Assembly: GCA_012103475.1 (NCBI GenBank)
Contig: WLWS01000006.1
Span: 136,518-200,517 of the forward strand
Direction: 5' to 3'
DNA length: 64,000 nucleotides
Source: Gammaproteobacteria bacterium
GTDB lineage: Bacteria; Pseudomonadota; Gammaproteobacteria; Eutrophobiales; Eutrophobiaceae
Part shown: positions 1-64,000 of the stretch, piece after piece
Position numbering within the stretch: position 1 is the stretch's first letter
Layout of the letters: each line of letters starts with the position of its first letter
Notes under the pieces: model-generated
What the model saw: the letters and a program-made list of their open reading frames with translations, nothing else
Database searches by the model: none
What the model was told of the DNA's origin: nothing
Position numbers and translations under genes: made by a program

Positions 1-1
1 G

Positions 2-1738
2 TCGTTTATTAAACTGGCGAAAGCCGATAGCGTTAGCGCCGAACGCCTGAATAATCTAAAATCAGAAGAAGAAGCGGGAAACTGGTTGACCAACCATCGC
101 AGTTACGACTCCCACCGCTTCTCTCCACTCAAAGAAATTAATCGCGAAACAGTCTCCGGGTTAAAACTTGCCTATGCAGTCGCACTGGGAGGACGCGGAG
201 GTACCGGCATTGCCAGCGTCACCATGCAGGCAACCCCACTTGCTGACAAGGGATACCTGTACGTCACAGATGGCTGGGGAACGATTTATAAAATTGATGC
301 CACTTCCGGCAAACGCGGAGTCATCGAGTGGAAGGCTGATCTCGAAGTCGATCGCGAACATGAACGTATTCCTTCAAACCGGGGCGCAGCGCTCTGGCAA
401 AATCTTGTTTTTACCAACACCGTCGATGGACGAGTCGCGGCGGTCGATACACAAAGTGGTGAGATTGTCTGGGAAAAACAAATAGCGACAGGACGCGGTG
501 AAGGTTTTTCTGGCGCACCGATAATAGTCGATGACAAGCTTATCGTAGGTCAATCCATGGGTGATTGGCTAACGCGCGGCTTCGTTGCCGCACTCGATCC
601 CGCCACTGGTGAAGAACTCTGGCGCTTTGACGTGGTACCTGAACCGGGACAGCCGGGTAGCCGGAGCTGGCGCTGTGAAAAAGCCGGCAATCCTGATTGC
701 TGGCGAACCGGCGGCGGTGGCGTGTGGGCGACAGGAGCCTATGATAAAGAAAACGGTCTGTACATAGTGGGGACCGGCAACCCCGCTCCGGCTTTTGATC
801 CCGAAGCCAGACCTGGTGATAACCTGTATACCAATAGTGTCATCGCCCTCGATATCAATACCGGCAAACTGGCCTGGCATTTTCAGTACACACCGAACGA
901 CTATATGGAGTTTGACGAGGCCGGCACCCACTTGCTTGTCGATCGCATGGTGAAAGGCAAAAAGAAAAAGACTGTTGCTCACTATGGCCGTAACGGTTTT
1001 TTCTATCGACTGGATGAGAAGAGTGGTCAGTTTATTGATGCCGTGCCTTATGTTGAGAAAGTGACCTGGACAGAAGGTATCGATAAGCGAACGGGTAAAC
1101 CGCTTGGCTATCAGGAAAATAGTGATCTACAGGAATACACACCCAACTCAGCTCCGCGTCGCAATACCCCGGGCAAGAATTTTTCTAATTGCCCTCATGC
1201 ACAGGGCGGCGTTAATTTCTGGCCGACTGCCTTTGATGAAAAGACAGGCATTGCGTATGCAACATCACTTGAAGCCTGTTCTATAACCAGCACCAAAGAA
1301 CTACCTCTACTCGATGGTGCGATAGCAAAAGGCGATCGTCAGGCTGGCGATTTGTACATCGCTGGCGGCTATGTGGCAGATGGTGTTGCGCGAGGTTCTC
1401 TTCTCGCAGTTAATGTTGAGAGTGGTGATATTGTTAACAAAATTATGTTCGAATATCCGAATTACTCTGGCGTTCTGCTTACTGCGGGCAAGTTGGTATT
1501 TACCGGGCATATGGATGGTGGGTTTTCCGCCTATGATGCCGACACACTTGCAGAACTGTGGACAATTAATCTCGGTACTGAGTTTCAGGCGCCTGCCATG
1601 ACCTTTTCAGTTAATGGAAAACAATACATTGGGATTCTCGGAGGAGGGGGTGGCATTAATCCTCTGATTAACAGTTTCGGTCGCAGAGATTTGGAAACGA
1701 TGGAGCCGTCTTCCATGCTGTTTGTATTCGCACTATAG
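2..1738 (+). CDS. PQQ-dependent dehydrogenase (quinoprotein alcohol-dehydrogenase family), 5' end outside window
   Basis: Frame is open from nt 2 (SFIKLAKADSVSAERLNNLKSEEEAGNWLTNHRSYDSHRFSPLKEIN, a typical PQQ-ADH N-terminal region), so the TTG at 86 in the ORF track is an artefact. Propeller repeats are present: VAAVDTQSGEIVWE, FVAALDPATGEELWRF, VIALDINTGKLAWHF, FSAYDADTLAELW. Confidence 0.85.
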   Translation, partial: SFIKLAKADSVSAERLNNLKSEEEAGNWLTNHRSYDSHRFSPLKEINRETVSGLKLAYAVALGGRGGTGIASVTMQATPLADKGYLYVTDGWGTIYKIDATSGKRGVIEWKADLEVDREHERIPSNRGAALWQNLVFTNTVDGRVAAVDTQSGEIVWEKQIATGRGEGFSGAPIIVDDKLIVGQSMGDWLTRGFVAALDPATGEELWRFDVVPEPGQPGSRSWRCEKAGNPDCWRTGGGGVWATGAYDKENGLYIVGTGNPAPAFDPEARPGDNLYTNSVIALDINTGKLAWHFQYTPNDYMEFDEAGTHLLVDRMVKGKKKKTVAHYGRNGFFYRLDEKSGQFIDAVPYVEKVTWTEGIDKRTGKPLGYQENSDLQEYTPNSAPRRNTPGKNFSNCPHAQGGVNFWPTAFDEKTGIAYATSLEACSITSTKELPLLDGAIAKGDRQAGDLYIAGGYVADGVARGSLLAVNVESGDIVNKIMFEYPNYSGVLLTAGKLVFTGHMDGGFSAYDADTLAELWTINLGTEFQAPAMTFSVNGKQYIGILGGGGGINPLINSFGRRDLETMEPSSMLFVFAL

Positions 1739-1748
1739 AATTTATTCC

Positions 1749-2264
1749 ATGTACCATCGTGTTGCACTATTTCTGTTTGTTTTTTGCTCAGTGAATTGTA
1801 TATCACCGAATACCTTGGCCGATGAAAAACCCAGTACTGAAACATCAGCGAGCCTGGAAGATATAAACAAGGGTAAGGAGATTTACAAAAAAAGTAATTG
1901 TGCTTTTTGTCATGGCTGGTCAGGTAATGGCAGGGGGCACCCCCGTTCTCCCGGGGTGGCATCAAATTTACGTCTTAGTCAACTTGATCGAGAAGCGATG
2001 AAACACATTATCCGTTGTGGCGTGCCAGGTGGGGCCATGCCCTACCATGATCGCATGGCTTATCGCGACAAGCGCTGTGGTATTGAACCCGGTAGTATTA
2101 AAAAAACTGATTTACCTACAAAGGGTAAAAGTATACAAGCCAGAGAATGGGATGCATTACTGGATTATATTATTGCTCTACGCGCTGACGGAACACCAGA
2201 TTTGGAACAATGCGAAGCATTTTTTAAACCCGGTAGTCTGAACTGTCAATATTTGAAAAAATAA
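1749..2264 (+). CDS. mono-haem c-type cytochrome, probable electron acceptor for the adjacent quinoprotein
   Basis: Single CxxCH motif (CAFCHGW). Signal-like N-terminus MYHRVALFLFVFCSVNCISPNTLA. An alternative ATG at 1722 overlaps the upstream gene. Confidence 0.8.
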   Translation: MYHRVALFLFVFCSVNCISPNTLADEKPSTETSASLEDINKGKEIYKKSNCAFCHGWSGNGRGHPRSPGVASNLRLSQLDREAMKHIIRCGVPGGAMPYHDRMAYRDKRCGIEPGSIKKTDLPTKGKSIQAREWDALLDYIIALRADGTPDLEQCEAFFKPGSLNCQYLKK

Positions 2265-2297
2265 ACAATATATGTATCCAAACCAGAGGGTAGATAA

Positions 2298-4028
2298 ATG
2301 AGCCACGAAAAAAGTGGATTAACACGTCGCCAAATCATTCAGGGGACAGGTGCCGTTGTTGCGGGTAGTGCCGTTGGTTTGTCAACATCATGTGCTGCAG
2401 AACATTGGGATAAAACAACTGATGTACTGGTAGTCGGCTCTGGTATCGGTGGAGCGACTGCAGCCTTTACCGCCCATAACAATGGTGACAAAACACTTAT
2501 CCTGGAAAAGGCTGGCAACTATGGTGGAACCACTGCCCGGTCTGCAGGAGTTATCTGGGCACCAAATAATTTCTTGTTACGTGAACGTGGCATTAATGAT
2601 GACAAAGAATCCTGTCTTAAGTATATGGCACGTTTTTCCTGGCCACAACGCTATAACCCCGATGATAAAACACTTGGTTTAAGTCAGTATGATTATGAAA
2701 TGCTGGAAGCGTTTTATGACAATAACTCGAAAGTTGTCGATTTAATGCATGAATCCGGAACACTCAAATTAAAAGAATGGCGAGGATTTGTAGGTGTGCA
2801 TGACGCGCCTCCCGATTACCTGGATCATGCTGATGAGAACCGTGTACCGTCTGGTCGCGCCATTGGAGTGAGCATTGGTGAAAATAGTACAGGTCTGGGT
2901 GCGCATTTAATGGAACAGATGAAAGCCGCCCTTGATAAAATTGGGGTTCCGCTAAGATTAGAGCATGAAGTTACATCCGTCATTGTAGATGAGAATAATC
3001 GCGCAATCGGTGTCGTTGTAAAGCATAAAGGCAATGAAATAAGGGTTAAAGCGAACAAAGGCGTTATTTTTACCACCGGTGGTTATGCTCATAACACGGA
3101 GTTTATTGCTAACTACCAACGTAGCAATCTTTATGGCGCTTGTGCCAGCCCACATGCAATGGGTGATTTTATTCGCATAGCGGGAGCTGCTGGTGCACGA
3201 ATGGGAAACCTGAGCGGTGCATGGCGTGCGCAAGTTGTACTTGAGCAATCACTTGCGAATCGCGTCATACCGGCTGGTGTATTTATCGTGCCCGGTGACT
3301 CTATGATACAGGTCAATCGATATGGGAAACGCGTTGTGAACGAAAAGCGAAATTACAATGACCGCTCCGAAATACACAGTCAATACAATCCGAGTGATGC
3401 TGAGTTTCCAAACCACTTGTTGTTTTTCATTTATGATCAGCGTACTGCTGAAGCTTTTGCTGGTGCTCATCCTGTTCCGAAAAAACCTGGTGACAGTGAA
3501 TATGTGTTACAGGGCGATACTTTAGATGGGCTCACCAATGCGATTCAGAATAGATTACAAAAACATGCAGCCAGTATTGGCGGGTTTACGCTGGATAATT
3601 CATTCACGTCCAACTTAAAAGAAACAATAAATCGATACAACGAATTTGCTAATAATGGCAAGGACCTCGATTTCCAGCGTGGTGACAGTGCGTATGACCG
3701 TGCATGGTCGAAGATATTTGCCCCATTTAATAAGGAAAGCGGTTGGCCTGAAAACGATAAGCCAAATGACAGTATGTATCCATTCAGGGAAAAGGGACCT
3801 TACTTTGCGACTATTCTTGCACCAGGTTGCCTGGACACCAATGGAGGGCCATTGATTAACGCCAATGCACAAGTGCTGGACAGTCATGATAAACCAATGA
3901 AGGGCCTGTACGGTGCAGGCAATTGTATTGCTAGTCCCTCAGGCGAAGCCTACTACGGTGCTGGTCATACAATTGGACTGGCGATGACATTCGCTTATAT
4001 AGCAGCTAATCATGCGCATAACGGATAA
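2298..4028 (+). CDS. Tat-exported FAD-dependent oxidoreductase (FAD_binding_2; fumarate-reductase / 3-ketosteroid-dehydrogenase-like)
   Basis: Twin-arginine motif LTRRQIIQGTGAVVAG. Dinucleotide fold VLVVGSGIGGATAA. C-terminal GLYGAGNC motif. Shine-Dalgarno-like GAGGG upstream. Confidence 0.8.
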   Translation: MSHEKSGLTRRQIIQGTGAVVAGSAVGLSTSCAAEHWDKTTDVLVVGSGIGGATAAFTAHNNGDKTLILEKAGNYGGTTARSAGVIWAPNNFLLRERGINDDKESCLKYMARFSWPQRYNPDDKTLGLSQYDYEMLEAFYDNNSKVVDLMHESGTLKLKEWRGFVGVHDAPPDYLDHADENRVPSGRAIGVSIGENSTGLGAHLMEQMKAALDKIGVPLRLEHEVTSVIVDENNRAIGVVVKHKGNEIRVKANKGVIFTTGGYAHNTEFIANYQRSNLYGACASPHAMGDFIRIAGAAGARMGNLSGAWRAQVVLEQSLANRVIPAGVFIVPGDSMIQVNRYGKRVVNEKRNYNDRSEIHSQYNPSDAEFPNHLLFFIYDQRTAEAFAGAHPVPKKPGDSEYVLQGDTLDGLTNAIQNRLQKHAASIGGFTLDNSFTSNLKETINRYNEFANNGKDLDFQRGDSAYDRAWSKIFAPFNKESGWPENDKPNDSMYPFREKGPYFATILAPGCLDTNGGPLINANAQVLDSHDKPMKGLYGAGNCIASPSGEAYYGAGHTIGLAMTFAYIAANHAHNG

Positions 4029-4059
4029 CACGGTTAATTGTTATGCCGAGGAAATATTT

Positions 4060-4548
4060 ATGAGTAGTGAAAACGTTCAATCACAGATTGAAGTCTTGCT
4101 CAAACGGGTCGATGAGTTAGAAAGCCGGGCGAAATTGCGTGATCTCGTCAGTGATTATTGTCTTGGTTTTGACAATCATGACTGGGATACTTTTATTTCA
4201 ATCTGGCACGATGATGCGGTGTGGGAAATCGGCCCACCTTTCGGTACCTTCACCGGACATGAAGAAATTAAAAACGCTGTGTATGAAATTCTTTACCCTT
4301 TCTGGCGAGAAACACACCATCTCACCACCAATTTACGCATAGAGTTCAGCGACAGTGACCATGCAAGTGGTATTTGTAATGTCGATTGTATGGGTGCAAG
4401 TAATGAAGGTGGGGTGGTCCAGATGGTGAACGCCACCTACATTGATGAGTACACACGTAGGGTCGGGGTATGGAAGATCGCCAGACGAAAAGTGGATTTA
4501 CATTACTTCAACCCGATTCCCGGAGTTGAAATGAGCCCTCCTGCCTAG
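4060..4548 (+). CDS. NTF2-like / SnoaL_4 family protein
   Basis: About 160 aa with a coiled N-terminal helix followed by a cone-fold-like sequence (DYCLGFDNHDWDTFISIWHDDAVWE ... WKIARRKV). Start chosen at ATG 4060 rather than the track start at 4012. Confidence 0.6.
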   Translation: MSSENVQSQIEVLLKRVDELESRAKLRDLVSDYCLGFDNHDWDTFISIWHDDAVWEIGPPFGTFTGHEEIKNAVYEILYPFWRETHHLTTNLRIEFSDSDHASGICNVDCMGASNEGGVVQMVNATYIDEYTRRVGVWKIARRKVDLHYFNPIPGVEMSPPA

Positions 4549-4992
4549 TTAGTTAAGCGCCTCTGACAGGTGGACGCTAAGGTCACCGATTAAATCCGCG
4601 GATATCTGGCGTTCCTTAAAGCGCCATTCATTATCCACTTTTTCAAACTGGTCATGATAGTGGCCGGCAAATATTGGCTGCATGGGAAAGTCAGGAGGTA
4701 CCGCTTGCAAGACAGTTGTATAGGATTGCGCGCTCGCTTGTTGCTGATTATCTGCAATATCGATTTGAACATTTGTACTCACATGTTTTGTAAGTGGCTT
4801 GCCATCGTAAAGTATTACCCGGTTCAGGTAGGCTCGTACTTCATCTCTACCATTCATGGCGCCATCTGGATCACCCATAATTGCAAATTTAGCATGTGAA
4901 AATAAATCAGCAAATCCATCCAGATCTCCCTGATCAACGCGATAGCAATATTCGTTCATTAACCGCAAAATGGCATGGTAGTCGTTGTTCAT
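4549..4992 (-). CDS. NTF2-like / SnoaL_4 family protein (ring-hydroxylating dioxygenase beta-subunit-like fold)
   Basis: YCYRVDQGDLDGFADLF ... WRFKERQI pattern typical of SnoaL_4/NTF2 proteins; 147 aa. Confidence 0.6.
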   Translation of the reverse strand: MNNDYHAILRLMNEYCYRVDQGDLDGFADLFSHAKFAIMGDPDGAMNGRDEVRAYLNRVILYDGKPLTKHVSTNVQIDIADNQQQASAQSYTTVLQAVPPDFPMQPIFAGHYHDQFEKVDNEWRFKERQISADLIGDLSVHLSEALN

Positions 4993-5108
4993 ATTGCTTC
5001 CTCTGGATGTGAATTTCGTGCCTGTTTAATTGCCTTACAGGCTTGCTGTATTATGCCTCAAAGCAGCATGATAAACATAAAATTAGGCCACAATGAGAGT
5101 TGTAAGAA

Positions 5109-6098
5109 ATGACTGATAAAAGCGAATGGCTGGCAAAAACGGTCGAACAGGTCATTGAACCTGAATTGGAAATTTGTGATCCACATCATCATGTCTGGGA
5201 GTATCCGGGTAGTCGCTATTTACTCGAAGAGTTCCTGCAGGATTTCGATAGCGGCCATAACATTGTTAGCACAGTCTTCGTCGAGTGTTTACAGAAATAC
5301 CGAGAGAAGGGGCCAGAGACCTTAAAACCGGTTGGGGAAACAGAATTTGTTGCAACGCTCAGCGAAGGAAACAGCTCTTCCATTCACATTGCTAAAGGCA
5401 TTGTCGCTTTCGCTGACCTGCGTCTCGGCGAGGCGGTAAATTCAGTCATCGATGCCCATCGTCAGGCCAGTAAACGGGTGTGTGGTTTTCGCTATTCAAC
5501 CGCCAGAGATGATGATGATCGTGTACATAATTCGCACACCAATCCAGCCCCTGAATTACTCGCAGATAATAAATTCAGAAAGGGCCTGAGTCAGGTCGAC
5601 AAGGCAGGACTGGTGTTTGATTCCTGGGTGTTTTTTCATCAGCTACCGGAGCTGATCGCCCTGGCTCGTGCTTTCCCCCAATTACAGATTGTGCTGAATC
5701 ATGTTGGCGGACCTTTGGGTATCGGTCCCTACAAAGATAAACGGGAGGAGGTATTTGAACTCTGGCGCGAACATATAAAAGCGCTGTCAGCCTGTGATAA
5801 TGTCGCAGTAAAACTGGGTGGTATGACCCTGTCTATGATGGGCTTTGGCTGGCACAAGCGTGATGTGCCACCCGGGTCGAACGAACTGGCGGAGGCAATG
5901 GCTCCCTACTATCAAACATGTATAGAGTATTTCACACCGCAACGCTGTATGTTTGATAGTAATTTTCCCGTTGATAAAGCATCCAGTTCTTATACGGTTC
6001 TCTGGAATGCATTTAAGAAAATATCTAAAGACTATTCGATGGATGAAAGACGAAATCTCTTTCATGATAATGCCATACGAATTTATCAACTAGATTAA
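5109..6098 (+). CDS. amidohydrolase-2 family metal-dependent hydrolase (TIM barrel)
   Basis: N-terminal ICDPHHHVW (HxH metal motif), LNHVGGP, and C-terminal FDSNFPVD motif. Confidence 0.75.
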   Translation: MTDKSEWLAKTVEQVIEPELEICDPHHHVWEYPGSRYLLEEFLQDFDSGHNIVSTVFVECLQKYREKGPETLKPVGETEFVATLSEGNSSSIHIAKGIVAFADLRLGEAVNSVIDAHRQASKRVCGFRYSTARDDDDRVHNSHTNPAPELLADNKFRKGLSQVDKAGLVFDSWVFFHQLPELIALARAFPQLQIVLNHVGGPLGIGPYKDKREEVFELWREHIKALSACDNVAVKLGGMTLSMMGFGWHKRDVPPGSNELAEAMAPYYQTCIEYFTPQRCMFDSNFPVDKASSSYTVLWNAFKKISKDYSMDERRNLFHDNAIRIYQLD

Positions 6099-6100
6099 CG

Positions 6101-6508
6101 ATGACCTCAGATAAGACAACTATTGTTAAAGCCTTTCTTGCAGCGGCAGTTGAGGCCGACTGGGAAAAATTGCAACAGTATCGCCACCCTGATTTTCAGG
6201 TAACAGAGTCCGAAGCTTTGCCCTATGCAGGAGTTTATAAAGGGGTCGACGGTTTCAGGAAACTGGTAAAGTTGATTTTTATTGAGTTGTTCGATGACTT
6301 TAAGGTGGAGCCTGAATGTTTTGCTGAAGGTGATAATCATGTGCTGTTGCTCGCGAATATCAGTGGTGTAGGCAAAAATACCGGCATCGGTTTTTCGTCG
6401 CAGGTTGCAGAAATTTATCATTTAGACAATCAGCTGATAAAAGAGATTCAGCCTTTTTACTGGGATACACAGCTTATTACCCGTGCGTTCTGTGGAGGAG
6501 GCTATTGA
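6101..6508 (+). CDS. NTF2-like / ketosteroid-isomerase-like protein
   Basis: 135 aa SnoaL-like pattern; starts 2 nt after the upstream stop. Confidence 0.55.
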   Translation: MTSDKTTIVKAFLAAAVEADWEKLQQYRHPDFQVTESEALPYAGVYKGVDGFRKLVKLIFIELFDDFKVEPECFAEGDNHVLLLANISGVGKNTGIGFSSQVAEIYHLDNQLIKEIQPFYWDTQLITRAFCGGGY

Positions 6509-6655
6509 AGATGCACTGCAGTGGAAGTTGGCAGGTATAGATTATTTTTCACTGGATACATGTCGGCTGGTTTCTCCAACATCGCAAAGCACATCAGGGC
6601 TTTTGAAACATTTAAAGCAGCGGTCGACTAGCGATTCGTGTTTCTGAAAGTTGAT

Positions 6656-7456
6656 TTAGTTGTCTGATTCGGCAGCCGCTTTCATGCTGGCATTTATTTC
6701 CCAGGGCAGGGGGTTTCTACGCAGGGTTAAGCCACCGTTTATTTGTAACACCTGACCGCTCATAAAGCTTTCATCGGAGCCCAGCCATAAAGCAGCATTT
6801 GCAACATCATCAGTTGTACCAATACGACCCATCGGATATTCCTTCAGGAAGGCATCGAGAAGACCGGGCATATTTATTTCGTTTTCGGTCATGGGTGTTG
6901 AGGTAAGACCGGGTGCAATGGCGTTGATTTTTATACCTTTGCTACCGTATTCGTTCGCAAAACAGCGCATTACCGCATCCGCTCCAGCTTTTGAGCCTAT
7001 GTAAGCCGCATGATGATACAGCGTGCAATAGACTGAGGCCGAGGAGGTTAAAATTATAGAGCCAGCACTACCTTTACTCATGTGTTCTGTGAAAACCTGA
7101 AGAAAGAAAAACGTGCCATTGATATGCAGGGCAGTTACTGCGTTCAACTGTTCTTCGCTGGTTTTTTGCAGTTTTTCGAGCAAGCCCCAGCCGGCACAGT
7201 TTATCGCGATGCTGACTTCACCATACTGGTCCTGGGCAAATTGTGCTAATGCTTCTACCTCCTCCTTGCTGGTAATATCACACAGAGTAAAGGCGCCGCC
7301 AATTTCGTCAGCCAGCTCTTTCAGCGCATTTTCCTTACGCCCGCTTATAACCACCTTAGCACCTTCGGCGGCATAACGACGGGCAATGATCTGTCCCATA
7401 TTGTCTTTGGCTGCGGCACCCAGGATAACGGCTGTTTTACCTTTGAGTCGGGACAT
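6656..7456 (-). CDS. short-chain dehydrogenase/reductase (SDR)
   Basis: N-terminal KTAVILGAAAKDNMGQ nucleotide loop; catalytic YIGSKAGAD (YxxxK); C-terminal GQVLQINGG. Confidence 0.8.
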   Translation of the reverse strand: MSRLKGKTAVILGAAAKDNMGQIIARRYAAEGAKVVISGRKENALKELADEIGGAFTLCDITSKEEVEALAQFAQDQYGEVSIAINCAGWGLLEKLQKTSEEQLNAVTALHINGTFFFLQVFTEHMSKGSAGSIILTSSASVYCTLYHHAAYIGSKAGADAVMRCFANEYGSKGIKINAIAPGLTSTPMTENEINMPGLLDAFLKEYPMGRIGTTDDVANAALWLGSDESFMSGQVLQINGGLTLRRNPLPWEINASMKAAAESDN

Positions 7457-7470
7457 GTAAGTTCTCTCTT

Positions 7471-8637
7471 TTAATCTCTGAATTGACGAAAAAATGTGCG
7501 AACGTCATTAACCAGCAGTTCCGGTTGTTCAGACGGCGCGAAATGCCCGCCTTCAGGCATGTAATGCAGCTGTTTCAAATTATAGTAATTATGCAAAAAC
7601 TTACGCGGCATCAGGCACAGTTCCTCAGGAAAAAGTGCAATTGCTGTGGGAGCTTCTATAGCCGGCATTCTGTCATGCACTGGTGACCACAGGTGATGGG
7701 CGGACTCCCAGTAAAAGCGGGCAGAGGTGACGAAGGAGTTGCTTACCCAGTAAATCATTGCTGTGGTGATCAGATCTTCACGTGAAAACACACTTTCAAC
7801 ATCCCCTCCGCAATCACTCCAGTTGCGTCGTCTTTCTACCAGCCAGGAGAGTAATCCCACCGGGGAATCATGTAAGGCCGAGGCCAGCGTCTGCGGATCG
7901 GTACATTGCACAGAGACGTGACTTGTCGCGTGTGCCATTCTCCCTTGGGTATGGTGGTAGTTGTGTTTTTCGTCATCCTCATATTCATCTTCACCTGGCA
8001 GACCCTTTACGAAGAAGTCGAGAGGAAAAGACAGGCTCAGATGTACACCGATTAACTGATCTGCATACTTGTGGCCCAGTTGCGCACTGATGATTGAACC
8101 CCAGTCACCACCCTGCGCAGCAAACCGTTCGTAACCAAGCACATCGCGCATCAGGGTTGACCATATATCAGCCGTACGCCAGAAATTAATGCCGGTCCTG
8201 TTCAGCGGTGTTGAGAAACCAAAACCGGGCAGGGATGGGACTACCACATCAAATGCATCTTCCGGGTCGCCACCGAAGCTGCCAGGATCACAAAGGGGCT
8301 CGATGACGTTTTTAAAATCCCAGAATGTCCAGGGCCAGCCGTGACTCAGAATAAGTGGAATGGGTGCGGGCCCGTTACCAGCCTGATGAATAAAATGGAT
8401 CGGCATCTCATCAATCTGGGTACGAAAATGTGAAAAATAATTAATTTCCTGTTCAACTTTGCGCCAGTCGTATTCTTCAATCCAGTACTCAACGAGATCT
8501 TTTAAATAGGCAGTAGGTGTACCGTAACGCCAGTCGTCGTTTTCCAGATCGTCTGCATAACGCGCATTTCGTAAACGTGTGAAGAGATCCTCGAGAATAT
8601 GATTCTCGATATCAACGTTAAAAGGTGATTTTTCCAT
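7471..8637 (-). CDS. epoxide hydrolase (N-terminal EHN domain + alpha/beta hydrolase)
   Basis: FNVDIENHILEDLFTRLRNARY, IHFIH, and HGWPWTFWDF (HGWP oxyanion motif) are typical of microsomal-type epoxide hydrolases. Confidence 0.8.
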   Translation of the reverse strand: MEKSPFNVDIENHILEDLFTRLRNARYADDLENDDWRYGTPTAYLKDLVEYWIEEYDWRKVEQEINYFSHFRTQIDEMPIHFIHQAGNGPAPIPLILSHGWPWTFWDFKNVIEPLCDPGSFGGDPEDAFDVVVPSLPGFGFSTPLNRTGINFWRTADIWSTLMRDVLGYERFAAQGGDWGSIISAQLGHKYADQLIGVHLSLSFPLDFFVKGLPGEDEYEDDEKHNYHHTQGRMAHATSHVSVQCTDPQTLASALHDSPVGLLSWLVERRRNWSDCGGDVESVFSREDLITTAMIYWVSNSFVTSARFYWESAHHLWSPVHDRMPAIEAPTAIALFPEELCLMPRKFLHNYYNLKQLHYMPEGGHFAPSEQPELLVNDVRTFFRQFRD

Positions 8638-8670
8638 GAAGCGTATAGGACAGTTCGTGGCTTATCGGTA

Positions 8671-9213
8671 TCAACCGAGACCGGGCATTTCACGCAGTGG
8701 GTTTTTACCATCCCAGTTCTGACAGATATTTTCCAGTTCCCTTAACATGGCGGAAAAATCATCGTGTCGTTCCACCAGTTCCACCATACAACCCAGTGTT
8801 GCTTGCGTATCAATATAAGCAAAGCGTACAAAATCTATCACGCGGCCTGTTATAGCAGATTCGGCACCCTGACTGGCATAGTGTGCCAGATCGGCATCCA
8901 TATCGTCAGTCCACGCTGCCACGTGATGAAAGCGGGTTTCGCCTACGGGGACAGTATCCGAGTAAGGCGTCGGATTATCATCAAGACGTTCAATGAGCTC
9001 AATCTGATTCGGACCGGCATGACTACAGGCAACTTTAATGTTCAGGGAGCCGGGTTGCCCGCGATAGACAAGGTCGGTCAATTTATCATCACCGTACTCC
9101 GTCACGAAAAAGGGGCCGACATTAAAATTCTTAACCCATTGCATAGCAGCTTCTTCAGCGTCAGGTACCACCCAGGCGTTTTGCCAGATAGCTTGATCAG
9201 TGGGTAGTTTCAT
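8671..9213 (-). CDS. VOC (glyoxalase/bleomycin-resistance/dioxygenase fold) family protein
   Basis: NAWVVPDAEEAAMQWVKNFNVGPFF and RFHHVAAW motifs; clear paralogue of 11165-11698. Confidence 0.65.
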   Translation of the reverse strand: MKLPTDQAIWQNAWVVPDAEEAAMQWVKNFNVGPFFVTEYGDDKLTDLVYRGQPGSLNIKVACSHAGPNQIELIERLDDNPTPYSDTVPVGETRFHHVAAWTDDMDADLAHYASQGAESAITGRVIDFVRFAYIDTQATLGCMVELVERHDDFSAMLRELENICQNWDGKNPLREMPGLG

Positions 9214-9241
9214 CCGTACACCTCCTGTAAGAGTTTATAAT

Positions 9242-10835
9242 TTAATTTTCGGACAGTTCTTTTACTAAAGCCTGTTGTAACTTGTGCTTTTGAATTTTAG
9301 TCGCCGATTGTGGCCATTCCTCAACAAAGCGTACGTAACGTGGGATCTTATAGCTGGCTATTTTACCAGTACAGAACTCAATAATCTCCTGCTCAGTGCA
9401 GTTTTGCCCGGGTTTTAGTTGAATAAAGGCAGCTGCTACTTCCTGTAGTTTATCATCCGGAATACTGACTACCTGAGTGATGAGTACAGCAGGATGATCA
9501 TAGAGAAAGGACTCAATTTCAATTGCTGCGACATTTTCACCGCCCACTTTTAACATATCTTTAATTCGACCGTGGTAGCTAACTTGTCCGGTTTCGTTCT
9601 GTGAGCACACGTCACCAGTATGGAACCAGCCCTGTTCATCAATAGCAGTCCGGCTTTGCTCAGGTGATTTGTAGTAGCCTTCGAATAATGAAAATCCTCT
9701 AATGATCATTTCACCACGTTGGTTGGTGCTGAGCTCATGTCCGGTATCGACATCGACGATACGCATTTGCACACCCGAGAAAGGTTTACCTGATGTCGTT
9801 GCGCGAATTTCATCATCTTCATCCGGGCTACCGAATCAGCTTATTCCGGAAGCTTCAGTCATATCATAAGCACTGATGTGTACAGCGTGGGGCAGAAGAG
9901 ACATGTTTTTCCTGAGCTGGTTAGGTGGTGCAACATTATTCACCAGACGAATTTGTTTCATTTTTTCTGCGTTGAAAACAGGATGCCCAACAATGGCAGA
10001 CATTACGGCGGGGAAAGCTGTGAAGAGAATGGTGGGTTTTTCTGTTTCAATACTCTTTAAAGCGTCATCCGCAACAAAATGCGTCGAGCTGATAAAACTG
10101 CTACCTGCCCACATGCCCGCGAGAAGAGGCATGATAGCACTCATGTGAAACATGGGAAGCGGATTCCACTGAATATCTGCTTCTGTTATTTGAAGCCGTA
10201 AGCTGATCTCTTTGGCATTACGTACAATGGCTTCATGACTCAGGCGACAGCCTTTGGGGTGTGCGGTCGTTCCGGAGGTGTACATCATAAATACAGGGAT
10301 TACTCAGTTTGACCTGCTGACGCCGGTTCCAGGCTTCATGTTCCGTAATTTCATTGGCGTAGTTTATAAACTGAGAAAACGACATGAGCCCGGGTTTTTC
10401 GGCCTCATCCAGTAACACCACTTTTTTCAGTTTTGGCGCGGCATCCAGTTGCAAAGGGAGTGAGGGATCAACTCTTCTATTGAGTCCTTCAAGAGACTCG
10501 TACAACAACTCTGGAAAATCCACATAATCTTCAATACGGTTTGTGCTGAACAATAGTTTGATATCAGTGTTTTCGATAACGTAGGACAGTTCATGGGTTT
10601 TATAACGGGCGTTGATAAATACCGCTACCACATCGCATAAGGCAATGGCGAAAAGGAGTTCTATTACTTCGATCAGGTTTGGCGCCAGTATGCCGATATG
10701 GTCGCCGGACTGAATGCCACTGCCCTGTAGGGAGCGTGCCAGAAGTAAAGACTTCCCGGCCATTTTTGCATAACTTACTCGTCGTTCGGGAAAAATCAGA
10801 AGATCCTTTTCCGGATAAAGGATGTGCAACCCCAA
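9242..10835 (-). pseudogene. acyl-CoA synthetase (AMP-binding enzyme), disrupted by 5' truncation, a frameshift and an in-frame TGA
   Basis: Three collinear ORF fragments. The N-terminal part (ILYPEKDLLIFPERRVSYAKM...GILAPN) is in one frame. The AMP motif MMYTSGTTAHPKG lies in another frame, with the shift at about 10286-10295. An in-frame TGA sits at 9836-9838 between ...AYDMTEASGIS and FGSPDEDDEIRATTSGKPFSGVQMRIVD. Confidence 0.85.
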
Positions 10836-11098
10836 ATCCAGACCAGTCCTGAGGCATGACGGGCAAATTCACGCATAAAAATAGCCTGCATGACGATGTC
10901 GCCACCCAGACCACCATATTTTTCCTCTATACCAACTCCGTTAAAGCCCTGTTCGGTCAGTTTGTCCCATAATTCCTGAGGGTACTCATGTTCCTTTTTC
11001 TCCAGCTCACGACACCATTGCTTGGGACACTCATTAACGACCCACTTTCTAATCGTGTCCTGAAACAGTTGTTGTTCTTCACTGAGTTCAAAGTTCAT
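10796..11098 (-). pseudogene. acyl-CoA dehydrogenase N-terminal remnant (about 100 codons only)
   Basis: MNFELSEEQQLFQDTIRKWVVNE...ELWDKLTEQGFNGVGIEEKYGGLGGDIVMQAIFMREFAR is a typical ACAD N-terminal alpha-domain. The ORF ends after about 100 aa where acyl-CoA-synthetase-like sequence begins in a different frame. Confidence 0.8.
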
Positions 11099-11164
11099 CA
11101 GAATGTTAACCAAAGGTTATTCAGGTTCAATACCTGTATGTTAATGTATGATCAGATACTTAAA

Positions 11165-11698
11165 TCAATTTATATATCTGAATAATTCCAGGCCATCCCA
11201 TTTTTGGGCCGAGCGTGCAACCGCATCATAAAATTTTGATAAGGCTTCTACCGGTTTATATATTTCTAACATGTGTCCGAGTACAGGGCGTGTATCAATA
11301 AACGCCACCTCAACATCACCATCGCAGGTAAAATAGTGTGTGACCGTATCAAATCCGAGTGCCTGCAGTCTGTTCATCTCCCCAGAGACGTTATCGACAA
11401 ATATGGCAGCGTGATGGAAGCCTTCTTCGCCTTTCTCAAACATTTCGCTAAAAGTGGAGGGAGCATCGTTATGCTGTTGGGTAAATTCGATCATTAGCGG
11501 GCCAGCCTGGGCATACGCGGAACTGTGGTCGAGTTCGCTTTCGCTTCCGCGATAGCTGACCTCTCTTAATTTAATGTGTCGGTAAATGAAAAACGGGCCG
11601 GTTCCGAATGTTTCGTGGGCTTTTTTTGCAGCGCTCTCAACATTGTCTACATAATAGGCAATCTGTACGATATTCTGCAGATTGAGTTTGTCAGGCAT
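11165..11698 (-). CDS. VOC family protein (paralogue of 8671-9213)
   Basis: QIAYYVDNVESAAKKAHETFGTGPFF and GFHHAAIFV motifs parallel those of 8671-9213. Confidence 0.65.
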   Translation of the reverse strand: MPDKLNLQNIVQIAYYVDNVESAAKKAHETFGTGPFFIYRHIKLREVSYRGSESELDHSSAYAQAGPLMIEFTQQHNDAPSTFSEMFEKGEEGFHHAAIFVDNVSGEMNRLQALGFDTVTHYFTCDGDVEVAFIDTRPVLGHMLEIYKPVEALSKFYDAVARSAQKWDGLELFRYIN

Positions 11699-11706
11699 AA
11701 GGGAGC

Positions 11707-12516
11707 TTACTTGTTACGCATGCCATCAGGATCAATGTCCTCGCGAATCATACCGAGCTGCGCCTCGGTGGGTCGCGCAGTTTCAGGGACAGTGCCTTGC
11801 GGTAATAACAATTCAAAACCCGTTGCCGCCTGCACTTCATCAACACTGATCCCCGGATGTACGGACTTGAGCTGCATGCGTTTGCTCTCTTTGTGGAAAT
11901 CCATCACCGCAAGATTGGTGACTACAAGCTGTGGACCGTTTTTCAGCCCCAGTTTGTCCCGGGTATCATGCCCATCAAGGTATCCGGCACCACTGATGAA
12001 ATCGACTTTCTCTACCAGGGATTTGGGTGAATGATTCAGATTCCAGTAATACAGTTTTTTGCCCAGTGAACATAAATCGGCCAGGCCTGCGGTACCGGGC
12101 AAACGTACTTTCGGAGCATGGTAGTCTGCGCCTATAACGGAATTATTGGCATTACCAAATTGATCCAGTTGCGCTGCGCCGACGCAGAATTTTTCAATCC
12201 AGCGATCACTGAAAAGATAATGCCAGGCATCGCCATACTGCTCGATGTACATGATTGAATCTTTCCACAAAGGTGCTTCGAGGGTAGAGGCGGGGATACG
12301 TTTCGGTCGGGGTTCGAGCCCGACGGTACCGGCTAACCAGATAAGATCCGGTGCATGGGTCATGCGCGCCAGCATAAATGCTGCCACCGGTATAAACGAG
12401 CCCATACCATTTGTGGCCTGATCATCATTACGAAACTGCTCCGCAAGTACACTGATAATCAGTTCCTCGATACTGTATTCATCAGCTGGGGGACTGTTTT
12501 GCCAGTCAGCACTCAT
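11707..12516 (-). CDS. CoA-transferase-fold beta subunit (glutaconate-CoA-transferase B / IpdB-like)
   Basis: Size and sequence pattern of class I CoA-transferase beta subunits. Start overlaps the stop of the alpha subunit by 4 nt. The SENG-type motif reads QATNGMG here. Confidence 0.7.
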   Translation of the reverse strand: MSADWQNSPPADEYSIEELIISVLAEQFRNDDQATNGMGSFIPVAAFMLARMTHAPDLIWLAGTVGLEPRPKRIPASTLEAPLWKDSIMYIEQYGDAWHYLFSDRWIEKFCVGAAQLDQFGNANNSVIGADYHAPKVRLPGTAGLADLCSLGKKLYYWNLNHSPKSLVEKVDFISGAGYLDGHDTRDKLGLKNGPQLVVTNLAVMDFHKESKRMQLKSVHPGISVDEVQAATGFELLLPQGTVPETARPTEAQLGMIREDIDPDGMRNK

Positions 12517-13406
12517 TCTTCTTCCTCCCAGCGAGCGAGGTGCTTTAATACAGTTTTACCGCCAATGAGTTTAAGATAGTCTGACTGATCTACAGGTGTG
12601 CTTACATATTTTTGAAGGAAATCACTGACCTGGTCTTTGTCTCTGGAAATCGCTGTCCATTGACGGTGAAAGTCACTGTCATAGCCGTAATTCGGATAGA
12701 AGGAAGTTGGGTGCGCACCATAAGGAATTTCCACAACTGCATCGACAATAAAACCGGGTAAAACGGTGCGATCCGGATTTTTTCGCAATACTTCCGTATC
12801 CACAATTTCTTCAGCGCTGACGATAACTTTTTTCGCTGCATTTGGCATGATACCGATATCAGGCCATATGGCCGTAGGTTCATATTGCACATTGCCAAAA
12901 CGATCTGCGCGATGGGCATGAATAAGCGCGACATCCGGGTTCAAGGCACGACAGGCGATGACTGGTAAACCTCCGAATGGATCTTCGATGAGTTTCATGT
13001 TGTCCGGATTTTCTTTCATCAGGTCAGTACCTATGGCGCCGCGCGTAGGTAAAAAAGGTAAATTACGCGCACCTGCACCCAGGCGTGCGTTGAGCACGCT
13101 TTCTGATATTTCTTCAACGCGAATACGTCCCTGTTCCACGGCTTGTCGATACTGCTGACATAATCCAAACTGTTCCATGGTCACAGCTGCACCAATCAGT
13201 CTGTCAATGACACCAGCTGCGGCGAGCCAGTCGACAGGAATTCCCCCCACCAGTACAACCAGGCCGAGGTTCTGTTTTTTCTGACGAATCAATTCGCGCA
13301 CCAGAGCCATGGGCGAGGCTACTGTAGCCATAGTCTGCAGGGCAACAATGTCACCGTCGTTAACTAGAGTGATGGCCTGTTTAATAGTGGTGAGTTTTTC
13401 TTTCAT
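12513..13406 (-). CDS. CoA-transferase-fold alpha subunit (glutaconate-CoA-transferase A / IpdA-like)
   Basis: KLTTIKQAITLVNDGDIVAL ... HAHRADRFGNVQ are typical of class I CoA-transferase alpha subunits. Confidence 0.75.
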   Translation of the reverse strand: MKEKLTTIKQAITLVNDGDIVALQTMATVASPMALVRELIRQKKQNLGLVVLVGGIPVDWLAAAGVIDRLIGAAVTMEQFGLCQQYRQAVEQGRIRVEEISESVLNARLGAGARNLPFLPTRGAIGTDLMKENPDNMKLIEDPFGGLPVIACRALNPDVALIHAHRADRFGNVQYEPTAIWPDIGIMPNAAKKVIVSAEEIVDTEVLRKNPDRTVLPGFIVDAVVEIPYGAHPTSFYPNYGYDSDFHRQWTAISRDKDQVSDFLQKYVSTPVDQSDYLKLIGGKTVLKHLARWEEEE

Positions 13407-13426
13407 TGCTTTTTGAAGTGAAGTAA

Positions 13427-14194
13427 CTACGTAAGCATTCCACCATCGACAACCAGAATATGCCCGGTGATATAGTCCGCTGCGGAAGAGGCAAGAAACA
13501 CGGCAGTGCCTTTGAAGTCGTCCGTATATCCCAATCTGCCCAGTGGTATGACCGCTTCCATTTCGGCCACTTTCTTATCCAGACCTTTTGTTGCGTTACT
13601 GGGAAAGATGCCAGGCGCAATGCCGTTGACGGTAATATTATGTTTCGCCCAGTAACGGGCAAGACTGCGTGTGAGTGTTGCCAATGCACCCTTGGTGGAG
13701 GCATAGGCAGGGGTAATGGCAATTGCGGGATCTGATGCTTTAAAAGCCGTCATTGAGGAAAGATTGATTATTTTGCCGCTTTTGTTTTCAATCATGTTGC
13801 GACCGATTTCCGTGGTACATAAAAAGGTACCACGTACATTGGTGTTATAAATCTGGTCCCAGCGTTCCAGTGGCGTGTCTTCAAGCTCATCGCCCCAGGC
13901 CATGCCGGCATTGTTAACCAGAATATCGACCTTGCCAAAAAGTACATGTGCACGTTCGGCCATGGCTTTGACATCATCAGGATTTGCAACGTCGCAGACA
14001 ATCGCCTCACACTCTGCACCAAGCGCACGTATTTTTTCTGCCGCGGCTTCGCATTCGTCAATCTTTCTGGAACACAAAAGTATTCTGGCACCAGCTTCGG
14101 CGAAGCCTTCTGCCATCATATATCCCAGTCCTTTTGAGCCGCCGGTAATAATCGCGGTTTTGTTTTCCAGACTGAATAATTTCATTACATCCAT
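13427..14194 (-). CDS. short-chain dehydrogenase/reductase (SDR)
   Basis: TAIITGGSKGLG; NNAG; YASTKGAL (YxxxK). Confidence 0.85.
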   Translation of the reverse strand: MDVMKLFSLENKTAIITGGSKGLGYMMAEGFAEAGARILLCSRKIDECEAAAEKIRALGAECEAIVCDVANPDDVKAMAERAHVLFGKVDILVNNAGMAWGDELEDTPLERWDQIYNTNVRGTFLCTTEIGRNMIENKSGKIINLSSMTAFKASDPAIAITPAYASTKGALATLTRSLARYWAKHNITVNGIAPGIFPSNATKGLDKKVAEMEAVIPLGRLGYTDDFKGTAVFLASSAADYITGHILVVDGGMLT

Positions 14195-14254
14195 TGAGAG
14201 TTACTCCAGATTGATTTTAGCTACACTCTTAAGACGTCATGCTTTCTAAATTAC

Positions 14255-14668
14255 TTATTCCGCTGGTTTGAATTTAGGTATAGATATTTCTTCAGACCAG
14301 TTTTCAAACACGACCTCAACGGGCATTCCAATCGCGACTGTTTCAAGGTCACATTCTATTACATTACTCATCAGGGTAGGCCCTTCACTTAATTGAATCA
14401 GAGCCACCACATAGGGTGTTTCTTCAGCATAGGCTTTCGAAACGGGATGCCGGACGATGGTAAAACTCAGCACTTCAGCCTTACCGGAAGCCTGTACCCA
14501 GTTAACTTCTGAGCTCATACATTGCGTACACATAATACGCGGGTAAAACTGAAAATGATTGCAGGAGTGACACTGTTGGATCATCAGTTTATGTTCACGA
14601 CAGGCATCCCAGTAAACAGCCGTTTCCGGACTGGGGCGGGGAAATATTTTGCCGGAATGATCAGTCAT
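14255..14668 (-). CDS. Zn-ribbon / OB-fold protein (DUF35 family)
   Basis: Four-Cys ribbon CHSCNHFQFYPRIMCTQC followed by an OB-fold-like segment. Start abuts the upstream thiolase-like gene with a 1-nt overlap. Confidence 0.8.
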   Translation of the reverse strand: MTDHSGKIFPRPSPETAVYWDACREHKLMIQQCHSCNHFQFYPRIMCTQCMSSEVNWVQASGKAEVLSFTIVRHPVSKAYAEETPYVVALIQLSEGPTLMSNVIECDLETVAIGMPVEVVFENWSEEISIPKFKPAE

Positions 14669-15843
14669 TAGTCTCGCTCACGGCCAATAATTAAAGTAGT
14701 GTGACTGGACATGATTCCCCCCTGGCCGTGTACCAACGCCACTTCAGCATCTTTCACCTGTCGTTCACCGGCCTGATGCCGGAGTTGAAAAACGGCTTCT
14801 GTCAGGTGATACATGGAACCAGGATTTCCTGGATGACAATGTGAAAGCAGACCACCGTGAGTATTAACCGGCAGCGAGTTACCTAACTCAATAGCGCCGG
14901 ATTCGACAAAGGCACCGGCCTCGCCTTTTTCACAAAAACCGAGATCTTCCAGCTCGATTAATACGGTGGGTGTGAAGCAGTCATAAAGTTGTGCGAAGTC
15001 CATATCTGCCGGGCCCAGTCCGGCCATCGTATAAGCACGTTTGCCTGATTCCAGTGCGGCAGAGGTAGTCAGGTTTCGTGCCTGACTGACATACTCATGG
15101 GAATGCCCTTCGCCGACACCCAGCAGGTACAGGGGTTGATGTGGAAAATCAGCGGCTCGTTCTGCTGAGGTCATGATGATGGCGGAACCGCCATCAGAGA
15201 CCAGTGAGCAATCCAGCAGATGCAGAGGATCAGCAATCATTCTTGACTCAAGTACATCTTCTACAGTGATAGGATCTTTCTTTTGCGCCGCCGGATGTAA
15301 AGCAGCATGTTTGCGGCAGGCCACGGCAATGGCAGCATATTGTTCAGCGGTTGTGCCGTATTTATGCATGTGTGCTTGCGCGATCAGTGCGTAATAAGCC
15401 GGTACTGTCGGACCATAAGGTGATTCAAACTGTGCATGCCCGGTTGAGGCCTGAACAAGCATAGCCTGTTCCCGCGACAGGCCACTGCGCAGACTATCGG
15501 CCATGGAAATAAGCACGGTATCGCATACACCAGTAAGAATTGCCGAAGCGGCGTGATGCATTACGGAAAACGTTGAACTGCCTCCGGCTCCAATCGCCAT
15601 ACAGTACTGTGGAAAAATCTGCATGTACTCGGCAATAGTTTCGGCATGATACATGTAGGGTTCAGCCATGGAGTTGCAAGTGATTAAACCATCGATCTGT
15701 TCTTTTTTTATGCCTGCATCATCAAGTACACGTCTTGCTGCATCTACACATAATTGAGTCGCACCCAGATCGGAAACCACACCCACCTCGGTATCGGCAG
15801 CACCGACGATGGCAACTTTTCCGCGAAGCGATTGCTTAGCCAT
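14668..15843 (-). CDS. thiolase-superfamily protein, SCP-x / Ltp-type (possible retro-aldolase)
   Basis: Thiolase-like C-terminus NTHGGLLSHCHPGNPGSM. The segment aligning with the thiolase nucleophile motif C-x-S-G reads G-G-S-S (15568-15591). Always adjacent to DUF35 in such modules. Confidence 0.75.
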   Translation of the reverse strand: MAKQSLRGKVAIVGAADTEVGVVSDLGATQLCVDAARRVLDDAGIKKEQIDGLITCNSMAEPYMYHAETIAEYMQIFPQYCMAIGAGGSSTFSVMHHAASAILTGVCDTVLISMADSLRSGLSREQAMLVQASTGHAQFESPYGPTVPAYYALIAQAHMHKYGTTAEQYAAIAVACRKHAALHPAAQKKDPITVEDVLESRMIADPLHLLDCSLVSDGGSAIIMTSAERAADFPHQPLYLLGVGEGHSHEYVSQARNLTTSAALESGKRAYTMAGLGPADMDFAQLYDCFTPTVLIELEDLGFCEKGEAGAFVESGAIELGNSLPVNTHGGLLSHCHPGNPGSMYHLTEAVFQLRHQAGERQVKDAEVALVHGQGGIMSSHTTLIIGRERD

Positions 15844-16259
15844 TAGTCTGTGTTGAACCTTAAAGTGGCCGTACCCGGCGTGACAATTTCGTCTGCCTCA
15901 TTCTTGATAAATAATGCCAGCTCAACTTCGCCAGTTTCTTTGTTAACTGAGCTTACACTACCTCCGGAACGTAGCGTTTCACCAATATATGAAGCTTTTC
16001 TGTTTGAATATTCAAAGCTACAGAACATGCCATCGTCGCCGAGCCATTCCAATGCCGCTTGCGTAAGCCAATCACCCAGTTGCGGACCTGCTATCACCAG
16101 TCCGGGATAGCCTTCGACCTCCGTAGCGTAGGGATAATCATAATGAATACGATGCGCATTCCAGAGCACGGCATTGTAAAAGAATAGCTCTATGTTATCC
16201 GGAGTATAAGCCCGTTTCGGCAATGCATCGTCTACTTTAATGTTATCTAGTCGTGACAT
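15843..16259 (-). CDS. MaoC-like (R)-specific enoyl-CoA hydratase, hot-dog fold
   Basis: WNAHRIHYDYPYATEVEGYPGLVIAGPQLG is typical of the MaoC dehydratase domain. Confidence 0.75.
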   Translation of the reverse strand: MSRLDNIKVDDALPKRAYTPDNIELFFYNAVLWNAHRIHYDYPYATEVEGYPGLVIAGPQLGDWLTQAALEWLGDDGMFCSFEYSNRKASYIGETLRSGGSVSSVNKETGEVELALFIKNEADEIVTPGTATLRFNTD

Positions 16260-16262
16260 AAG

Positions 16263-16718
16263 TTAACGTAACAGGCGAGTTGTTTTTTCATTCAGCACTG
16301 CATCTCCGACCTTGTTTTTCACTTCCATGATGACTTCATAAAAGATTATCGGCCCCTTTGAACCCTGTTTTTCGTAAATGTCGGTTAAAGTCCGTGTAGC
16401 AATCAGAACATCGCCGGGAAAAATCGATTTGAAATAATCGATCTTTAAACCACCGGCCATAGCTTTTTCCAGAGGAAATTTTGGCAGCAATGTATCGATT
16501 GAGACGCCATCAGGTGAAAGCTGATCAAGTTCCACTACATCCCAGAACAAAGACACATGAAACATGGGTGGGGCTTCGTCACCATCCAGAAATTTACGCA
16601 AGCGCTGATTAGTGGCGATGGAATACTTACGAATATCGCGGCGCGTTACCACTTCCTCTCTAGCCGGACCGGTATCGCCGATGTGGGATAAGAGTTCAGG
16701 TGTTATTAGTCCTGTCAT
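16263..16718 (-). CDS. MaoC-dehydratase N-terminal-type hot-dog protein (hydratase partner subunit)
   Basis: About 150 aa. VVTRRDIRKYSIATNQ pattern, and its position directly upstream of the MaoC-like gene. Confidence 0.65.
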   Translation of the reverse strand: MTGLITPELLSHIGDTGPAREEVVTRRDIRKYSIATNQRLRKFLDGDEAPPMFHVSLFWDVVELDQLSPDGVSIDTLLPKFPLEKAMAGGLKIDYFKSIFPGDVLIATRTLTDIYEKQGSKGPIIFYEVIMEVKNKVGDAVLNEKTTRLLR

Positions 16719-16722
16719 GATC

Positions 16723-18837
16723 TCACACAGCTTTCGGATAAATCCGGTTTGTTGATTTTACCAGCTCATGCAAAAATGCCGGCACAGTAAACTGAGGCCC
16801 GTACTTAACCGCCAGTTGATCGCATTGTTTGATAAAGTCCGAAATACCCATGGTGTCTATATAGGAAAGCATGCCACCAGTATAAGACGGATAGCCACAA
16901 ATCAGAACTGATGCGATGTCAGCATCGGCAGCCTGCATAGTTTCATCAGCATAATAAGAAAGTGCAGTGAGTGCCTGAATACTTAAAAACCGCTGTCTGA
17001 GAACTTCAATATCGACCTGTTCTGAATCTGGCGGGAAATGTTCGTTCAATGAAGACCATAATGAGATGGTCTTGCCTTCATTGTAATCATAGAAGCCTTT
17101 GTTTTCGACAAGTCCTTTTCTATCATGCTGTGAATGCAAAGTATGCAGGACAGCTTTCGCATCCTTGTCATCGCATTGATCTTCCAGTGTCTGTAACGAC
17201 ATACTATCAATCAATCTCAAAGGACTTGTTTTCATACCCGTACTACGAGCTGCGTTTTCCAGCAAGGCAGGCTTGATACCTGCGGCTACCATACGCAAGG
17301 CTTCTTCCATGTAGGCTTGGTTACAATGCCGACTGAATAGCGGCAGGATATCGGATTGAATGAGTGGTGTTTTACGTAGTTGTTTACTGAAATCGAGGGA
17401 CATTGCAATGCATTCATCACTAGCATCTTCTGCCAGAATAATTTCAACTGTCGTATTCTTTTCTACTGGTGCTTTAATATGCCAGCCGATGGTATTTTTA
17501 TATTTCGGCAAGACCCTTGTTATATCTGCAATACTAATATCAGATGTTGTACTAGCGATAAGAGTCGTTGATGATAGGTCTGCGAGCAGATCTGCCAGCG
17601 TATCGATCTGAGTTCCACCTGTAAGTAATATAATCTGACTTTCCGCAAGACTGTTTTTATCAACATCCAGCGCTATCCGTGCAATCAGTGCATCGGCTTT
17701 TTCTCGCGTGCTTCTGCCAGATTCAATTTTTTTCTCTGAGTGTTTAGCTGCATAGTCCTGCATTGACTGCGCTACGCTCTTTGCATTTTCTCCAGCTGTT
17801 CGTATCTCTATATCGGCAGTGGCACAGGCAAGTGCCAGACTTTCCACTTCACCAGGTACACCAATAATTGTCGCTTGTTTTACCTTAACAGGCTCGACAG
17901 ATTGCGGACGTCTTTCATGTTTGTCTGCAATCCCTTTATTCAGAAACAAAGTGCGGGTCATATTGCGGTAAACAGGATCGCGGGTGAGTTTTGAAAACTC
18001 CCGGGTTTCGATTTTAAGCGCCGCATCAAATGAAATCACAGTGGTGCCGTTAAAGATCGCTTCAAGTGCAGCGAGTGGGGCGGGGTAGTTATAACGTGCC
18101 GTCGTGGCGACACGAGTTGTTAAATCCTGCCAGAGTTTACCAATCTTCGGATTATTTAATGTTGCACCGCCGGGTATTTGAAAACCCCGCTTATCCCAGG
18201 CTTGCTCAGATACGCCTTCTTCTTTAAGCCAGCGAATCGCCTCGTCTAATAACTCATCTCTATTTACGACCTTATGCACCAGCCCGAGCTTCAGCGCCTT
18301 TTGCGGAGAAATATGTGCACCGGAAAGAATCAATTCCGTCGCATCTTTGATGCCAATCAGACGAGGAAGACGTTGTGTACCACCGGCACCTGGAATCAAA
18401 CCGACATTGGTTTCCGGTAAGCCCAATGGGATCTTTTCATCATTAACTACCACACGGTAATGACAGGCCAGAGCCAGCTCAAGACCGCCACCTAAGGCCG
18501 CACCGTTAATTGCACAGGCGACTGGTTTGCCACAGGTTTCCAGTTTACGCAACGCTTCGGTAAACACACGCGACTCTGAATAAGCCTGTTCCGGACTACG
18601 CTCAAGATCGTACAAACTGACCAGACGCTTCAAATCGCCACCGGCGACAAAGGACGATTTGCCGGACTGGATAACAGCGCCTATGGCTTTTTCATCTGTT
18701 GCCAATTGTTCGGCGACTTTGGCAACATCCTGATGTAAATCCGGTGTCAGAATATTCATCGGCCGGTCTTTTACATCGATGGTAATGATGACGACGCCAT
18801 CCCCAGAGTGTTCGTAGTTCATAGTGACTAAATTCAT
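16723..18837 (-). CDS. FadB/FadJ-like multifunctional protein (enoyl-CoA hydratase + 3-hydroxyacyl-CoA dehydrogenase-like domains)
   Basis: Crotonase motifs FVAGGDLK and AINGAALGGGLELALACHYR. The C-terminal half is collinear with FadB (GWHIKAPVEKNTTVEI, KGFYDY), but the GxGxxG loop is degenerate (GVPGEV). Confidence 0.8.
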   Translation of the reverse strand: MNLVTMNYEHSGDGVVIITIDVKDRPMNILTPDLHQDVAKVAEQLATDEKAIGAVIQSGKSSFVAGGDLKRLVSLYDLERSPEQAYSESRVFTEALRKLETCGKPVACAINGAALGGGLELALACHYRVVVNDEKIPLGLPETNVGLIPGAGGTQRLPRLIGIKDATELILSGAHISPQKALKLGLVHKVVNRDELLDEAIRWLKEEGVSEQAWDKRGFQIPGGATLNNPKIGKLWQDLTTRVATTARYNYPAPLAALEAIFNGTTVISFDAALKIETREFSKLTRDPVYRNMTRTLFLNKGIADKHERRPQSVEPVKVKQATIIGVPGEVESLALACATADIEIRTAGENAKSVAQSMQDYAAKHSEKKIESGRSTREKADALIARIALDVDKNSLAESQIILLTGGTQIDTLADLLADLSSTTLIASTTSDISIADITRVLPKYKNTIGWHIKAPVEKNTTVEIILAEDASDECIAMSLDFSKQLRKTPLIQSDILPLFSRHCNQAYMEEALRMVAAGIKPALLENAARSTGMKTSPLRLIDSMSLQTLEDQCDDKDAKAVLHTLHSQHDRKGLVENKGFYDYNEGKTISLWSSLNEHFPPDSEQVDIEVLRQRFLSIQALTALSYYADETMQAADADIASVLICGYPSYTGGMLSYIDTMGISDFIKQCDQLAVKYGPQFTVPAFLHELVKSTNRIYPKAV

Positions 18838-18858
18838 GTCTGACTTACTCTGGAAAAC

Positions 18859-20064
18859 TTAGACACGTTCAATAATGGTCGCAGTGCCCATACCAGCGCC
18901 GACACAAAGATTGATTAAAGCGGTACCAAGGTTCTGTCGCTCCAGCTCATCGAGAACTGTGCCGAGGATCATGGCACCGGTTGCGCCAATCGGATGGCCC
19001 ATGGCAATGGAACCACCATTGACGTTTATTTTATCGTGGGGAATATTCATCTCCTGTATGAACAAGAGCACAACCGAAGCAAAGGCTTCATTGAGTTCGA
19101 ACAAATCAATATCTGCTTGTTGCATCCCTGCCTTTTCCAGTGCTTTGCGTGCGGATGGTGTCGGGCCGGTAAGCATGACGGTGGGATCTGTCCCGACAGA
19201 GGCAAAAGAACGAATCCTTGCCCTTGGTTTCAGATCCAGTTTTTTAGCGGTATCTGCATCGCCGATCAGGACGGCGGCGGCACCGTCAACAATACCACTG
19301 GAATTCCCCGCTGTATGAATATGGTTGATTTTTTCTAATTCGGGATACTTACTGATAGCTTGCTCATCGAAACCATCTGCCCCCATTTTTTCAAACACGG
19401 CTGGTAATTTTGCCAGATCTTCTAGGCTTGTATCTGCGCGCATATGTTCATCTCTGGATAGTAATGGCTGACCAATAGAATCCACAACAGTGAATACCGA
19501 CTGGTCAAAGTAGCCATTATCCCAGGCATGGGCAGTGCGACGCTGACTTTCCAGTGCGTACAGATCCGCATCCTCTCTGCTGAAGTCATGCAACGTAGCG
19601 ATCAAATCTGCAGATATACCCTGTGAGACGAAATGAATTTTGTGTGCCAGAGAAGGATCTGAAGACCAGGCACCGCCTGAAGAACCAATCGGTATACGCG
19701 ACATACTCTCAACACCGCATCCAATGACCAAATCGCACTGTTTCGACATGACTTTGGCGGCGGCAAGATTTACAGCTTCCAGCCCTGAGGAGCAGAAGCG
19801 ATGGATCTGCTGGCCGGGCGTAGTCAGGGCATATTCTGCTTTCAGGCAGGCGCTACGACCGATGGCACTGCCCTGTTCGCCGATAGGGGAACCACAGCCG
19901 GCGATGACATCTTCCACCAGTCCGGTATCTAGTTGAGTTCGTTCGCGTAATTGAATCAGGGTCTGTGACAGTAATTCGACTGCTGACACGGAGTGCAATG
20001 CGCCCGACGGGCGTCCTTTTCCTCGTGGTGTTCGAAGATGATTATATATGTACGCGTCAGACAT
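18859..20064 (-). CDS. acetyl-CoA C-acyltransferase (degradative thiolase, FadA-like)
   Basis: Active-site Cys region RFCSSGLEAV; NVNGGSIAMGHPIGATG; LCVGAGMG. Confidence 0.9.
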   Translation of the reverse strand: MSDAYIYNHLRTPRGKGRPSGALHSVSAVELLSQTLIQLRERTQLDTGLVEDVIAGCGSPIGEQGSAIGRSACLKAEYALTTPGQQIHRFCSSGLEAVNLAAAKVMSKQCDLVIGCGVESMSRIPIGSSGGAWSSDPSLAHKIHFVSQGISADLIATLHDFSREDADLYALESQRRTAHAWDNGYFDQSVFTVVDSIGQPLLSRDEHMRADTSLEDLAKLPAVFEKMGADGFDEQAISKYPELEKINHIHTAGNSSGIVDGAAAVLIGDADTAKKLDLKPRARIRSFASVGTDPTVMLTGPTPSARKALEKAGMQQADIDLFELNEAFASVVLLFIQEMNIPHDKINVNGGSIAMGHPIGATGAMILGTVLDELERQNLGTALINLCVGAGMGTATIIERV

Positions 20065-20249
20065 AGTGTCTCAACATTTGAAGTCTTCTAAGAGTGGAGA
20101 AGAGTGGATGTCGCGGTAGTTTATCTTAATTATTATATTTCAAACTGACCTCAGAAACGTTATCATAAACTTGAGTTTTATTCAAAAACTAATCGCTTTA
20201 ACAAAGAAAATCAGTAGCTTCGTGAATGTGGGCTGAGAAGAGGACAGAA

Positions 20250-21020
20250 ATGGAATTGAACAATCGTGTAGCCGTTGTAACAGGTGGTGCCTCCGGTTTG
20301 GGCAGAGCCAGTGTTGAGGCGTTCGTGAAAGCGGGTGCCAGAGTTGCCATATTCGATATGAATGAAGAAGCTGGTCGGGAACTGGCCGCGAAACTGGGCG
20401 AATCTGTTATTTTCTGCCCGGTCAATATCAGCGAGGAAAGCTCAATTGTCTCTGCCATCGGAGAAGTAGTGACGGCCTTTGGTGCAATCCACATTTGTGT
20501 TAACTGTGCCGGCAGGGGCGGGGGAGCGACAAAAACCCTGAGTAGAAAAGGGCCTTTCCCAATGGATTTGTTCAGAGATGTTATCAACATCAATCTTGTT
20601 GGCACCTTCAATATGATTACGCTCGTTGCAGAAAAAATGGCAGAAAACGAAGTCAACGACAAGGGCGAACGGGGAGTCATCATTAACACTTCATCAATAG
20701 CGGCTTACGAAGGACAGCGAGGGCAGGTCGCTTACGCCGCGAGCAAGGGTGCATTGGTCAGCTTGACCCTGCCGGTAGCACGCGATCTTGCCTACTACGG
20801 TATACGTATTGTGACGATTGCACCGGGTCTTTGCGAGACGCCATTGTTAGGAGGTCTGCCTGATGAGGTAAAGGAAGGTCTGGCAAAAGACGTCCAGTTT
20901 CCGAAACGATTGGCAGAACCTGATGAGTTTGCCTCGATGGTTGAAGAGATTGTCAGTAACGCCTATATAAATGGTGAAACTATTCGTCTGGATGGCGGAC
21001 TGAGAATGGGACCCGGTTGA
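20250..21020 (+). CDS. SDR, 3-hydroxyacyl-CoA dehydrogenase type-2-like
   Basis: VAVVTGGASGLG; YAASKGALVSLT; ETIRLDGGLRM. Start moved to ATG 20250, which has AGAGGA upstream. Confidence 0.8.
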   Translation: MELNNRVAVVTGGASGLGRASVEAFVKAGARVAIFDMNEEAGRELAAKLGESVIFCPVNISEESSIVSAIGEVVTAFGAIHICVNCAGRGGGATKTLSRKGPFPMDLFRDVININLVGTFNMITLVAEKMAENEVNDKGERGVIINTSSIAAYEGQRGQVAYAASKGALVSLTLPVARDLAYYGIRIVTIAPGLCETPLLGGLPDEVKEGLAKDVQFPKRLAEPDEFASMVEEIVSNAYINGETIRLDGGLRMGPG

Positions 21021-21089
21021 AGGCAGTATCCACAAATGCGGGCTATAATAAATAAAGTACTTTGAGCTAGTGAACCAACGAGGTTAATC

Positions 21090-21644
21090 ATGGCAAATTC
21101 CCCATTGCAACGAATTCCAAGAGAGAATCTTTCCGAAAGTGCCCAGCTTGCCTGGGATCATCTGAAAAAACTGACTAATGAGCCTACCTTTGTTGAGGTA
21201 TTCGCGAACGCGCCGGAGATGCTCGATTTTATAATGAATCAGTTTTACGCAAAAATATTTTTCGGTGGCAAAGTTGAACAAAAGTACAAACAGCTCGCAC
21301 GCTTACGATTATCACAGATTCATGGCTGTAGAACCTGTAATAAGCAAAACGTACCTGGTTCTCTCGAAGCAGGAATCACTGAGGAACAGGTAGAGCAAGT
21401 GGACAATGTTGATGCTGGTCCATTTAGTGATGCGGAAAAAGCGGTGGTGAAATTTGCCGAGGAAATGGCATTAACTAACCATGAAGGTAAATTGAATCAG
21501 GAACTCTATGATCAATTGCATGCACACTTTAGTGATGAAGAAATTTGTGAACTGGGTTCTGTGATGGCCTTTATTGGCGGTTTCGCAAAACTCGCCTTTG
21601 TCATGGATCTTGTGGAACGAGAGGACTATTGTCCGTTTAATTGA
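21090..21644 (+). CDS. carboxymuconolactone decarboxylase (AhpD-like) family protein
   Basis: IHGCRTCN (CxxC-containing CMD motif); all-helical, 184 aa. Confidence 0.65.
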   Translation: MANSPLQRIPRENLSESAQLAWDHLKKLTNEPTFVEVFANAPEMLDFIMNQFYAKIFFGGKVEQKYKQLARLRLSQIHGCRTCNKQNVPGSLEAGITEEQVEQVDNVDAGPFSDAEKAVVKFAEEMALTNHEGKLNQELYDQLHAHFSDEEICELGSVMAFIGGFAKLAFVMDLVEREDYCPFN

Positions 21645-21708
21645 AATTGTTGAATACAGTATCTGCGTGTAGACACTTGATCTAACTGTAAGCCTGGGAG
21701 TAAACGCG

Positions 21709-23073
21709 ATGAGTGACAGAAACGAAGTTGAAGATTGGGTAATCAATCCAGAATTATCCAGCGATGATCTGGAAGGTAAACAGGCACACATTGATAATGG
21801 CACAGAACCATTGGATCCCTATCGTTACTATAGTGAGGACTTCATGGAGCTGGAATGGGAACGCCTGTGGACAAGGGTCTGGCAATTAGCCGGTGTAGAG
21901 TCCGATATTCCTGAAGCCGGAGATTATCTACTTTATAAAATTCGTCATGAAGAAATCATCGTAGTCCGGCAGGACGATAATTCGGTGAAAGCATTTTATA
22001 ATGTATGTCCCCATAGAGGTAATCGTCTGGTTTTTAATGATCGCGGAACCTTAATGCAGTTCACTTGTGCATTTCATTCCTGGCAATTCGGATTAAACGG
22101 ATGCCTGAAGAAAATTACCGATGAGCAGACATTCAAAAGCGATGTTATAAAACATCGTCCGGGACTCACGAATGTACGCTGCGAAACTCGGGCGGGGCTG
22201 ATTTTTATCAATATGGATGAAGAGGCGCCACCCTTAACAGATCGTCTGGGTTTACCAGAAGGCTATCTTGAACAATATCAGATAGAAAAAATGAACGTGG
22301 TTCGTCATGTGGTGGCAGAATGGGGTGCAAACTGGAAAAACGGGGTGGATGCTTTTTATGAAACCTACCATCTGCATGCGATTCATCCCCAGACTCAGGG
22401 AGTAATGGCAGACATAGGTACTCAATATGATCTGTATCCGCATGGCTCCCAGAGAATGATTGTCCCAATAGGCTGTAAAAGCCCCCGGGTTGAAGATCAG
22501 GAGTCTGTGGATGCCGGATTAAACTACATGATGACCAGTGAAGGCATGGATGCCAGTAAATTTACCGGCACAGCCAGTGAAGTTCGTTTTGCAATAGCAA
22601 AGCATAAACGTGAAAGGGCCAGGAAACTGGGATTCGACTATGACCATTTCAGTGATACCCAGCTAATGGATAGCTGGGCTACCGGCATATTTCCCAATGT
22701 TCAGATTGGTATGCATCCGGAGGGTTGTTTCCTCATGCGCTTTATGCCACATCCGACTGATCCGCAAAAATTCTATTACGACACGATGAGCTTATTTCGG
22801 GCGGCTGAAGATCCGAATTACAAGGCGCCCGACTGGATGGGTGTGCCGGATGGCATAGATTTAACAGGATCACATCGCCCGGACACTGAATATGTGGCAA
22901 TAGGTGAACCCGCCAATCTTGGCGAAGTGCTGGAGCAGGACGTGCAATTATTGCAGGATGTTCAGGCTGGGACCCATTCCCGTGGTTTTAAAGGTGCTTT
23001 GTGGGGTGAGCAGGAGCAGAGAATCAGGCACTACCAACGCGAAGTTGATCGTTATGTTGATGGAGAAAAATAA
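21709..23073 (+). CDS. Rieske [2Fe-2S] non-haem-iron oxygenase, alpha subunit
   Basis: Rieske motif CPHRGNRL...CAFHSWQF. Catalytic-domain His pair in DAFYETYHLHAIHP. Confidence 0.85.
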   Translation: MSDRNEVEDWVINPELSSDDLEGKQAHIDNGTEPLDPYRYYSEDFMELEWERLWTRVWQLAGVESDIPEAGDYLLYKIRHEEIIVVRQDDNSVKAFYNVCPHRGNRLVFNDRGTLMQFTCAFHSWQFGLNGCLKKITDEQTFKSDVIKHRPGLTNVRCETRAGLIFINMDEEAPPLTDRLGLPEGYLEQYQIEKMNVVRHVVAEWGANWKNGVDAFYETYHLHAIHPQTQGVMADIGTQYDLYPHGSQRMIVPIGCKSPRVEDQESVDAGLNYMMTSEGMDASKFTGTASEVRFAIAKHKRERARKLGFDYDHFSDTQLMDSWATGIFPNVQIGMHPEGCFLMRFMPHPTDPQKFYYDTMSLFRAAEDPNYKAPDWMGVPDGIDLTGSHRPDTEYVAIGEPANLGEVLEQDVQLLQDVQAGTHSRGFKGALWGEQEQRIRHYQREVDRYVDGEK

Positions 23074-23297
23074 GAGATTATAGTGACTCTTCAATCAGGG
23101 CTGTCTCGTAATAACAACAAATTTCTGCAGCGCAGCAAGAGAAGCTATTGGAATGATTGATAATTGCTCACTATTTCACTAGGCTAAAGACAGTTTTTAG
23201 AATATAATTCAAATTCTATTCGGAGAAGACGAATAGTAATTTGTTTTTCAGTTGGAAAATCACAACACCTAAGCGTCATCTTATTCCGGGGGAATGT

Positions 23298-25794
23298 ATG
23301 TACACCAAAAGTAAATCTCTGCAGAATAATCTGCTTAAATCAATTGTTATAGCCTTTCTTGCTCTCATCACCGCGTTACCTATGCAAGTTATGGCGCAGT
23401 CGGTTCTGGAAGAAATTCTGGTCACCGCGACACGAAGAGCCGAAACCGATATTCAGACCACACCGATTTCAGTATCAGCCATAACTGAAGATGCGCTCGA
23501 TGACATGCTTCTGTTTGACCTTGGTGATATCGCAGCGGCTGTCCCGAATCTTGTGCAGGGCAATGCACCGGCTTTTAGTTCTTTCAACCCCAGTCTACGA
23601 GGTGTTGGTAAGGACGGCATTATTTTGTATGTGGAATCTCCTGTTGGTGTAGCGGTCGATGATTTCGTACTAATGTCGACTCAGACTCAAAATTTGGAGC
23701 CTTTCGATATCGAGGCGATTGAAGTATTACGTGGTCCTCAGGGCACACTGTTTGGTAAAAACAGTACCGCCGGCCTGATCCATGTACGTACCAAAAAGCC
23801 AGTAATGGACGAACGCAGTATCGAAGTTCGCGCCAGCTATGCCTCTTTCGATAGTTTAGAGACAAAATTTGCAGGTAATTACGGCACCGATAGATACCCT
23901 TGCTTTTCGAGCTGCCGGTATTTATCAGAAGAACGATGGTTATTACAATGCAGGAAAGACCTCTACCAGTTTTAACCCGTTTACATTCGCGCCGGAAACA
24001 TTCACAGGTGATGGACGTGATCTTGCCGGTGTAGATAAATTTTCTGGTCGTTTTAAAGTTCTGTGGGAACCTAATGAAGACTTTAGTGCTATTGCGACTT
24101 ATGAAATCGTTCGAGACAACAGTGATTCACCAGTAGTTGTGAATGAAAGTGCTACCGCCGGCGGTGCAGTTTTCCCGACACTGGGTCTGACACCTGATGC
24201 CGGTTACGAAGCTGTCGCAGCGGGTGACCCTCTTGATCAGTCAAATCAGTCTCGACGTACTGATTTTTTCAACATGGATTCAGGACATCAGATTGATATT
24301 GACGGGTTTTATCTGAACATGGACTGGACAGTTGGTGATTACACCATTCACTCCGTAACTGGCTACCGTGAGGAAGAAGCTCGTCTGCCGAGTACTTACA
24401 TGGGTGAGGGAAGAGCATCACTGTTTGATGCAACACGAGACGATAATCGCGAGACCTTTCAGCAGGAAATTCGAATCGACTCAAACTACGACGGAGATTT
24501 TAACTTTACGGTCGGTGGTTTCTACCAGGAGGGCGATGTTAAATTCTGCGTAACCCAGATTTTGGGCTTCCTCGATTATTTCGGTGCCGGTTTTGCACCA
24601 AACACTATCCTGGGTGGACTCAGCGATGGCATGGGTAACCCACTTTCACTCGCTACCAATACGCATAACGACAACGCATCAGTATTGTGTAACCGTCAGG
24701 ATTCAAAAGCCTTTGCCCTATTTGCTGATGGAACATTCGATTTCACCGAAAAATTACAAATTGGTTTTGGTGTTAGACAGACTTATGAAAACAAGAAATG
24801 GGCTGGTCGTTCGCAAACCTATTTCCAGTTTCTTAATGGTACAGCTAATGGCGCAGACGAAACCCTGTTCGCATCACTTGGGAATAATCTGGATGCCGCA
24901 GACTTCGGACGTTTCCCTTTTAATGTGGCTACAGCAGAACAGAGCTGGACTGACCCGAGCTTTCGTGTCACAGCTGGTTATGCTGCAACCGATAATCTTT
25001 ATACATGGGCAACAGTATCACGCGGGGTTAAGTCAGGTGCGTTTAATGACCAGACCGGTACTTCGACAGTGGGTGTTCCAGTACCGTTTACTGACCCACG
25101 CACTATTGCTCCAATCGATCCGGAATTTGCGACTAGTTTTGAAATTGGCGTGAAAGCAGATCTGTTTGATAACCGCGTACGCATGAACGTGGTCTATTTC
25201 AATGTGACTTATGATGATGCGCAACGACAATTAAATGCTATCACCGGTAACTTTCAGGAAACCCGATTCTTTAACGCGGCAGAGCTGGACGCTGAGGGTA
25301 TCGAGTTTGAGGGTAGCTGGGTCGTAAATGATAACCTGACAATCAGTGGTAACTGGTCCTGGCAGGATGTGGAATTTGTGTCGTTTGAAGCAGATACCGA
25401 TTTTGACGGTGTAACCGACATTAATCTATCCAACCAGCCTGTTAACCGTTCACCTGAATGGACTGCTTACATCATGGCGAGCTATGAGCACACGCTGGGT
25501 GACATGGGTATGGCCAGACATAACCTCAGCGCTTCATTTGTTGACGACACTGTTTTTACCTACTCAGCTCTCGGACCAGCATTCGATGCCATGGCTGATA
25601 ACCGTACTCTGGTAAACTGGAGTACAACATTAACGGATTCAAGTGAGAAATATTTTATCCGCGCCTTTGGTAAAAACCTGACTGATGAGCGCTATCGCAC
25701 TGGTAATCTGGCTGTAGCCGGACTCTGGACGATGGCTTCTTACGGAGCACCACGTCAGTGGGGTGTTGAAATTGGTGGCAAATTTGATTTCTAA
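23298..25794 (+). pseudogene. TonB-dependent receptor, split by a frameshift near 23880-23890
   Basis: Signal peptide and plug (LEEILVTATRRAE, IEVLRGPQGTLFGKNSTAG) are in frame 0 and the barrel is in frame +1. The homology is continuous across ...LETKFAGNY / APIDTLAFRAAGIYQ... The protein ends in the terminal Phe typical of OMPs. Confidence 0.8.
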
Positions 25795-25818
25795 TAATAA
25801 TAACTAGGCATTATTTTC

Positions 25819-25845
25819 AGGCCGGCTTTATGCCGGCCTTTTTTG
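25819..25845 (+). terminator. Rho-independent terminator after the TonB receptor gene
   Basis: Perfect 8-bp GC-rich stem aggccggc / gccggcct with loop tttat, followed by a T-run. Confidence 0.8.
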
Positions 25846-25860
25846 TTGAGGAATGTACCC

Positions 25861-26607
25861 ATGACAAATAAAAAATTAGCGAACAAAGTTGCTATTGTGA
25901 CCGGTGCCGCCAGCGGAATTGGTCGAGCCATAGCCAGTTTGTATCTGGATAATGGTGCCAGTGTGCTGGTTGTCGATATGCCCGGACAGAATCTTCAGGA
26001 GCAATTTAATTCTGATGCAGTTCAATATCTGGAAGTTGACATCACGGAGTCTCATGCACCGCAACGAATAGTAAATGAATGCATAAACGCATTTGCACAA
26101 TTGGATATTCTGGTAAACAACGCCGGTATTTGTATCGCAGGAGATTTCGAAGAACTAAGTGATGAGCAATGGGAGAGAATTCTCTCGGTAAACGTGACAT
26201 CAATGTTCAGAATCTCACGTGAAGCCATACCTCATTTAAAAGAATCTAAAAAGGGGAGAATTATCAATCTGGGCTCAATTATGTCAGACATGGGCGGACC
26301 CTCGTTATCAATTTACGGTATGTCAAAGCATGCGGTGGCCGGGCTCAGCAAAGGAATGGCTGTAGATCTGGGCAAGCATCAGATCACTGTGAATTATCTA
26401 CAACCAGGATCCATCGTCACTGCTTTGTCCGAACCCTTTATGGATGATCCTGCTTTTAAAAAATACTGGGAAGATAAAGCACCCATCGGTCGTCTTGGTC
26501 AACCGGAGGAGGTGGCATACGCCGCGTTGTTTCTGGCCGCCGATGAAGCACAATTTATTTCCGGACTCGGCCTGAATGTAGATGGTGGTGCTATTGTTAA
26601 TTTCTAA
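25861..26607 (+). CDS. short-chain dehydrogenase/reductase (SDR)
   Basis: VAIVTGAASGIG; NNAG; YGMSKHAV. Confidence 0.85.
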   Translation: MTNKKLANKVAIVTGAASGIGRAIASLYLDNGASVLVVDMPGQNLQEQFNSDAVQYLEVDITESHAPQRIVNECINAFAQLDILVNNAGICIAGDFEELSDEQWERILSVNVTSMFRISREAIPHLKESKKGRIINLGSIMSDMGGPSLSIYGMSKHAVAGLSKGMAVDLGKHQITVNYLQPGSIVTALSEPFMDDPAFKKYWEDKAPIGRLGQPEEVAYAALFLAADEAQFISGLGLNVDGGAIVNF

Positions 26608-26663
26608 AATTGATTTAGTTCATAACTTTTCACTGGCACATATTGAATGAGAAACGAAAGATT

Positions 26664-28505
26664 ATGAAAAAATTAGCAATCATTTTAGCCGCGCTGTTCT
26701 TTTGTCTGGATGCTTCAGCTAAAGAAGCAGCAGTCACTTACTCTCCGGTTGTTGGTAAAACTTACCCGACAAAACTTCTCTGGGGTGACACCCATCTACA
26801 CACAAATAATTCTGCAGATTCTTTCACTTTTGCCAATAAATCGTTGACTGCAGAAGACGCGTACAAATTCGCACGTGGTGAAGAGGTTAATTCGCAATTT
26901 GGCCTGCCCGCGAAATTACGTGTTCCACTAGATTTCCTTGTTGTTGCTGATCATGCAGAATTCCTGGGTATATTCAGTTTGCTTGACGCCGAGGCACCGG
27001 AGTTTCTGCGTACTAAACTGGGAAAGTACTGGCATGAAAATATCAAAGCTGGTCGCTGGAATATTGTCCTGAAAGATTTTGTTCGCGCCTTGCGAGGTGA
27101 GGAATGGGATTTTGAGGTAGACAAGGAAATTGCGGTTTCTGTCTGGAATGAGGTCGCGAGAGTTGCTGATCAGTACAACGAGCCAGGTCGATTTACCACT
27201 TTTTCAGGGTTTGAGTGGAGTTCCATGCCGGATGGAAATAATTTACACCGCGTTGTCATGTTCAAGGATAGTGCTGAAATGGTAACGCAGGTTCTGCCTT
27301 TCTCAGCAATCGACAGTTCCGATCCTGAAGATTTATGGCAGTATCTGCAAGACTATGAGAATACGAGTGGTGGTGAAGCACTGGCTATTCCTCATAATCC
27401 AAACGTGAGTAATGGGTTAATGTTTTCATCAAAGAAAATGGATGGAAATAAACTTGATTCCGTTTACGCCTCATTACGTTCGCGCTGGGAACCTATACTC
27501 GAGGTAACTCAGACGAAAGGCGATAGTGAAGCCCATCCTTTTTTATCACCGAATGATGAGTTTGCTGATTACGAAACCTGGGATTCCGTAAATATTGACG
27601 GCAGTACTGTAAAGGAAAATTGGATGCTTAAGTATGAATACGCACGTTCAGCCTTGAAGATGGGCCTTGAGTATCAAAACAGCTTGAAAGCTAATCCATT
27701 TGAGTTTGGGATGATAGGCAGTACTGACTCGCATACATCACTGGCCACAGCCGAAGAGGATAACTGGTACGGCAAGTTTCCGCTGGAAAGACCCGGACCG
27801 GATAGAGCAACAGGTAAAAACCCACCATTTTATGATTACTGGCGTTTGGGGGCGGCAGGTTACGCCGCGGTCTGGGCACATGAGAATAGCAGAGAGTCGA
27901 TTTTCGCTGCGATGAAAAGAAAAGAGGTGTATGCCAGTACCGGGCCCAGAATAGTACTACGTATGTTTGCAGGTTGGGGTTTTCTGCCTGATGATGTTTA
28001 CGCACATGATTATGTTGACATTGGTTATTCCCAGGGTGTATCGATGGGCTCAAAACTGGATGAAATTCAGTCTCCTAATGGGGTACCACGTTTCATGGTT
28101 ACGGCTGTGAAAGATCCTAATGGTGCCAACCTCGATAGAATCCAGATCATTAAGGGCTGGTTAGATGGGGATGGGGTAGCCCAGGAAAAAATTTACAATA
28201 TTGCGGTATCTGATCAAAAACGAATTAACAAAGAGAATGGTGAAGTACAGCCTGTCGGTAATACTGTCATAGTAAGTGAAGCAAGTTACAGTAATAAAAT
28301 TGGTGCAGCGCAATTAATCGCCTATTGGCGGGATCCCGATTTTTTAAAAGATTCGGGGGCATTTTATTATGTTCGAGTTTTAGAAATTCCAACGCCAAGA
28401 TGGACGGCATATGATGCGAAGAAATTCACACAGGATTTACCTGATGAAATCCAGACATGGCAGCAGGAACGGGCATATTCTTCTCCTATCTGGTATAAGC
28501 CCTGA
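26664..28505 (+). CDS. secreted DUF3604-family protein (PHP-like metal-dependent hydrolase fold)
   Basis: Signal peptide MKKLAIILAALFFCLDASA. LWGDTHLHTNNSADSF and later HNPN motifs are as I recall for DUF3604; about 610 aa. Confidence 0.65.
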   Translation: MKKLAIILAALFFCLDASAKEAAVTYSPVVGKTYPTKLLWGDTHLHTNNSADSFTFANKSLTAEDAYKFARGEEVNSQFGLPAKLRVPLDFLVVADHAEFLGIFSLLDAEAPEFLRTKLGKYWHENIKAGRWNIVLKDFVRALRGEEWDFEVDKEIAVSVWNEVARVADQYNEPGRFTTFSGFEWSSMPDGNNLHRVVMFKDSAEMVTQVLPFSAIDSSDPEDLWQYLQDYENTSGGEALAIPHNPNVSNGLMFSSKKMDGNKLDSVYASLRSRWEPILEVTQTKGDSEAHPFLSPNDEFADYETWDSVNIDGSTVKENWMLKYEYARSALKMGLEYQNSLKANPFEFGMIGSTDSHTSLATAEEDNWYGKFPLERPGPDRATGKNPPFYDYWRLGAAGYAAVWAHENSRESIFAAMKRKEVYASTGPRIVLRMFAGWGFLPDDVYAHDYVDIGYSQGVSMGSKLDEIQSPNGVPRFMVTAVKDPNGANLDRIQIIKGWLDGDGVAQEKIYNIAVSDQKRINKENGEVQPVGNTVIVSEASYSNKIGAAQLIAYWRDPDFLKDSGAFYYVRVLEIPTPRWTAYDAKKFTQDLPDEIQTWQQERAYSSPIWYKP

Positions 28506-28639
28506 CAGTCTCAGTTATCAATTTTTCATTTTTTAGTGTTCGAATGTATTTGGCCCATATATCACTTTCTTCAAAATCGTTGTTTATCGTATCGAAGGTC
28601 CTGTCTGGGTGTTGATTTATTTTAGATTAATGTATTAAG

Positions 28640-28651
28640 ATATGCGCATAT
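28640..28651. promoter_or_regulatory. perfect 12-bp palindrome ATATGCGCATAT, candidate ArsR-family operator
   Basis: Read directly from the sequence. Lies 21-32 nt upstream of the arsR-family ATG (28672) and just upstream of the GAGGA ribosome-binding site. Confidence 0.5.
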
Positions 28652-28671
28652 TAGAAACTGAGGATAAGTGA

Positions 28672-29028
28672 ATGCCCGCTCGCGAAGTGGTCGCCCGGGA
28701 ACTCGCGGAAACTTTCCGAGTTTTGGGTCACGAATTAAGAATACGTATCGTCGAGGAACTGGCACATGGCCACAAAGGCGAACTCGATGTGCATACTCTG
28801 GTGGATATTCTGGATGTGCCTCAGCCTACTGTTTCCCAGCATCTGGGCGTACTTCGGAATGCGAAACTGGTTAAACAACGTCGAGTGGGCCGGCATGTAC
28901 ATTACTCGCTGACGAATCGACAGCTGGCCGGATGGCTTCTCAAGGCTTTGCTTTTTCTGGATGTGCGCTCTCATGATGCTGAAGAGCTGAGTCGAGCCGT
29001 CGAAGATGTTCGACGGGTATGGGGTTAA
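28672..29028 (+). CDS. ArsR/SmtB-family winged-helix transcriptional regulator (cysteine-free)
   Basis: FRVLGHELRIRIVEEL ... VPQPTVSQHLGVLRNAKLV...GRHVHYSL are canonical ArsR HTH motifs. There are no Cys residues, and ELDVHTL sits where ELCVCDL would be. Confidence 0.85.
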   Translation: MPAREVVARELAETFRVLGHELRIRIVEELAHGHKGELDVHTLVDILDVPQPTVSQHLGVLRNAKLVKQRRVGRHVHYSLTNRQLAGWLLKALLFLDVRSHDAEELSRAVEDVRRVWG

Positions 29029-29053
29029 TTACATATTTAATGGGAAGAGAGAT

Positions 29054-30685
29054 ATGACTACGACAACTACCGATATACCTCAGGGAACTATAGATGGACT
29101 CAAACGTCACTGGAAAGACGATATGTTATCGGGCTTTCTGGTATTTCTTATTGCCTTGCCTTTATGTCTTGCCATCTCGCTTGCCTGTGGCTACCCGGCA
29201 ATAGCCGGTGTATTCACGGCGATTATTGGCGGTATTTTGTCCGCTTTTATAAGCAATTCCGAATTGACGATCAAAGGCCCTGCTGCCGGACTTATTGTGG
29301 TCGCTTTGGGCTGTGTCACCGAATTCGGTTTCACAGGAGGACAGGATCTCGCTGCAGATATCCAGGCCTATCGATTGGCTCTGGGAGTCGGAGTAGTCGC
29401 CGGTATTATTCAAATTCTTTTTGGCGTTTTCCGCTCCGGCATACTCGGCGAATTTTTTCCTACATCAGCCGTTCACGGCTTGCTGGCTTCTATCGGTATT
29501 CTGGTCATATCCACGCAAGTACCAATTGTGCTTGGCGTCGCCGCCGGTGGGACACCGCTCGAGCGACTGGCCGCCATTCCAAGCTATTTCATTGAAATGA
29601 ATCCAGTTATAGCCCTGATAGGCGGAATAAGTCTCATCATCATGTTCGGGTTTCCGCTCATTAAGAATCCGCGGCTCAAAATCATACCGGCGCCCATGCT
29701 TGTCCTTTTAGTAGCTGTTCCTCTCGGCATGTATTTCGATATAGGCACTGAACAAATAGTGATGTTCGCAGGACAAGAGGCTTCACTCGGGCCACGCTAC
29801 CTTGTCGATGTGCCTAATAACATGTTCACTGCACTGACCTTTCCGGACTTTTCAGGAGTAATGACAAAAACCGGCATAACCTACATCATCATGTTCTCAT
29901 TAATCGGCAGTGTTGAATCCCTGTTAAGTGCAAAAGCCGTTGATCAGATTGACCCATGGCGTCGTAAAACTAATATGGACAAGGATCTTCTCGCCGTTGG
30001 CATTGGTAACACAGCTGCAGCCTTTGTTGGTGGTCTACCGATGATTTCCGAGATCGTACGAAGTAAAGCCAATATAGATAATGGTGCGCGTACCCGCTTC
30101 GCTAACATGTTTCATGGCTTCTTCCTGCTAGCCTTTGTCGCTCTGGTACCTGCATTAATCGATCGTATTCCCCTCGCAGCGCTTGCAGCGATGCTGGTAT
30201 TTACAGGTTTTCGACTCGCGTCCCCACAAGAGTTCGTCCATATGTACAAAATTGGTCGAGAGCAATTTATCATTTTTGTCTCGACCATCATTGGTGTGCT
30301 TGCAACTGATCTGCTTGTTGGCATCTGTATTGGAATACTGGTGAAAGCAATCATCCACGTCATCAATGGCGCGCCAATCGTTTCCTTGTTCAAGCCCAGT
30401 ATCACAGTTGAAAACGAGAGCGATGAGACGGCGACAATTAAGGTAGATAAATCCGCCCTGTTCAGCACCTGGATCGCGCTGAAAAACCGAATCGGCGGAC
30501 AAAGCGCGAAGCAAGTCATTGTCGACTTGTCTGACACCAAATTCGTGGACCACACTGTGATGGCGAATCTGGAAGCACTCGCCAAAGAATTCAGTGAGAG
30601 TGATCGCGAACTCTTAATCACAGGAATAGAGGAACATAAATCCTTATCTGAACATCCCCTGGCAGCACGAAAGAAATCGTACTGA
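29054..30685 (+). CDS. SulP-family anion transporter with C-terminal STAS domain (candidate bicarbonate transporter)
   Basis: DMLSGFLVFLIALPLCLAISLACGYPAIAGVFTAIIGG and TIKGPAAGLIVV are typical of SulP. The C-terminal section (QVIVDLSDTKFVDHTVMANLEAL) looks like STAS. Start set to ATG 29054. Confidence 0.85.
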   Translation: MTTTTTDIPQGTIDGLKRHWKDDMLSGFLVFLIALPLCLAISLACGYPAIAGVFTAIIGGILSAFISNSELTIKGPAAGLIVVALGCVTEFGFTGGQDLAADIQAYRLALGVGVVAGIIQILFGVFRSGILGEFFPTSAVHGLLASIGILVISTQVPIVLGVAAGGTPLERLAAIPSYFIEMNPVIALIGGISLIIMFGFPLIKNPRLKIIPAPMLVLLVAVPLGMYFDIGTEQIVMFAGQEASLGPRYLVDVPNNMFTALTFPDFSGVMTKTGITYIIMFSLIGSVESLLSAKAVDQIDPWRRKTNMDKDLLAVGIGNTAAAFVGGLPMISEIVRSKANIDNGARTRFANMFHGFFLLAFVALVPALIDRIPLAALAAMLVFTGFRLASPQEFVHMYKIGREQFIIFVSTIIGVLATDLLVGICIGILVKAIIHVINGAPIVSLFKPSITVENESDETATIKVDKSALFSTWIALKNRIGGQSAKQVIVDLSDTKFVDHTVMANLEALAKEFSESDRELLITGIEEHKSLSEHPLAARKKSY

Positions 30686-33552
30686 TGAGCGCAAGCACTC
30701 CATTCTACCGTCTCATCGAGGAGGCGGCCGAACCAGTTTCTCAGTTCTGGCCAATGAAAGGATTTGTCTCGCACAATCCAATACAGGGCCTCGAACATCT
30801 TCCTTTTGACGAAGCATTCCGGCAGGCAAAAGATCTGTTTGGCGCGGAAGGATATTTACCAGCAGAGGAATATCGGGCTTTGTTGCAGACTGGTCGTATA
30901 ACACAGGAAAGCGTGAATAGCGCGATGGCTCGTGTTGGTCCAGAGAATGATGAGTCTGTATCTTTATCATCGCGAACAATTTCAGCAAAGGAAGTACTGA
31001 GGCTTCATTTGCTGCATGGGATTGATGTGCTTGAGCCGGCACTACTTGAATGGCAGCTAACAAGTGGAGGTGCTTTAGAGAAGCCCTTTGCAGCTGCTAC
31101 TACAGAGTTGGACTTAGCCGGATTGTGGCAACAAGTGTTATCTATATTGAAGCTTGCCGACGGCTCTACGAACAAAAAGGGACCGATATCTGCGCAGGCA
31201 GATGAGGCCAGGCTCGATTTACCATTTCGCCGAACCCTCAGTGACTGGCTTGACGAGCTTACCAACTCCTCACTAGTCGCAAGCATCGATCAGCATCTGA
31301 TCAAATGGACATCCTCCTTTGTCGATGAAGGCATGGCCAGCTGGTCTATGCCAGGCAGGCCTTCCGGTTTTTATCTTGCGTGGCGTGAACTCGCCCAGCA
31401 CGATGCGAGTGCCCGACTCCTGGGAATAAAGAACTTTTCATCAAAGGTGGCCGCTTTGCCAGAGGATCCGGAAGCTGGCATCCAGCAATCGCTACAGGCA
31501 CTTCAGATTCCTGAAGCACGTTGGCCGGACTATTTAACCAGAGTGCTCGCCCAGTTGCCAGGCTGGACAGGATTGATTCGCTGGCGTGGGTTGAACCCGG
31601 ATGATCCGATTCAGAAAGCAGCGCCGATCGATGTTGTGCAATATCTTGCCGTTCGCATGTTTTATGAACGGGAGCTTGTTCAATTACAGGCCTCTCGGGA
31701 ATGGCGTATCGAAGGTAATTTACCAACGCTTACAAAATATCTGCAAGAACATGGCAGGGCGCCGGAAGCCACAGTTAGTGCCAACAAAGCGGCGGTATGC
31801 AGCGATGCCTGGCGATTGTTTAATCTCATGCAGCTTTTGAAATCTGAAGCAAGCTCTTTTACTGATATTAGATATGAGCAGGCAAAAGTTATGCTTGGCT
31901 GGCTTGATGAATTTCCTGTTGAGCAACATTTACCCGTTTGGCTTGAGGCATATGAAGATTCCTATCGGAATGAATTGTTGTCAAAAATTCACGCACACAG
32001 GGGAAACGTAACCGAAGCTAAGGAGCGACCACTCGCCCAGGCGGCATTTTGTATTGATGTTCGCTCAGAGCCCTTCCGCCGTCATTTTGAAGCAACAGGG
32101 GCAATAGAAACAATTGGTTATGCGGGCTTTTTCGGTATCCCGATGAGTCACCGCGGGTACGACACAGAAGAGTCCTTTCCACTTTGCCCGGTATTGCTGT
32201 CACCCTCAAATGCACTCTATGAATTACCTCGGGAAGGTCAGCAACAGGCACTCTCAAAATACGCCTCGGGTACACGCTGGCTACAACTAGGGGAGCAACT
32301 ATTTCACGATATAAAGCACAGTCCGATTGCGTCGTTTTTATTGGTAGATGTGCTTGGACTGTTTTTTAGCGTTGCGCTAATTGGCAAAACGCTCTTTCGG
32401 CGTTCTTACCATATCCTGCTTAGTGCAATGAAAAAATGGTTTGTTCAATCTGTCGAGACTGAGATTCAGGCCGGTGAAGAGACAGGTGATAAACCACGAG
32501 TTAGCGGCGTACCGGTTGAGCTTACTCGAGGTTATAGTGTTGCGCAGCAGGCTGATTTCGTCGAAGGTGGACTGCGAGTTACCGGGCTGACGGAAAATCT
32601 TGGCCGATTTGTCGTGCTCTGTGGTCACGGCAGTACAACTGACAATAACCCGTATTCTGCCGCCCTCGACTGCGGTGCATGTGGTGGGCGTCACGGCGAT
32701 CCGAATGCACGTACTTTTGCTATAATGGCGAATAATCCTTTGGTTCGAGCGGAGATCAAGAGGCGTGGTCTTGATATCCCGGAAGACACCTGGTTCTTAC
32801 CAGCAAAGCACAATACCACTGCCGATACGATCGAATTTTACGATGTCGTAGATGTTCCCCAAAGTCATCGAGAAGATCTGGAGAAGCTTCGCCAGTTATT
32901 TATTGAAGGTGGTGAGCAGCAGGCTCTTGACCGTTGCAAACGCATTCCGGGAACTCCGAGTAACATGACCGCGAAACAGGCTTTCGCACATGTTGAGTCA
33001 AGGAGCTTTGACTGGGCGACATCCCGACCTGAATGGGGCCTTTCGGGTAACGCCGCCTTTATCATTGGAAGACGGATGATGACCAAGGGTCTTGATTTAG
33101 GAGGACGTTGTTTCTTACATTCTTACAACGCACTTTCTGATCCGGAAGGCGCCTTGCTGGAAAAAATAATGACGGCACCGCTTGTAGTGGGCGAGTGGAT
33201 CAATATGCAGTACTACACCTCTGCAACTGATCCCTGGAAATACGGCAGTGGCAGCAAAGTTATTCATAATGTTGTGGGAGGAGTGGGGGTTATGTATGGC
33301 GCGCAAAGCGATCTGGCTACAGGCTTACCGCTGCAGACTGTGAATGATGGCGCCAGCCATTTTCACGAGCCCGTACGTTTACTGACTTTGATTGAAGCTG
33401 ATCACGCGATTGTTGGCGAAATCATCGCCAGACATGACATACTGCAACAGTTTTTTCATAACGGCTGGTTGAATCTTGTCGTTATCGATCCGAATACATT
33501 TGAGTTCCGTCGGTACAACACAGACGCAAGCTGGGAGTTGCTTGAGCTATGA
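30685..33552 (+). CDS. dabA: DabA (DUF2309) - carbonic-anhydrase-like subunit of DIC-accumulating (DAB/Mps) complexes
   Basis: 955 aa. N-terminus FWPMKGFVSHNPIQGLEHLPFDEA. CIDVRSE motif (C456, D458). GHGS (H648) and LDCGACGG (C663), with the same H-to-C spacing of 15 as the published DabA Zn site. The ATG overlaps the sulP stop. Confidence 0.85.
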   Translation: MSASTPFYRLIEEAAEPVSQFWPMKGFVSHNPIQGLEHLPFDEAFRQAKDLFGAEGYLPAEEYRALLQTGRITQESVNSAMARVGPENDESVSLSSRTISAKEVLRLHLLHGIDVLEPALLEWQLTSGGALEKPFAAATTELDLAGLWQQVLSILKLADGSTNKKGPISAQADEARLDLPFRRTLSDWLDELTNSSLVASIDQHLIKWTSSFVDEGMASWSMPGRPSGFYLAWRELAQHDASARLLGIKNFSSKVAALPEDPEAGIQQSLQALQIPEARWPDYLTRVLAQLPGWTGLIRWRGLNPDDPIQKAAPIDVVQYLAVRMFYERELVQLQASREWRIEGNLPTLTKYLQEHGRAPEATVSANKAAVCSDAWRLFNLMQLLKSEASSFTDIRYEQAKVMLGWLDEFPVEQHLPVWLEAYEDSYRNELLSKIHAHRGNVTEAKERPLAQAAFCIDVRSEPFRRHFEATGAIETIGYAGFFGIPMSHRGYDTEESFPLCPVLLSPSNALYELPREGQQQALSKYASGTRWLQLGEQLFHDIKHSPIASFLLVDVLGLFFSVALIGKTLFRRSYHILLSAMKKWFVQSVETEIQAGEETGDKPRVSGVPVELTRGYSVAQQADFVEGGLRVTGLTENLGRFVVLCGHGSTTDNNPYSAALDCGACGGRHGDPNARTFAIMANNPLVRAEIKRRGLDIPEDTWFLPAKHNTTADTIEFYDVVDVPQSHREDLEKLRQLFIEGGEQQALDRCKRIPGTPSNMTAKQAFAHVESRSFDWATSRPEWGLSGNAAFIIGRRMMTKGLDLGGRCFLHSYNALSDPEGALLEKIMTAPLVVGEWINMQYYTSATDPWKYGSGSKVIHNVVGGVGVMYGAQSDLATGLPLQTVNDGASHFHEPVRLLTLIEADHAIVGEIIARHDILQQFFHNGWLNLVVIDPNTFEFRRYNTDASWELLEL

Positions 33553-34019
33553 AAGTTTTTATTGCAATCGCGCTCTTTGCATTGTGGCTGGTGTTGTCTG
33601 CATCCTTTAACCCGGCCCATGTAGTGCTGGGAGCAATTGTTGCTTTAATCGTTGCCTGGATAAACCCGATAGGCACTCCCTATACGCGACGCTTTTTATG
33701 GCTGCGAGCGCTGGGCTATGCGCCCTGGCTATTCGGGCGAGTTGTTAAAAGCGGCTTACACGTCAGTCGACTTATTCTTTATCCTGCTCTGCCAATCAAG
33801 CCCGAGCTTATACAACACAAAACAAAGCTTCGCAGCGAAGGAGAGCTTGTTGTACTAGGCAATTCAATCACCCTTACGCCTGGTACGATCACCGTCGAAG
33901 TAGCGCCTGGCGAACTTATCGTACATGCCATTGATGCATCAGCGCAGCAGGACCTTATCAGTGGAGTGCTTGATGAGAAGGTCAGTCGTTTGTTCTCAGC
34001 ATGGGAGGGAGATCAGTGA
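33549..34019 (+). CDS. mrpE: Mrp/Mnh antiporter subunit E-like (MbhA-like)
   Basis: NSITLTPGTITVEV signature. Two N-terminal TM helices. ATGA overlap with the dabA stop. Confidence 0.8.
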   Translation: MKVFIAIALFALWLVLSASFNPAHVVLGAIVALIVAWINPIGTPYTRRFLWLRALGYAPWLFGRVVKSGLHVSRLILYPALPIKPELIQHKTKLRSEGELVVLGNSITLTPGTITVEVAPGELIVHAIDASAQQDLISGVLDEKVSRLFSAWEGDQ

Positions 34020-34288
34020 GTTCATTTTTTGTTTTTGTGCTCGTTACCCTGACGATGCTGATGCTTGTTTATTTATATCGTGTTATTCGCGGACCCAGTG
34101 TCTTTGACCGTGTGCTTGGATTAAACGGTATATCCACCAAGGCAATTGTTTTACTTGTGTTGCTTGGCACGATGTTTGAACGCGTCGATATGTTCGTGGA
34201 TATTTCAACCGGATACGCACTATTGAATCTCGTTGGTGCACTGGCCATCGCGAAATTCCTTGAAGAAAGGGGGACCTCAGAGAAATGA
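34016..34288 (+). CDS. mrpF: Mrp/Mnh subunit F-like (MbhB-like)
   Basis: YRVIRGPSVFDRVLGLN signature. GTG 34016 gives a GTGA overlap with the mrpE stop; an alternative ATG lies at 34001. Confidence 0.75.
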   Translation: MSSFFVFVLVTLTMLMLVYLYRVIRGPSVFDRVLGLNGISTKAIVLLVLLGTMFERVDMFVDISTGYALLNLVGALAIAKFLEERGTSEK

Positions 34289-34584
34289 CCGCCTTAGCAG
34301 TTTTTCTAATAGTCGTAGGACTATTTTTTCTTGTTGTTGGCTCGATTGGTATGATGCGCTTGCCGGATGTCTTTTCCCGTGCACACGCACTTTCGCTTAC
34401 TGATTCACTCGGGGCCGTTTTCGTTCTGGCAGGGCTTGCGGTCTATGAAGGTTTTACCCTTAATTTTCTTCGGATCATTGTTGTGCTACTGCTCGTCTAC
34501 CTGATGAATCCTGCAATTTCACACGCGACATTAAGGGCAGCATACCGTTCAGGTCTTCGGCCTTCTGCAAAGGAAGAAAAATGA
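34285..34584 (+). CDS. mrpG: Mrp/Mnh subunit G-like (MbhC-like)
   Basis: VGSIGMMRLPDVFSRAHALSLTDSLG signature; ATGA overlap with the upstream gene. Confidence 0.8.
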   Translation: MTALAVFLIVVGLFFLVVGSIGMMRLPDVFSRAHALSLTDSLGAVFVLAGLAVYEGFTLNFLRIIVVLLLVYLMNPAISHATLRAAYRSGLRPSAKEEK

Positions 34585-35105
34585 CAATTGAAATTCCACT
34601 TCTTATTTTACTGGTGATGACAGCTGCTGGTGCCATGCTGGTGAAGGATCTTATTTCTTCAGTGTTCATTCTTGGTTCCTATAGCTTCGCACTGTCACTT
34701 GTCTGGGCACTCCTGGGCGCAGTTGATGTGGCTTTTGTAGAGGCCGTTGTCGGGGCAGGACTGGCAACGGTCTTCTTCCTGTTAACCTTATTCCGGACCA
34801 CAGAAAAAGATGACGTTATACGTCGTCCGCCGGTACCCTGGGCGGCAATAATTGGCCTGCCCCTGTTAGGTTTACTGCTTCTTTATGGAGCGGGTGATCT
34901 ACCCGCATTTGGCGATGTAAGTTCTCCGGCAAGCACGCATATTTCTCCCTACTACCTCGAGAACAGTGTTGCGCAAACCCGAACTCCGAACGTGGTGACC
35001 GCTGTGCTCATGGATTATCGTTCTTTCGATACCTTTATCGAGACCATCGTGATATTTACCGCAGGGATTGCCTGCGCACTCATTCTCAGGAAGGGCGGCG
35101 AATGA
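34581..35105 (+). CDS. MbhD/MbhE-like protein (DUF4040 + MnhB N-terminal-type segment; equivalent to the MrpA C-terminal domain)
   Basis: AVDVAFVEAVVGAGLATVFFLL (DUF4040-like) and NVVTAVLMDYRSFDTFIETIVIF (MnhB-type) motifs. Confidence 0.7.
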   Translation: MTIEIPLLILLVMTAAGAMLVKDLISSVFILGSYSFALSLVWALLGAVDVAFVEAVVGAGLATVFFLLTLFRTTEKDDVIRRPPVPWAAIIGLPLLGLLLLYGAGDLPAFGDVSSPASTHISPYYLENSVAQTRTPNVVTAVLMDYRSFDTFIETIVIFTAGIACALILRKGGE

Positions 35106-35563
35106 TTCAGCCACATGACAGCGCTATCGTGCGTTCACTTGGTCATGTTGTCATTCCGATAGCTCAACTCTTCGGGGCTTATGTACTGGTGTTTGGTCAA
35201 CACGGACCGGGGGGCGGCTTTGTCGGTGGTGTGGTCATTGCGGCCAGCATGATCATGGCCATTTTAATCTTCGGCGTTGACTCTGCTGATAGTACGCTCG
35301 CCCGAAAAATACTGCATGGAGACGGGCTGGGTCTGCTGCTCTTTGGCGGTGTTGGCGGACTCTGCCTGATCGGAGGAGGTCAATTTCTGAATTACAGCTT
35401 CTTGCAAATCCCTGGTCTCGACGAAGCGTCTCAACATTATGCCGGAATACTATTGACCCAGATTGGGGTCGCCATGGATGTCGCAGTTACCGGCGTGTCA
35501 ATTGCCGTCAGTCTGTCATTTGAAGAAGATGAAATTTCTCAAGACGAGGTGAAAGATGCTTGA
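35102..35563 (+). CDS. mrpB: Mrp/Mnh subunit B-like (MbhF-like)
   Basis: GQHGPGGGFVGGVVIAAS signature of the MnhB domain. Confidence 0.75.
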   Translation: MIQPHDSAIVRSLGHVVIPIAQLFGAYVLVFGQHGPGGGFVGGVVIAASMIMAILIFGVDSADSTLARKILHGDGLGLLLFGGVGGLCLIGGGQFLNYSFLQIPGLDEASQHYAGILLTQIGVAMDVAVTGVSIAVSLSFEEDEISQDEVKDA

Positions 35564-35933
35564 GCTATTGCAAACACTGATACAACGACCGAACTTTGTT
35601 GTTTTCGTCATCTTGTTTCTTTGGGGCATCTATATCATGGCGGCCCATCCAAACTTCGTTAAAAAACTCATCGGTCTGTATATTGTGCAGATCAGCGCGA
35701 TTTTTTTTCTTGTCGCCTTCAGTGCCAAACAAGGTGCGACGGTACCGGTCATAATGGAAGGGGCGGCAGCGGTGGAACCACTTATCTATGCAAATCCGCT
35801 TCCACATGTGCTGACTGTAACGGCTATTGTGGTCCAGGTTGCAACTCTTGGCGTCTCGCTGGCACTCGTGGCGGGGATTTATCGGAAGTTTGGCACTCTC
35901 GATGAAGATAAAGTGATGGAACAGCTAAAATGA
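35556..35933 (+). CDS. mrpC: Mrp/Mnh subunit C-like (NuoK-like, MbhG-like)
   Basis: 125 aa with three TM helices and a NuoK/MnhC-like pattern; position between mrpB and mrpD. Confidence 0.7.
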   Translation: MLELLQTLIQRPNFVVFVILFLWGIYIMAAHPNFVKKLIGLYIVQISAIFFLVAFSAKQGATVPVIMEGAAAVEPLIYANPLPHVLTVTAIVVQVATLGVSLALVAGIYRKFGTLDEDKVMEQLK

Positions 35934-37396
35934 ACTCTCATCTGCCCATCCTGATTTTTCTCGTGCCCTTTTTTGTGGGTGTATCGATGCCTATTCTCAC
36001 GGCAAAGCGACCTTCGCTATGCCCGGATATCACTTTGGCTGCGGTTATTGTTATGTTTTTGCTGGCAATAGCCAATCTTTATATGGTTCAGACAGAAGGG
36101 CCAATCGAGTATGCACTCGGTGGCTGGACTGCACCGATTGGTATCGCGTGGCTTAATGATTCGATTGCAGCAATTGTGGTTTTGACAGTCACTGTGGTGG
36201 CATTACTGACGCTGATCTATGGCCGGGTTATTGTTAGCGCCGATCTGGCAAAAAGTGTTCCTTACTATACGCTTATCCTTATCATGATTTCAGGCCTGGT
36301 TGGCCTCGTGTTTGCCGCAGACCTGTTTAATGTCTTTGTGTTTCTGGAAGTTGCCGCCTTATCTGGTTATGCACTGGTTGGTGCCGGGGGTGGGAAAGCG
36401 CAGGTTTATGCTTTTCGCTATCTACTGCTGGGTTCTTTTGGCGCAACACTTTATCTGCTGGGCCTTGGGCATCTCTACGTAGTCACCGGTACGCTCAATA
36501 TGGCGGATCTGGCGCTACGACTTCCTGAGTTAATGACATCTACAGCAGTAGTCGGCGGTCTTATCTATATTTTTCTTGGTCTTTCGATCAAGATGGCATT
36601 AATACCACTGCACAGCTGGTTGCCAGATGCGTATACCAACGCGCCCTCCGCAGTGACACCATTACTGGCCTCCACCGTCACCAAGGTCGCATTGGTAGCA
36701 TGGGTTCGCATTGAGTATTCGCTTATTGCGCCAAATGTTGAAGTCAGTCATGTGCCTGTGCTGGTGCTGTTAGAGGAACTAGGCGTTATCGCAGCACTCA
36801 TAGGCGGTGCGCTCGCTCTAATCCAGACCGATCTCAAGCGTATGTTTGCTTATGGCGGGATCAGTCATATTGGTTTGATTCTGATCGGTGTGAGTCTCGG
36901 CAATGACACGGGATTCGTAGGCGGCATGTTTTACCTGATCAATGACGCTGTCATGCAAGCAGCACTTTTCATGATTGCCGGTGCTATTCTTTATTACCAC
37001 AAGGCCCGTACACTTGATGATATACGCGGTGTGGGTCTGCACACTTCACCCTGGCTTACAGGGGCCCTGATAGTGGTCGCAGTAGCAATGGTAGGGTTGC
37101 CACCTACTGGCGGTTTTTTCGGCAAATGGAATATCATACTTGGTGCCCTGGAGGCAGAACACTACTTTGCCGTATTTGCGGTGATCGCATCAACACTGCT
37201 GACCTTCGGTTATTTCCTTAAAGTATTCGCCGCCTGGTTCCACCAGACTGAATTTGTCGAAGCAAAATCAATCAAGATCTCAAGTGGCTTGAGAGTCAGT
37301 TTGGGTGCTATATCAATCTTAATGATTGCGCTTGGGCTTATGAGTGATTCAGTTGTGCAAATTTTACTTGAATCAGTAAACAATGGAGGCATTTGA
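35930..37396 (+). CDS. mrpD: antiporter-like subunit, MrpD/NuoN/MbhH-type (Proton_antipo_M)
   Basis: YALGGWTAPIGIAWLNDS, HSWLPDAY and MFAYGGISHIG are typical of MrpD-class subunits. Confidence 0.8.
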   Translation: MNSHLPILIFLVPFFVGVSMPILTAKRPSLCPDITLAAVIVMFLLAIANLYMVQTEGPIEYALGGWTAPIGIAWLNDSIAAIVVLTVTVVALLTLIYGRVIVSADLAKSVPYYTLILIMISGLVGLVFAADLFNVFVFLEVAALSGYALVGAGGGKAQVYAFRYLLLGSFGATLYLLGLGHLYVVTGTLNMADLALRLPELMTSTAVVGGLIYIFLGLSIKMALIPLHSWLPDAYTNAPSAVTPLLASTVTKVALVAWVRIEYSLIAPNVEVSHVPVLVLLEELGVIAALIGGALALIQTDLKRMFAYGGISHIGLILIGVSLGNDTGFVGGMFYLINDAVMQAALFMIAGAILYYHKARTLDDIRGVGLHTSPWLTGALIVVAVAMVGLPPTGGFFGKWNIILGALEAEHYFAVFAVIASTLLTFGYFLKVFAAWFHQTEFVEAKSIKISSGLRVSLGAISILMIALGLMSDSVVQILLESVNNGGI

Positions 37397-37403
37397 GAAG
37401 ACC

Positions 37404-39491
37404 ATGTCGATTTACACACTGATTCCTTTTCTACCGCTGGCAGCCTCGCTGATCCTGACACTATTTGGCGAGCAGCTGCAGGGCAAAGGGCAGCGACTTG
37501 TGATTCCGGCAATTGCACTTTCATTTCTGCTTTCCATTATTGCCTTCCTCGAAGTTATTGCAAACGGCCCGATTAATGTACAACTCTATCAATTTCTGAA
37601 TGTAGGCAAGCTGGTTGTTGATATGGGCTTTTTTCTCGATCAGCTCACCGTACTTTTGCTGCTGCTGGTAACCGGGGTCAGCACTGTCGTGCAGGTCTAT
37701 GCCTCCCGTTACATGGTAGGCGATCCACGGCACAGCCGTTTTTTTGCGCTGACTGCAATGTTTACAGCTGCAATGACACTACTGGTAATGAGCAGCAACT
37801 TAATGATGACCTTCATTTTTTGGGAACTCATGGGACTGTGCTCGTATCTGCTGATATCACATTACGCCGAGCGCCCCAGTGCCGCACGTGCCGCAACAAA
37901 GGTATTTCTGGTTAATTCCGTCGCCGATGCCGGACTCTTAGTCGGTGTCGTTCTGACTTTTCTGACTTTTGGCACGCTCGATATTCAGGAGATTCTGGTA
38001 ATAGCAAAATCAGGTGCTGATGTTTCCGATCTGCCCATAACACTGTTAACGCTATGTCTATTTTGCGGTGCAGTCGGCAAATCTGCGCAAATGCCTGCGC
38101 ACGTCTGGTTACCTTTTGCGATGGAAGCGCCGACACCAGTATCCGCGCTGATTCATGCCGCAACAATGGTGAATGCCGGGCCTTTTTTACTCGTGCGCCT
38201 GAGCCCGGTTATTGTGCTTTCGCCTACTGCGATGACGGTTATCACTATCGTTGGCGCCATGACGGCACTGTTTGCCGCAGTCGTGTCCTTAACGCAAACC
38301 GATATTAAGCGAACACTTGCCTATTCCACCATAAGTCAGCTCGGCTTTATGGTTATGTTATGTGGTGTGGGCGCATTTGTGGCCGCTATTTTTCACCTTA
38401 TCGCACATGGCTTCTTCAAGGCCTTCCTGTTTCTGTCCACCGGCAACGCGCTTACTGCCACCCATCGTCATTTAGAGCATGAAGAGGAAACGCCGGCACT
38501 TGCCAGGAACGGACTCTTTGTTGGCGCCCTAATCATGTCGATTGTACCGGTGCTGGTGTTTTTCTCAGGTTCCTATCGTCACCTGTGGCTTTCACAGAGT
38601 TCTTCCACCGCGGAAATAGCCTTATGGATTGTTGGCCTTGCTACGATCTTTTTTACTGCGATGTATCTCTTCAAAAGTGTGACGACAATCTTCCGCCGTG
38701 GTCCCACGGGAGCTAAAGACAGTGAGCCCCTTGTTTCTCCAGACCTGTTCTCTGCACGTCACGTAATTGGCGTTGCTGTCATAGCAGCAATCATGATTGC
38801 ACTGTTAATTACAGTATGGCGCTGGTTTGCGGGTTTCCTCTCGCCAGCAGTAGGTGGTGCGCAGAGTCAGCTTGCATCGGAATTTTCTGTCTGGATACTG
38901 TTGCCCTTGCTTGTCGCCGTGGCGGGCTGGATAGTCGCTTATGTCCGATTCAGACGTCCGCGCTTGCAGCAGACCTCGGTTTTAAAGAAACGACTTTATG
39001 TCTTCTTCCTGAATAAAGGGTATTTCGATGACATTTATGAGGTATTTCTGGTCCGCCCGACTTTAAAACTTGCTGACTGGACCTGGAGAAAGATTGATCA
39101 GGGTATTATCGATAAGGTCATAATTTCACTCGGTACTATAAGTACAGCGCTTGCCCATCGTCTCGGTTACCTCGATGCAGCTATTGATAAGGGAGTCATG
39201 TCGGTTGGTACTGGCAGTACTGCAATTGCCCATCGCCTCGGCTATCTCGATGCTATTGTTGATAATCGTGTTACTTCGGTTGGCTCGGTCAGCATCGGTT
39301 TAGCCCGTTGGCTGGGCAGATTCGTCGATACAGAGGGCATTTCTAAAACGGTTGATGGATTAGGACGGAGCGTGGATGCGTCCGGACACGCGGCTAGACG
39401 CTATGAACCACACACACTACAACACAACCTGTTGGTGGTAGTATTGTGGCTGGTTGCAGCTCTGGGTTTTTTCTACTGGATCGGGGGATAA
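37404..39491 (+). CDS. antiporter-like subunit, NuoL/NdhF/MrpA-N-type (DabB candidate) with expanded C-terminal lateral-helix region
   Basis: FIFWELMGLCSYLLI, VGKSAQMPAHVWLPFAMEAPTPVSALIHAATMV and LAYSTISQLGFM are NuoL/NdhF hallmarks. The C-terminus has four tandem 25-26-aa units and a final TM anchor. An alternative ATG at 37383 overlaps the upstream gene. Confidence 0.8.
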   Translation: MSIYTLIPFLPLAASLILTLFGEQLQGKGQRLVIPAIALSFLLSIIAFLEVIANGPINVQLYQFLNVGKLVVDMGFFLDQLTVLLLLLVTGVSTVVQVYASRYMVGDPRHSRFFALTAMFTAAMTLLVMSSNLMMTFIFWELMGLCSYLLISHYAERPSAARAATKVFLVNSVADAGLLVGVVLTFLTFGTLDIQEILVIAKSGADVSDLPITLLTLCLFCGAVGKSAQMPAHVWLPFAMEAPTPVSALIHAATMVNAGPFLLVRLSPVIVLSPTAMTVITIVGAMTALFAAVVSLTQTDIKRTLAYSTISQLGFMVMLCGVGAFVAAIFHLIAHGFFKAFLFLSTGNALTATHRHLEHEEETPALARNGLFVGALIMSIVPVLVFFSGSYRHLWLSQSSSTAEIALWIVGLATIFFTAMYLFKSVTTIFRRGPTGAKDSEPLVSPDLFSARHVIGVAVIAAIMIALLITVWRWFAGFLSPAVGGAQSQLASEFSVWILLPLLVAVAGWIVAYVRFRRPRLQQTSVLKKRLYVFFLNKGYFDDIYEVFLVRPTLKLADWTWRKIDQGIIDKVIISLGTISTALAHRLGYLDAAIDKGVMSVGTGSTAIAHRLGYLDAIVDNRVTSVGSVSIGLARWLGRFVDTEGISKTVDGLGRSVDASGHAARRYEPHTLQHNLLVVVLWLVAALGFFYWIGG
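39096..39404 (+). repeat. four tandem 75-78-nt (25-26-aa) repeat units inside the NuoL-like gene
   Basis: Units start at D572, D598, D623 and D649: DQGIIDKVIISLGTISTALAHRLGYL / DAAIDKGVMSVGTGSTAIAHRLGYL / DAIVDNRVTSVGSVSIGLARWLGRFV / DTEGISKTVDGLGRSVDASGHAARRY. Units 1 and 2 are also very similar at the DNA level (gcccatcgtctcggttacctcgatgc vs gcccatcgcctcggctatctcgatgc). Confidence 0.85.
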
Positions 39492-39499
39492 ACAACGTT

Positions 39500-40972
39500 A
39501 TGGATTCACTATTTACAGACCACCTGCTGAGCTTGATGATCGCCATGCCATTTATCGGCATGGTTATTCTCGCATTTTTAAGTGACCGAAAATGGGTACT
39601 CACGACGACACTTGTTATCACACTGATCAACACGGCGCTCGCTTTCTTTCTCTGGAGTCAATTTGACCTCACCGAAACCGGCATGCAATTCGTTGAACGC
39701 CATCAATGGATGCCGACCTTCGGCATAGAATATGCCGTCGGTGTAGACGGCATCAGTCTGCTACTGGTACTGCTGACCACCTTCCTGCCGCCTCTTTGTG
39801 TGCTTGGATGCTGGGATTCAATCACCACCCGCTTGAAAGCCTTCATGATGTTGATCCTGCTCGTCGAAGGCGCCATGCTGGTTGTGTTTACTGCCCTGGA
39901 TGCTTTTCTATTCTTCATGCTCTGGGAAGTCACCATGGTGCCCATGTATTTCATGATTGTGCTGTGGGGCGGGCCGAATCGCGTCGCAGCCGGTTTGAAG
40001 TATGTCCTGTACAGCCTTACGGGAAGTTTACTTCTGCTCGTCGGTATATTGGGGCTTTCACTGCAGGCGGGTACTTTCGACATCATACAACTGGCAGATT
40101 TCAGTTATTCGGAGAAATCGGAATTCTGGATATTCCTCGCCCTGTTTCTGGGCTTTGCGATCAAACTTCCGATGCTGCCTTTTCACACCTGGCTTCCGGA
40201 TGCTCACTCCGAAGCGCCGACCGCGGGTAGTGTGCTGTTGGCAGGGGTACTCCTGAAAATGGGTGGCTATGGACTCATTCGTTTCTGTCTGCCCATCTTT
40301 CCAGAAATGGCGCATAGTTTTGCGCCGGCTGTGCTGTGGTTATCAGTTGCCGGTATTTTGTACGGCGGTTATATGGCGCTGGCACAAGAAGATCTGAAGA
40401 GACTGGTTGCCTATTCTTCCGTCTCGCATATGGGTTTTGTCACTCTGGGAATTTTCTCCTTCAATAACGAAGGTATCGAAGGCGCCATTTTGCAAATGAT
40501 GACCCATGGCCTGACTACCGGTGCAATGTTCCTGATAGTTGGTCAGCTATATGACCGCACACACAGTCGCAACATAGCTGACTATGGTGGTCTTCAGCAA
40601 CGCATGCCCAGATTCGTGGCCATTCTCAGCCTGTTTGCGGTCGCGTCATTCGGTTTACCTACAACATCTAATTTTATCGGCGAGTTCCTTATTCTTGTGG
40701 GTGTCTCCTACGAAAACTTTATCTTCGTCGTGCTGGCGATGGGCGGCATTGTCCTGGGTGCGGCCTACATGCTGTGGATGTTGCAGCGTGTTGCCTTCGG
40801 TCAGGCACGCACCGAAGCTGCTAGACAATTAACAGATCTGAATTTTCGGGAAATGCTGACAATACTTCCACTGGCTGTTGCTGTGGTAGGTATTGGCGTC
40901 TATCCAGGGCCATTTCTTGAGTCTATGGATGCCAGTGTGACTTACGTGGTTGAACGAATGGCTCAGCATTGA
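39500..40972 (+). CDS. antiporter-like subunit, NuoM/NdhD-type
   Basis: FGIEYAVGVDGISLLLVLLTTFL and FHTWLPDAHSEAPTAGSVLLAGVLLKMGGYGLIRF are NuoM hallmarks. Start set to ATG 39500, 8 nt after the upstream stop. Confidence 0.85.
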   Translation: MDSLFTDHLLSLMIAMPFIGMVILAFLSDRKWVLTTTLVITLINTALAFFLWSQFDLTETGMQFVERHQWMPTFGIEYAVGVDGISLLLVLLTTFLPPLCVLGCWDSITTRLKAFMMLILLVEGAMLVVFTALDAFLFFMLWEVTMVPMYFMIVLWGGPNRVAAGLKYVLYSLTGSLLLLVGILGLSLQAGTFDIIQLADFSYSEKSEFWIFLALFLGFAIKLPMLPFHTWLPDAHSEAPTAGSVLLAGVLLKMGGYGLIRFCLPIFPEMAHSFAPAVLWLSVAGILYGGYMALAQEDLKRLVAYSSVSHMGFVTLGIFSFNNEGIEGAILQMMTHGLTTGAMFLIVGQLYDRTHSRNIADYGGLQQRMPRFVAILSLFAVASFGLPTTSNFIGEFLILVGVSYENFIFVVLAMGGIVLGAAYMLWMLQRVAFGQARTEAARQLTDLNFREMLTILPLAVAVVGIGVYPGPFLESMDASVTYVVERMAQH

Positions 40973-41015
40973 TGCCATTCATGTCAGGGACTCCTCTTTA
41001 TTGAGCGGTATTAAG

Positions 41016-41720
41016 ATGTCAAACAACATATATCGCATCCTCATTTCATATTTTCTTTGCTGGGTGTTAAGCGCGAACGCTGCAGCTCAGATTGACGAGG
41101 ATCAGACGGGCGCATGGTACATGTATTTATGGAATACGGCATTTGAAGACAGTCAGTTTGGATTGCAAGGGGATATCCAGCACAGAAACTGGGACCTTGG
41201 AGGAGACCTGGAGCAGTTGCTGATCAGAGGCGGCCTTAGCTGGTCTCCCGAGCAAAGTAATGTGAAATACACTTTGGGTTATGCCAACATCACATCCGGC
41301 ACCTTTGGTTCTTCGTCAAGCACCTCAAATGAGCATCGAGCCTATCAGAAGGCATCGATTCCTCAACGATGGGGTAAAAAACTTTATATTGGTCATCGTC
41401 TCAGGTTGGAACAACGTTGGGTGGAAGATCAGGACTATCGCAATCGATTCCGTTATTTCCTCAGTGCTAATTATCCCTTGAACAAATCTGACTTGAGTCA
41501 GGGAAGTGTTTATCTGTCATTTTACAATGAGCTATTCATCAACCTGGAAAAAGATATTGGCAATGGCAGGAAGGTCGATAATTTCGATAGAAACCGAACT
41601 TATCTGGCTCTTGGCTATAGCTGGACTAATCAAATCAGACTTCAATTCGGCTATATGCATCAAAAAACGAAATCAGTAGATAAGGGTCAATTGCAGTTCA
41701 ATTTATTTCATTCGTTCTAA
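41016..41720 (+). CDS. putative outer-membrane beta-barrel protein (DUF2490-like)
   Basis: Signal peptide MSNNIYRILISYFLCWVLSANAAAQ. Alternating amphipathic strands rich in Y/W/R. C-terminal ...FNLFHSF with terminal Phe. The DUF2490 assignment is from memory of the family pattern. Confidence 0.55.
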   Translation: MSNNIYRILISYFLCWVLSANAAAQIDEDQTGAWYMYLWNTAFEDSQFGLQGDIQHRNWDLGGDLEQLLIRGGLSWSPEQSNVKYTLGYANITSGTFGSSSSTSNEHRAYQKASIPQRWGKKLYIGHRLRLEQRWVEDQDYRNRFRYFLSANYPLNKSDLSQGSVYLSFYNELFINLEKDIGNGRKVDNFDRNRTYLALGYSWTNQIRLQFGYMHQKTKSVDKGQLQFNLFHSF

Positions 41721-41747
41721 TTTGATGACAAACGTCGTTTACGGCGC

Positions 41748-42815
41748 CTAGTAGTTTACTTTTGGACTACCAGCAGGATAGAAGACACCCATCAGCCGCA
41801 TACCCGACGAATCAGTGCACTCGAGAGAATGAGCCTGTCTTTCAGGCAGGAATATCAAGTCCCCGGGAACGACTTTGGTTTTCTTTGTTGTTGTCCACAT
41901 CATGCCTTCACCTGACATAATAAATATCGCTTCTTCATACAGATGATGATGAAAAGCGGCTCTTGACCTGGGTACTTCACCAATAAACTGTGTGACCTGT
42001 TCACATCCGAGATCACTGTTAACCAGCTCCAGTAAATGACGGTCTGCCATGGTGTCGCGCTTACTTTGATCATAGGTGGCGCTACGAGATTTTAATTCTG
42101 AATTAAAATTGTCTGGCATTTCATCAAGAAGCTGCAGTTCAACATTGCCCGGACACACCGTGATAATTGCTTTCAGTTCATCAGATCCGAGATTTGTGAG
42201 ACGAAAGGCCTCATCAGCGCAAACGTATATACCGGTTTCTACCGGGGTGACCATCGTTTCTCCAGATATATTGATGTTACCGTTGCCAGCAGCAATATAG
42301 ATGACCACTTCTGAATCAGGAAAAGAGAGAACGGGACTCTCTCCCTGGCTGATCTGAGCTACGTATTGAGCAAGATGCCTGGCACCGGTTTCGTCAGAAA
42401 TGTTTTTCTTGATTGTGACATGATGATTGCTGAACTGCAGACTGCCATTGTCACGAACTACATAACAGCCATTGTCCAGCAAGGCTGTTTGAAACTCTCC
42501 ATCTTCACTATTTGTATAGTCGACCTCAGCCGCATCGGCGAAATCTTCTGGAGCGGCTTCTGCGTAGGTGTCAGATAAATTATTGTGAGCACCATCGCAG
42601 AAGGGAGCAGACTGGGTTTGTTTACAGGCACATAAAAGTACATCTTCGTCGCGCTCTGGAACATAACGTAAAGGCTCAAACGAGGATCCCTGATGAGCGC
42701 CATCACAAAAAGGCTGTTTCTGGCTAAGCCCACAGCTACACCAGGCATAAGGACGGCCAGCTTTTAGGGAGACAAGACAGGGTTTGAGGGCGCTGACAAA
42801 TGCTTTTTCAGTCAT
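41748..42815 (-). CDS. double CDGSH iron-sulfur domain protein fused to cupin domain(s)
   Basis: Two motifs, CSCGLSQKQPFCDGAH and CACKQTQSAPFCDGAH, with a C-terminal cupin-like section (HHHLYEEAIFIMSGEG...PERQAHS). Confidence 0.75.
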   Translation of the reverse strand: MTEKAFVSALKPCLVSLKAGRPYAWCSCGLSQKQPFCDGAHQGSSFEPLRYVPERDEDVLLCACKQTQSAPFCDGAHNNLSDTYAEAAPEDFADAAEVDYTNSEDGEFQTALLDNGCYVVRDNGSLQFSNHHVTIKKNISDETGARHLAQYVAQISQGESPVLSFPDSEVVIYIAAGNGNINISGETMVTPVETGIYVCADEAFRLTNLGSDELKAIITVCPGNVELQLLDEMPDNFNSELKSRSATYDQSKRDTMADRHLLELVNSDLGCEQVTQFIGEVPRSRAAFHHHLYEEAIFIMSGEGMMWTTTKKTKVVPGDLIFLPERQAHSLECTDSSGMRLMGVFYPAGSPKVNY

Positions 42816-42941
42816 AATTATTTTTGTGTAATTTAGGTTGTCACAGAATTAACAAGTGGCGCGCATATAAACACATTTATCAGAAGCACGAAAGTGAAAA
42901 AGTATCAATTTCAGGTTTACAGCACCCGACTCAGCTAATAT

Positions 42942-43430
42942 TTAATTTGCTTTCAGTTTAGCCGGGTCCCAGTGTTCCACCATCAGACCATCAACGATTC
43001 GAAACATATCGAACCAGGTTGTTGTGTATTTTTTCCCTGGTACGTTGGGATCTTCAAACTCCCTGAGCATACTGATGATGACCATATCACCTTCGGCACT
43101 TATCGATACCAGTCCATCCAGAGTATCCTTAAGCGGTCGTGGCTCGCTGCCGACGATTTGCCTGAGATAGTTTTTCATGCCGTCGAAGCCTGAAGCCTCA
43201 TTTGGATTATGATTAATCAGGTCTTTTGATACCAGCTCGTCGAGTTTGTCCAGTTGGCCAGCCATAACATAGCGATAAATATCATAAGCAACCCGTTTAT
43301 TTGCTGCCAATGTTGCTGAATCAGATTCGAGCAGTCTGGCTTGTTCCTGGGCAGGAACAGCTATAACCGGATAGGCAGCATAGCTTGTGGCAGAAATTAT
43401 GCTTAGTAGTGTTGCAATGATCAGTTTCAT
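42942..43430 (-). CDS. secreted SnoaL-like / NTF2-fold protein (predicted ester-cyclase type)
   Basis: Signal peptide MKLIIATLLSIISATSYA; ...LINHNPNEASGFDGMKNY...VEHWD pattern. Confidence 0.6.
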   Translation of the reverse strand: MKLIIATLLSIISATSYAAYPVIAVPAQEQARLLESDSATLAANKRVAYDIYRYVMAGQLDKLDELVSKDLINHNPNEASGFDGMKNYLRQIVGSEPRPLKDTLDGLVSISAEGDMVIISMLREFEDPNVPGKKYTTTWFDMFRIVDGLMVEHWDPAKLKAN

Positions 43431-43552
43431 TTGAGCTCCTGTATATCTACTTGTAATGATTAGAAGGAATGCTGTTCAGTCAGACTGGAATAGTAATCAA
43501 TTTTTTAATAAAACCCTATAAGCCTGAACAGATTTTCAGTATCCTGAATGTA

Positions 43553-45049
43553 ATGGACATTCGTACAATTTCTCGTTTTAAAACCTCATATGTCAATCCA
43601 TCTCGTAGAGACTTACTGAAACAACTAATGGCAATGGGCTGTCTGAGTACGACTACGCTATTCTCAACGTCATTTTTGTCTGCTGCTGAAAAACGTAACC
43701 TCGCAAAGCAAGAGCTGAATAACTCAACCAGCAAAGGGGATGAGCGTTATGAGGCGCTGCGTAAGGCAATGATATGGCGCGTTAATACCCCGAAAAGATA
43801 TCCGGATATCATTGTGCAGGCGACGACTGAAGCTGAAATTCAAGAATGTTTGAAGTTTGCCAGTAGAAATCAATTACAGGTTGTTTGCAGGGGAAGTGGA
43901 CACAATACTGCCGGTTCGGTATTGCGAGAAGGAGGTATGCTGCTGGATATATCTGCAATGGCTGAAGCCTCAGTCGATGTTGAAACGATGACAGCAGATG
44001 TAGGTCCGGGCGTAAACATGCATCGCTTTTATCAGTCTCTGACTACCTGGGGAAAGGTTTTTCCAGTCGCCGAATGTCACGGCGTGGCGATGGGCGGATA
44101 TCTACTTGGCGGTGGCTATCCACCGATCGGCACTATCTGGGCCAAGGGTCCGGCGTGTTATTCGATACTCAGTGCAGATGTGATTTTGGCCAGTGGTAAA
44201 AAAGTGCTTGCCAGCAAGGAATGTAATCCTGAGTTATTCTGGGCTATACGCGGTGTCGGCCCGGGTTTTTTCGGTGTCGTGACAAATTATCATGTGCGCA
44301 TTTATGAACATCCGAAAATTATCATGCAGAGTACATTTTTTTATGAGCTCGAAAAATTACCAAATGTGATTTCATTTTTGAATACTCTGCAAAAAGAAAA
44401 GGATGATCGAGTTGAAGTTAGTGTTGCCTTGACTAATGAGCCGGGTGACAAAAAGAGGACCGTAGCAAAGTTGAAAATTATCGTCGCCGTCACTGGATCG
44501 CCTGATTCGGAATCGGAAGCCCGTTCTCTATTGGAACTTTACTCTACTAGTAGTTTGTCTTCTCTTGCAAAATCAATCAGGGAATATGAGGCGGTCGAGT
44601 TTTCTGATTTGATGTATTCCCCCAATCGAAATCTGCGCAATAACTCTGACAATATCTGGACCGATGATGCAAACGCACTAATGGCGATTGTAGAACATTA
44701 TATGAACAAACCTGAGGGGAGCACTCTATATATGACGCTGCACCACGGTCGTCAGTCTTCAGTAGAACGTGAGGACGCTTGCTATTCTTCGGTCGGGTCA
44801 CATTTCCTGAGTAGCCATTTATTATGGGAGCATGCCTCCGATGACGAGCTGAGTAAGCAGTGGTATGCAGAATTCAACAGAATATTGAAGCCATACGCCA
44901 GTAGTCATTATGTTAATCAGGTTGATAATGAGCACCACCCACAGAGAATTCAGGCGAGTTTTACTGAAGAAAACTGGCTTCGTTTGGGTGCATTGCGAAA
45001 AAAACACGATCCAGATCAACTATTTTACAGCTATCTGGGATACGACTAA
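43553..45049 (+). CDS. Tat-exported FAD-linked oxidase (FAD_binding_4 + BBE-like C-terminus)
   Basis: SRRDLLKQLMAMG Tat-like motif; RGSGHNTAG; C-terminal KKHDPDQLFYSYLG. Start set to ATG 43553. Confidence 0.75.
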   Translation: MDIRTISRFKTSYVNPSRRDLLKQLMAMGCLSTTTLFSTSFLSAAEKRNLAKQELNNSTSKGDERYEALRKAMIWRVNTPKRYPDIIVQATTEAEIQECLKFASRNQLQVVCRGSGHNTAGSVLREGGMLLDISAMAEASVDVETMTADVGPGVNMHRFYQSLTTWGKVFPVAECHGVAMGGYLLGGGYPPIGTIWAKGPACYSILSADVILASGKKVLASKECNPELFWAIRGVGPGFFGVVTNYHVRIYEHPKIIMQSTFFYELEKLPNVISFLNTLQKEKDDRVEVSVALTNEPGDKKRTVAKLKIIVAVTGSPDSESEARSLLELYSTSSLSSLAKSIREYEAVEFSDLMYSPNRNLRNNSDNIWTDDANALMAIVEHYMNKPEGSTLYMTLHHGRQSSVEREDACYSSVGSHFLSSHLLWEHASDDELSKQWYAEFNRILKPYASSHYVNQVDNEHHPQRIQASFTEENWLRLGALRKKHDPDQLFYSYLGYD

Positions 45050-45093
45050 TTTGTACTGCTAAGCTAGAGCGATGTGCGATTGTGGGAAATATT

Positions 45094-45975
45094 ATGACTA
45101 AGAAAAAAACTGGAAAAACTAAGAAATCGAGTGAAAGGAAAGTTGATATAGTGGATGCCTATCATGAGGATGATCCGCGGCTCAGGGGGGAAAAGGAAAA
45201 AGCACTGCCAAAAAAGTATTATGAAGAGGAGTTATTCAGACTGCAGATAGAACTGGTCAAATTGCAGGAATGGGTAAAAAAGAAAGGACTCAAGGTAGTG
45301 GTGATATTTGAAGGACGGGATGCAGCTGGTAAGGGCGGGGTCATTAAAAGAATTGTTCAGCACCTGAATCCAAGAGTTTGCAGAATTGTTGCACTGGCGG
45401 CGCCAACTGAAAGAGAAAAAACGCAGTGGTACTTTCAACGCTATGTCGAACACTTGCCAGCGGCGGGCGAAATCGTTCTGTTAGATCGTAGCTGGTATAA
45501 CCGTGCTGGAGTGGAAAAAGTGATGGGTTTCTGCAGTTATGAAGAGCATCAGGAATTTTTACGTTTTTGCCCGGAATTTGAGAGCGCTCTGGTCCGTTCC
45601 GGAACTATCCTTATTAAGTACTGGTTTTCGGTTAGTAACCTGGAGCAGGATAAACGTTTTCGGGCCCGCGCTCTCGAACTCCATAAACGTTGGAAACTCA
45701 GTCCTATGGATCTTGAATCAAGGACTAAATGGGTAGAGTATTCAAAAGCCAAGGATGAAATGTTTCTACACACGGACACGGCTCAGGTACCGTGGTTCGT
45801 AGTCCCTTCCGATGATAAGAAAAGAGCCAGACTCAATTGTATGGCTCATTTTCTCAGTATGATCCCCTATAAGGATATATTGCCAGAAGTACCGAAAATA
45901 CCACCTTTAAATAATGCCAGAGGTTACAAACGATCGCCGATGCACAGACAAACTTTTATACCCAAGAAGTACTAA
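45094..45975 (+). CDS. ppk2: polyphosphate kinase 2
   Basis: VVVIFEGRDAAGKGG (Walker A of PPK2), LDRSWYNRAG, FWFSVS-like KYWFSVS and RWKLSPMD motifs. Confidence 0.9.
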   Translation: MTKKKTGKTKKSSERKVDIVDAYHEDDPRLRGEKEKALPKKYYEEELFRLQIELVKLQEWVKKKGLKVVVIFEGRDAAGKGGVIKRIVQHLNPRVCRIVALAAPTEREKTQWYFQRYVEHLPAAGEIVLLDRSWYNRAGVEKVMGFCSYEEHQEFLRFCPEFESALVRSGTILIKYWFSVSNLEQDKRFRARALELHKRWKLSPMDLESRTKWVEYSKAKDEMFLHTDTAQVPWFVVPSDDKKRARLNCMAHFLSMIPYKDILPEVPKIPPLNNARGYKRSPMHRQTFIPKKY

Positions 45976-46620
45976 TTAACTATTCTGAAATTCATTTAGT
46001 GCAGCCAGCCACTCAGAGTCCACTGTTTTGCAATGTTCTCTTGCTGCGACGGTTTCTTTCCATGACTTTAATCCGGGAATGTCTGAAATAATATCCCAGT
46101 CGTAGATTTTCTCTGCGACGTTTACGGGGTAACTGAAACAATGATAAGCAACAATATCAGCATAGCTCAGTTCCTCACCGCATAAATAAGGGCTGAACCT
46201 AGCCAGTTGACTGATAGCTCGAACGCCTTTTTCCATTACAGGTTTTACCTCGTTTACCGCGGCTTCATTAATGTCTTCTCCAAAAAAAAGATGTCCATAG
46301 TGACGGCGTGCAGCGAGTTCTATATAGAGTTCACAGCAGCGTAATAATTCTCTGGCTTTCGCTTTCTGGAAAGCATCGCTGGGGAATAAGGCCGGAGAAG
46401 GAGAAATGTCCTCCAGATAATCGAGGATTACCCCTGTTTCGGAAAGATAAGCTCCATCTACTTCAATGCATGGCACCTTGCCCATTGGACTCTTGCTGGT
46501 GAATTCGGTTTCCTGATTGGGCATGGCATGGACTTCTTCAAACTTTATCCCTTTTTCCAAAAAAGCGAATTTAAGCATGTTGTAATAATTACTGACACGA
46601 AAACCGTATAACTTAAGCAT
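45976..46620 (-). CDS. glutathione S-transferase
   Basis: MLKLYGFRVSNYYNMLKFAFLEKGIKFEEV thioredoxin-like N-domain; GKVPCIEVDGAYLSETGVILDYL. Start set to ATG 46620. Confidence 0.8.
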   Translation of the reverse strand: MLKLYGFRVSNYYNMLKFAFLEKGIKFEEVHAMPNQETEFTSKSPMGKVPCIEVDGAYLSETGVILDYLEDISPSPALFPSDAFQKAKARELLRCCELYIELAARRHYGHLFFGEDINEAAVNEVKPVMEKGVRAISQLARFSPYLCGEELSYADIVAYHCFSYPVNVAEKIYDWDIISDIPGLKSWKETVAAREHCKTVDSEWLAALNEFQNS

Positions 46621-46719
46621 TGCTCTTCTCCATTTGTCCTGATTGGTTTGATTGAATAAAAAATTATGAAAAGAAGAGTACAATACGCAGTAAAGCTAAG
46701 CAATGACGAGGTTGAGTAA

Positions 46720-47499
46720 ATGATATACGCAAGATACATTCTCAGAGTCACGTTAGGCCTGATACTTTCTATTCAGTCTGGTCTGAATCTGGTTTATGCC
46801 AGTGAAGATAAGAACATAGTGGTTTTTGGAGCTAGCGGCAGAATAGGAGAGGTCGTCGTAATTGAAGCTCTTGAGCGCGGTTACAAAGTAAAAGGTGTTT
46901 CCAGAAAACCGGAGAAACTCGTTTTTGAAGATCAGAATTTCACCTCTGTAAAAGGTGATCTAAAAGATATTGTCTCGATCCGGGACGCAATTAATAACAG
47001 TGACGCTGTTGTTATCTCCGTTTCGGCCAGAGCACCTGATAATAAGCCTGAAAACTCCATGCTGGTTGAGTTTACCCGGAATTTGATCGAAGTTGTTTCC
47101 GCAATGGAAAATAAACCTTATATCGTTCAGGTTGGTGGCGCGAATTTGATGTATGGGGCAACTTATGAAGAAGTAAAAAGCAATATGCACAATGCCCCAT
47201 TTTCTTATGAGAAGGGGACCGCAATGCACGCTGTGTTGTTTGGACATCAGATTTCGGTAGAGCTGTATCGTGCCAGTGGCTTGCCCTGGACAGTTATTGC
47301 CCCGCCAATGAGAATTCTGGGGATATACGGAGAATTGGATAGAAGCACTTCCCGACCTTCATTTCGTATTTCAGATACCGAAGCGCTGGTGGCAGAAGAT
47401 GGTAGTAAAACGGTTTACGTTAGAGATCTCGCCAGAGCCCTCGTCAATGAAATCGAAGAGAAGCAGTTTTCGGGAAAGATTTTTAACGTAGCTTATTAA
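46720..47499 (+). CDS. NAD(P)H-binding (NmrA/atypical-SDR-like) protein with signal sequence
   Basis: IVVFGASGRIGEVVVIEALERGYKVKGVSRKPEKL. Confidence 0.7.
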   Translation: MIYARYILRVTLGLILSIQSGLNLVYASEDKNIVVFGASGRIGEVVVIEALERGYKVKGVSRKPEKLVFEDQNFTSVKGDLKDIVSIRDAINNSDAVVISVSARAPDNKPENSMLVEFTRNLIEVVSAMENKPYIVQVGGANLMYGATYEEVKSNMHNAPFSYEKGTAMHAVLFGHQISVELYRASGLPWTVIAPPMRILGIYGELDRSTSRPSFRISDTEALVAEDGSKTVYVRDLARALVNEIEEKQFSGKIFNVAY

Positions 47500-47523
47500 A
47501 TATTTGGTTTACAAAACACTGTC

Positions 47524-48762
47524 ATGAAATCTTATGATGTCATTGTGATTGGCGCAGGGATTATCGGTACCTCTATTGCCTGGCAAATTGCCAGACGCTC
47601 GACATTAAAAGTAGCTGTTCTTGAAAAAGGAACCGGCCCGGGTGAAGGATCAAGCGGAGCATCATCTGCCATCTGCCGTTACCGCTATACACTAAATGAA
47701 ATGGTCAGTTTGGCGAGGGACGGTATCGACGCTTATCAGAACTGGCAACAATTCACTGAGTTGAAGCAACCACGGGCAAGCTTCAATAACGATGGTGTGT
47801 TGTGGATGCCCGGAGATGATCCGGATTGGGCGAATAAGGAACATCGACGACTAAATGGCCTGGGTATAGCAACAGAAGTGCTGGATAACAATGAATTGGC
47901 TGAGCGTTTCCCAGCGATTAATTCCTGCACAATCGTGCCTGATCTGATACACGGCGAAGATCATATTTGCCAGGGTCACACTGGAAATCTGTTGGAGAAA
48001 GATGCCGGTTATGTGGATCCTGTATCAGCAGTTCAGGATCTACTCGAAGCCTGCAAAAAAAACAATGTCGACGTGTTGTTTAATACTCAGGCAAATGAGA
48101 TTCAGGTAAGGGGGAACCGGATACAGGGACTGGGGCTGGACGGTGGTCAAAGGATTTCTACACCCTTGATCATTAATGCTTCCGGCCCATGGTGCCGGCA
48201 ATTATTTCGTGCAGCTGGGCTGGATATAAACTGGAACCTTCAGCCTGTCCGAATTCAGGTTATTTACCGGGATCGTCCTGTTGAGCTTAAGGGACACATT
48301 CCGGTGACCATAGATATGGGAAGCGGAATATATTTCAGAACCCAGAACCGTGGCCAGCAATTACTTGTCAGTTCCGTGAGAGAAGAAGATGAAAGGGAAG
48401 AGGTAAGCGATCCGGATAGCTATGTTACAGAGCACGATGCTGAATTTGAACATAGGACCTTACATCTGTTACATCATCGCTTGCCGGCTTTACCTTATCG
48501 GGGAAAAATTCGCGGTAACTGCGGGCTCTATACGGTAAATCTCGACGATGTCCACCCTTTGGTCGGACCGAGTGAAATTGACGGTTTCTGGTTAGCTAAT
48601 GGTTTTAGTGGACACGGATTTAAACTGGCACCCGCTATCGGTTCAATGGTGGCACAGGCCATCACGGGAGTAAAAACCAGTTACGATACAGAAATACCTA
48701 TTTCTTTTTTTTCTATAGAACGTAATCCGATAAGCATTGCAGATAAGTCAGTGCTAGCCTGA
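47524..48762 (+). CDS. FAD-dependent oxidoreductase (DAO family; sarcosine/D-amino-acid oxidase-like)
   Basis: YDVIVIGAGIIGTSIA; NGFSGHGFKLAPAIG. Confidence 0.8.
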   Translation: MKSYDVIVIGAGIIGTSIAWQIARRSTLKVAVLEKGTGPGEGSSGASSAICRYRYTLNEMVSLARDGIDAYQNWQQFTELKQPRASFNNDGVLWMPGDDPDWANKEHRRLNGLGIATEVLDNNELAERFPAINSCTIVPDLIHGEDHICQGHTGNLLEKDAGYVDPVSAVQDLLEACKKNNVDVLFNTQANEIQVRGNRIQGLGLDGGQRISTPLIINASGPWCRQLFRAAGLDINWNLQPVRIQVIYRDRPVELKGHIPVTIDMGSGIYFRTQNRGQQLLVSSVREEDEREEVSDPDSYVTEHDAEFEHRTLHLLHHRLPALPYRGKIRGNCGLYTVNLDDVHPLVGPSEIDGFWLANGFSGHGFKLAPAIGSMVAQAITGVKTSYDTEIPISFFSIERNPISIADKSVLA

Positions 48763-48839
48763 CTTATCACTTTGATTGCACTGATTTTCTCTGTGTACTT
48801 GTTATATAATTCTGACTCACATTTTGCTTAGATTTAATC

Positions 48840-50816
48840 ATGCTGGATAGTTCAGAGTCCAAAACTTATTTCGACAAAACAATTAACCTGCTCAAGGAAG
48901 GTAAGTTGGATGAGGCGGAAAAACAATGTCAGGAAGTTCTGCTACAGAACAGTTCAGATGCGAATTTTCTGGGATTGTTGGGTGCGATACTCCTGAAGAA
49001 GGATAAAGCCAGAGAAGCTATTCCCCACCTGCACAATGCAGTACGAATCGTGCCTGGATTTGCGCAGGCTTACGAAGACCTTGGTAGCGCATATTTCTAC
49101 ATCGGCCAAACTGAGCAGGCGATCGAACATTTAGAAAAGGCTCTGGAAATCAACCCTCGTCTTGAATCAGCAGGAAGCAAGCTGAATTACATCTTTAAAG
49201 TATCAGACAAACATGAGGAAGCATCAGCGTTACAAAAGAAATTGTTCGCCTTCACGCCGGCTAAACGAAGGCTTGTTGAAGCACTTGAACATTTGCATAA
49301 AAATGAATTCCGTCAGGTTGAGAAGCTGGCAAAAGAAGTTATTCAGGATGAACCTAATAATGTCGACGCACTGCGACTGTTATCTATTGTTGCCAGTAAA
49401 GCAGCCTGTCATCAGGATGCTGAAAAACTGTTAAGACGTGTAGTTGAGCTAAAACCCCGACATATTGATGCCTGGCATGAACTTAGTGGGGCGCTGAAAG
49501 AGCAGGATAAATATGACGAGACGATTGAAGTTTTGCAACAGACGATAGAGATCGATAACAACAACCATCAGTCTTACTATCTGCTTGGCAGTTCTCTTGC
49601 CCTGGCAGCGAGACCTTTTGATGCGATTGAACCGTATAAAAAAGCGCTGCAGTTAAAACCTGCTTTTTCTCCGGCATTACTTGGCTTAGGTCATGTACTG
49701 AAGACTGTTGGACAGTTTGAGGAAGGAGTGGAAGCTTATAAGAATGCTATTAAGTTACGCCCCGGCTTTGCAGAAGCCTGGTGGAGTCTGGCCAACCTGA
49801 AAACTTATCGATTTACCGATGAAGACATTGAGCAGATGAAGACACAATTGGCCACAATTGAAGAGGACAAGGAAGAGAAGGCGCATTTCTGTTTCTCTCT
49901 GGCCAAAGCCTATGAGGATCGCAAAGATTTTGATACCTCTTTTGATTATTACGAGGAAGCCAATCGCATTAACAGGATGTTAATTGCTTATGATCCGGTT
50001 CAGACAGAAATTATTCACGATCATTTAATAGAAGTATTTAACAAGGATTTTATACAAAAAAAAGCAAATCTTGGAAACCCGGATCCGGCACCGATATTTA
50101 TACTCGGTTTACCACGCTCAGGTTCGACTTTGATTGAGCAAATACTGGCGAGTCATAGTTTGGTTGATGGTACCAGCGAACTGCAGGACCTGGGTCAGCT
50201 CGCTACCTCGCTTAATAAACGCAGTGGTGGACTAAAGTATCCTGAGATTGTTCGTATTCTTGAGGATGATGACTTTCATCAACTCGGCAAGAGCTACATT
50301 GAGCGAACCATGCGACATAGAAAAGGTGCACCGTATTTCACCGATAAAATGCCCAACAACTTCCCGACTATCGGTTTATTGGCTCTGATACTACCTAATG
50401 CCAAAATTATTAACACTCGTAAGAATCCTATTGATAATTGCCTTGGTTGTTATAAACAGCATTTTGCTAAAGGTCAGGCCTTCACCTATGATCTGAATGA
50501 ATTAGGGGAGTTCTACCTTGATTATGTCCGTTTGATGGATCATTGGCATGAAGTACTTCCCGGGAAAATTCTCGATGTCGTTTATGAGGACTTTGTCGCT
50601 GATCAGGAGAATCAGACGAAAAGCTTACTCGAATTTTGCGGGCTTCCCTGGGAAGAGGCCTGCCTGAAATTTTATGAAACTGATCGGGCAATCAGAACAG
50701 CAAGTTCTGAACAGGTCAGGCAACCTATACATAACAAATCCGTCAACTACTGGAAAAATTATGAGGGACATCTACAGGATTTGATAGACGTACTACAACC
50801 CGTTTTAAATAAGTAA
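48840..50816 (+). CDS. TPR-repeat protein with C-terminal sulfotransferase domain
   Basis: Multiple TPR units (AIEHLEKALEINP, YKKALQLKPAF, YKNAIKLRPGF). PAPS-binding loop ILGLPRSGSTLIEQIL. Confidence 0.8.
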   Translation: MLDSSESKTYFDKTINLLKEGKLDEAEKQCQEVLLQNSSDANFLGLLGAILLKKDKAREAIPHLHNAVRIVPGFAQAYEDLGSAYFYIGQTEQAIEHLEKALEINPRLESAGSKLNYIFKVSDKHEEASALQKKLFAFTPAKRRLVEALEHLHKNEFRQVEKLAKEVIQDEPNNVDALRLLSIVASKAACHQDAEKLLRRVVELKPRHIDAWHELSGALKEQDKYDETIEVLQQTIEIDNNNHQSYYLLGSSLALAARPFDAIEPYKKALQLKPAFSPALLGLGHVLKTVGQFEEGVEAYKNAIKLRPGFAEAWWSLANLKTYRFTDEDIEQMKTQLATIEEDKEEKAHFCFSLAKAYEDRKDFDTSFDYYEEANRINRMLIAYDPVQTEIIHDHLIEVFNKDFIQKKANLGNPDPAPIFILGLPRSGSTLIEQILASHSLVDGTSELQDLGQLATSLNKRSGGLKYPEIVRILEDDDFHQLGKSYIERTMRHRKGAPYFTDKMPNNFPTIGLLALILPNAKIINTRKNPIDNCLGCYKQHFAKGQAFTYDLNELGEFYLDYVRLMDHWHEVLPGKILDVVYEDFVADQENQTKSLLEFCGLPWEEACLKFYETDRAIRTASSEQVRQPIHNKSVNYWKNYEGHLQDLIDVLQPVLNK

Positions 50817-50821
50817 AACCA

Positions 50822-51772
50822 ATGTCCAGTAGACCAATTTGCTTGCCAAAACTTCTTGCAACGTCTGTCGTACGTGGCTCACAACAGGGAGACAGTCATG
50901 GTGGAGTCTATAAAATTGATTTTACTAGTCAGGAGGTAGTCCAGGAAATAGACTGGAATACTACTGACATTGATTTTACCGGAAGAGGTTGGGACCGTGG
51001 CTTACGCGGTATCGAGTATTCGCAACAGGATATCTATATCGCAGCAAGTGATGAACTATTCGTATTCAATAGTCTGTTTGAATTACAAAGTTCTTATCGG
51101 AATCCATTTCTCAAGCACGCCCATGAGATCTGCAGAAAAAATAATCTCTTATACGTAACTTCGACAGGCTACGACAGCCTTCTCGTTTTTGATGTTCAAA
51201 AGAAAATGTTCATCTGGGGTTTGTATATATCTAAAAATTCTGAGGGATGGCTTGGGCAGGCGTTTAACCCAAATAGCGAAAACGGACCGTCGTTTAACAA
51301 TAACTATCACATAAATTCGGTCCATGTAGATGACACTGGCATTTATTTGAGTGGTTTACATACTGATGCCCTGTTACATATTGATAAGAATATTATGTTA
51401 TCTGAATTTTGTTCCTTGCCATCGGGTGTCCATAACGTACGATTATATAAAGAAGGTGTTCTTTTTAATGACACGAAAGCTGACTGTGTTCGCTATGCAG
51501 GCAGAGATGGAAGTGAACGCGTTTTCAAGATTCCTAAATATAAAGAGGCAGAAATTGTCAACGCAGGCATCGATGATTCAAAAGTAGCACGACAGGGGTT
51601 CAGCAGAGGACTGTGCCCCTTGAATGACGGACTAATTGCCGCAGGCTCGTCGCCTTCGACCATTAGCGTCTACGATTTTGATTCAAGCGAACTAGTTTCT
51701 TCAGTGAACCTGACAATGGATATTCGAAACGCAATTCATGGGCTGGAAGTCTGGCCGTTCAAAAAACAATAA
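50822..51772 (+). CDS. hypothetical protein (repeat-rich, possibly beta-propeller-like)
   Basis: Intact 316-aa ORF starting 5 nt after the sulfotransferase gene stop. I recognise no motif with confidence. Confidence 0.5.
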   Translation: MSSRPICLPKLLATSVVRGSQQGDSHGGVYKIDFTSQEVVQEIDWNTTDIDFTGRGWDRGLRGIEYSQQDIYIAASDELFVFNSLFELQSSYRNPFLKHAHEICRKNNLLYVTSTGYDSLLVFDVQKKMFIWGLYISKNSEGWLGQAFNPNSENGPSFNNNYHINSVHVDDTGIYLSGLHTDALLHIDKNIMLSEFCSLPSGVHNVRLYKEGVLFNDTKADCVRYAGRDGSERVFKIPKYKEAEIVNAGIDDSKVARQGFSRGLCPLNDGLIAAGSSPSTISVYDFDSSELVSSVNLTMDIRNAIHGLEVWPFKKQ

Positions 51773-51780
51773 TCCACATA

Positions 51781-51809
51781 AAAAAAGCCGGTCTTCAACC
51801 GGCTTTTTT
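51781..51809. terminator. bidirectional Rho-independent terminator between convergent genes
   Basis: aaaaaagccggt-cttca-accggctttttt: a 7-bp core stem flanked by an A-run and a T-run, so it works on both strands. Confidence 0.8.
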
Positions 51810-51827
51810 ACTTATCAAGAGAGTTAC

Positions 51828-54257
51828 CTATTCCCAACGATATCGGAATTTAGCACCGATGCTTCGAGGTCTGGCGGTTACTATTCGTTCCCGACCAAAG
51901 AAGGTTTCAAATTCATCAACCTGAGCCCAGATATCCGGTCGTTCATCCCAGAGGTTATTGACGAATAATTCTGCTTCCCACTTATCTGTGCCAAGACCAA
52001 CTTTCAAATCGCCAATCTGATAGCTTTGCTGAACTCTGAATGGAGGAAAGCCCCGGTTTATTTCAACCGAATTGGTCGAATCACCGGTGTAGCTATATTG
52101 AAAACGGACATACATCTCACCGTCTACAAAAGCAACAGGCCAGTTATATTGAGCGGAAGCAGACATACTAAAATCCGGTGACAGGGGTAACTGAGTGCCT
52201 GCCGGTACATCAAGTGCCGGAGTTCCGCCCTGAGCCGCAATACGTGGATCAACAATGGATGCCCGCTCAGAGACCTCATGGTCAACCAACCAGGTACCGT
52301 TCATGCTCAAGACTAATCCAGAGGTAGGAATCGCAGTTACATCAAAATCGATACCGTTAATCTCTGCATCAGCAACGTTGCCGACAACGATCTGAAACGG
52401 AAAGTTCAGGCCATTAGGTGGAGTTCCACTACTCGGATCAATAACTTCAAGTTGATAGTCTTCCCAGACCATGTGGTAACCGGTTAAATTGAATTGCAAC
52501 CTGCCGTCATACCATTGAGTTTTAATACCAGCCTCGTAGTTCTTCAGGACGTCGCCATCATAAACAACCGGAAAGCTTGGTGAGGATTGCGTCGCAGTCC
52601 CGAATATTCCGGAAGCAAGCTCTGCTGCATTCAAATTCCGTGTTCTGCCACGGTTACTACCACCAGGTCGGAAACCCTGAGAGTGTAAAGCATAGATCAT
52701 CTTGTCTTCACCAAAACGCCAGGTAATACCGGCACTGGGTAGAAACCCATCATCAGCACCAGCCGGACTCACCGGAGCTTGATCAAGGCGATTGTCGGGA
52801 CGTTCTACAAAATAAGCTCTGGTAATCTTAGTGTCGTAATAACGGCCACCGAATACCACGTCTATATCTTCCATAAAACTGAAGGTCACTTCACCAAAAA
52901 CAGAAAAACTTTTGTCATCAATAGCCTCACCGGAGTTCCACCATGCAGTGCCAAAATTGGCAACCTGAGAGGGGTAATAACCACTCCATGCGGCAAAAGA
53001 GGGTGAATTCACCCAGTCATCCGTGAAGGTTTTGAAATCCCAGTCCTGATCACCTTCTGAATAGAAAAAGCCGAGTATAGCTTTCCAGTTGTCTTCGTCC
53101 TTGGAAAGACGGGTCTCAATAGTAAAACGTTCGTCCTTCTGGTTGTATTCACGAAAGCCGATAGGGTCCTGACCAAAATCATAAGTCGCGTAATAAGAAC
53201 CAAACTGGATATCAAAGTAGGAGGCGTATGTCGTGGTGTCCTGAATATAACGAATGTCACGATCATAGTAGGAAGTTGCTACCATCAAATCAGCAAAGCC
53301 AAGGTCACCTTCTATGACATTACTAATAGAAATTATTTCGTCCTCTCTGGACTCCCGATAAAATTTAACGGTCTGTAAATCACCGACAGTTGTGTCAAAA
53401 TCGTTATAACCACCGGCGTCCGTATCCTGATAGTTTATGGAAAGAGTGGTTCGCCAGTCTGGGGTGATGTGCCAACGTACACCTGCGCGACCACCGGTAT
53501 ATTCAACATCGTTCAGATTCTTGCCAACAACGTTCGAATTGTCACGTAAACCTGTTTCAGGAGTGGTGCCTAAGACGTTATCAATATAACCACCATCTTT
53601 TGCATGAAAACCAACCAGTCGAATAGCGAGATTGTCGTTAACCGGGAAGTTAACCATGGCGTCAACGTCATAGCTTTCTTCACCATGTTCGATGGTGCTC
53701 ATGCCAACACCGATATTCGCTTCGAATTTTTCCGTTGTTGGTTTGTTGGTGATAATTCTTAAGGTGCCTGACTGTGAACTGGCGCCATATAGTGAGCCCT
53801 GAGGACCACTCAATGCTTCGATTCGTTCCAGATCAATCGGGCGCAAGGCAGGTGCTTGAGAAAGCTGAGTCAGGGGTTGCTCATCAAGATACACTGCTGT
53901 TGAAGGTGCTGCGATACCAACAACGTCCGCATCCGCTACACCGCGGAAAACCAGCTTGGTCGCACCGGGTGAATTTTCCAGATAAGTCATAGACGGAACA
54001 AAACGAACTAGATCTGCGACACCCTGGATACCTCGTTTTCTGATTTCTTCGTTACTGAATGCCTGCACGCTTTGCGGAATATCCTGTAGAGATTCCTGAC
54101 GTTTACGAGCTGTAACCGTTATTTCTTCAATGGATTCCACCTGCGCGTTTGCAGAGGTACTTATTCCTGTGCCGAGTATGGCGGCTGATACAGCGCTTGC
54201 CAGGGCACGTTTTCCAGGTAGTTCGCCAGGACTTACTGATAACTCAGACTTCAACAT
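51828..54257 (-). CDS. TonB-dependent receptor
   Basis: Signal peptide. Plug motifs EEITVTARKRQESLQDIPQSV and IEALSGPQGSLYGASSQSG. 809 aa, with a C-terminal ...KFRYRWE barrel end. Confidence 0.9.
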   Translation of the reverse strand: MLKSELSVSPGELPGKRALASAVSAAILGTGISTSANAQVESIEEITVTARKRQESLQDIPQSVQAFSNEEIRKRGIQGVADLVRFVPSMTYLENSPGATKLVFRGVADADVVGIAAPSTAVYLDEQPLTQLSQAPALRPIDLERIEALSGPQGSLYGASSQSGTLRIITNKPTTEKFEANIGVGMSTIEHGEESYDVDAMVNFPVNDNLAIRLVGFHAKDGGYIDNVLGTTPETGLRDNSNVVGKNLNDVEYTGGRAGVRWHITPDWRTTLSINYQDTDAGGYNDFDTTVGDLQTVKFYRESREDEIISISNVIEGDLGFADLMVATSYYDRDIRYIQDTTTYASYFDIQFGSYYATYDFGQDPIGFREYNQKDERFTIETRLSKDEDNWKAILGFFYSEGDQDWDFKTFTDDWVNSPSFAAWSGYYPSQVANFGTAWWNSGEAIDDKSFSVFGEVTFSFMEDIDVVFGGRYYDTKITRAYFVERPDNRLDQAPVSPAGADDGFLPSAGITWRFGEDKMIYALHSQGFRPGGSNRGRTRNLNAAELASGIFGTATQSSPSFPVVYDGDVLKNYEAGIKTQWYDGRLQFNLTGYHMVWEDYQLEVIDPSSGTPPNGLNFPFQIVVGNVADAEINGIDFDVTAIPTSGLVLSMNGTWLVDHEVSERASIVDPRIAAQGGTPALDVPAGTQLPLSPDFSMSASAQYNWPVAFVDGEMYVRFQYSYTGDSTNSVEINRGFPPFRVQQSYQIGDLKVGLGTDKWEAELFVNNLWDERPDIWAQVDEFETFFGRERIVTARPRSIGAKFRYRWE

Positions 54258-54418
54258 ATCATTCCCCCGTATGGACTGGTCTTCATTAGTAGTATTTTTC
54301 GGACAGAAATACTAACCCACTTAGCGAATAATGTCTTTAAAATCCTTCCTTTACCGAGCTAAAACGGACTAATTCTGTTGAAGTGTTAAATGTTGCTAAT
54401 TAGTTACAAAACGGCAGT

Positions 54419-55738
54419 TTAGGGAAGGCTGAAATCATTTCTGATAATTTCACCGTTCGCCATCACAAATTTAACCCGTTCCAGCTCGCTTATGTCATCA
54501 AGAGGACTAGCTGAAACCGCAATAATATCAGCCAGTTGTCCGGCTTTAATACTGCCGAACTCGTCGCCCTTATACAGCATTTCGGCGGGCACCCGCGTCG
54601 CAGCTTGAATTGCCTCCATCGGGCTGAGGCCAGCCTCTATTAAAACGGCAAGTTCTCTGGCATAGACAGTTGGGTCGTAGTCATAGCCACCAAGATCTAC
54701 ACCGACGACAACGGGAACGCCGGCTTTATGCGCTTTGCCAACCAGGGAGAGAAAAATATGACGATAGTTTTTTATGTAGTCATCGTTGATAGTCTGTTCT
54801 CTCAATACGTAGCGAGGATCGGCATAATAGTCGCCAACATAAATAGTCGGTACCAGATAAGCACCGTGCTTCTTCATTAGACGAATGGCTTCATCATCCA
54901 TGTAACTGCCATGTTCAATCGAACGAGCACCCAAACGCACCGCCATCTTAATTCCTTCAGTGGCGTGAGCGTGTGCCATCACAGGCATGTCCTGGCGATT
55001 AGCTTCTTCCATAAGGGCCCGGAACTCCTCTTCTGAGAACTGGACATTGCGAGGATTATCCCCTACAGACATAAAGGCTCCGGTGACCAGTACCTTGATC
55101 CAGTCAGCGCCATACTTGGCTTCTGTACGAACGGCTTTACGAATTTCATCAACACCATCCACAACAAGGCCATCAGCAATCAATTGTTGCTCCGGCGAAT
55201 AATAATTCACATCGCCACCACCGCCGGTAATGGAAAGATAATGGGCTGCGCCAAAAATTCTTGGACCGATCAGGACACCTTCATCGATTAATCGTTTGAT
55301 GTCCTGGTTGCCATAGTAAACGTCGGTGTCACCGGCAACACGTACTGTGGTCCAGCCGGCATTGAGTAAATTTCTAAGTGCTTTGTAGCCCTTTAACGTT
55401 TTATAGGCCGATGAACCCTGCAGGTGGTCTGTCTGGTAATCATCTCCTGCTATAAGTGGGTGGGCATGACTGTCAATCAATCCGGGCAGAAGTGTTGCGC
55501 CGTTTAATTCAATCAGTTTTACATCGCGGGGTATGGCTTTCTTATCAACTAGTGCAATAATCCTGTTACCTTCGATAATAATTGTTTTGCCCCTCAAGGG
55601 CTTGTTTCCGATGCCATCAATGACCTGGGCTCCCACAAGCGCGATTTTCTCAGCAAGTATTAGCGGACTGCAACAAATCAGACAGAGGAAAATAAAGTGC
55701 TGACAAATTGATGGGTATTTCCGTTTCTTGCGAATCAT
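54419..55738 (-). CDS. secreted amidohydrolase-family protein (metal-dependent; imidazolonepropionase/prolidase-like)
   Basis: LLPGLIDSHAHP (HxH); later VMAHAHA and SIEHGS motifs; signal-like N-terminus. Start set to ATG 55738. Confidence 0.8.
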   Translation of the reverse strand: MIRKKRKYPSICQHFIFLCLICCSPLILAEKIALVGAQVIDGIGNKPLRGKTIIIEGNRIIALVDKKAIPRDVKLIELNGATLLPGLIDSHAHPLIAGDDYQTDHLQGSSAYKTLKGYKALRNLLNAGWTTVRVAGDTDVYYGNQDIKRLIDEGVLIGPRIFGAAHYLSITGGGGDVNYYSPEQQLIADGLVVDGVDEIRKAVRTEAKYGADWIKVLVTGAFMSVGDNPRNVQFSEEEFRALMEEANRQDMPVMAHAHATEGIKMAVRLGARSIEHGSYMDDEAIRLMKKHGAYLVPTIYVGDYYADPRYVLREQTINDDYIKNYRHIFLSLVGKAHKAGVPVVVGVDLGGYDYDPTVYARELAVLIEAGLSPMEAIQAATRVPAEMLYKGDEFGSIKAGQLADIIAVSASPLDDISELERVKFVMANGEIIRNDFSLP

Positions 55739-55866
55739 CTTACTCTCCCGGCTAAAAGCTGTTGTGACACTCAGCCCTAGATTACCGTTGATCTTCACGC
55801 TTTGAAACTCTGGTATGTTTTATCTGCTGCGTGCAAACTAGTACTGATTCTATAGCGGGGACCTGT

Positions 55867-57099
55867 ATGACGAAAATAAGACGTTGGTTGGTAATGGGAA
55901 TATTGAGTTTCTCCGGGGGCATAATTTTTATGCTGCCTTTCCTGCGTGAGGTCTACTATATTCCCATGCAGGAGGCCTTCGGATACGACCATCATCAGTT
56001 GGGCGTGATAATGAGTGTTTTCGGTACTGTCTCGTTAATCATGTATTTTCCGGGTGGCTGGTTGGCGGATCGTTATTCTTCCCGCAAATTAATGAGCAGT
56101 GCGCTAATTGCTACCGGTCTGGGTGGCTTTTACTTTTCAGGCTATCCTTCCTATCAGGCCAGCATCCTCCTTCATGCCTTCTGGGGAGTGACCATTTCCC
56201 TGGTTTTCTGGTGTGCCATGATCAAAGTGACACGTGCCTGGGCACCCGCCGAAGAACAGGGCAGAGCGTTTGGCATACTCGAAAGCGGGCGGGGAATAGC
56301 AGAGTTGCTGAGCTCAACTGTGTTTCTGGCGATATTTGCCTGGCTTGGAAGTAATGCACAAGCCTTGTCGCAAGTGATTATACTTTTCGCTCTGACAAAC
56401 ATTGTGCTTGGTATTCTTGCCTGGTTTATTTTTGAGGAGAACACTCAGGAAGAAAGTGTAAGCAATGAAAAGAAGGTGACGCTTAAGGACGTTATCGAAG
56501 TTCTAAAACTTCCGGCTGTCTGGTTGATTACGATTGTAGTGATGACGGCTTACAGTGCTTATTGGGGTTCTTTCTATTTTACGCCATGCGCGACGGATGT
56601 TTATGCCTTGAGCGTTGTGTTGGGCGGCGCTGTTGGCGTCGGTAAAATGTGGTTAAAGCCAGTCGCCGCGCTCGGTGCAGGTTTTATCGCTGACAAGTTT
56701 GGCGTAGCCAATTCGGTGTTTGCTTTTTTTATTCTAATGAGTGCAAGTTTTTTCGTATTCGGAATTATGCCCGGCGGAGAGGCATTTCTCGTACTGATGT
56801 TGATTAATGCCACAATTGCATCGCTAGCCGTCTTTGCCCTGCGCGGGATTTATTTTGCCCTGTTACAGGAAGGCGGCATTGCTCCTGCAGTGACCGGTAC
56901 GGCAACAGGTGTCATTTCCGCAATTGGCTTTACTCCTGATGCCTGGATGCCTCTCGTCGGCGGATACATTCTTCAGAATTACCCCGGTGCCGATGGATAT
57001 CGATACTTTTTTCTACTAATCACAGGCTTATGCCTTATTGGAACTGTGGCTGCGTATATAATTATGAGACGCACCCAACACCAACAACGAAGCACATAG
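55867..57099 (+). CDS. MFS transporter
   Basis: About 12 predicted TM segments; GGWLADRYSSRK loop motif. Confidence 0.8.
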   Translation: MTKIRRWLVMGILSFSGGIIFMLPFLREVYYIPMQEAFGYDHHQLGVIMSVFGTVSLIMYFPGGWLADRYSSRKLMSSALIATGLGGFYFSGYPSYQASILLHAFWGVTISLVFWCAMIKVTRAWAPAEEQGRAFGILESGRGIAELLSSTVFLAIFAWLGSNAQALSQVIILFALTNIVLGILAWFIFEENTQEESVSNEKKVTLKDVIEVLKLPAVWLITIVVMTAYSAYWGSFYFTPCATDVYALSVVLGGAVGVGKMWLKPVAALGAGFIADKFGVANSVFAFFILMSASFFVFGIMPGGEAFLVLMLINATIASLAVFALRGIYFALLQEGGIAPAVTGTATGVISAIGFTPDAWMPLVGGYILQNYPGADGYRYFFLLITGLCLIGTVAAYIIMRRTQHQQRST

Positions 57100-58245
57100 A
57101 TGAGTCGGACAAAGAAAATGGAGCAAACTCTTCCCTCGAGTTGGTATCTCGAACAAAGTATTTTTGAACTTGAACGCGAACACATTTTTTCTAAAGAATG
57201 GGTTTGCGTCGCTCGTGAAGAAGAGCTTGCGGTCGCAGGTGATCATAAAGTTCTGGACGTTTATGGTGAGAGTATTTTGCTTGTTAGAAATCAGGAAAAC
57301 CTCTTACACGCTTTTTATAATGTTTGCCGACATCGTGGTGCCAGCCTGTGCCCGGTCGCTGAGCAGGAGAATTCAAATGATCGCTTGCCACTCAGGGGCG
57401 GTGTCATCAACGGAGAAATGATTACCTGTCCCTATCATGCCTGGGGCTACGATTTGGATGGACAGCTTAAACAAGCACCGCATATGACAGAGGAGATGGG
57501 TTTTCGTGTAAAAGACATACAGCTGTATAAAGTCGGTTGTAAGACCTGGGGTGGATTTATTTTTATTAATTTGTGTCATGAGACAGCACCGTCTTTCGAA
57601 GAAATGATAACGACAAGTGCGGAACAGTTTAAACGTTACCCGCTAAGTGAGCTACGTATCGGTGCGACTATTCGCTATGAGGTAAATGCCAACTGGAAAG
57701 TGCTTTGTGAGAATTACAACGAATGTTACCACTGCGGCCCCGTTCATCCTGAGTTGTGTCAGATTGTGCCTGTGTTCAAACAGGCGGGTGGTGCCGAGCT
57801 GGACTGGGAGAAGGGTATCCCACATCGTGAAGGGGCGTGGACCTTTACTAAAACCGGAACAACAAAGCGGCGTTCATTTCCAGGCCTGAGTGAGTCCGAA
57901 ATCAATCATCATAAGGGCGATCTCATCTACCCAAATGTATTTCTCAGTCTATCCAGCGATCATATTGCGGTGTTTATTTTAAAGGCACAAAGTGTTGACA
58001 GGACAACTATTGACTGTCACTTTTTGTTTGAAACTTTTGAAATCGACAAGCCTGATTTTGATCCAGCTGACGCTGTCGATTTCTGGCATCTTGTCAATCG
58101 ACAGGACTGGAGTATTTGCGAAAGGGTACAGCAAGGTATGCAGGCACGAGTACATAAACAGGGAATGTTTTCGCCGATGGAGGACTGGAACCTGGATATT
58201 CGACGCTATGTTAAGGACCGCATCGGAAAATATCTGGAAGACTAA
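57100..58245 (+). CDS. Rieske [2Fe-2S] oxygenase alpha subunit (GbcA / choline-monooxygenase / Stc2-like class)
   Basis: CRHRGASL...CPYHAWGY. Catalytic domain with NYNECYHCGPVHPEL. The ATG directly follows the MFS stop. Confidence 0.85.
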   Translation: MSRTKKMEQTLPSSWYLEQSIFELEREHIFSKEWVCVAREEELAVAGDHKVLDVYGESILLVRNQENLLHAFYNVCRHRGASLCPVAEQENSNDRLPLRGGVINGEMITCPYHAWGYDLDGQLKQAPHMTEEMGFRVKDIQLYKVGCKTWGGFIFINLCHETAPSFEEMITTSAEQFKRYPLSELRIGATIRYEVNANWKVLCENYNECYHCGPVHPELCQIVPVFKQAGGAELDWEKGIPHREGAWTFTKTGTTKRRSFPGLSESEINHHKGDLIYPNVFLSLSSDHIAVFILKAQSVDRTTIDCHFLFETFEIDKPDFDPADAVDFWHLVNRQDWSICERVQQGMQARVHKQGMFSPMEDWNLDIRRYVKDRIGKYLED

Positions 58246-60320
58246 ATAATTTCTGAGGGAGGATGTTCGGCTATCGGAATATCCCGCAGGTAAAGAGACG
58301 CATTGCCTTGATCAAGATCACGAGCGTATTGATGACCTGAATGCACTGCGTGAACAAGGGCACCGGGAGCAAGGACATCGCCAACACGATCGATAGACTT
58401 TATTCCAGCTGAATCAAAATCATCAGTGTGCTTCATTAATTCGTGATAAAGCCCGTCGTTTGGTAAACGCAGACCGACGATGACTATCGAATTCGCCGCC
58501 TGATCAACTTGTTTTGCTGTAAAAATATTACTCAGCACTGCGCGTGATCCATCAAAACTATTCAATAAGGCTTGTGTCGTGATTTCAATATTGAATTTGT
58601 CCAGAGTCTGGTGAATGAAGGGTTGTTCATTGGTCATGATAGTCCAGGCGGAAGCGTGACCAGCAGGTGTTGCGTAAGACACTTCTTTACCTTCTCTGGC
58701 CAGAGCTTCGGCGATAACACCACCCAGGTAATAGTTATCAAAATCATAAACCAGAATGGGGCCTTCCGGGACAATGCCAGCGGCGAGGTCATCAGGCGTG
58801 TAGACATTTTCCTGATTCATCTGACCCTTTGGGATTTCGAGTGATGAGTACAAGGCGCGCGTCCAGTTGGCACCAGTGGCGATAGCGATACGCTGATGCT
58901 CAAGACCGAGAATGTCATCGACGCCAAGCTCACTTTCCGGATAAAGATTGACATTTGCCATCTGCCTGAGAGCATATAGACGATAATCCTGAACGCGTGC
59001 CCAGTTACTCAAACCCGGCAATTTGCTTTCATATAAGAGGCGTCCGCCCAGCTCTGAGTTTTTGTCCGCAATGGTAACCTCGTAGCCACGTCGCGCAGCG
59101 ATAAGACCGGCTTCAAGACCAGCGGGACCGCCACCAATGATGAGAACTTTGTCTTCACTGTCTGCTTTTGAGAATTTTTCCGGATGCCAGTTGCGACGCC
59201 ATTCTTCACCCGCTGTGGCATTTTGCGTGCAGCGCACCGGCACGCCATCGTGCCAACTTGAAATGCAGATGTTACAGCCGATGCATTCGCGGATTTCATC
59301 TTCCCGACCTTCTTTTATTTTATTCGGCAGGAAGGGATCCGCAATCGAAGGTCTGGCACCGCCAATCAGATCGAGTACGCCTCGTTTAATTTGCGAGACC
59401 ATGGTATCAGGCGAGGTAAAGCGGCCAACCCCGACGACAGGTTTTTGTGTGACTTGTTTTACGAAATCAATAACCGCTTCATGTGCGCCTTCGGGACGAA
59501 AACGTGATGCGCCACAGTCTGTCGGACTCGAGTCCATCTTAACGTCCCATAAATCTGGCGTGTCACTCATCAGACTCACGACTTCGTGCGCTTCTGATTC
59601 GTAGTGCGGGCTTTTTTTGCGGCGTAACTCTTCCAGGCTGATGCGCAGAGCAACGGCGCAGGTATCGCCGACTGCGTCTTTCGTTGCTTCAATTAATTCA
59701 TTGACAAAGCGCACGCGGTTTTTGACTGAACCACCGTATTCATCCGTGCGGTGATTGTATTCTTCCAGGAGAAACTGGTAGCCCAGATACCCCATGCCTG
59801 CATAGATGTAAACGATATCAAAGCCGGCACGTTTTGCCCGCAGGGCAGCAGCGACCTGCCAGTCGATGACATCGCGAATATCTTTTTTATCCATAATCCG
59901 TGGTCGCAGATTTCCCATAAAGCCGACATGGGTGGCAGCCCAGGGAATGCCTGATGGGGAATAGGGAGCAATTCTAGATGTCCGGTTCATGACGGCTCCG
60001 CCACCATGCCAGAGTTCAATGGCTGCCAGGGCCCCATGCTCGTGTATGGCCTCGCAACTTAAAGCGTGGGAACGCACATCATTTTCATCCCAAAGACGTG
60101 CAAAGGGCAGAGGACTGTCGTCCGATGAGGGGTGAGTGGATACCGCACCTGTGGAGACCACTCCCCAGCCACCTTCTGCCTTGGTGCCACGAAAGGCCGC
60201 ACGAACTCTGGGATTCGCCTCGGTCATCCCGCTAGCATGGGGAACCTGATAAAAACGATTCGGGGCAACAACCGGACCTATTTGTACAGGCTCAAACAAT
60301 ATTTCGTAGCGAGTATTCAT
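58242..60320 (-). CDS. OYE-like FMN + 4Fe-4S + FAD/NAD(P) flavoprotein (trimethylamine-dehydrogenase / DgcA / 2,4-dienoyl-CoA-reductase family)
   Basis: LFEPVQIGPVVAPNRFYQVPH; ECIGCNICISSWHDGVPVRCTQNATAGEEWRRNWHPE (TMADH-like Fe-S motif); VLIIGGGPAGLEAG. Confidence 0.8.
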   Translation of the reverse strand: MNTRYEILFEPVQIGPVVAPNRFYQVPHASGMTEANPRVRAAFRGTKAEGGWGVVSTGAVSTHPSSDDSPLPFARLWDENDVRSHALSCEAIHEHGALAAIELWHGGGAVMNRTSRIAPYSPSGIPWAATHVGFMGNLRPRIMDKKDIRDVIDWQVAAALRAKRAGFDIVYIYAGMGYLGYQFLLEEYNHRTDEYGGSVKNRVRFVNELIEATKDAVGDTCAVALRISLEELRRKKSPHYESEAHEVVSLMSDTPDLWDVKMDSSPTDCGASRFRPEGAHEAVIDFVKQVTQKPVVGVGRFTSPDTMVSQIKRGVLDLIGGARPSIADPFLPNKIKEGREDEIRECIGCNICISSWHDGVPVRCTQNATAGEEWRRNWHPEKFSKADSEDKVLIIGGGPAGLEAGLIAARRGYEVTIADKNSELGGRLLYESKLPGLSNWARVQDYRLYALRQMANVNLYPESELGVDDILGLEHQRIAIATGANWTRALYSSLEIPKGQMNQENVYTPDDLAAGIVPEGPILVYDFDNYYLGGVIAEALAREGKEVSYATPAGHASAWTIMTNEQPFIHQTLDKFNIEITTQALLNSFDGSRAVLSNIFTAKQVDQAANSIVIVGLRLPNDGLYHELMKHTDDFDSAGIKSIDRVGDVLAPGALVHAVHSGHQYARDLDQGNASLYLRDIPIAEHPPSEII

Positions 60321-60425
60321 TATCGTTTTTTTCTTAACTATGAAGACAATTTTGCTAGTAAACTTGGCGAAAGTCTATGAGCAGGGTAAAGGCAGTATGA
60401 TTACAGAAACTGGGGGAGTCTGAAA

Positions 60426-61340
60426 ATGAGTTATGAATCTATTCGCAAGAGGCTGGGTAAAGAAGAGTTGATTCTACTAGATGGTGGCACTGGCACAGAA
60501 ATCGAAAGACAGGGAGCAAAAATGAACGACGTTGCCTGGTGCGGTGTTGCACATGTAGATAAGCCCGATGTTGTCAGGCGTGTGCATGAAAGTTATCTGG
60601 CTGCTGGCTCCGATATTATTATTGCCAATACCTTTGGTACCGCACCCCACGTTCTCAGTGAACTGAATTTGCTCGAACAAAGCGAGGAAATAAACAAAGT
60701 GGCTGTAGAAATTGCCCTGCAAGCGAGAGATAACAGCGGCAAAGATGCCTGCGTAGCCGCTTCAATGTCTTCAATGCCTGCCTTTAATGTCCCTCAGGTA
60801 CCAGACGAACGGAAGTATTTTGCGGGCTACCAGCGAATGGCTGAAATTCTCGCGGAAGCCGGAGCGGAGCTCATTGTTACCGAGATGATGCTGGATAAAA
60901 AAAATGCCAGCATGGTTGTTGAAGCTGCCAACTCGGTTGATTTACCAGTCTGGATTGGATTTAGTGCCTCAGTTAATGAGAAGGAAAAAGTCATGAATTT
61001 TGAAAGTGGGGGTAATTGGGATTTCGATGTCATGACATTTGATGATATGGCCACCAGCGTATTACCGATTGGCTGCAGCGCTGCAGGTATAATGCATACG
61101 CGGGTAGATCATATTAATCCGGCGCTGAATGAATTAAAACAACACTGGGATGGCCCTCTGTTTGCCTATGCGGAAAGCGGACATTTCGTTGCGCCCAGTT
61201 GGAAATTCGAGGAAGTTATTTCCATAGAGGATTATCTGGTCTATGCGAAGCAATGGCGAGCCGGAGGTGCCCAGATAATTGGCGGTTGTTGCGGTATTGG
61301 GCCGGAGCATATACGTTGTCTGAAAGAGAACCTTCAATAA
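60426..61340 (+). CDS. homocysteine S-methyltransferase family protein
   Basis: ILLDGGTGTEIERQG; IGGCCGIGPEHI (Zn-binding Cys pair). Confidence 0.85.
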   Translation: MSYESIRKRLGKEELILLDGGTGTEIERQGAKMNDVAWCGVAHVDKPDVVRRVHESYLAAGSDIIIANTFGTAPHVLSELNLLEQSEEINKVAVEIALQARDNSGKDACVAASMSSMPAFNVPQVPDERKYFAGYQRMAEILAEAGAELIVTEMMLDKKNASMVVEAANSVDLPVWIGFSASVNEKEKVMNFESGGNWDFDVMTFDDMATSVLPIGCSAAGIMHTRVDHINPALNELKQHWDGPLFAYAESGHFVAPSWKFEEVISIEDYLVYAKQWRAGGAQIIGGCCGIGPEHIRCLKENLQ

Positions 61341-61371
61341 ATTAGAAACGAAAAGCTGAAAGGATAAATCA

Positions 61372-62286
61372 ATGGCTAATAAGCATTCTGTTTACCAAAC
61401 TATTTTACTTACAGTCTTTCTGCTCTGTGATTCAACTGCCGTTCTGGCCGAATCCTCAGAAGAAAAAATCACCCTACCGGGTAGTGAAAAAAGTTATACA
61501 GAAAAGGAGATTAATAATTTTTTTGAGGTACCTGACTGGTACCCGGAAAAACATATTCCAATGCCGACGGTAGTGAGTCACGGTGCCAAGCCGAAGGTTT
61601 TTGCCTGTGCGAGTTGTCACCTGACATCAGGTAGCGGTCATCCTGAATCGTCGGCGTTGGCCGGTTTGCCGGTGGAATATCAGATCAGACAGATGAAGGC
61701 CTATCAGAAATTTCAGCGTAACAGTGTCATCGGGGTGATGAATACCATCGCCAGAGCAATGACGAATGAGCAAATCCGAGATTCGGCTGAGTATTTTGCG
61801 GCTCTACCTGCCCTTGACGTACAGGAAGTCAGGGAGGCGATCGATGTGCCGCTGACTTACGTGAATAAGCGCTTCATGCTTCTCGAACTTGAATCAGGTT
61901 CAGATAAAAAAGAAAAAATCGGTGAGAGAATAATTATGCTTCCGGTTGATGAGAATCGTGTAAAGGCCCGCGACCCCTACGCTACTTTCATCACCTATGT
62001 TCCCGAAGGTAGTCTATTGACAGGGAAAAAACTTGTGAACGAGGGTAAGGGCAATGCTGCGGCCTGTACCAGCTGTCATGGTGCCGATTTGAAAGGAACC
62101 AGTGTGGCGCCCTTAATTGCCGGTCAGCATGCAAGTTATCTGAGGGCTCAATTACGCGATTACAAAGCGGGTATCAGGCGCGGAGAAGCCGATCCGGGAA
62201 AAATCATGGCCACGAACATGAAGTATTTCACTGACTGGGAAATTCTGGCAACCGCAGCTTATATAGCATCGTTACCAAGGCAATAA
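61372..62286 (+). CDS. di-haem c-type cytochrome, periplasmic
   Basis: Signal peptide; two CxxCH motifs (CASCH, CTSCH). Confidence 0.8.
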   Translation: MANKHSVYQTILLTVFLLCDSTAVLAESSEEKITLPGSEKSYTEKEINNFFEVPDWYPEKHIPMPTVVSHGAKPKVFACASCHLTSGSGHPESSALAGLPVEYQIRQMKAYQKFQRNSVIGVMNTIARAMTNEQIRDSAEYFAALPALDVQEVREAIDVPLTYVNKRFMLLELESGSDKKEKIGERIIMLPVDENRVKARDPYATFITYVPEGSLLTGKKLVNEGKGNAAACTSCHGADLKGTSVAPLIAGQHASYLRAQLRDYKAGIRRGEADPGKIMATNMKYFTDWEILATAAYIASLPRQ

Positions 62287-62308
62287 TCTGACGACGATTC
62301 TGATGTAA

Positions 62309-63433
62309 TTACTTGCGGTGTCTGCTGAAGAACTGCCAGATTAATTCAGAACCCCATACCTCTTTATCTGCCGGAGGAATCTCACATTGAGGAGTGTGAG
62401 AAATATCATCCATTTGTATGGCATCTGTGCACCAACCACCTCCTTTTCTGTTACCTGGCCAGGTATGCTCGCCACTGACCCAAAGACAGTCAATAACTTC
62501 CATATCGGTAGCACCACACTGCTGATAAATGTTGCATTGTAAATCTGCTGATTGCGCAGTTTTTCTCTGCCATGATTCCGGCTTCAGTGAACATTGCCCT
62601 TGTTGAGCCCAGTCAAGTGAGACTTTTTCTGCAGGGGTATAGTAAAAACCAGCGGACGATGCCGAACCATCGAAAGGGACAACGGTGTCCTGTGCACCAT
62701 TTATCTGTAACAAGGGAATGACAGAGTCTGGAACACAGTTGTAGCCTCGTGAAAGACGTCCATTGGCTAGTACGACGGCAGCGAATTCATGACTCAACTC
62801 GCAGGCAAGTCTTTGTGCGAAAGTTGCTCCGTTACTGAAACCGACAAGATAAGATCGTGCTGGATCAAAATTCAACTCTGTTTTAAGTTCAATAAGCAGT
62901 TTTTTGATAAAGCCGATGTCGTCATGACAGGCTGTCCAATGACACTTATTGCATTGACCACATTCAGGCGGACAGGCATAGATTTCGCTTTCAGCTGTGC
63001 AAAGTGGACCCAGAGGACCATCACTTTTATTCCCGGCAAGGTCATTCCATGAGCTGACAAATTGGGGCTTATTATTCGTGGTGTAGTCAAGAAAATGTGA
63101 AGCCTGCGGGTAGACGAGAATGAAACCGTGTTTTTCCGCATAATTGTTCAGACCTGCCGAGGTCTCCAGAGCCAGGCCGGTGGCAGTGCCCTGGTATCCG
63201 TGCAGGGCGAGTACAAGAGGGAGTGCTTTATCATTTCTGTATTGTTCTGGTAAATAGATGATGTACTCACGTTCATAGTTATCGTGGCGTATTGTTCTGC
63301 TTAGAAATTTCCCCGTTTCCAGACTGTGTTTAGTTTTAACACTGCTTTGACGAGACTCTATTGATGTACATCCGCTAGATAAGACGGAGATTAAAAGCAA
63401 CGCGCTGATAACAAACTTGAGTGTGACCTTCAT
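62309..63433 (-). CDS. lipoprotein esterase, PHB-depolymerase/LpqC-like alpha/beta hydrolase
   Basis: Lipobox-like LSSGC; PLVLALHGYQGTA; nucleophile elbow GFSNGA. Confidence 0.7.
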   Translation of the reverse strand: MKVTLKFVISALLLISVLSSGCTSIESRQSSVKTKHSLETGKFLSRTIRHDNYEREYIIYLPEQYRNDKALPLVLALHGYQGTATGLALETSAGLNNYAEKHGFILVYPQASHFLDYTTNNKPQFVSSWNDLAGNKSDGPLGPLCTAESEIYACPPECGQCNKCHWTACHDDIGFIKKLLIELKTELNFDPARSYLVGFSNGATFAQRLACELSHEFAAVVLANGRLSRGYNCVPDSVIPLLQINGAQDTVVPFDGSASSAGFYYTPAEKVSLDWAQQGQCSLKPESWQRKTAQSADLQCNIYQQCGATDMEVIDCLWVSGEHTWPGNRKGGGWCTDAIQMDDISHTPQCEIPPADKEVWGSELIWQFFSRHRK

Positions 63434-64000
63434 AAATTCCGGATGTCCACAAAACTTCCGCTTTCATAGCTCGTCAGGTGGTCCATTTGTCCAAGAATAG
63501 CATTAGCCGTCTGTATGGGCTGAGGCATAGCCTCAGTACCGCGTGCCAGTCTGAATTTTTCCAGGGCTGGAAAATCTCTGATCTGAGCTTCATTGTCATC
63601 ACAAAGATAATCTTGCATGGCCGTATCAACCAGACCGGGTGCAAGTGAGATGAAATGTGTGTCGCCATACTCCGTCGCATAGAGTTGCATGAGTTTATTA
63701 AGAGCTGCTTTGGAAAGGCTGTAACAGGCCCAGCCTTTTGTCGCTGATATGGCGGCTCCTGAAGAAATGGCGATGACCTGTTTGATTTCGATATTCTGAG
63801 CGAAGAGCCAATCCAGAATAGTTTTATTGGCCCAGACATTGACCTGCATGATTCGCTCAATATCGTACAATTCGATATCAGCAAGTGGCTTTAACTTACC
63901 AAAAATTCCAGCGTTTAAAAAGACGATATCTATTTGTTCAACATTGCCAAGTAAACGTGCCAGGGCAGGAGCAATTAACTCTTCTCTCTCAAGATCGCAG
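63430..64000 (-). CDS. short-chain dehydrogenase/reductase, 5' end outside window
   Basis: The frame stays open upstream of the track start to the window edge (…IDIVFLNAGIFGKLKPLADIELYDIERIMQVN…). Catalytic YSLSKAALN. The stop overlaps the downstream gene start by 4 nt. Confidence 0.8.
   Translation of the reverse strand, partial: CDLEREELIAPALARLLGNVEQIDIVFLNAGIFGKLKPLADIELYDIERIMQVNVWANKTILDWLFAQNIEIKQVIAISSGAAISATKGWACYSLSKAALNKLMQLYATEYGDTHFISLAPGLVDTAMQDYLCDDNEAQIRDFPALEKFRLARGTEAMPQPIQTANAILGQMDHLTSYESGSFVDIRNL

Follow-up and report, generated by a model that had tools for sequence, protein, structure and literature searches.

DAB1, DAB2, and the MpsAB(C) system of Staphylococcus are the closest described relatives of the locus analysed here. 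DAB1 is a DabA/DabB/DabC heterotrimer with its half-NuoM-like DabC placed where NuoM sits beside NuoL (bioRxiv 10.64898/2026.05.01.722082), and the premise of the original prediction that the characterised DAB systems are two-gene units was therefore wrong. Klimchuk et al. (2017; PMC5700660), the authors of COGNAT, described ‘Clade C’ ybcC (dabA) genes upstream of a nuoL homologue, with SulP (COG0659) and NuoM (COG1008) as neighbours, when YbcC was of unknown function and guessed to be an exergonic enzyme. These operons probably correspond to the DabA clade reported here. The Mrp E/F/G/B/C/D subunits were not mentioned in the text of that study or found in a search of its supplements, and we found no description in the searchable literature of a system that joins DabA to an Mrp/complex-I-like arm.

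Gene organization

The window, by which we mean the whole 64,000-nucleotide stretch of gammaproteobacterial DNA that was analysed, contained the following features.

28640..28651, no strand: perfect palindrome ATATGCGCATAT, 20 nt upstream of arsR
28672..29028, + strand: ArsR/SmtB-family transcriptional regulator, 118 aa (Pfam HTH_5, E 4e-10)
29006..30685, + strand: SulP/SLC26-family anion transporter with STAS domain, 559 aa (Pfam Sulfate_transp, E 2e-53, and STAS)
30685..33552, + strand: DabA, beta-carbonic-anhydrase-like cytoplasmic subunit, 955 aa (Pfam DabA, PF10070, 874 bits, E 1e-262)
33549..34019, + strand: MrpE-like subunit, 156 aa (Pfam MNHE, E 2e-33)
34001..34288, + strand: MrpF-like subunit, 95 aa (Pfam MrpF_PhaF)
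34285..34584, + strand: MrpG-like subunit, 99 aa (Pfam PhaG_MnhG_YufB, E 5e-22; TIGR01300 above cutoff)
34581..35105, + strand: MbhD/E-like subunit (Pfam MbhD and MbhE; NCBIfam NF009159, 174 bits, cutoff 141)
35102..35563, + strand: MrpB-like subunit, 153 aa (Pfam MnhB)
35556..35933, + strand: MrpC/NuoK-like subunit, 125 aa (Pfam Oxidored_q2)
35930..37396, + strand: MrpD/NuoN-type antiporter-like subunit, 488 aa (Pfam Proton_antipo_M)
37383..39491, + strand: NuoL-like subunit, 702 aa (Pfam Proton_antipo_N and Proton_antipo_M; TIGR01974 NuoL, 481 bits, above cutoff)
39500..40972, + strand: NuoM-type antiporter-like subunit, 508 aa ORF opening at GTG 39446 (Pfam Proton_antipo_M, 269 bits)
41016..41720, + strand: DUF2490 protein, in an ORF opening at TTG 40950 (Pfam DUF2490, E 3e-43)

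Every ORF between 28672 and 41720 was recovered on the + strand where the original prediction had placed it, and Pfam searches with all 13 ORFs bore out its gene families and their order from ArsR to DUF2490. Stop and start codons overlap at most of these junctions: SulP and DabA share 1 nt, a 4-nt ATGA overlap joins DabA/MrpE, MrpF/G, MrpG/MbhDE, MbhDE/MrpB, and MrpC/MrpD-like, and the MrpB/MrpC and MrpD-like/NuoL-like overlaps are 8 nt and 14 nt. The NuoM-like gene likely starts at ATG 39500, 9 nt past the NuoL-like stop, and DUF2490 likely starts at ATG 41016, which matches the 43-nt gap that had been proposed before it. Stop/start overlaps were also present in three related loci (L001, L084, and L086). 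The gene content and synteny are observed, and co-transcription is inferred.

Both the ATGA shared by the dabA stop and the mrpE start and the lack of a dabB beside dabA had been predicted, and both were confirmed. Neither the window ORFs nor their Pfam matches contained a dabB-type gene adjoining dabA, and the nearest PF00361 gene starts 2.4 kb downstream, past six small-subunit genes. All seven Mrp proteins have homologues in the operon, with the NuoL-like subunit standing for the MrpA N-terminal domain. Pfam families for NuoH, a peripheral redox (Q/N) module, and CupA/B were absent from the operon and the window flanks, and also from L001, L002, and L084-L086. Since it is without NuoH and a quinone or ferredoxin module, the cluster, unlike NDH-1MS, is not redox-driven.

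Conservation and distribution

dabA and the nine membrane genes recurred in Gammaproteobacteria, Nitrospirota, Nitrospinota, Planctomycetota, and one cyanobacterium, the carriers being marine bacteria of five phyla. The same gene order was found in 14 genome-derived loci (L001-L010, L013, L014, L016, and L017), three of which end early at a contig end, in three further loci, and in all informative loci among 80 from metagenomes. With dabA as anchor, the complete loci whose DabA was at least 42% identical to that of the window all carried E-F-G-DE-B-C-D-L-M, and where that identity was no more than 41% the order was the classical dabB-dabA. A survey for mrpE straight after dabA, proposed with the original prediction, found it there in every related locus examined. 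With MbhD/E as anchor, dabA lay upstream in 25/25 metagenome loci, and in 20/20 the anchor was followed by B, D, L, and M; this anchor recovered close relatives only (at least 67% identity), and more distant arms lacking DabA are not excluded. No locus among about 60 informative ones had one half of the block without the other. L022, which has a fragmented DabA of the Mrp-linked clade and no arm behind it, counts against the enlarged-complex reading. An absence of co-conservation between dabA and the mrp-like genes had been named beforehand as grounds for refuting an enlarged DAB system; co-conservation held with both anchors and across the five phyla and supports that reading, complex assembly and activity being inferred. 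DAB1, with its DabC in the position of NuoM, is a precedent for such a system, and related DAB1-like loci carried PF00361-like DabC genes of 412-461 aa, which suggests a continuum.

Carriers included chemolithoautotrophic nitrite oxidisers and a cyanobacterium. Pseudohaliea, a heterotroph, also carried the cluster, and the window host itself is heterotrophic-looking, with beta-oxidation genes, a Rieske dioxygenase, and TonB-dependent receptors.

DabA and the antiporter-like subunits

DabA aligned with DabA2 (PDB 9rd0_A) at E 5e-115, with C456/D458/R460, H648, and C663 falling on the zinc/active-site motifs, and these residues were invariant in 55 homologues. The zinc-ligand criterion for DAB proteins (DabA2 C351, D353, H524, and C539) was matched by C456, D458, H648, and C663. 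Hydropathy identified one strongly hydrophobic segment, residues 548-566, inside a predicted helical region (520-586) where the AF2 model (pLDDT 82) had helices at 520-544, 547-570, and 572-586. Mrp-linked DabA proteins formed their own clade (neighbour-joining, 100/100 bootstrap).

The best PDB matches of the MrpD-like subunit were MrpD (7qru_D, 206 bits) and MbhH (187 bits), and its TM5 Glu, TM7 Lys, and TM12 Lys were kept in 13/13 sequences; MrpD is the Mrp homologue of NuoM/NuoN (PMC7419157). The NuoM-like subunit matched NuoM/ND4 at 356-417 bits and MrpD at 114, and its equivalents of E144, K234, K265, H322, H348, and E407 were invariant in 11/11. All proton-relay residues tested were therefore kept in these two subunits. 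With the NuoL-like protein the operon has the complex I-type trio of NuoL-, NuoM-, and NuoN-type subunits, together with a NuoL-type lateral segment and anchor.

The NuoL-like subunit has about 15 TM helices followed by a lateral segment of about 160 residues with 25-aa repeats and a C-terminal TM anchor. Its AF2 model was unreliable (pLDDT 57). By overall similarity to PDB entries it was nearer NuoL/ND5 (258-307 bits) than DabB2 (148) or MrpA (150). It grouped with classical DabB in 99/100 neighbour-joining bootstraps, and each of the 53 classical DabBs scored better with it than with E. coli NuoL. The trees were neighbour-joining only, and the L-type outgroups were just two, E. coli NuoL and one Bacillus MrpA. 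The subunit keeps the equivalents of E144, K229, H254, H334, H338, and K342, lacks K399/D400 of TM12 in the same way as DabB, and also shares with DabB the loss of the KMGGL loop. Judged from sequence, it is a sister lineage of DabB. That observed placement makes it most likely the subunit on which DabA docks, docking itself being inferred. Gene order gives no pointer to this proposed site, as dabA adjoins mrpE and not the NuoL-like gene. In complex I and Mrp structures (PMC9568556), such a lateral segment clamps the antiporter-like subunits next to it, the only role known for it. The 25-aa repeat occurred in 1 to 4 copies among orthologues, and such variation would be unusual in a clamp of fixed span.

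Small Mrp/Mbh-type subunits

The proposed Na+ path of Mrp includes MrpF D35/38, MrpC H37/H40 or Mbh D37/H41, MrpB H34 and D121, and, in the C-terminal part of MrpA, E706, D792, and E796 (PMC9568556, PMC7419157). In the window, the MrpF Asp38/35 position is Asn within a ‘GLNG’ motif (aligned with 7qru_F, 6z16_F, 6cfw_B, 6u8y_B, and 7d3u_F), a substitution invariant in 15 + 3 clade members. The cation-coordinating TM2 positions of MrpC have changed from D/E to Q and from H to I (6u8y_G, 6cfw_G, 7qru_C, 6z16_C, and the clade alignment). MrpB has Gln at both the His34 and Asp121 positions (7qru_B, 6z16_B, and 6cfw_F), with ‘GQxxPGGGF’ and ‘LTQIG’ in the clade alignment, where H34 is Q and D121 is Q or M. 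These positions in MrpF, MrpC, and MrpB were amide or apolar in all clade members examined, and the only Na+-path residues retained were the MrpA-C-type carboxylates. The latter lie in the MbhD/E-like protein, which aligns with MrpA residues from about 606 to 807 (the MrpA C-terminal domain), retains the D...E and DxxxxDxxxE carboxylates, and has its Glu placed as in Mbs subunit D (6u8y_D). These clade-wide replacements cast doubt on an ordinary antiporter function. The arm has the look of an H+-type system, not a Na+/H+-type one; the coupling ion is inferred from the observed residue patterns.

Regulatory and accessory genes

The palindrome at 28640..28651 occurred once in the window, against 0.01 expected by chance, and arsR orthologues in L003, L087, L016, and L090 had AT-rich palindromes at the corresponding upstream position. 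It is a candidate ArsR operator or promoter element, its function being inferred. ArsR orthologues with 79-98% identity preceded SulP-DabA in seven loci (L003, L016, L087, L090, L095, L102, and L118). The SulP ORF, which has an alternative start at ATG 29054, matched NCBIfam BicA and DauA only weakly and below cutoff, and matched SLC26Dg (76 bits) and BicA (69 bits) in the PDB. It is presumed to be a bicarbonate carrier, the substrate being inferred. Most related loci had SulP ahead of dabA (64-85% identity), and it is a frequent but not obligatory neighbour of the DabA block.

DUF2490, listed as a putative porin family (TC 1.B.81; PMC4827864), is putatively an outer-membrane porin and an accessory gene loosely tied to the cluster. 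It flanked the cluster on either side and strand in L002, L016, L090, L095, L097, L102, L118, and L149, and also flanked the DAB1-like locus L015. A P-II gene came behind the last gene of the block, which is dabA in DAB1-like loci and the NuoM-like gene in L084 and L086, and MpsC was divergent and upstream of dabA in related loci. P-II and MpsC in these positions bracket the block as a whole. NhaB-type genes adjoined the cluster in some loci.

Comparison with described systems

DAB1, DAB2, and MpsAB(C) share with the window a DabA (PF10070) with CxDxR, H, and C zinc-site motifs, a partner in the NuoL/DabB lineage without the TM12 lysine, and the accessory P-II, MpsC, and SulP common to window-type loci; DAB1 also has a NuoM-related third subunit. 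The window-type locus differs from these systems in having dabA first with dabB not adjacent, a DabA of a separate clade, a partner that keeps the TM5 Glu (E144 equivalent) and carries a long lateral segment and TM anchor, and a third subunit that is a full NuoM, apparently functional from its residue pattern. Also added are a fourth subunit, a pump of MrpD type, and six small subunits of Mrp/Mbh type. NDH-1MS and NDH-1MS' (NdhF3/NdhD3/CupA) are functionally analogous in placing a CO2-hydrating module on a complex-I-type arm with NuoL- and NuoM-type pumps. However, the catalytic subunit of the window is DabA and not CupA, and its L and M subunits are nearer respiratory NuoL than NdhF3 (258-307 vs 154 bits) and nearer respiratory NuoM than NdhD3 (356-417 vs 256 bits). 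The window has homologues of all parts of Mrp (CPA3) and Mbh/Mbs (E, F, G, A-C-terminal as MbhD/E, B, C, and D), with their genes in the order given for the Mbh subunit correspondence (PMC7419157); the carboxylates of the MrpA C-terminus and the TM5 Glu of MrpD are retained as well. In contrast to Mrp, the MrpA counterpart is divided, the antiporter-like subunits number three instead of two, two of them being of complex I type, the MrpF, MrpC, and MrpB residues are replaced as above, and the arm was always joined to DabA in the metagenome loci sampled.

Proposed complex and alternatives

On comparative evidence alone, we consider it fairly likely that the products of dabA and of the nine membrane genes after it form a single membrane complex, a vectorial CO2 hydratase that is an enlarged form of the DAB type. 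Its assembly and subunit order are inferred. Solved structures of Mrp, Mbh, and complex I suggest, by homology, a linear arm that would run from MrpE/G/F through MbhDE/MrpB/MrpC to the MrpD-like, NuoM-like, and NuoL-like subunits, with the long lateral segment of the NuoL-like subunit reaching back across its neighbours. DabA would bind the NuoL-like subunit from the cytoplasmic side and insert its hydrophobic segment where that subunit, like DabB, lost the TM12 lysine. Ions, most likely H+, would pass through up to three intact antiporter-like channels, and their flow would cause a conformational or electrostatic change that drives one-way CO2 hydration at the DabA zinc site, so that inward-diffusing CO2 would be trapped as HCO3-. 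This direction of work and DIC uptake are likewise inferred. The small Mrp-type subunits, in which several ionisable residues of the proposed Na+ path are lost, would probably form a structural end-piece or an extra proton path and not a Na+ exporter. SulP, as the presumed HCO3- carrier, and ArsR would be accessory here, as would P-II, MpsC, and DUF2490 elsewhere. One proton at typical membrane potential is enough for a large HCO3- disequilibrium, and the need for three pump modules is therefore unexplained.

The operon could instead encode two complexes, an arrangement we think unlikely without dismissing it: a DAB1-like trimer in which DabA is joined by the NuoL-like subunit in the DabB role and the NuoM-like subunit in the DabC role, beside an Mbh-style mini-Mrp (MrpE, F, G, MbhDE, MrpB, MrpC, and MrpD-like) that would cope with the H+ or Na+ load imposed by CO2 hydration. 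DAB1 has exactly this composition of A, B, and a NuoM-like C, the kinship of the NuoL-like subunit with DabB fits it, a single antiporter-like subunit suffices in the Mbh membrane module, the E-F-G-D/E-B-C-D order is that of the Mbh (MbhA-H) subunit correspondence (PMC7419157), and co-expression alone could explain conserved synteny. Yet the Na+-path residues of MrpF, MrpC, and MrpB are amide or apolar clade-wide, the lateral segment of about 160 residues with its TM anchor far exceeds both the short lateral helix of DabB2 and what one neighbour requires, the NuoM-like subunit is a full pump and not a degenerate DabC, and the halves were never found apart in about 60 informative loci. The alternative offered with the original prediction, a DabA/DabB pair sharing an operon with an ordinary Mrp, loses ground for three reasons: the Na+-path losses, the lateral segment, and the fully canonical NuoM-type subunit.

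Very improbable, in our view, is a single complex that serves pH/ion homeostasis in alkaline, saline habitats and not carbon acquisition, with DabA supplying or consuming cytoplasmic protons through CO2/HCO3- interconversion, the arm moving H+, and SulP exporting bicarbonate. The heterotrophic-looking host, Pseudohaliea, and the NhaB-type neighbours in some loci are compatible with such a device, Mrp classically serves alkaline pH and salt tolerance (PMC5703873), and pH regulation was raised by the DAB authors as one possibility for CAs/DABs in heterotrophs (bioRxiv 10.1101/476713). Nevertheless, chemolithoautotrophic nitrite oxidisers and a cyanobacterium retain the cluster, P-II and MpsC are common to classical DAB loci and SulP to some, and heterotroph carboxylases need HCO3-, the accepted role of MpsAB/DAB there (bioRxiv 10.1101/476713). 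We give least credence to DabA docking at the small-subunit end (MrpE/G/F) in place of a peripheral module, with the three antiporter-like subunits as remote pumps. The translational coupling of dabA to mrpE in every locus examined, the cytoplasmic domain on MrpE (PMC9568556), and the concentration of residue changes in the small subunits would suit it. Against this, the two DAB complexes with solved structures both have DabA bound to their NuoL-like subunit, and the NuoL-like subunit of the window is phylogenetically sister to DabB and shares its loss of the TM12 lysine, in the region displaced by the DabA membrane motif. CupA in NDH-1MS also binds a NuoL-like subunit.

The block is therefore best read as one complex, probably an undescribed, enlarged bacterial CO2-uptake pump, as inferred by comparison and with assembly and activity themselves inferred. 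With several pump modules per catalytic site, it would operate at an ion-to-CO2 coupling ratio above that of the one-pump DAB1 and DAB2.

Operon organization

Thirteen ORFs, all on the forward strand, spanned positions 28672–41720 of the window.

Genes of the operon in order, with strand and Pfam assignment, and the upstream palindrome
28640–28651: 12-nt palindrome ATATGCGCATAT, 20 nt 5' of arsR
Gene 1, +: ArsR (HTH_5)
Gene 2, +: SulP with STAS
Gene 3, +: DabA (PF10070, 874 bits)
Gene 4, + (mrpE): MNHE
Gene 5, + (mrpF): MrpF_PhaF
Gene 6, + (mrpG): PhaG_MnhG
Gene 7, + (mbhDE): MbhD and MbhE
Gene 8, + (mrpB): MnhB
Gene 9, + (mrpC): Oxidored_q2
Gene 10, +, 488 aa (MrpD-like): Proton_antipo_M
Gene 11, +, 702 aa (NuoL-like): Proton_antipo_N and Proton_antipo_M
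Gene 12, +, 508 aa (NuoM-like): Proton_antipo_M
Gene 13, +: DUF2490

Genes overlapped at most junctions, with ATGA overlaps at DabA/MrpE, MrpF/G, MrpG/MbhDE, MbhDE/MrpB, and MrpC/MrpD-like, and a single base common to the SulP and DabA genes. Translation of the last two genes likely begins at the ATG codons at 39500 (NuoM-like) and 41016 (DUF2490), the latter of which reproduced the 43-nt gap reported before DUF2490. The gene content and order of the original prediction were confirmed by the ORFs, Pfam, the junctions, and conserved loci in other genomes. Membership of the NuoL-like and NuoM-like genes in a nuo operon was rejected because other nuo genes were absent nearby.

The palindrome was missed by an inverted-repeat scan and confirmed through a pattern search, and comparable AT-rich palindromes were found upstream of arsR orthologues elsewhere. 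Promoter and terminator scanning of 28300–42000 gave counts that did not exceed those from shuffled sequence (13 vs 16; 21 vs 15), and so speaks neither for internal signals nor against them. Neither tRNA genes nor Rfam families were found in the window. Directly 5' of arsR were a 620-aa DUF3604 protein (26643–28505, +; 758 bits) and a short-chain dehydrogenase, neither of which was kept beside the cluster in other loci. A 228-aa ORF antisense across the SulP/DabA junction (30112–30798, -) is most likely a spurious frame opposite genuine genes.

The window's DabA was 100% identical to a protein from a Gammaproteobacteria MAG. Elsewhere the window encoded heterotrophic functions, including beta-oxidation, a Rieske dioxygenase, TonB-dependent receptors, and a PQQ dehydrogenase. 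The DUF2490 gene converged with one (41748–42815, -) that encodes two CDGSH iron-sulfur domains and a C-terminal cupin domain, an unusual pairing. A large TPR-repeat protein fused to a sulfotransferase domain was encoded at 48840–50816 (+), and the 316-aa ORF directly after it (50822–51772) had no Pfam match.

Conservation and phylogeny of the dabA-arm linkage

We surveyed dabA neighborhoods with a DabA-alignment scan limited to one genome per species, followed by tblastn with the 13 window proteins. Every complete locus with a DabA at least ~42% identical to the window's contained dabA and then mrpE-F-G, mbhDE, mrpB, mrpC, and the MrpD-like, NuoL-like, and NuoM-like genes, always in this order (Mrp-type loci). 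At ≤41% identity, the loci of the same survey had dabB before dabA, the classical order, and lacked Mrp genes. Full-arm loci occurred in Pseudohaliea rubra, an Arenicellaceae MAG, a 'Rhodospirillaceae' MAG, several Nitrospirales and Nitrospira MAGs, a Nitrospina MAG, and a Phycisphaerae MAG, with three more in Nitrospira sp. Kam-Ns4a (complete genome), the cyanobacterium Petrachloros mirabilis, and a Nitrospirae MAG. In the reverse test, a metagenome scan anchored on the MbhD/E gene returned 80 loci. All 25 whose sequence extended 4.6 kb or more upstream had dabA on that side, and all 20 that extended 6.5 kb or more downstream had MrpB plus the three antiporter-like genes. This anchor caught only close relatives (≥67% identity), and more distant DabA-less arms are not excluded. 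Co-conservation of dabA with the mrp-like genes, the lack of which would have refuted the original prediction, therefore held with either anchor.

The Mrp-linked DabAs formed one clade (neighbor-joining bootstrap 100/100), placed only weakly as sister to the DabAs of DAB1-like loci (42/100). Homologues at E ≤ 1e-30 comprised 1845 representatives (50% clustering), of which only the top ~15 had ≥44% identity to the window's DabA; the clade therefore accounts for little of the diversity of DabA. Among the matches listed, >120 DabA clusters (90% identity) were at ≥53% identity to the window protein. Identities between Gammaproteobacteria and Nitrospirales were ~50% for DabA, 66–79% for MrpF, 72–75% for MbhDE, and 64–67% for SulP, a pattern that suggests transfer of the block between phyla as one unit.

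Three loci had additional arrangements. In the Nitrospirales MAG OZ244060.1 (L022, 9953–12973), a DabA of the Mrp-linked clade (45–65% identity) was split into at least two ORFs. No Mrp genes were found behind it, a DegP-like protease following instead, and a complete DAB1-like dabB-dabC-dabA set adjoined it on the other strand. The split gene is either a decaying orphan or a product of long-read frameshift errors. Locus L142 had more DabA-like matches (33% and 50% identity) 3' of its complete Mrp-type block, after the NuoM-like gene, and may hold a second DAB system beside the first. In Bacillus benzoevorans (L061, 1360–12600), a canonical seven-gene mrp operon was immediately 5' of a classical dabB-dabA-mpsC set, an adjacency that may be due to chance or may reflect a looser functional tie of Mrp to DAB.

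Large membrane subunits

The three antiporter-like proteins had different closest relatives of known structure.

Best PDB matches of the large subunits
702-aa subunit: complex I NuoL/ND5, 258–307 bits; weaker matches to NdhF3 (154), MrpA (150), and DabB2 (148)
508-aa subunit: NuoM/ND4, 356–417 bits; weaker matches to NdhD3 (256) and MrpD (114)
488-aa subunit: MrpD, 206 bits, and MbhH, 187 bits

Despite its best matches to NuoL/ND5, the 702-aa protein is, on sequence grounds, tied to DabB. Each of the 53 classical DabBs in the fetched loci gave a better score with it than with E. coli NuoL (means of 179 and 142 bits), and its clade plus the DabBs split from E. coli NuoL and Bacillus MrpA, the only two such outgroups, with a bootstrap of 99/100. 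Distances in this PF00361 analysis were saturated and were therefore capped. Like classical DabB, the 702-aa protein also lacked both the KMGGL loop and K399/D400 of TM12, and it retained NuoL E144, D178, K229, H254, D303, H334, H338, and K342. The NuoM-like clade retained the equivalents of E144, K234, K265, H322, H348, and E407, and the MrpD-like clade kept the TM5 Glu, TM7 Lys, and TM12 Lys.

Past its last core helix the 702-aa protein had ~160 non-membrane residues, followed by a TM helix at the C terminus. NuoL and MrpA are built in this way, and their long lateral segment clamps neighboring subunits (PMC9568556), whereas DabB2 has only a short lateral helix. The segment of the 702-aa protein contained 25-residue tandem repeats (residues ~582–656, window 39126–39350) with a consensus of roughly SxGxxSxxxAxxLGxxDxxxDxxV. 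Close orthologues had one, two, or three copies (655, 670, or 695–707 aa), and Nitrospira and cyanobacterial orthologues (724–732 aa) had 3–4. TRF did not detect a DNA-level tandem repeat under the protein repeats. An AF2 model of this subunit from a 22-sequence alignment had a mean pLDDT of 57, and <50 over the lateral segment, making it unfit as evidence.

Small Mrp-type subunits

The original prediction had left room for a DabA/DabB pair that merely shares an operon with an ordinary Mrp antiporter. We took the Na+-path residues from PMC9568556 and PMC7419157 and aligned the window proteins to solved Mrp, Mbh, and Mbs chains. MrpF Asp35/38 is described as 'invariably conserved' and D35L as inactive.

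Proposed Na+-path positions in the Mrp-linked clade
MrpF Asp35/38: Asn
MrpC TM2, Mbh Asp37 or Mbs Glu: Gln
MrpC TM2 His40/41: Ile
MrpB His34: Gln
MrpB Asp121: Gln (Met in some)

Every clade member examined had these substitutions, Nitrospira and the cyanobacterium among them. In the canonical Mrp of B. benzoevorans, the His and Asp of MrpB were intact. Some acidic positions were kept in the Mrp-linked clade, namely the carboxylates of the MrpA C-terminal type and a Glu where Mbs subunit D (6u8y_D) has one. Overall, in these alignments, ionizable side chains of the proposed cation path have been swapped for amide or apolar ones. We rejected Na+-coupled Mrp function as the default because the change is clade-wide, and the ordinary-Mrp alternative is disfavored. 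The expanded DAB architecture put forward in the original prediction is supported by the comparative evidence, with assembly and activity only inferred.

DabA and accessory genes

The window's DabA matched Halothiobacillus neapolitanus DabA2 (9rd0_A) at E 5e-115 and conserved the CxDxR, GHGS, and LDCGAC motifs. It had a single strongly hydrophobic segment (548–566), and its AF2 model (pLDDT 82) contained helices at 520–544, 547–570, and 572–586. Helices 520–586 of the model plausibly correspond to the membrane-inserting 'finger'/'elbow' motif of DabA1 and DabA2, though the structures were not superposed. Foldseek of this model against the PDB (to 8 April 2026) returned nothing at E ≤ 0.001, 9rd0 included, and is uninformative on the fold.

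SulP was 5' of dabA in most loci, excluding those of Nitrospina (L007) and one Nitrospira (L013), and Pseudohaliea had a different SulP (24% identity to the window's). DUF2490, listed as a putative porin family, flanked the block in several loci and one DAB1-like locus. In that Acidobacteria UBA2990 locus (L015), a SulP with 73% identity to the window's (4521–6143) and DUF2490 (12964–13815) flanked the DAB genes. SulP and DUF2490 seem to travel with more than one DAB type. P-II followed the last block gene in L084 and L086, both among the three added full-arm loci, and followed dabA in DAB1-like loci. In at least nine Mrp-type loci MpsC was encoded divergently 5' of dabA, and in Bacillus-type loci it came after dabA. 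In P. mirabilis (L085), a beta-carbonic anhydrase and MpsC were divergent 5' of dabA (8549–9556), and the contig ended within an extra NuoL-like gene (20851–21536) that started after the NuoM-like gene.

Relation to known systems

DAB2 consists of DabA and DabB, and DAB1 adds DabC, a half-NuoM-like, non-pumping helper at NuoM's place beside NuoL (bioRxiv 10.64898/2026.05.01.722082). In four Nitrospira-type DAB1-like loci (L019–L022), the gene between dabB and dabA encoded 412–461 aa, with a weak PF00361 match in the two that were scanned (L021 and L022); the DabC of L023 had 251 aa. An 849–860-aa DabB-like ORF in L012 and L015 appears to be a DabB-DabC fusion, and its C-terminal part in L015 was 26% identical to the NuoM-like protein. 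DabC sizes seem to grade from half to nearly a whole NuoM-like protein. Compared with this series, the window's system adds a full NuoM, an MrpD-type pump, and the complete small-subunit set. Its likeness to NDH-1MS is by analogy only, since it lacks NuoH, the redox module, and CupA.

We found no description of an Mrp-linked DabA in the literature searched. The closest precedent, from the COGNAT authors in 2017 (PMC5700660), is a 'clade C' in which ybcC is 5' of the nuoL homologue and SulP and NuoM are neighbors; the supplements of that paper contain no Mrp COG identifiers. A 2026 survey reported DabA genes of Nitrospira moscoviensis and N. tepida without a companion gene bearing transmembrane helices (PMC13147460). 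Because that survey used an adjacency rule, dabA followed by mrpE would look partner-less, and the arm-type system, complete in Nitrospira sp. Kam-Ns4a, may explain these 'orphans'. This link is a hypothesis.

Proposed mechanism and implications

In the mechanism we infer as most likely, an arm with three pumps, presumably driven by protons (the coupling ion is itself inferred), would power a DabA seated on the DabB-like distal (NuoL-like) subunit, and CO2 would be trapped as bicarbonate. It is a real possibility, though one we put somewhat short of even, that a complex-I-like arm without a redox part, made up of three proton pumps and a de-charged Mrp end-piece, powers a carbonic-anhydrase-like enzyme where otherwise an oxidoreductase would power the arm; that the two- and three-subunit DABs are reduced descendants of such an arm, with DabC a NuoM remnant; and that the complex is a high-gear machine for capturing CO2, widespread among marine nitrite oxidizers and heterotrophs.

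Annotation pipelines label parts of the system 'NADH-quinone oxidoreductase subunit L' and 'DUF2309', and surveys that need a PF00361 gene beside dabA (PMC13147460) would miss such systems or score them as partner-less. If the block forms one complex, it would be a third route, besides DAB and NDH-1MS, by which membrane energy is coupled to CO2 hydration, and the first complex-I/Mrp-type multi-pump arm serving a non-redox, non-antiport enzyme. Free of a cofactor chain, such an arm could offer a simple model in which to examine long-range coupling. The system is found in abundant marine groups and its carriers include Nitrospina and Nitrospira nitrite oxidizers, and it is therefore relevant to carbon fixation in the dark ocean and to the anaplerotic use of CO2 in heterotrophs.

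Follow-up and report, generated by a model that had tools for sequence, protein, structure and literature searches.

The operon lies in a 64-kb window, the whole stretch of DNA that was analysed, and all its genes are on the + strand. It begins with a gene for an ArsR/SmtB-family HTH regulator (28672..29028; Pfam HTH_5, 4e-10), which overlaps by 23 nt a gene for a SulP/SLC26 anion transporter with a STAS domain (29006..30685; Pfam Sulfate_transp, 2e-53, plus STAS). There follow dabA, encoding a 955-aa DabA (DUF2309) protein (30685..33552; PF10070, 874 bits), and then mrpE (33549..34019; MNHE, PF01899, 2e-33), mrpF (34001..34288; MrpF_PhaF, PF04066, 8e-14), mrpG (34285..34584; PhaG_MnhG, PF03334, 5e-22; TIGR01300, 78 bits, cutoff 63), a gene for a 174-aa fused MbhD+MbhE/DUF4040 protein (34581..35105; PF13244, 8e-15, and PF20501, 6e-10), one for an MnhB-domain protein, equivalent to group-3 MrpB' or MbhF (35102..35563; PF04039, 7e-21), and mrpC, which is NuoK-like (35556..35933; Oxidored_q2, PF00420, 5e-17). 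Three antiporter-like subunits complete the series: a 488-aa MrpD-type subunit (35930..37396; PF00361), a 702-aa NuoL-type subunit that is the DabB equivalent (37383..39491; PF00361 and PF00662), and a NuoM-type subunit (39446..40972; PF00361; TIGR01972, 598 bits, cutoff 264). The true starts of the last two genes are probably 37404 (695 aa) and 39500 (490 aa). From arsR through the NuoM-type gene every neighbouring pair overlaps or abuts, with the largest true gaps about 8-9 nt given these starts; the 3' end of dabA reaches 4 nt into mrpE, and the mrp genes fit in between dabA and nuoL, overlapping by 4-23 nt. The gene order and the three antiporter-like subunits at 33549-40972 are as originally predicted, with the ORFs at exactly the coordinates given there and with Pfam matches far beyond chance.

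DabA matches the DabA2 chain 9rd0_A at 389 bits, and its zinc ligands C456, D458, H648 and C663 are invariant across 76 other aligned DabA sequences. Judged by its sequence, it is a zinc-dependent, beta-carbonic-anhydrase-like vectorial CO2 hydratase, and it proved to be the operon's sole peripheral subunit, as had been proposed. Its hydrophobic elbow spans residues 543-566, with an elbow acid, D555, that is Asp in 21 and Glu in one of 22 Mrp-linked DabAs. In solved DAB structures the DabA elbow wedges into the NuoL-like DabB, and in DAB2 a DabA finger glutamate occupies the place of NuoL K399/D400; the DabA of the window has Asp at the equivalent position. The SulP protein is a candidate bicarbonate carrier; its best PDB matches are SLC26Dg (76 bits) and BicA (69 bits), it scores under the BicA and DauA equivalog cutoffs, and its gene lies immediately 5' of dabA in most cluster-bearing loci.

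The NuoL-type protein had been taken for the NuoL-like part of a split MrpA, and this assignment fails. The protein scores 481 bits against TIGR01974 (cutoff 407), matches NuoL, ND5 and NdhF1 structures at 249-307 bits, compared with 142-150 for MrpA and 148 for DabB2, and in the tree joins NuoL and the DabA-linked NuoL-like proteins, with MrpA outside the group (bootstrap 100, 100/100). Its place among the DabA-linked NuoL proteins has a bootstrap of 80, falling to 79 and 65 as the grouping widens. At TM12 the Lys-Asp pair (K399/D400) is gone, and Ser stands in place of R175. None of the 8 cluster orthologues has the pair, nor do 12 of the 13 subfamily representatives listed, whereas K-D/E is retained in complex-I NuoL (5/5), MrpA (2/2) and 120 of 127 other, complex-I-like NuoL representatives. 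This loss is a feature common to the sampled DabA-linked NuoL-like proteins.

Of the other two antiporter-like subunits, the NuoM-type one matches NuoM/ND4 structures at 356-417 bits, NdhD3 at 256 and MrpD at 114; it retains E144, K234, K265, H348 and E407, and lies inside the NuoM clade (bootstrap 90), together with proteobacterial complex-I NuoM (bootstrap 83). The best PDB matches of the MrpD-type subunit are MrpD (7qru_D, 206 bits), MbhH (187), MbsH (179) and NuoN (115); it retains E133, K217 and K395, has Thr in place of K247 as in MrpD, and its neighbours in the tree are haloarchaeal D1 (bootstrap 67) and the MrpD references (78). The phylogeny, proposed originally as a check, places the MrpD-type subunit with MrpD, the NuoM-type with NuoM and the NuoL-type with DabA-linked NuoL, in neighbour-joining trees that have few references and 65-80% support at some key nodes. 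The terminal pair had also been equated with the F/D pair that cyanobacteria use with CupA. This holds as a likeness in role but not in descent, with 154/256 bits against NdhF3/NdhD3, 294/327 against NdhF1/NdhD1 and up to 417 against NuoM.

The small subunits are of Mrp type. MrpE shares T108/T110/P111/T113 and H126 with haloarchaeal and Priestia MrpE, the P32 and D36-R37 motif of MrpF is kept in 22/22 cluster copies and in reference Mrp sequences, and the top NCBIfam matches of MrpC are all MrpC models. The DUF4040 protein scores 174 bits against NF009159 (cutoff 141) and aligns with MrpA residues 606-760 (7d3u_A) and 652-807 (6z16_A) as well as with MbhD/MbhE and MbsD/MbsE. The prediction that it is MbhD/E-like is borne out, and on these alignments the fused protein is the group-3 'MrpB', homologous to MrpA TM17-21. 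A separate MbhI-like protein was not seen in the operon, and MrpA is likewise absent from the group-3 Mrp module; the lateral helix and TM16 that this module lacks would be supplied by the NuoL-type subunit.

The lateral helix of this subunit is unusual. At 161 aa, the linker between TM15 and TM16 is roughly double the usual length. Four of five complex-I NuoL references have 80-83 aa there and the fifth, from Sinorhizobium, 137 aa; the median of 127 representatives is 85 aa, and MrpA has 42-45 aa. Within the helix, residues 576-650 form three tandem 25-residue repeats (39108..39332), with a self-similarity maximum at offset 25 (mean BLOSUM62 0.71) that was matched in 0/1000 shuffles. NuoL-type orthologues fall into length classes in steps of 25 aa, and the cluster family has two or three such repeats with an equal number of subunits; elsewhere, additional antiporter-like subunits go with 26-aa lateral-helix insertions (PMC9040806). 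AlphaFold2 models the subunit with low confidence (mean pLDDT 61.5; 30-40 in the lateral helix).

No redox module accompanies these genes, in agreement with the original prediction. Homologues of NuoA/B/CD/E/F/G/H/I/J were absent from the 64-kb window (phmmer, E. coli queries, E<=0.01), and Pfam scans found no redox subunit among its remaining ORFs of at least 150 aa. An MbhM/NuoH-like anchor and NuoB/C/D/I were also absent within 10 kb of DabA in 78 genome loci retrieved with DabA as query, and were never the best match in 80 loci retrieved with MrpD.

About 45 loci, spread over several phyla, carry the full cluster. The order SulP-DabA-E-F-G-DE-B-C-D-L-M is shared by about 24 genome loci of Gammaproteobacteria, including the cultured Pseudohaliea rubra DSM 19751, Alphaproteobacteria, Myxococcota, Acidobacteriota and Nitrospiraceae. 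The cluster is also found in 18 metagenome loci, with more distant versions in Nitrospirota and others. ArsR-type homologues lie upstream of it in L002, L004, L005, L008, L018 and L021. The E-F-G-B-B'-C-D order had been read as diagnostic of Mbh/Mbx; it is instead the usual group-3 Mrp order, found also in stand-alone antiporters such as the seven-gene mrpEFGBB'CD of P. furiosus, which has a single antiporter-like subunit (PMC8415708). The prediction had allowed that the order might be common without DabA, and this is partly so: E-F-G-DUF4040-B-C-D1-D2-D3 occurs without DabA or a redox module in 62 metagenomic loci and on two haloarchaeal plasmids. Such stand-alone E-F-G-B-B'-C-D1-D2-D3 clusters are the closest relatives of the operon's Mrp part, in a sister relation. 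They already have an arm with three antiporter-like subunits, and this architecture thus pre-exists.

The reading we favour, at a probability of roughly 55%, is that a DAB of the DabA/NuoL/NuoM type and a group-3 Mrp Na+/H+ antiporter module form one redox-free complex of about 11 subunits, in which Na+/H+ exchange would be linked to the hydration of CO2. Its parts would be DabA, the DabB-like NuoL-type subunit and NuoM, with MrpE, F, G, the MbhD/E-like B, B', C and D, the DAB having taken the place of the distal D2-D3 of a nine-gene Mrp. The sequence data establish gene content, homologies, residue signatures, the cluster's conservation as a unit and its sister relation to stand-alone nine-gene Mrp clusters, whereas physical assembly, where DabA docks, which ion is coupled and which way it flows are our inference. 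DabA would dock from the cytoplasm onto the distal NuoL-type subunit, with its elbow and D555 inserted at the lost TM12 Lys-Asp site as in solved DAB structures, and the arm would run on through NuoM, MrpD and MrpC/DUF4040/MnhB to MrpF/G/E. NuoM and MrpD, with channel residues intact, may relay a charge and conformational wave to the small-subunit Na+ module, and the longer NuoL lateral helix may strap the lengthened arm. The complex would couple the passage of ions through its Mrp module and its antiporter-like channels to one-way conversion of cytoplasmic CO2 to HCO3-. In a marine cell under alkaline conditions, Na+ entry down its gradient is an attractive drive. The operon is apparently a conserved, undescribed variant of the bacterial inorganic-carbon pump, and may be a CO2 pump of a marine bacterium that runs on sodium instead of protons.

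A possible but rather unlikely alternative is that the operon encodes two separate machines, a three-subunit DAB and a seven-subunit group-3 Mrp. The latter would extrude Na+ or import H+, and the two would cooperate only via ion cycling, for example by sustaining the Na+ gradient that a Na+-dependent SulP bicarbonate transporter would use, or through pH balance. DabA-NuoM-NuoL does occur without mrp genes in L020, L040 and L056, and the P. furiosus Mrp works alone with its one antiporter-like subunit; each half thus exists, presumably functional, on its own, which makes the hybrid complex less certain. However, in every locus the mrp genes sit between dabA and its NuoL partner rather than alongside them, dabA lies directly 5' of mrpE in all 11 MrpD-side loci having enough upstream sequence, and the nearest stand-alone Mrp relatives have three antiporter-like subunits, not one. 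The lateral helix also speaks against separate machines: the linker is 136-161 aa in Mrp-linked loci with TM15 detected and 113-169 aa in their representatives, compared with 93 aa in the single complete Mrp-less DabA-M-L comparator. Three observations temper this argument: repeat number varies in the cluster family at constant subunit number, the Sinorhizobium complex-I reference also has a long linker of 137 aa, and the structural model of the helix is weak.

Alternatively, the same hardware could serve alkaline-pH and Na+ homeostasis instead of carbon supply. DabA would make H+ and HCO3- from respiratory CO2, SulP would export the HCO3-, and in seawater the cytoplasm would be acidified by the retained protons together with the H+ that Mrp takes up while expelling Na+. 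Mrp antiporters do serve alkaline and sodium homeostasis (PMC5703873), the SulP carrier is predicted to be in the same transcription unit, and the genes around the operon are purely those of a heterotroph, Rubisco and carboxysome genes being absent among them. We nevertheless consider such a role improbable, given that all characterised DABs are energy-coupled accumulators of inorganic carbon (Ci) and that the neighbours of the Nitrospirota version (P-II, a weakly matching LCIB-like CA, MpsC and SulP) suggest Ci acquisition.

It is very improbable that DabA and the NuoL- and NuoM-type subunits replace NuoL/NuoM in a host complex I, as a redox-driven CO2 hydratase like cyanobacterial NDH-1MS, with the Mrp genes as passengers and NuoB/C/D/H/I encoded elsewhere. 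Both subunits do score far higher against complex-I NuoL/NuoM than against Mrp or DabB chains, the NuoM-type one also grouping there in the tree, and the search for redox partners in the host genome covered the 64-kb window. But the cluster travels as a unit among phyla with differing respiratory chains, the TM12 Lys-Asp pair is lost, a doubled lateral-helix linker would not suit the usual L-M-N geometry, and DAB complexes function without complex I (bioRxiv 10.1101/476713). The original model of an Mbh/Mbx-type arm with DabA replacing the redox arm at the NuoH/MbhM end, which drew on the mbhA-H order, on DabA as the sole large soluble protein and on dabA abutting mrpE, is equally hard to credit, since stand-alone Mrp antiporters have this order, DabA's known partner is NuoL-like, there is no NuoH-like anchor in the window or near DabA in the genome loci retrieved, the DabA elbow is kept, and the TM12 Lys-Asp pair is lost in the NuoL-type subunit. 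The idea of a module swap survives, but the data favour the distal end of the arm over the peripheral-arm place.

In this heterotroph the hybrid complex would probably serve to supply carboxylations with bicarbonate and to keep pH and Na+ in balance, rather than to feed a carboxysome-based CO2-concentrating mechanism; SulP would transport HCO3-, and control of the operon would fall to the ArsR-type protein. The gene neighbours in Nitrospirota separately tie the cluster to inorganic carbon. Downstream of the NuoM-type gene lies a gene for a DUF2490 protein with a signal peptide (40950..41720, + strand; PF10677, 3e-43; probable start 41016), whose N-terminus reads MSNNIYRILISYFLCWVLSANAAAQ. Its membership of the operon is uncertain and its association loose: L003, L015, L018 and L021 have a homologue close to the cluster, though on either strand.

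The genes from an arsR-type gene through a DUF2490 gene form a single tightly packed operon on the + strand, from 28672 to about 41720. In order, it encodes an ArsR-type regulator, a SulP/STAS anion carrier, DabA (955 aa), MrpE, MrpF, MrpG, a 174-aa MbhD+MbhE fusion (DUF4040), an MnhB-domain protein, MrpC, an MrpD-type protein (488 aa; 35930-37396), a NuoL-type protein (702 aa; 37383-39491), a NuoM-type protein (508 aa; 39446-40972) and, as a less certain member, a DUF2490 protein, with strong Pfam and NCBIfam matches to these families. Overlaps between adjacent genes are 1-23 nt, and once the start codons of the NuoL-type and NuoM-type genes are moved to their probable positions, the leftover intergenic gaps are shorter than 10 nt. 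The stretch 33549-40972 runs exactly from mrpE through the NuoM-type gene. Window proteins match NKB39133.1 (DabA), NKB39134.1 (MrpE) and NKB39137.1 (DUF4040). The source record misnames MrpE (33549-34019; NKB39134.1) as 'ABC transporter permease' and the MrpD-type gene as 'hydrogenase 4 subunit B', and the present assignment corrects both names. The SulP protein is not a BicA orthologue (121 bits against a cutoff of 880).

All seven parts of a group-3 Mrp module (MrpC, MrpD, MrpE, MrpF, MrpG, DUF4040/MbhDE and MnhB) were matched by Pfam/NCBIfam. Several residues common to reference Mrp proteins are kept in at least 95% of 22 copies: P32, D36 and R37 of MrpF; R25, P27, R32, H34, P76, H80 and R84 of MrpG; T108, T110, P111, T113 and H126 of MrpE; and D23, D49, E54, D106, D150 and E154 of MbhDE. 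Their functional meaning we take to be that assigned in mutagenesis work. By the definition used, group-3 mrp operons have no mrpA, and the seven-gene block of the window is identical to theirs (PMC8415708). In both the stand-alone mrpEFGBB'CD of P. furiosus and the haloarchaeal/metagenomic nine-gene form, the first seven genes have the same order and domains as in the window, down to the MbhD/E-like fusion known there as 'MrpB'; the absence of mrpA and of a redox module and, in the nine-gene form, the presence of three antiporter-like subunits are likewise shared.

The original prediction had taken this order as a mark of Mbh/Mbx complexes. The same order, E-F-G-DUF4040-MnhB-C-D1-D2-D3 (D1-D3 being the antiporter-like subunits of stand-alone nine-gene Mrp clusters), was found on two haloarchaeal plasmids with nothing else relevant beside it. 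A metagenome scan from the MrpD-type protein gave 80 loci. The 18 nearest (45-61% identity) all carry the DabA-linked cluster, with dabA directly 5' of mrpE in 11 of the 11 that have enough upstream sequence. The next 62 (33-41% identity) are stand-alone Mrp loci of the haloarchaeal type, ordered E-F-G-DUF4040-B-C-D1-D2-D3 where the contig is long enough, with no DabA match and no NuoB/CD/H/I homologue as best match. Because Mbh-style order and three antiporter-like subunits without a redox module are found in stand-alone loci, they represent a common antiporter design, and the gene order of the window is that of an ordinary group-3 Mrp. Against the haloarchaeal type, the window E, F, G, DUF4040, C and D proteins reach higher scores than they do against Bacillus-type Mrp. 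The haloarchaeal D2 and D3 are not orthologues of the window L and M proteins, which score 57-85 bits against D2/D3 but 258 bits against E. coli NuoL and 355 bits against E. coli NuoM. The window stands apart in having a DabB-like NuoL at position 8 and a NuoM at position 9, with DabA and SulP as upstream additions. On the two plasmids (loci L080 and L081), D3 (618 aa) bears the long linker at its C-terminus, with a last TM helix, an acidic low-complexity stretch is inserted in D2, and MrpE, at 345 aa, is about twice its usual size.

Each antiporter-like subunit was compared with all PDB chains. The 488-aa protein is of the MrpD/MbhH type (MrpD 206 bits, MbhH 187, MbsH 179, NuoN 115). The 702-aa protein is of the NuoL type, scoring 249-307 bits against ND5/NuoL/NdhF1, 154 against NdhF3, 142-150 against MrpA and 148 against DabB2. 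The 508-aa protein is of the NuoM type (356-417 bits), followed by NdhD1 (327), NdhD3 (256) and MrpD (114). Homologue searches with the MrpD-type and NuoL-type proteins returned close orthologues only (at least 62% identical) and no outgroups; tree references were taken from E. coli and plasmid records. The neighbour-joining tree (91 PF00361 proteins, 445 columns, 100 bootstraps) used small reference sets: NuoL/M/N from E. coli, Paenibacillus, Neisseria, Sinorhizobium and Tsukamurella, MrpA/D from Priestia and Dinoroseobacter, haloarchaeal D1-D3, and DabA-linked proteins of related loci. In this tree, the NuoL-type protein joined, at a bootstrap of 80, the L subunits from loci with DabA-NuoM-NuoL but no mrp genes, then classical DabB (79) and all DabA-linked L-type proteins (65). 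In the PDB comparison, this candidate DabB-lineage partner of DabA scores higher against complex-I NuoL than against DabB2. The NuoM-type protein fell inside NuoM (90), beside proteobacterial complex-I NuoM (83), and the MrpD-type protein joined haloarchaeal D1 (67) and the MrpD references (78).

MrpA was excluded from the set of DabA-linked L-type proteins and complex-I NuoL in 100 of 100 replicates, so there is no mrpA gene here, and the idea that the far-end protein is the NuoL-like part of a split MrpA is unsupported. On this result and the PDB scores, in which NuoL ranks above MrpA, we reject the NuoL-type protein as the N-terminal half of MrpA. The companion claim about the DUF4040 protein held: its homologues are TM17-21 of MrpA and MbhD plus MbhE. 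The observation behind the original prediction was therefore confirmed and its interpretation partly supported, with neither the split MrpA nor an order specific to Mbh upheld.

We compared channel residues in E. coli numbering. The NuoL-type protein retains E144, D178, K229, H254, H334, H338 and K342, and R175 is replaced by Ser or Ala. Its TM12 pair K399/D400 is lost, the motif GFxSK[DE] having become FSGSYRHL. None of the 8 cluster orthologues examined has the pair, and of 13 listed subfamily representatives (P0241-P0255) all except one have lost it, as have the other DabA-linked L-type proteins sampled, among which the unaligned sequence of one related locus (L041) has FFSK and its alignment may be shifted. 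The K-D/E pair is retained in 5 of 5 complex-I NuoL, 2 of 2 MrpA and 120 of 127 other NuoL-like representatives. E144, K234, K265, H348 and E407 are retained in the NuoM-type protein, and E133, K217 and K395 in the MrpD-type protein. Judged by these residues, all three channels look functional.

DabA matches PF10070 with 874 bits and DabA2 with 389 bits. Its Zn ligands C456, D458, H648 and C663 align with C351, D353, H524 and C539 of DabA2 and are invariant in 76 other aligned DabA sequences. A hydrophobic elbow segment lies at residues 543-566; within it, Asp555 aligns with E444 of DabA2, and all 22 Mrp-linked DabAs have an acidic residue (D or E) there. In the cryo-EM structure of DAB2, Glu444 of the DabA2 finger motif occupies the site of NuoL K399/D400, and altering it abolishes activity (bioRxiv 10.64898/2026.03.13.711513). 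From the loss of the TM12 pair and the presence of Asp555 at the corresponding position of DabA, we infer that the NuoL-type subunit is the docking site of DabA and would be the DabB of this system.

The DAB systems compared with the window were DAB2 (DabA-DabB, Halothiobacillus neapolitanus; PDB 9rd0), DAB1 (DabA-DabB-DabC, Thermocrinis albus) and MpsAB (Staphylococcus aureus). Like the DABs, the window has a DabA with four Zn ligands and a membrane elbow carrying an acidic residue, and a NuoL-like PF00361 partner without the TM12 Lys-Asp pair. Unlike classical DabB, this partner retains the TM5 Glu and has a very long lateral helix and TM16. In the DAB1 paper, structural alignment places DabC on the part of NuoM nearest to NuoL; a full NuoM in the window would take the position of DabC, and, unlike in DAB1, its channel residues are intact where DabC is inert. 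Weak M-like proteins beside some other DabAs lack these channel residues, in agreement with the DAB1 paper's account of DabC. Also unlike the DABs, seven Mrp genes sit between dabA and the partner gene, for ~11 subunits versus 2-3, and the cluster does not fit the definition of a two- or three-subunit complex that is sufficient alone. A related arrangement is found in the COGNAT 'clade C' operons, in which YbcC (=DabA) lies 5' of a gene homologous to NuoL, and SulP and NuoM are encoded nearby (PMC5700660, 2017). As in the window, DabA stands before its NuoL-like and NuoM-like neighbours and SulP is close by; the text of that paper mentions no Mrp E/F/G/B/C/D subunits in the neighbourhood. Four Mrp-less loci (L020, L040, L042 and L056) fit 'clade C' and group with the window NuoL-type protein in the tree.

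The lateral helix of the NuoL-type subunit is unusually long. Its TM15-TM16 linker measures 161 aa, within the 136-161 aa of Mrp-linked orthologues with a detected TM15 (113-169 aa in their representatives). The linker is 80-83 aa in four of five complex-I NuoL references and 137 aa in the fifth, Sinorhizobium (median of 127 representatives, 85 aa), 42-45 aa in MrpA, 13-30 aa in classical DabB, and 93 aa in the one comparator available among Mrp-less loci, a single complete DabA-M-L locus. Residues 576-650 are built from a 25-residue unit repeated three times in tandem: the self-similarity score is highest at an offset of 25, and in 1000 shuffles its value was reached 0 times. Repeat number varies within the cluster family; from the helix start to the C-terminus, 120 orthologues fall into classes of 134 and 159-163 aa, one repeat apart. 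A DNA tandem-repeat search over the lateral-helix region found none, and since the repeats are seen at the protein level only, they are old. An AlphaFold2 model of the subunit (46 orthologues) was of low confidence, with a pLDDT of 61.5, and of 30-40 in the lateral helix, where it is unreliable; the region is predicted to be helical. In Nitrospira 2M complex I and Manganitrophus Complex_I_3, 26-aa helix insertions accompany each extra antiporter-like subunit (PMC9040806). We read the lengthened helix as a probable adaptation to a longer arm.

The cluster is no one-genome oddity, as it recurs in other genome and metagenome loci. Starting from DabA, and with fetched loci annotated at ORF level, about 24 of 78 genome loci have the complete cluster with its order unchanged. 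Carriers include Pseudohongiella (75% DabA identity), Pseudohaliea rubra DSM 19751, Arenicellaceae, Rariloculaceae, Halieaceae and Rhodospirillaceae, as well as Myxococcota, Acidobacteriota, Bryobacterales and Nitrospiraceae. DabA identity is at least 51% within the clade, 40-48% in Mrp-less loci (L020, L022, L040, L042 and L056) and at most 38% elsewhere; every clade member keeps the seven Mrp genes and a full NuoM inside the operon. This set of parts, with its homologies and its intact or altered residues, is conserved as a unit. MrpD-type orthologues fall into at least 120 sequence clusters at 90% identity, and NuoL-type subunits into ~12 at 50% identity. The gene cluster turns up often in marine and sediment metagenomes, and heterotrophs are among its carriers. 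Distant versions (43-49% NuoL identity) retain the order. In one of them, with a 1265-aa DabA, from a Nitrospirota MAG (L088; GCA_003695915.1, 199-18926), the neighbours are an LCIB-like CA (weak match), MpsC, P-II, CBS and GAF proteins, SulP and a Tll0287-like protein, surroundings that look like a larger regulon for inorganic-carbon handling. Our literature searches, of incomplete coverage, returned no description of a DabA-Mrp cluster or of DabA/DUF2309 paired with MrpE. The cluster, which we read as a DAB pump on a group-3 Mrp arm, is widespread, has at least one cultured carrier and is undescribed in the literature searched.

From the gene content and residues, we propose with moderate confidence a single complex, which would be arranged as DabA·NuoL - NuoM - MrpD - (MrpC / DUF4040 / MnhB) - MrpF/G/E. 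Its origin may lie in a three-subunit DAB whose L-M-DabA unit took the place of D2-D3 in a nine-gene Mrp. Our confidence is low that one-way hydration of CO2 by DabA is coupled to ions moving through the Mrp Na+ module and the three channels; here the probable driving force in a marine cell would be the sodium gradient, HCO3- would be carried by SulP, and a heterotroph would use the product for carboxylations and for pH or Na+ balance. We assign a probability of roughly 40% to the full reading: a third, independent route to a complex-I-like converter without redox chemistry, in the form of an 11-subunit sodium-motive CO2 pump whose Na+/H+ antiporter module drives, or is driven by, a vectorial carbonic anhydrase 150-200 Å away, and which would be spread widely among heterotrophs from several phyla in the sea and in sediments. 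The signal would pass three antiporter-like subunits, and the repeat-lengthened lateral helix would hold the arm together.

The main rival is that the genes encode two separate complexes, cooperating only by ion cycling. Stand-alone Mrp clusters and Mrp-less DabA-NuoM-NuoL loci both exist and are compatible with such a division; the lengthened helix, read as fitting a longer arm, lends indirect support to one physical complex, given the single Mrp-less comparator, the varying repeat number and the unreliable model of this region.

The peripheral-arm swap put forward in the original prediction, with a carbonic-anhydrase-like module in place of the redox module, is unlikely. The MBH/MBS (Mbx) complexes of Thermococcales do contain an Mrp-derived module in the same order, with MbhD/E corresponding to the DUF4040 protein. 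However, the window has no homologues of MbhM/NuoH or MbhJ/K/L/N, and it adds two complex-I-type subunits at the other end, whereas MbhH is the sole antiporter-like subunit in MBH and one of two in MBS. The hallmark of these complexes, a NuoH-like anchor (MbhM) with a NuoB/C/D/I-like [NiFe]/Fe-S module, was not found in the window, where the only complex-I homologues are the L-type, M-type and K-like (MrpC) proteins. phmmer searches with E. coli NuoA, B, CD, E, F, G, H, I and J gave no match in the window (E<=0.01) and none within 10 kb of DabA in 78 related genome loci (E<=1e-3). By Pfam, the other window ORFs of at least 150 aa encode β-oxidation enzymes, ring-hydroxylating dioxygenases, PQQ dehydrogenase, short-chain dehydrogenases and TonB receptors, with hydrogenase, complex I, Rubisco and carboxysome genes absent. 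The earlier statement that the window has no redox module agrees with these Nuo and Pfam searches. Also unlikely is use of a host complex I in the manner of NDH-1MS/NDH-1MS' (NdhF3-NdhD3-CupA-CupS), which likewise has a CO2-hydrating protein on the distal NuoL/NuoM-like pair of a complex-I-type arm and shares energy passage along antiporter-like subunits, but whose CupA is unrelated to DabA, whose redox driver on NdhH/K/I/J/A is absent in the window, and whose NdhF3/D3 (154 and 256 bits) are further from the window L and M than are NuoL/NuoM and NdhF1/D1; the proposed equivalence of the terminal pair to the cyanobacterial NdhF/NdhD pairing with CupA is thus an analogy, not membership.

How DABs are energized, and by which coupling ion, is still debated despite two cryo-EM structures. 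If the proposed 11-subunit pump is real, a natural DAB joined to a complete Na+/H+ antiporter module would offer a direct test of Na+ versus H+ coupling. Long-range coupling along antiporter-like subunits is a central open question for complex I and Mrp, and the pump would provide a clean, redox-free model with CO2 hydration at one end and Na+/H+ exchange at the other. Given its frequency in marine and sediment metagenomes and its presence in heterotrophs, the cluster may then matter for dark bicarbonate assimilation and for pH or Na+ balance in the ocean.

Some related loci depart from the common pattern. In a Pseudomonadales MAG (L024, 9893-12858), dabA is in five ORF fragments and sulP in two, with the downstream mrp, NuoL-type and NuoM-type genes intact, reflecting either DabA decay or assembly error. 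One metagenomic copy (L091:10517-14625) has, after the NuoM-type gene, an 887-aa PF00662/PF00361 protein and a 486-aa protein, which may be a second antiporter-like module. Four loci, from Roseovarius autotrophicus (L043), Rubrobacter (L030) and two others (L035 and L068), have other DAB architectures with several antiporter-like subunits and none of the mrp small subunits; in one such architecture, SulP-NuoM-DabA-NuoL precedes two or three additional NuoM-like genes. The lateral-helix linker in Roseovarius is 130 aa, and the Rubrobacter NuoL-like ORF is 1162 aa.

Upstream of the operon, a perfect 12-bp palindrome, ATATGCGCATAT, lies at 28640-28651 in an AT-rich 166-nt gap 5' of arsR, directly preceding the arsR ribosome-binding site (GAGGATAAGTGA, then ATG). 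It could be an operator of the ArsR-type regulator. Promoter and terminator scans over 28000-42500 gave site numbers not above those of shuffled sequence. ArsR/SmtB-family regulators like the window gene (28672-29028) also stand directly 5' of the DabA clusters in six loci of the Mrp-linked clade (L002, L004, L005, L008, L018 and L021), and weak matches to the family lie 5' of DabA in five acidobacterial loci with a different DabA architecture (L058, L059, L062, L063 and L066). We know of no Ci-responsive ArsR-type regulator. Elsewhere in the window, an AMP-binding (acyl-CoA synthetase-like) gene at 9242-10835 (- strand) is broken into three ORFs, and a TonB-dependent receptor at 23241-25794 (+ strand) is split into separate Plug and barrel ORFs; these are either pseudogenes or MAG frameshift errors. 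The DUF2490 protein after the NuoM-type gene (40950-41720, probable start 41016) has a clear signal peptide (…SANAAAQ), and its homologues lie near the cluster in four related loci (L003, L015, L018 and L021), on either strand and on either side.

Follow-up and report, generated by a model that had tools for sequence, protein, structure and literature searches.

A DabA homolog with a conserved zinc site and divergent membrane-facing positions in a marine gammaproteobacterium without detectable RuBisCO

Structures have been solved for two members of the DabA family (PF10070; older names DUF2309, YbcC and COG3002). In the 827-residue DabA2 of H. neapolitanus (HnDabA2; PDB 9rd0, 9rd8 and 9rd9), the zinc ligands are Cys351, His524, Cys539 and a water molecule, which is held by an Asp353-Arg355 dyad (PMC13144422), and the partner is a single adjacent DabB. 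The DAB1 preprint on DabA1 of Thermocrinis albus agrees, describing a Cys2-His plus water site (C449, H694 and C709, with a D451-R453 dyad) in which the Asp is not a fourth ligand, and shows E704 and D708 of DabA1 hydrogen-bonding to DabB (10.64898/2026.05.01.722082). Assignment of the Asp as a zinc ligand goes back to the homology model of 2018-19, which the 2026 cryo-EM structures supersede. Alanine mutants of these residues lose function (PMC13144422; 10.1101/476713). The Cys2-His site and Asp-Arg dyad are shared with canonical β-carbonic anhydrases (β-CAs; PF00484, for example E. coli Can) and with the carboxysomal CsoSCA, the closest fold to DabA (10.64898/2026.05.01.722082).

DabA-type systems can also replace carbonic anhydrase (CA) in heterotrophs. 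MpsAB(C) of S. aureus, by its description a DabA-family protein with a complex-I-like partner, supplies bicarbonate for growth in air to a non-autotroph that lacks CA (PMC6689103, PMC8567241). A further arrangement, “clade C” of YbcC/COG3002, was described in the COGNAT paper: ybcC lies upstream of a nuoL homolog, together with SulP (COG0659) and NuoM (COG1008), with no Mrp E/F/G/B/C/D genes listed and no function predicted (PMC5700660).

The dabA gene and its operon

The locus described here lies in a window of 64,000 nucleotides, the whole stretch of DNA that was analyzed, and combines dabA with a full Mrp-type antiporter set:

28672 to 40972, + strand: the operon, as annotated by Pfam and NCBIfam scans
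30685 to 33552, + strand: dabA, 955 codons, matching PF10070 (E 1.3e-262) and PDB 9rd0_A (E 4.9e-115)
37383 to 39491, + strand: NuoL-like subunit, candidate docking partner of DabA, matching 9rd0_B (DabB2; E 2.5e-42)

The dabA product scores 874 bits against PF10070 (cut-off 25), with residues 11-929 spanning profile positions 1-747 of 747; the NCBIfam scan returned no model matching it. It is the sole PF10070 gene in the assembly, which makes moot the earlier statement that it is not a decayed paralogue. The frame is uninterrupted. Read directly, its ATG overlaps the sulP stop codon (TGATG) and its stop codon overlaps the start of mrpE (ATGA), so that the junctions are translationally coupled.

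The operon encodes, in order, an ArsR-family regulator, SulP, DabA, MrpE, F and G, an MbhD/E-like protein, MnhB, MnhC, and MrpD-like, NuoL-like and NuoM-like proteins. The same 12 genes occur in identical order on three other contigs, where the flanking genes differ, and the operon is also kept in a relative of 45% identity. MpsAB differs from it in comprising two or three genes and in lacking Mrp E/F/G/B/C/D, SulP and NuoM-like components; in more distant relatives of our DabA, an MpsC gene lies upstream of dabA. One locus among those compared has the “clade C” arrangement and, like the window, includes DUF2490, and DabA proteins of its type carry His where ours has L786. DabC and P-II neighbors, found at another of the loci compared, are absent here.

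Against an 87%-identical homolog, dabA has a dN/dS of 0.087; the ratio drops to 0.057 over residues 441-700 and to 0.034 over residues 701-955. Values of 0.03-0.09, together with retention of the 12-gene operon across divergent genomes, show long-term selection on function. Judged from its sequence, the open reading frame at 30685-33552 is a genuine full-length DabA maintained by selection.

The zinc site and the path to it

The residues predicted to form the zinc site fall in three stretches:

32050 to 32064, + strand: C456-I-D458-V-R460, first zinc Cys and water-positioning Asp-Arg dyad, aligned to HnDabA2 C351/D353/R355
32626 to 32628, + strand: H648, predicted zinc-ligand His of GHGS, aligned to HnDabA2 H524
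32644 to 32688, + strand: NNPYSAALDCGACGG, DabA residues 654-668, loop that links the membrane-subunit interface with the active site, counterpart of DabA1 700-NNPYESALDCGACGG-714

The first belongs to the CIDVRSE motif (32050-32070). The loop contains C663, the predicted zinc ligand of LDCGACGG (32671-32673, aligned to HnDabA2 C539), as well as N654 (DabA2 N530) and the conserved C666. Translation of 30685-33552 bears out the coordinates and residue numbers that the original prediction gave for CIDVRSE, GHGS and LDCGACGG, and the ligand set it quoted for DabA2 (C351, D353, H524, C539) is that of 10.1101/476713. A phmmer search against PDB sequences (9rd0_A) places C456, D458, R460, H648 and C663 in register with C351, D353, R355, H524 and C539 of HnDabA2, and an independent BLOSUM62 local alignment (42% identity over the 496 columns of the catalytic core) gives the identical mapping, which confirms that the residues are homologous to the DabA2 set. 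The His-to-Cys spacing is 15 in our DabA, as had been claimed from comparison with HnDabA2, and in both HnDabA2 and T. albus DabA1 (H694/C709). The prediction of four zinc-ligand positions holds for the presence of the residues but not for the role of Asp458, since the structures assign the Asp to the dyad that holds the water.

We asked how far these residues set the protein apart from its family, using 150 representatives at 50% identity. The first Cys, the Asp and the Arg are present in 150 of 150, the His in 149 and the second Cys in 148, both misses being fragments; the H-x14-C spacing of 15 is found in 147 of 148, and the ligand and dyad residues are kept in all 34 members of the query’s clade. 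The pattern C.D.R...(100-300)...H-x14-C arises in 20 of 20,000 shuffles of the protein; its chance origin is excluded, with homology by far the stronger evidence. As the five residues are effectively invariant across the family, their presence hardly discriminates. They are real but ordinary, the rule throughout DabA, and their conservation in itself matters little: it would be necessary for activity and is not proof of it. The expectation that this DabA is probably catalytically competent is therefore supported, but not mainly by the family-invariant residues on which it had been based. Better support comes from intact DAB motifs, from tunnel and coupling residues that the 2026 papers probed by mutation in their own proteins, from the dN/dS of 0.087, from the single copy of the gene and from conservation of the operon. 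The motifs and the tunnel map as follows:

32116 to 32136, + strand: GYAGFFG (residues 478-484), lid and CO2-channel motif, equivalent to GI(A/G)GFFG of DabA1
32185 to 32187, + strand: C501, 17 residues past the lid motif, the same offset as the water-channel gate C494 of T. albus DabA1
33010 to 33042, + strand: DWATSRPEWGL (residues 776-786), second motif from DabB to the active site, defined as DW(XXX)RPEWGL in the DAB1 preprint
33118 to 33180, + strand: CO2-tunnel residues H812, L824, I828, A831 and P832, equivalent to DabA2 H684, V696, I700, A703 and P704

All three DAB-specific motifs, GI(A/G)GFFG, NNPYxxALDCGACGG and DW(XXX)RPEWGL, are intact, as is the Leu that replaces Gln/His, and every residue lining the CO2 tunnel and product gate of DabA2 is kept or conservatively replaced (tunnel residues as named in PMC13144422). 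Those shared with DabA2 are A376, F378, H684, I700, A703 and P704 of the tunnel, R653 and W656 of the gate, and N530; the replacements are F375 to Y479 and V696 to L824. Y479, A480 and F482 correspond to DabA2 F375, A376 and F378, and R781, W784 and L786 to R653, W656 and L658. All 34 clade members share A480, F482, R781, W784, L786, A831 and P832. By alignment, R781 and W784 form the product-tunnel gate, and L786 sits where canonical β-CAs have Gln or His. The structural papers take this Leu and the gated tunnels to prevent bicarbonate from binding and the reaction from running backwards. C501 is invariant in the clade and is Cys in 131 of the 150 representatives; as in DabA1, the lid position is thus Cys, whereas DabA2 has Asn. 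The Tyr of NNPY is likewise shared with DabA1, DabA2 having NNPHRA where our protein has NNPYSA. Taken together, the alignments indicate that all active-site positions known from the two solved structures are intact.

Of two predicted structures, the confident one agrees with this mapping. A first AlphaFold2 model, built from 34 close homologs, had pLDDT below 50 at the conserved loops 481-508, 653-671 and 777-791. A second, built from 75 diverse sequences (pLDDT 88.5, pTM 0.90), puts the ligands at the expected strand-loop positions, with CxDxR following a β-strand and the His ending one. Foldseek searches of the PDB with both models found nothing significant (best E 0.5 for the second model, β-CAs at about 4), in a setting where the full-length query swamps a β-CA of about 200 residues and the library, dated to 2026-04-08, seemingly excludes 9rd0. 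The Pfam scan gave no match to PF00484, and hhalign of the DabA core against 22 β-CAs returned only a local match of 22 columns at 20% probability, which weakly places H648 on the canonical zinc His. With so weak a profile match, the relationship of DabA to β-CAs rests on the published structures. The protein differs from canonical β-CAs in having H-x14-C instead of H-x2-C, Leu instead of the catalytic Gln/His, and a site that would be buried and gated.

Membrane-facing positions and the candidate partner

The region expected to contact the membrane subunit includes one further element:

32323 to 32442, + strand: predicted hydrophobic helical hairpin (residues 547-586), putative counterpart of the membrane-inserted finger or elbow of DabA

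In the second AlphaFold2 model the hairpin is formed by helices 547-570 and 572-586. It is 13 residues longer than that of DabA2, and the N-terminal domain is also longer. Both alignments place D555 (32347-32349) at the position of the essential E444 of HnDabA2. The residue is Asp in 32 of 34 clade members and Asn in two. The two 2026 structure papers disagree over what the hairpin and its acidic residue do.

Two further positions vary. Within the strictly conserved NNPYESALDCGACGG of DabA1, the DabB contact E704 and the adjacent S705 are replaced by S658 and A659 in our protein, and position 658 is Phe, Ser, Tyr or Ala in the clade. Position 662, equivalent to DabA1 D708, is Asp in 28 members, His in five and Gln in one. 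With E444 replaced by Asp or Asn and E704 and D708 unconserved in the clade, coupling may differ from that of the solved complexes.

In a FastTree phylogeny of 155 cores, the query falls in its own group of 20 rows (support 94; Asp at 555); DabA1-type rows and HnDabA2 share another, of 91 rows (support 96; Glu at 555). Asp occupies position 555 in 19 of 20 representatives of the query’s group, and Glu in the DabA1/DabA2 group. The FastTree topology provisionally places the query in neither the DabA1 (NNPYESALDCGACGG) clade, also called NNPYES, nor that of DabA2. Its branch is unstudied and distinct from both structurally solved types. We considered Asp at 555 as a strict marker of Mrp-linked operons and rejected it: one representative with Asp (P0128) directly precedes a NuoL-like gene. 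Another with Asp (P0129) is Mrp-linked, and one with Glu (P0130) is accompanied by P-II and a single PF00361 gene.

DabA2 pairs with one adjacent DabB, whereas here the candidate partner lies inside an Mrp-type operon. No classical DabB was found in the operon. It contains three PF00361 genes, none adjoining dabA, and only the NuoL-like protein matches DabB2; neither the NuoM-like nor the MrpD-like protein has DabB2 among its matches at or below E 1e-20. The NuoL-like gene lies 3.8 kb downstream of dabA with seven Mrp genes between. Its product is much nearer to true NuoL, matching NuoL/Nad5 chains at about 1e-90 as against 2.5e-42 for DabB2, and retains E144, K229, H254, K305, H334, H338 and K342 of the E. 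coli NuoL channel, with R/H at K399/D400. As the only PF00361 protein of the operon that matches DabB2, it is the likeliest partner of DabA, and it sits inside an Mrp-type module.

Host physiology and the likely role

In contrast to the setting of DabA2, RuBisCO and carboxysome context are missing from the host: the 4.19-Mb assembly contains no match to RuBisCO (PF00016), and none to β-CA (PF00484) or α-CA (PF00194). A tblastn search of the genome with β-CAs of the same genus found no match, and at the β-CA loci of two same-genus genomes the flanks adjoin on intact contigs in the host, leaving the sites empty. We rejected the idea that DabA is the only CA-like gene, because the assembly encodes a YrdA-type γ-CA-like homolog; with this gene present and the assembly 87% complete, the evidence falls short of making DabA the sole CO2-hydrating enzyme. 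Among 61 genomes of the taxonomic family, β-CA is present in 49 and DabA in three, and none of three same-genus genomes has DabA, a patchy distribution. β-CA is missing from two of three DabA-positive and 10 of 58 DabA-negative genomes (one-sided Fisher test, about 0.10), a suggestive but weak link between DabA and replacement of β-CA across the family.

The lack of RuBisCO argues against a CO2-concentrating mechanism; with α- and β-CA also missing, the role is most likely bicarbonate supply rather than carboxysome feeding. The functional inorganic carbon system foreseen in the original prediction is thus retained in the first sense and not in the second. By analogy with MpsAB, DabA likely supplies bicarbonate to a heterotroph without α- or β-CA.

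We consider it probable that this is a genuine, selected DabA with an intact site, which hydrates CO2 in one direction, driven by ions, and supplies bicarbonate to a heterotroph. Three protein ligands, C456, H648 and C663, would hold the zinc together with a water or hydroxide, the zinc-bound water being positioned by the D458-R460 dyad. As in DAB1 and DAB2, cytoplasmic CO2 would be converted to bicarbonate in one direction only, by ion flow through the complex-I-type membrane subunit, which may be touched by the hairpin at 547-586, bearing D555, and by the loops NNPY...CGACGG and DW...RPEWGL. Respiratory or environmental CO2 could then be trapped as bicarbonate for biosynthetic carboxylations, as by MpsAB in S. 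aureus.

A more elaborate version is conceivable, and we offer it tentatively, as something we doubt more than we believe. DabA may be the catalytic head of a multi-subunit vectorial CA in which NuoL, NuoM and the Mrp module replace DabB; D555, loss of the NNPYES Glu and the variable D662 may be adaptations to a different, possibly Na+-linked partner, and the system may have taken over the housekeeping of β-CA in this marine heterotroph after its loss.

The same neighborhood can be read in terms of ion movement, which we think unlikely: SulP would import bicarbonate and DabA would dehydrate it or cycle CO2 and bicarbonate, driving Na+ or H+ through Mrp, NuoL and NuoM for ion or pH homeostasis or energy conservation. 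SulP lies directly upstream of dabA and is translationally coupled to it, the antiporter set is complete, MpsAB has been argued in the literature to be Na+-linked, and the 2017 COGNAT paper, which noted the SulP and NuoM neighborhood, proposed that YbcC/DUF2309 drives ion export via NuoL homologs (PMC5700660). However, the features read as keeping bicarbonate out and the reaction from reversing, L786 and the gated tunnels, are conserved, SulP scores 121 bits against the BicA model, far under its 880-bit cut-off, and a genome without α- or β-CA would need a supply of bicarbonate.

That dabA is intact but silent or irrelevant here, within a recently acquired and unexpressed island, we regard as very improbable. 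Its absence from the three same-genus genomes, its rarity in the family and a GC content slightly above the window average (49.6% against 46.6%) would fit such an origin, but the low dN/dS, the operon kept across divergent genomes and the missing β-CA, the usual alternative, speak against it. Least credible, by a little, is that the zinc site acts on a related small molecule such as COS or CS2, as some β-CA-fold enzymes with the same Cys2-His site do: the ligand set alone leaves the substrate unfixed and several second-shell and interface positions set the clade apart from DabA1 and DabA2, but the CO2 tunnel and product gate of DabA2 are preserved as above and the Pfam and NCBIfam scans revealed no sulfur-metabolism genes in the operon.

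The interest of these findings is moderate and lies in the combination of an intact, strongly selected gene with a RuBisCO-less marine heterotroph that lacks α- and β-CA. Because the membrane-coupling positions differ in its branch, the protein is a natural comparison for studies of the link between ion flow and CO2 hydration in one direction. The branch is common in marine metagenomes, and so may bear on the retention of inorganic carbon by marine heterotrophs.

The zinc site of DabA

The window's DabA is encoded in an unbroken frame, its ATG sharing bases with the stop of the SulP-family gene upstream (TGATG) and its stop with the start of the MrpE-like gene (ATGA). A Pfam scan matched the protein to the whole PF10070 (DabA) profile (E 1.3e-262, 874 bits). 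The zinc-site motifs, read from the translation, have exactly the coordinates and residue numbers originally predicted:

The dabA gene and its zinc-site residues
30685-33552, + strand: dabA, 955-codon ORF
32050-32070, + strand: CIDVRSE, with C456, D458 and R460
32626-32628, + strand: H648, in GHGS
32671-32673, + strand: C663, in LDCGACGG

A phmmer search of all PDB sequences found a sole relative, Halothiobacillus neapolitanus DabA2 (9rd0_A, E 4.9e-115), pairing FCIDVRSE with FCIDVRSE, GHGS with GHGS and LDCGACGG with LDCGACAG. Counting along this alignment, C456, D458, R460, H648 and C663 correspond to DabA2 C351, D353, R355, H524 and C539, and a BLOSUM62 local alignment (42% identity, 496 columns) gave the identical mapping, bearing out the proposed homology to a characterized DabA. 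The DabA2 set given in the original prediction (C351, D353, H524, C539) agrees with the original DAB preprint, in which Ala mutants of these residues gave no rescue of carbonic anhydrase (CA)-free E. coli (10.1101/476713). The His-to-Cys distance is 15, as predicted from DabA2, and is the same in Thermocrinis albus DabA1.

The prediction counted four ligand positions; all four residues are present, but Asp is not a ligand. According to a 2026 cryo-EM study, the DabA2 zinc is bound by Cys351, His524, Cys539 and water, while Asp353-Arg355 is a dyad placing that water, and Ala mutants at all five positions are defective (PMC13144422). T. albus DabA1 is likewise arranged in a second 2026 cryo-EM study (C449, H694, C709; D451-R453; 10.64898/2026.05.01.722082). 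C666 (32680-32682; second Cys of CGAC; C542 in DabA2) is kept in 147/150 representatives; the available portions of both structure papers do not name its equivalent as a zinc ligand or state a role for it.

Evidence for catalytic competence

An exhaustive HMMER search gave 4,272 DabA-family clusters, and the query was aligned with the best 149 representatives of these (33-61% identity to it). The zinc-site C, D and R occur in 150/150 aligned sequences, the H in 149/150 and the second C in 148/150, both sequences missing residues being truncated; His and Cys are spaced as H-x14-C in 147 of 148 representatives. Since no "decayed" DabA was seen among the representatives aligned with the query, ligand retention is the default state in the family. 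Zinc-site conservation, on which the prediction had relied, is thus by itself not very informative on competence, and as regards its active site the query is an unremarkable addition to a known family. The suggestion that the protein is not a decayed paralogue is moot because the genome has only one DabA gene.

Competence is nevertheless likely, judging from sequence features beyond the ligands:

Further residues of the window's DabA
GYAGFFG: lid motif, kept
C501: lid Cys, at an offset equal to C494 of DabA1
NNPYSAALDCGACGG: motif identified by the structure papers, kept
DWATSRPEWGL: kept, including L786
A480, F482, H812, I828, A831, P832: tunnel residues, kept
R781, W784: gate residues, kept
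N654: residue identified by the structure papers, kept

Most motif, tunnel and gate residues are invariant in 34 clade members (54-87% identity to the query). Compared with the 87%-identical homologue, the gene has an overall dN/dS of 0.087; over residues 441-700 the value is 0.057, and over residues 701-955 it is 0.034. The complete operon was found again on three other contigs with differing flanking genes, and partly in a relative of only 45% identity. An AlphaFold2 model from a diverse 75-sequence alignment (pLDDT 88.5, pTM 0.90) places C456 directly after strand 451-455 and H648 at the end of strand 642-649, and has a hydrophobic helical hairpin at 547-586. A shallower alignment, of 34 close homologues, gave pLDDT <50 at precisely those active-site loops that are most conserved; the mean rose from 70 to 88.5 once 55 distant homologues were added. 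Foldseek against the PDB gave the model no significant match, and hhalign comparison with β-CAs gave a weak match only, so the description "β-CA-like" is inherited from published DabA structures via strong homology.

Family position, coupling residues and operon

A provisional FastTree phylogeny of 155 catalytic cores has three groups, of 44, 20 and 91 rows. The 20-row group, with NNPY[AFYS]... and Asp at position 555, holds the query; the 91-row group has Glu at 555 and takes in both DabA1-type (NNPYESALDCGACGG) sequences and HnDabA2. Because it falls in a separate group, the query would provisionally be neither DabA1 nor DabA2. Asp555 (within the clade, 32/34 members have Asp and 2/34 Asn) corresponds to DabA2 Glu444, which the DAB2 structure study reports as essential in vivo (E444A and E444Q dead) and places in a hairpin proposed to complete a half-channel. 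The DAB1 authors dispute that proposal and describe two residues of the NNPYES...D motif, E704 and D708, as hydrogen-bonding DabB (10.64898/2026.05.01.722082). The E704 position is Ser in the query and F/S/Y/A across the 34 clade members, and the D708 position varies (D28/H5/Q1). These changes fit a different membrane partner. Among three PF00361 proteins in the operon, the NuoL-like one (702 residues) is alone in matching DabB2 (E 2.5e-42). It is much nearer genuine NuoL/Nad5 (about 1e-90) and retains NuoL channel residues, including E144, whereas DabB2 has Ile there; the TM12 Lys-Asp pair of NuoL is Arg-His, at a point where the alignment is uncertain.

The 44-row clade has His at the L786 position (L658 in DabA2) and is well supported (44/150 representatives). 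This His restores the Gln/His of canonical β-CAs; both structure papers give Leu, conserved strictly in DabA2 homologues and broadly across DabA orthologues. In this clade Leu also replaces W784 in 33 cases, and the motif is NNPH..A[YH]DCGAC. One member, at L007:2234-5200, belongs to an operon ordered SulP-DabA-NuoL-like-PF00361-DUF2490, in which Mrp genes are absent. It matches the YbcC/COG3002 "clade C" arrangement of the 2017 COGNAT paper, where ybcC precedes a nuoL homologue and genes for SulP and NuoM are present (PMC5700660), and ends in DUF2490 as in the window. Compared with "clade C", the window's operon looks as if a MrpE-F-G-A'-B-C-D block were inserted; we found no description of this Mrp-linked form in the open-access literature.

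Three more distant relatives of the query's clade have an MpsC-family gene (PF10057) directly 5' of dabA (L005:1360-1758, L006:683-1054, L033:8403-8804), where the window has an ArsR-family regulator and SulP, and no MpsC. Tandem paralogues also occur: at L006:1212-5357, a second DabA starts ~330 bp downstream of a 1063-aa DabA (P0123, 50% identical). Numerous family proteins of 1250-1467 residues (e.g. P0136, P0155, P0169, P0174, P0222, P0239), in which the DabA match begins near residue 620-850, suggest that a membrane (DabB-like) region is fused at the N terminus. Elsewhere in the window, a TonB-dependent receptor is split into overlapping ORFs in different frames (23241-25794; Plug domain 23241-23975, β-barrel 23869-25794), consistent with a frameshift or sequencing error.

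Carbonic anhydrases and physiology of the host

Profile searches of the host assembly (4.19 Mb, 17 contigs, 87% complete) found no RuBisCO large subunit, β-CA or α-CA. Two same-genus genomes (G016, G039) carry a β-CA; in the host, the flanks of both loci adjoin on intact contigs with the CA block absent (C5:143171/142818, C17:154439/155953), tblastn found no remnant of the G016 β-CA anywhere in the assembly, and the G039 ORF had no match. The β-CA absence is therefore probably real. The only further CA-superfamily candidate found is a hexapeptide-repeat, YrdA-type γ-CA homologue (C17:1112599-1113111), 54% identical to E. coli YrdA. Since E. coli YrdA is not known to replace Can, a contribution of this homologue to CO2 hydration is doubtful. 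Across 61 genomes of the taxonomic family, β-CA occurs in 49 and DabA in 3; β-CA is missing in 2/3 DabA carriers vs 10/58 non-carriers, which is only suggestive of a link.

The prediction saw support for a functional DIC system; the one encoded here does not serve as a CO2-concentrating mechanism. DabA was noted in RuBisCO-less genomes by the DAB discoverers (10.1101/476713), and the closest functional precedent is Staphylococcus aureus MpsAB, a DabA-type system replacing carbonic anhydrase in a heterotroph (PMC6689103, PMC8567241). Of these findings, the coupling residues specific to the clade and the heterotrophic, CA-less host deserve further attention.
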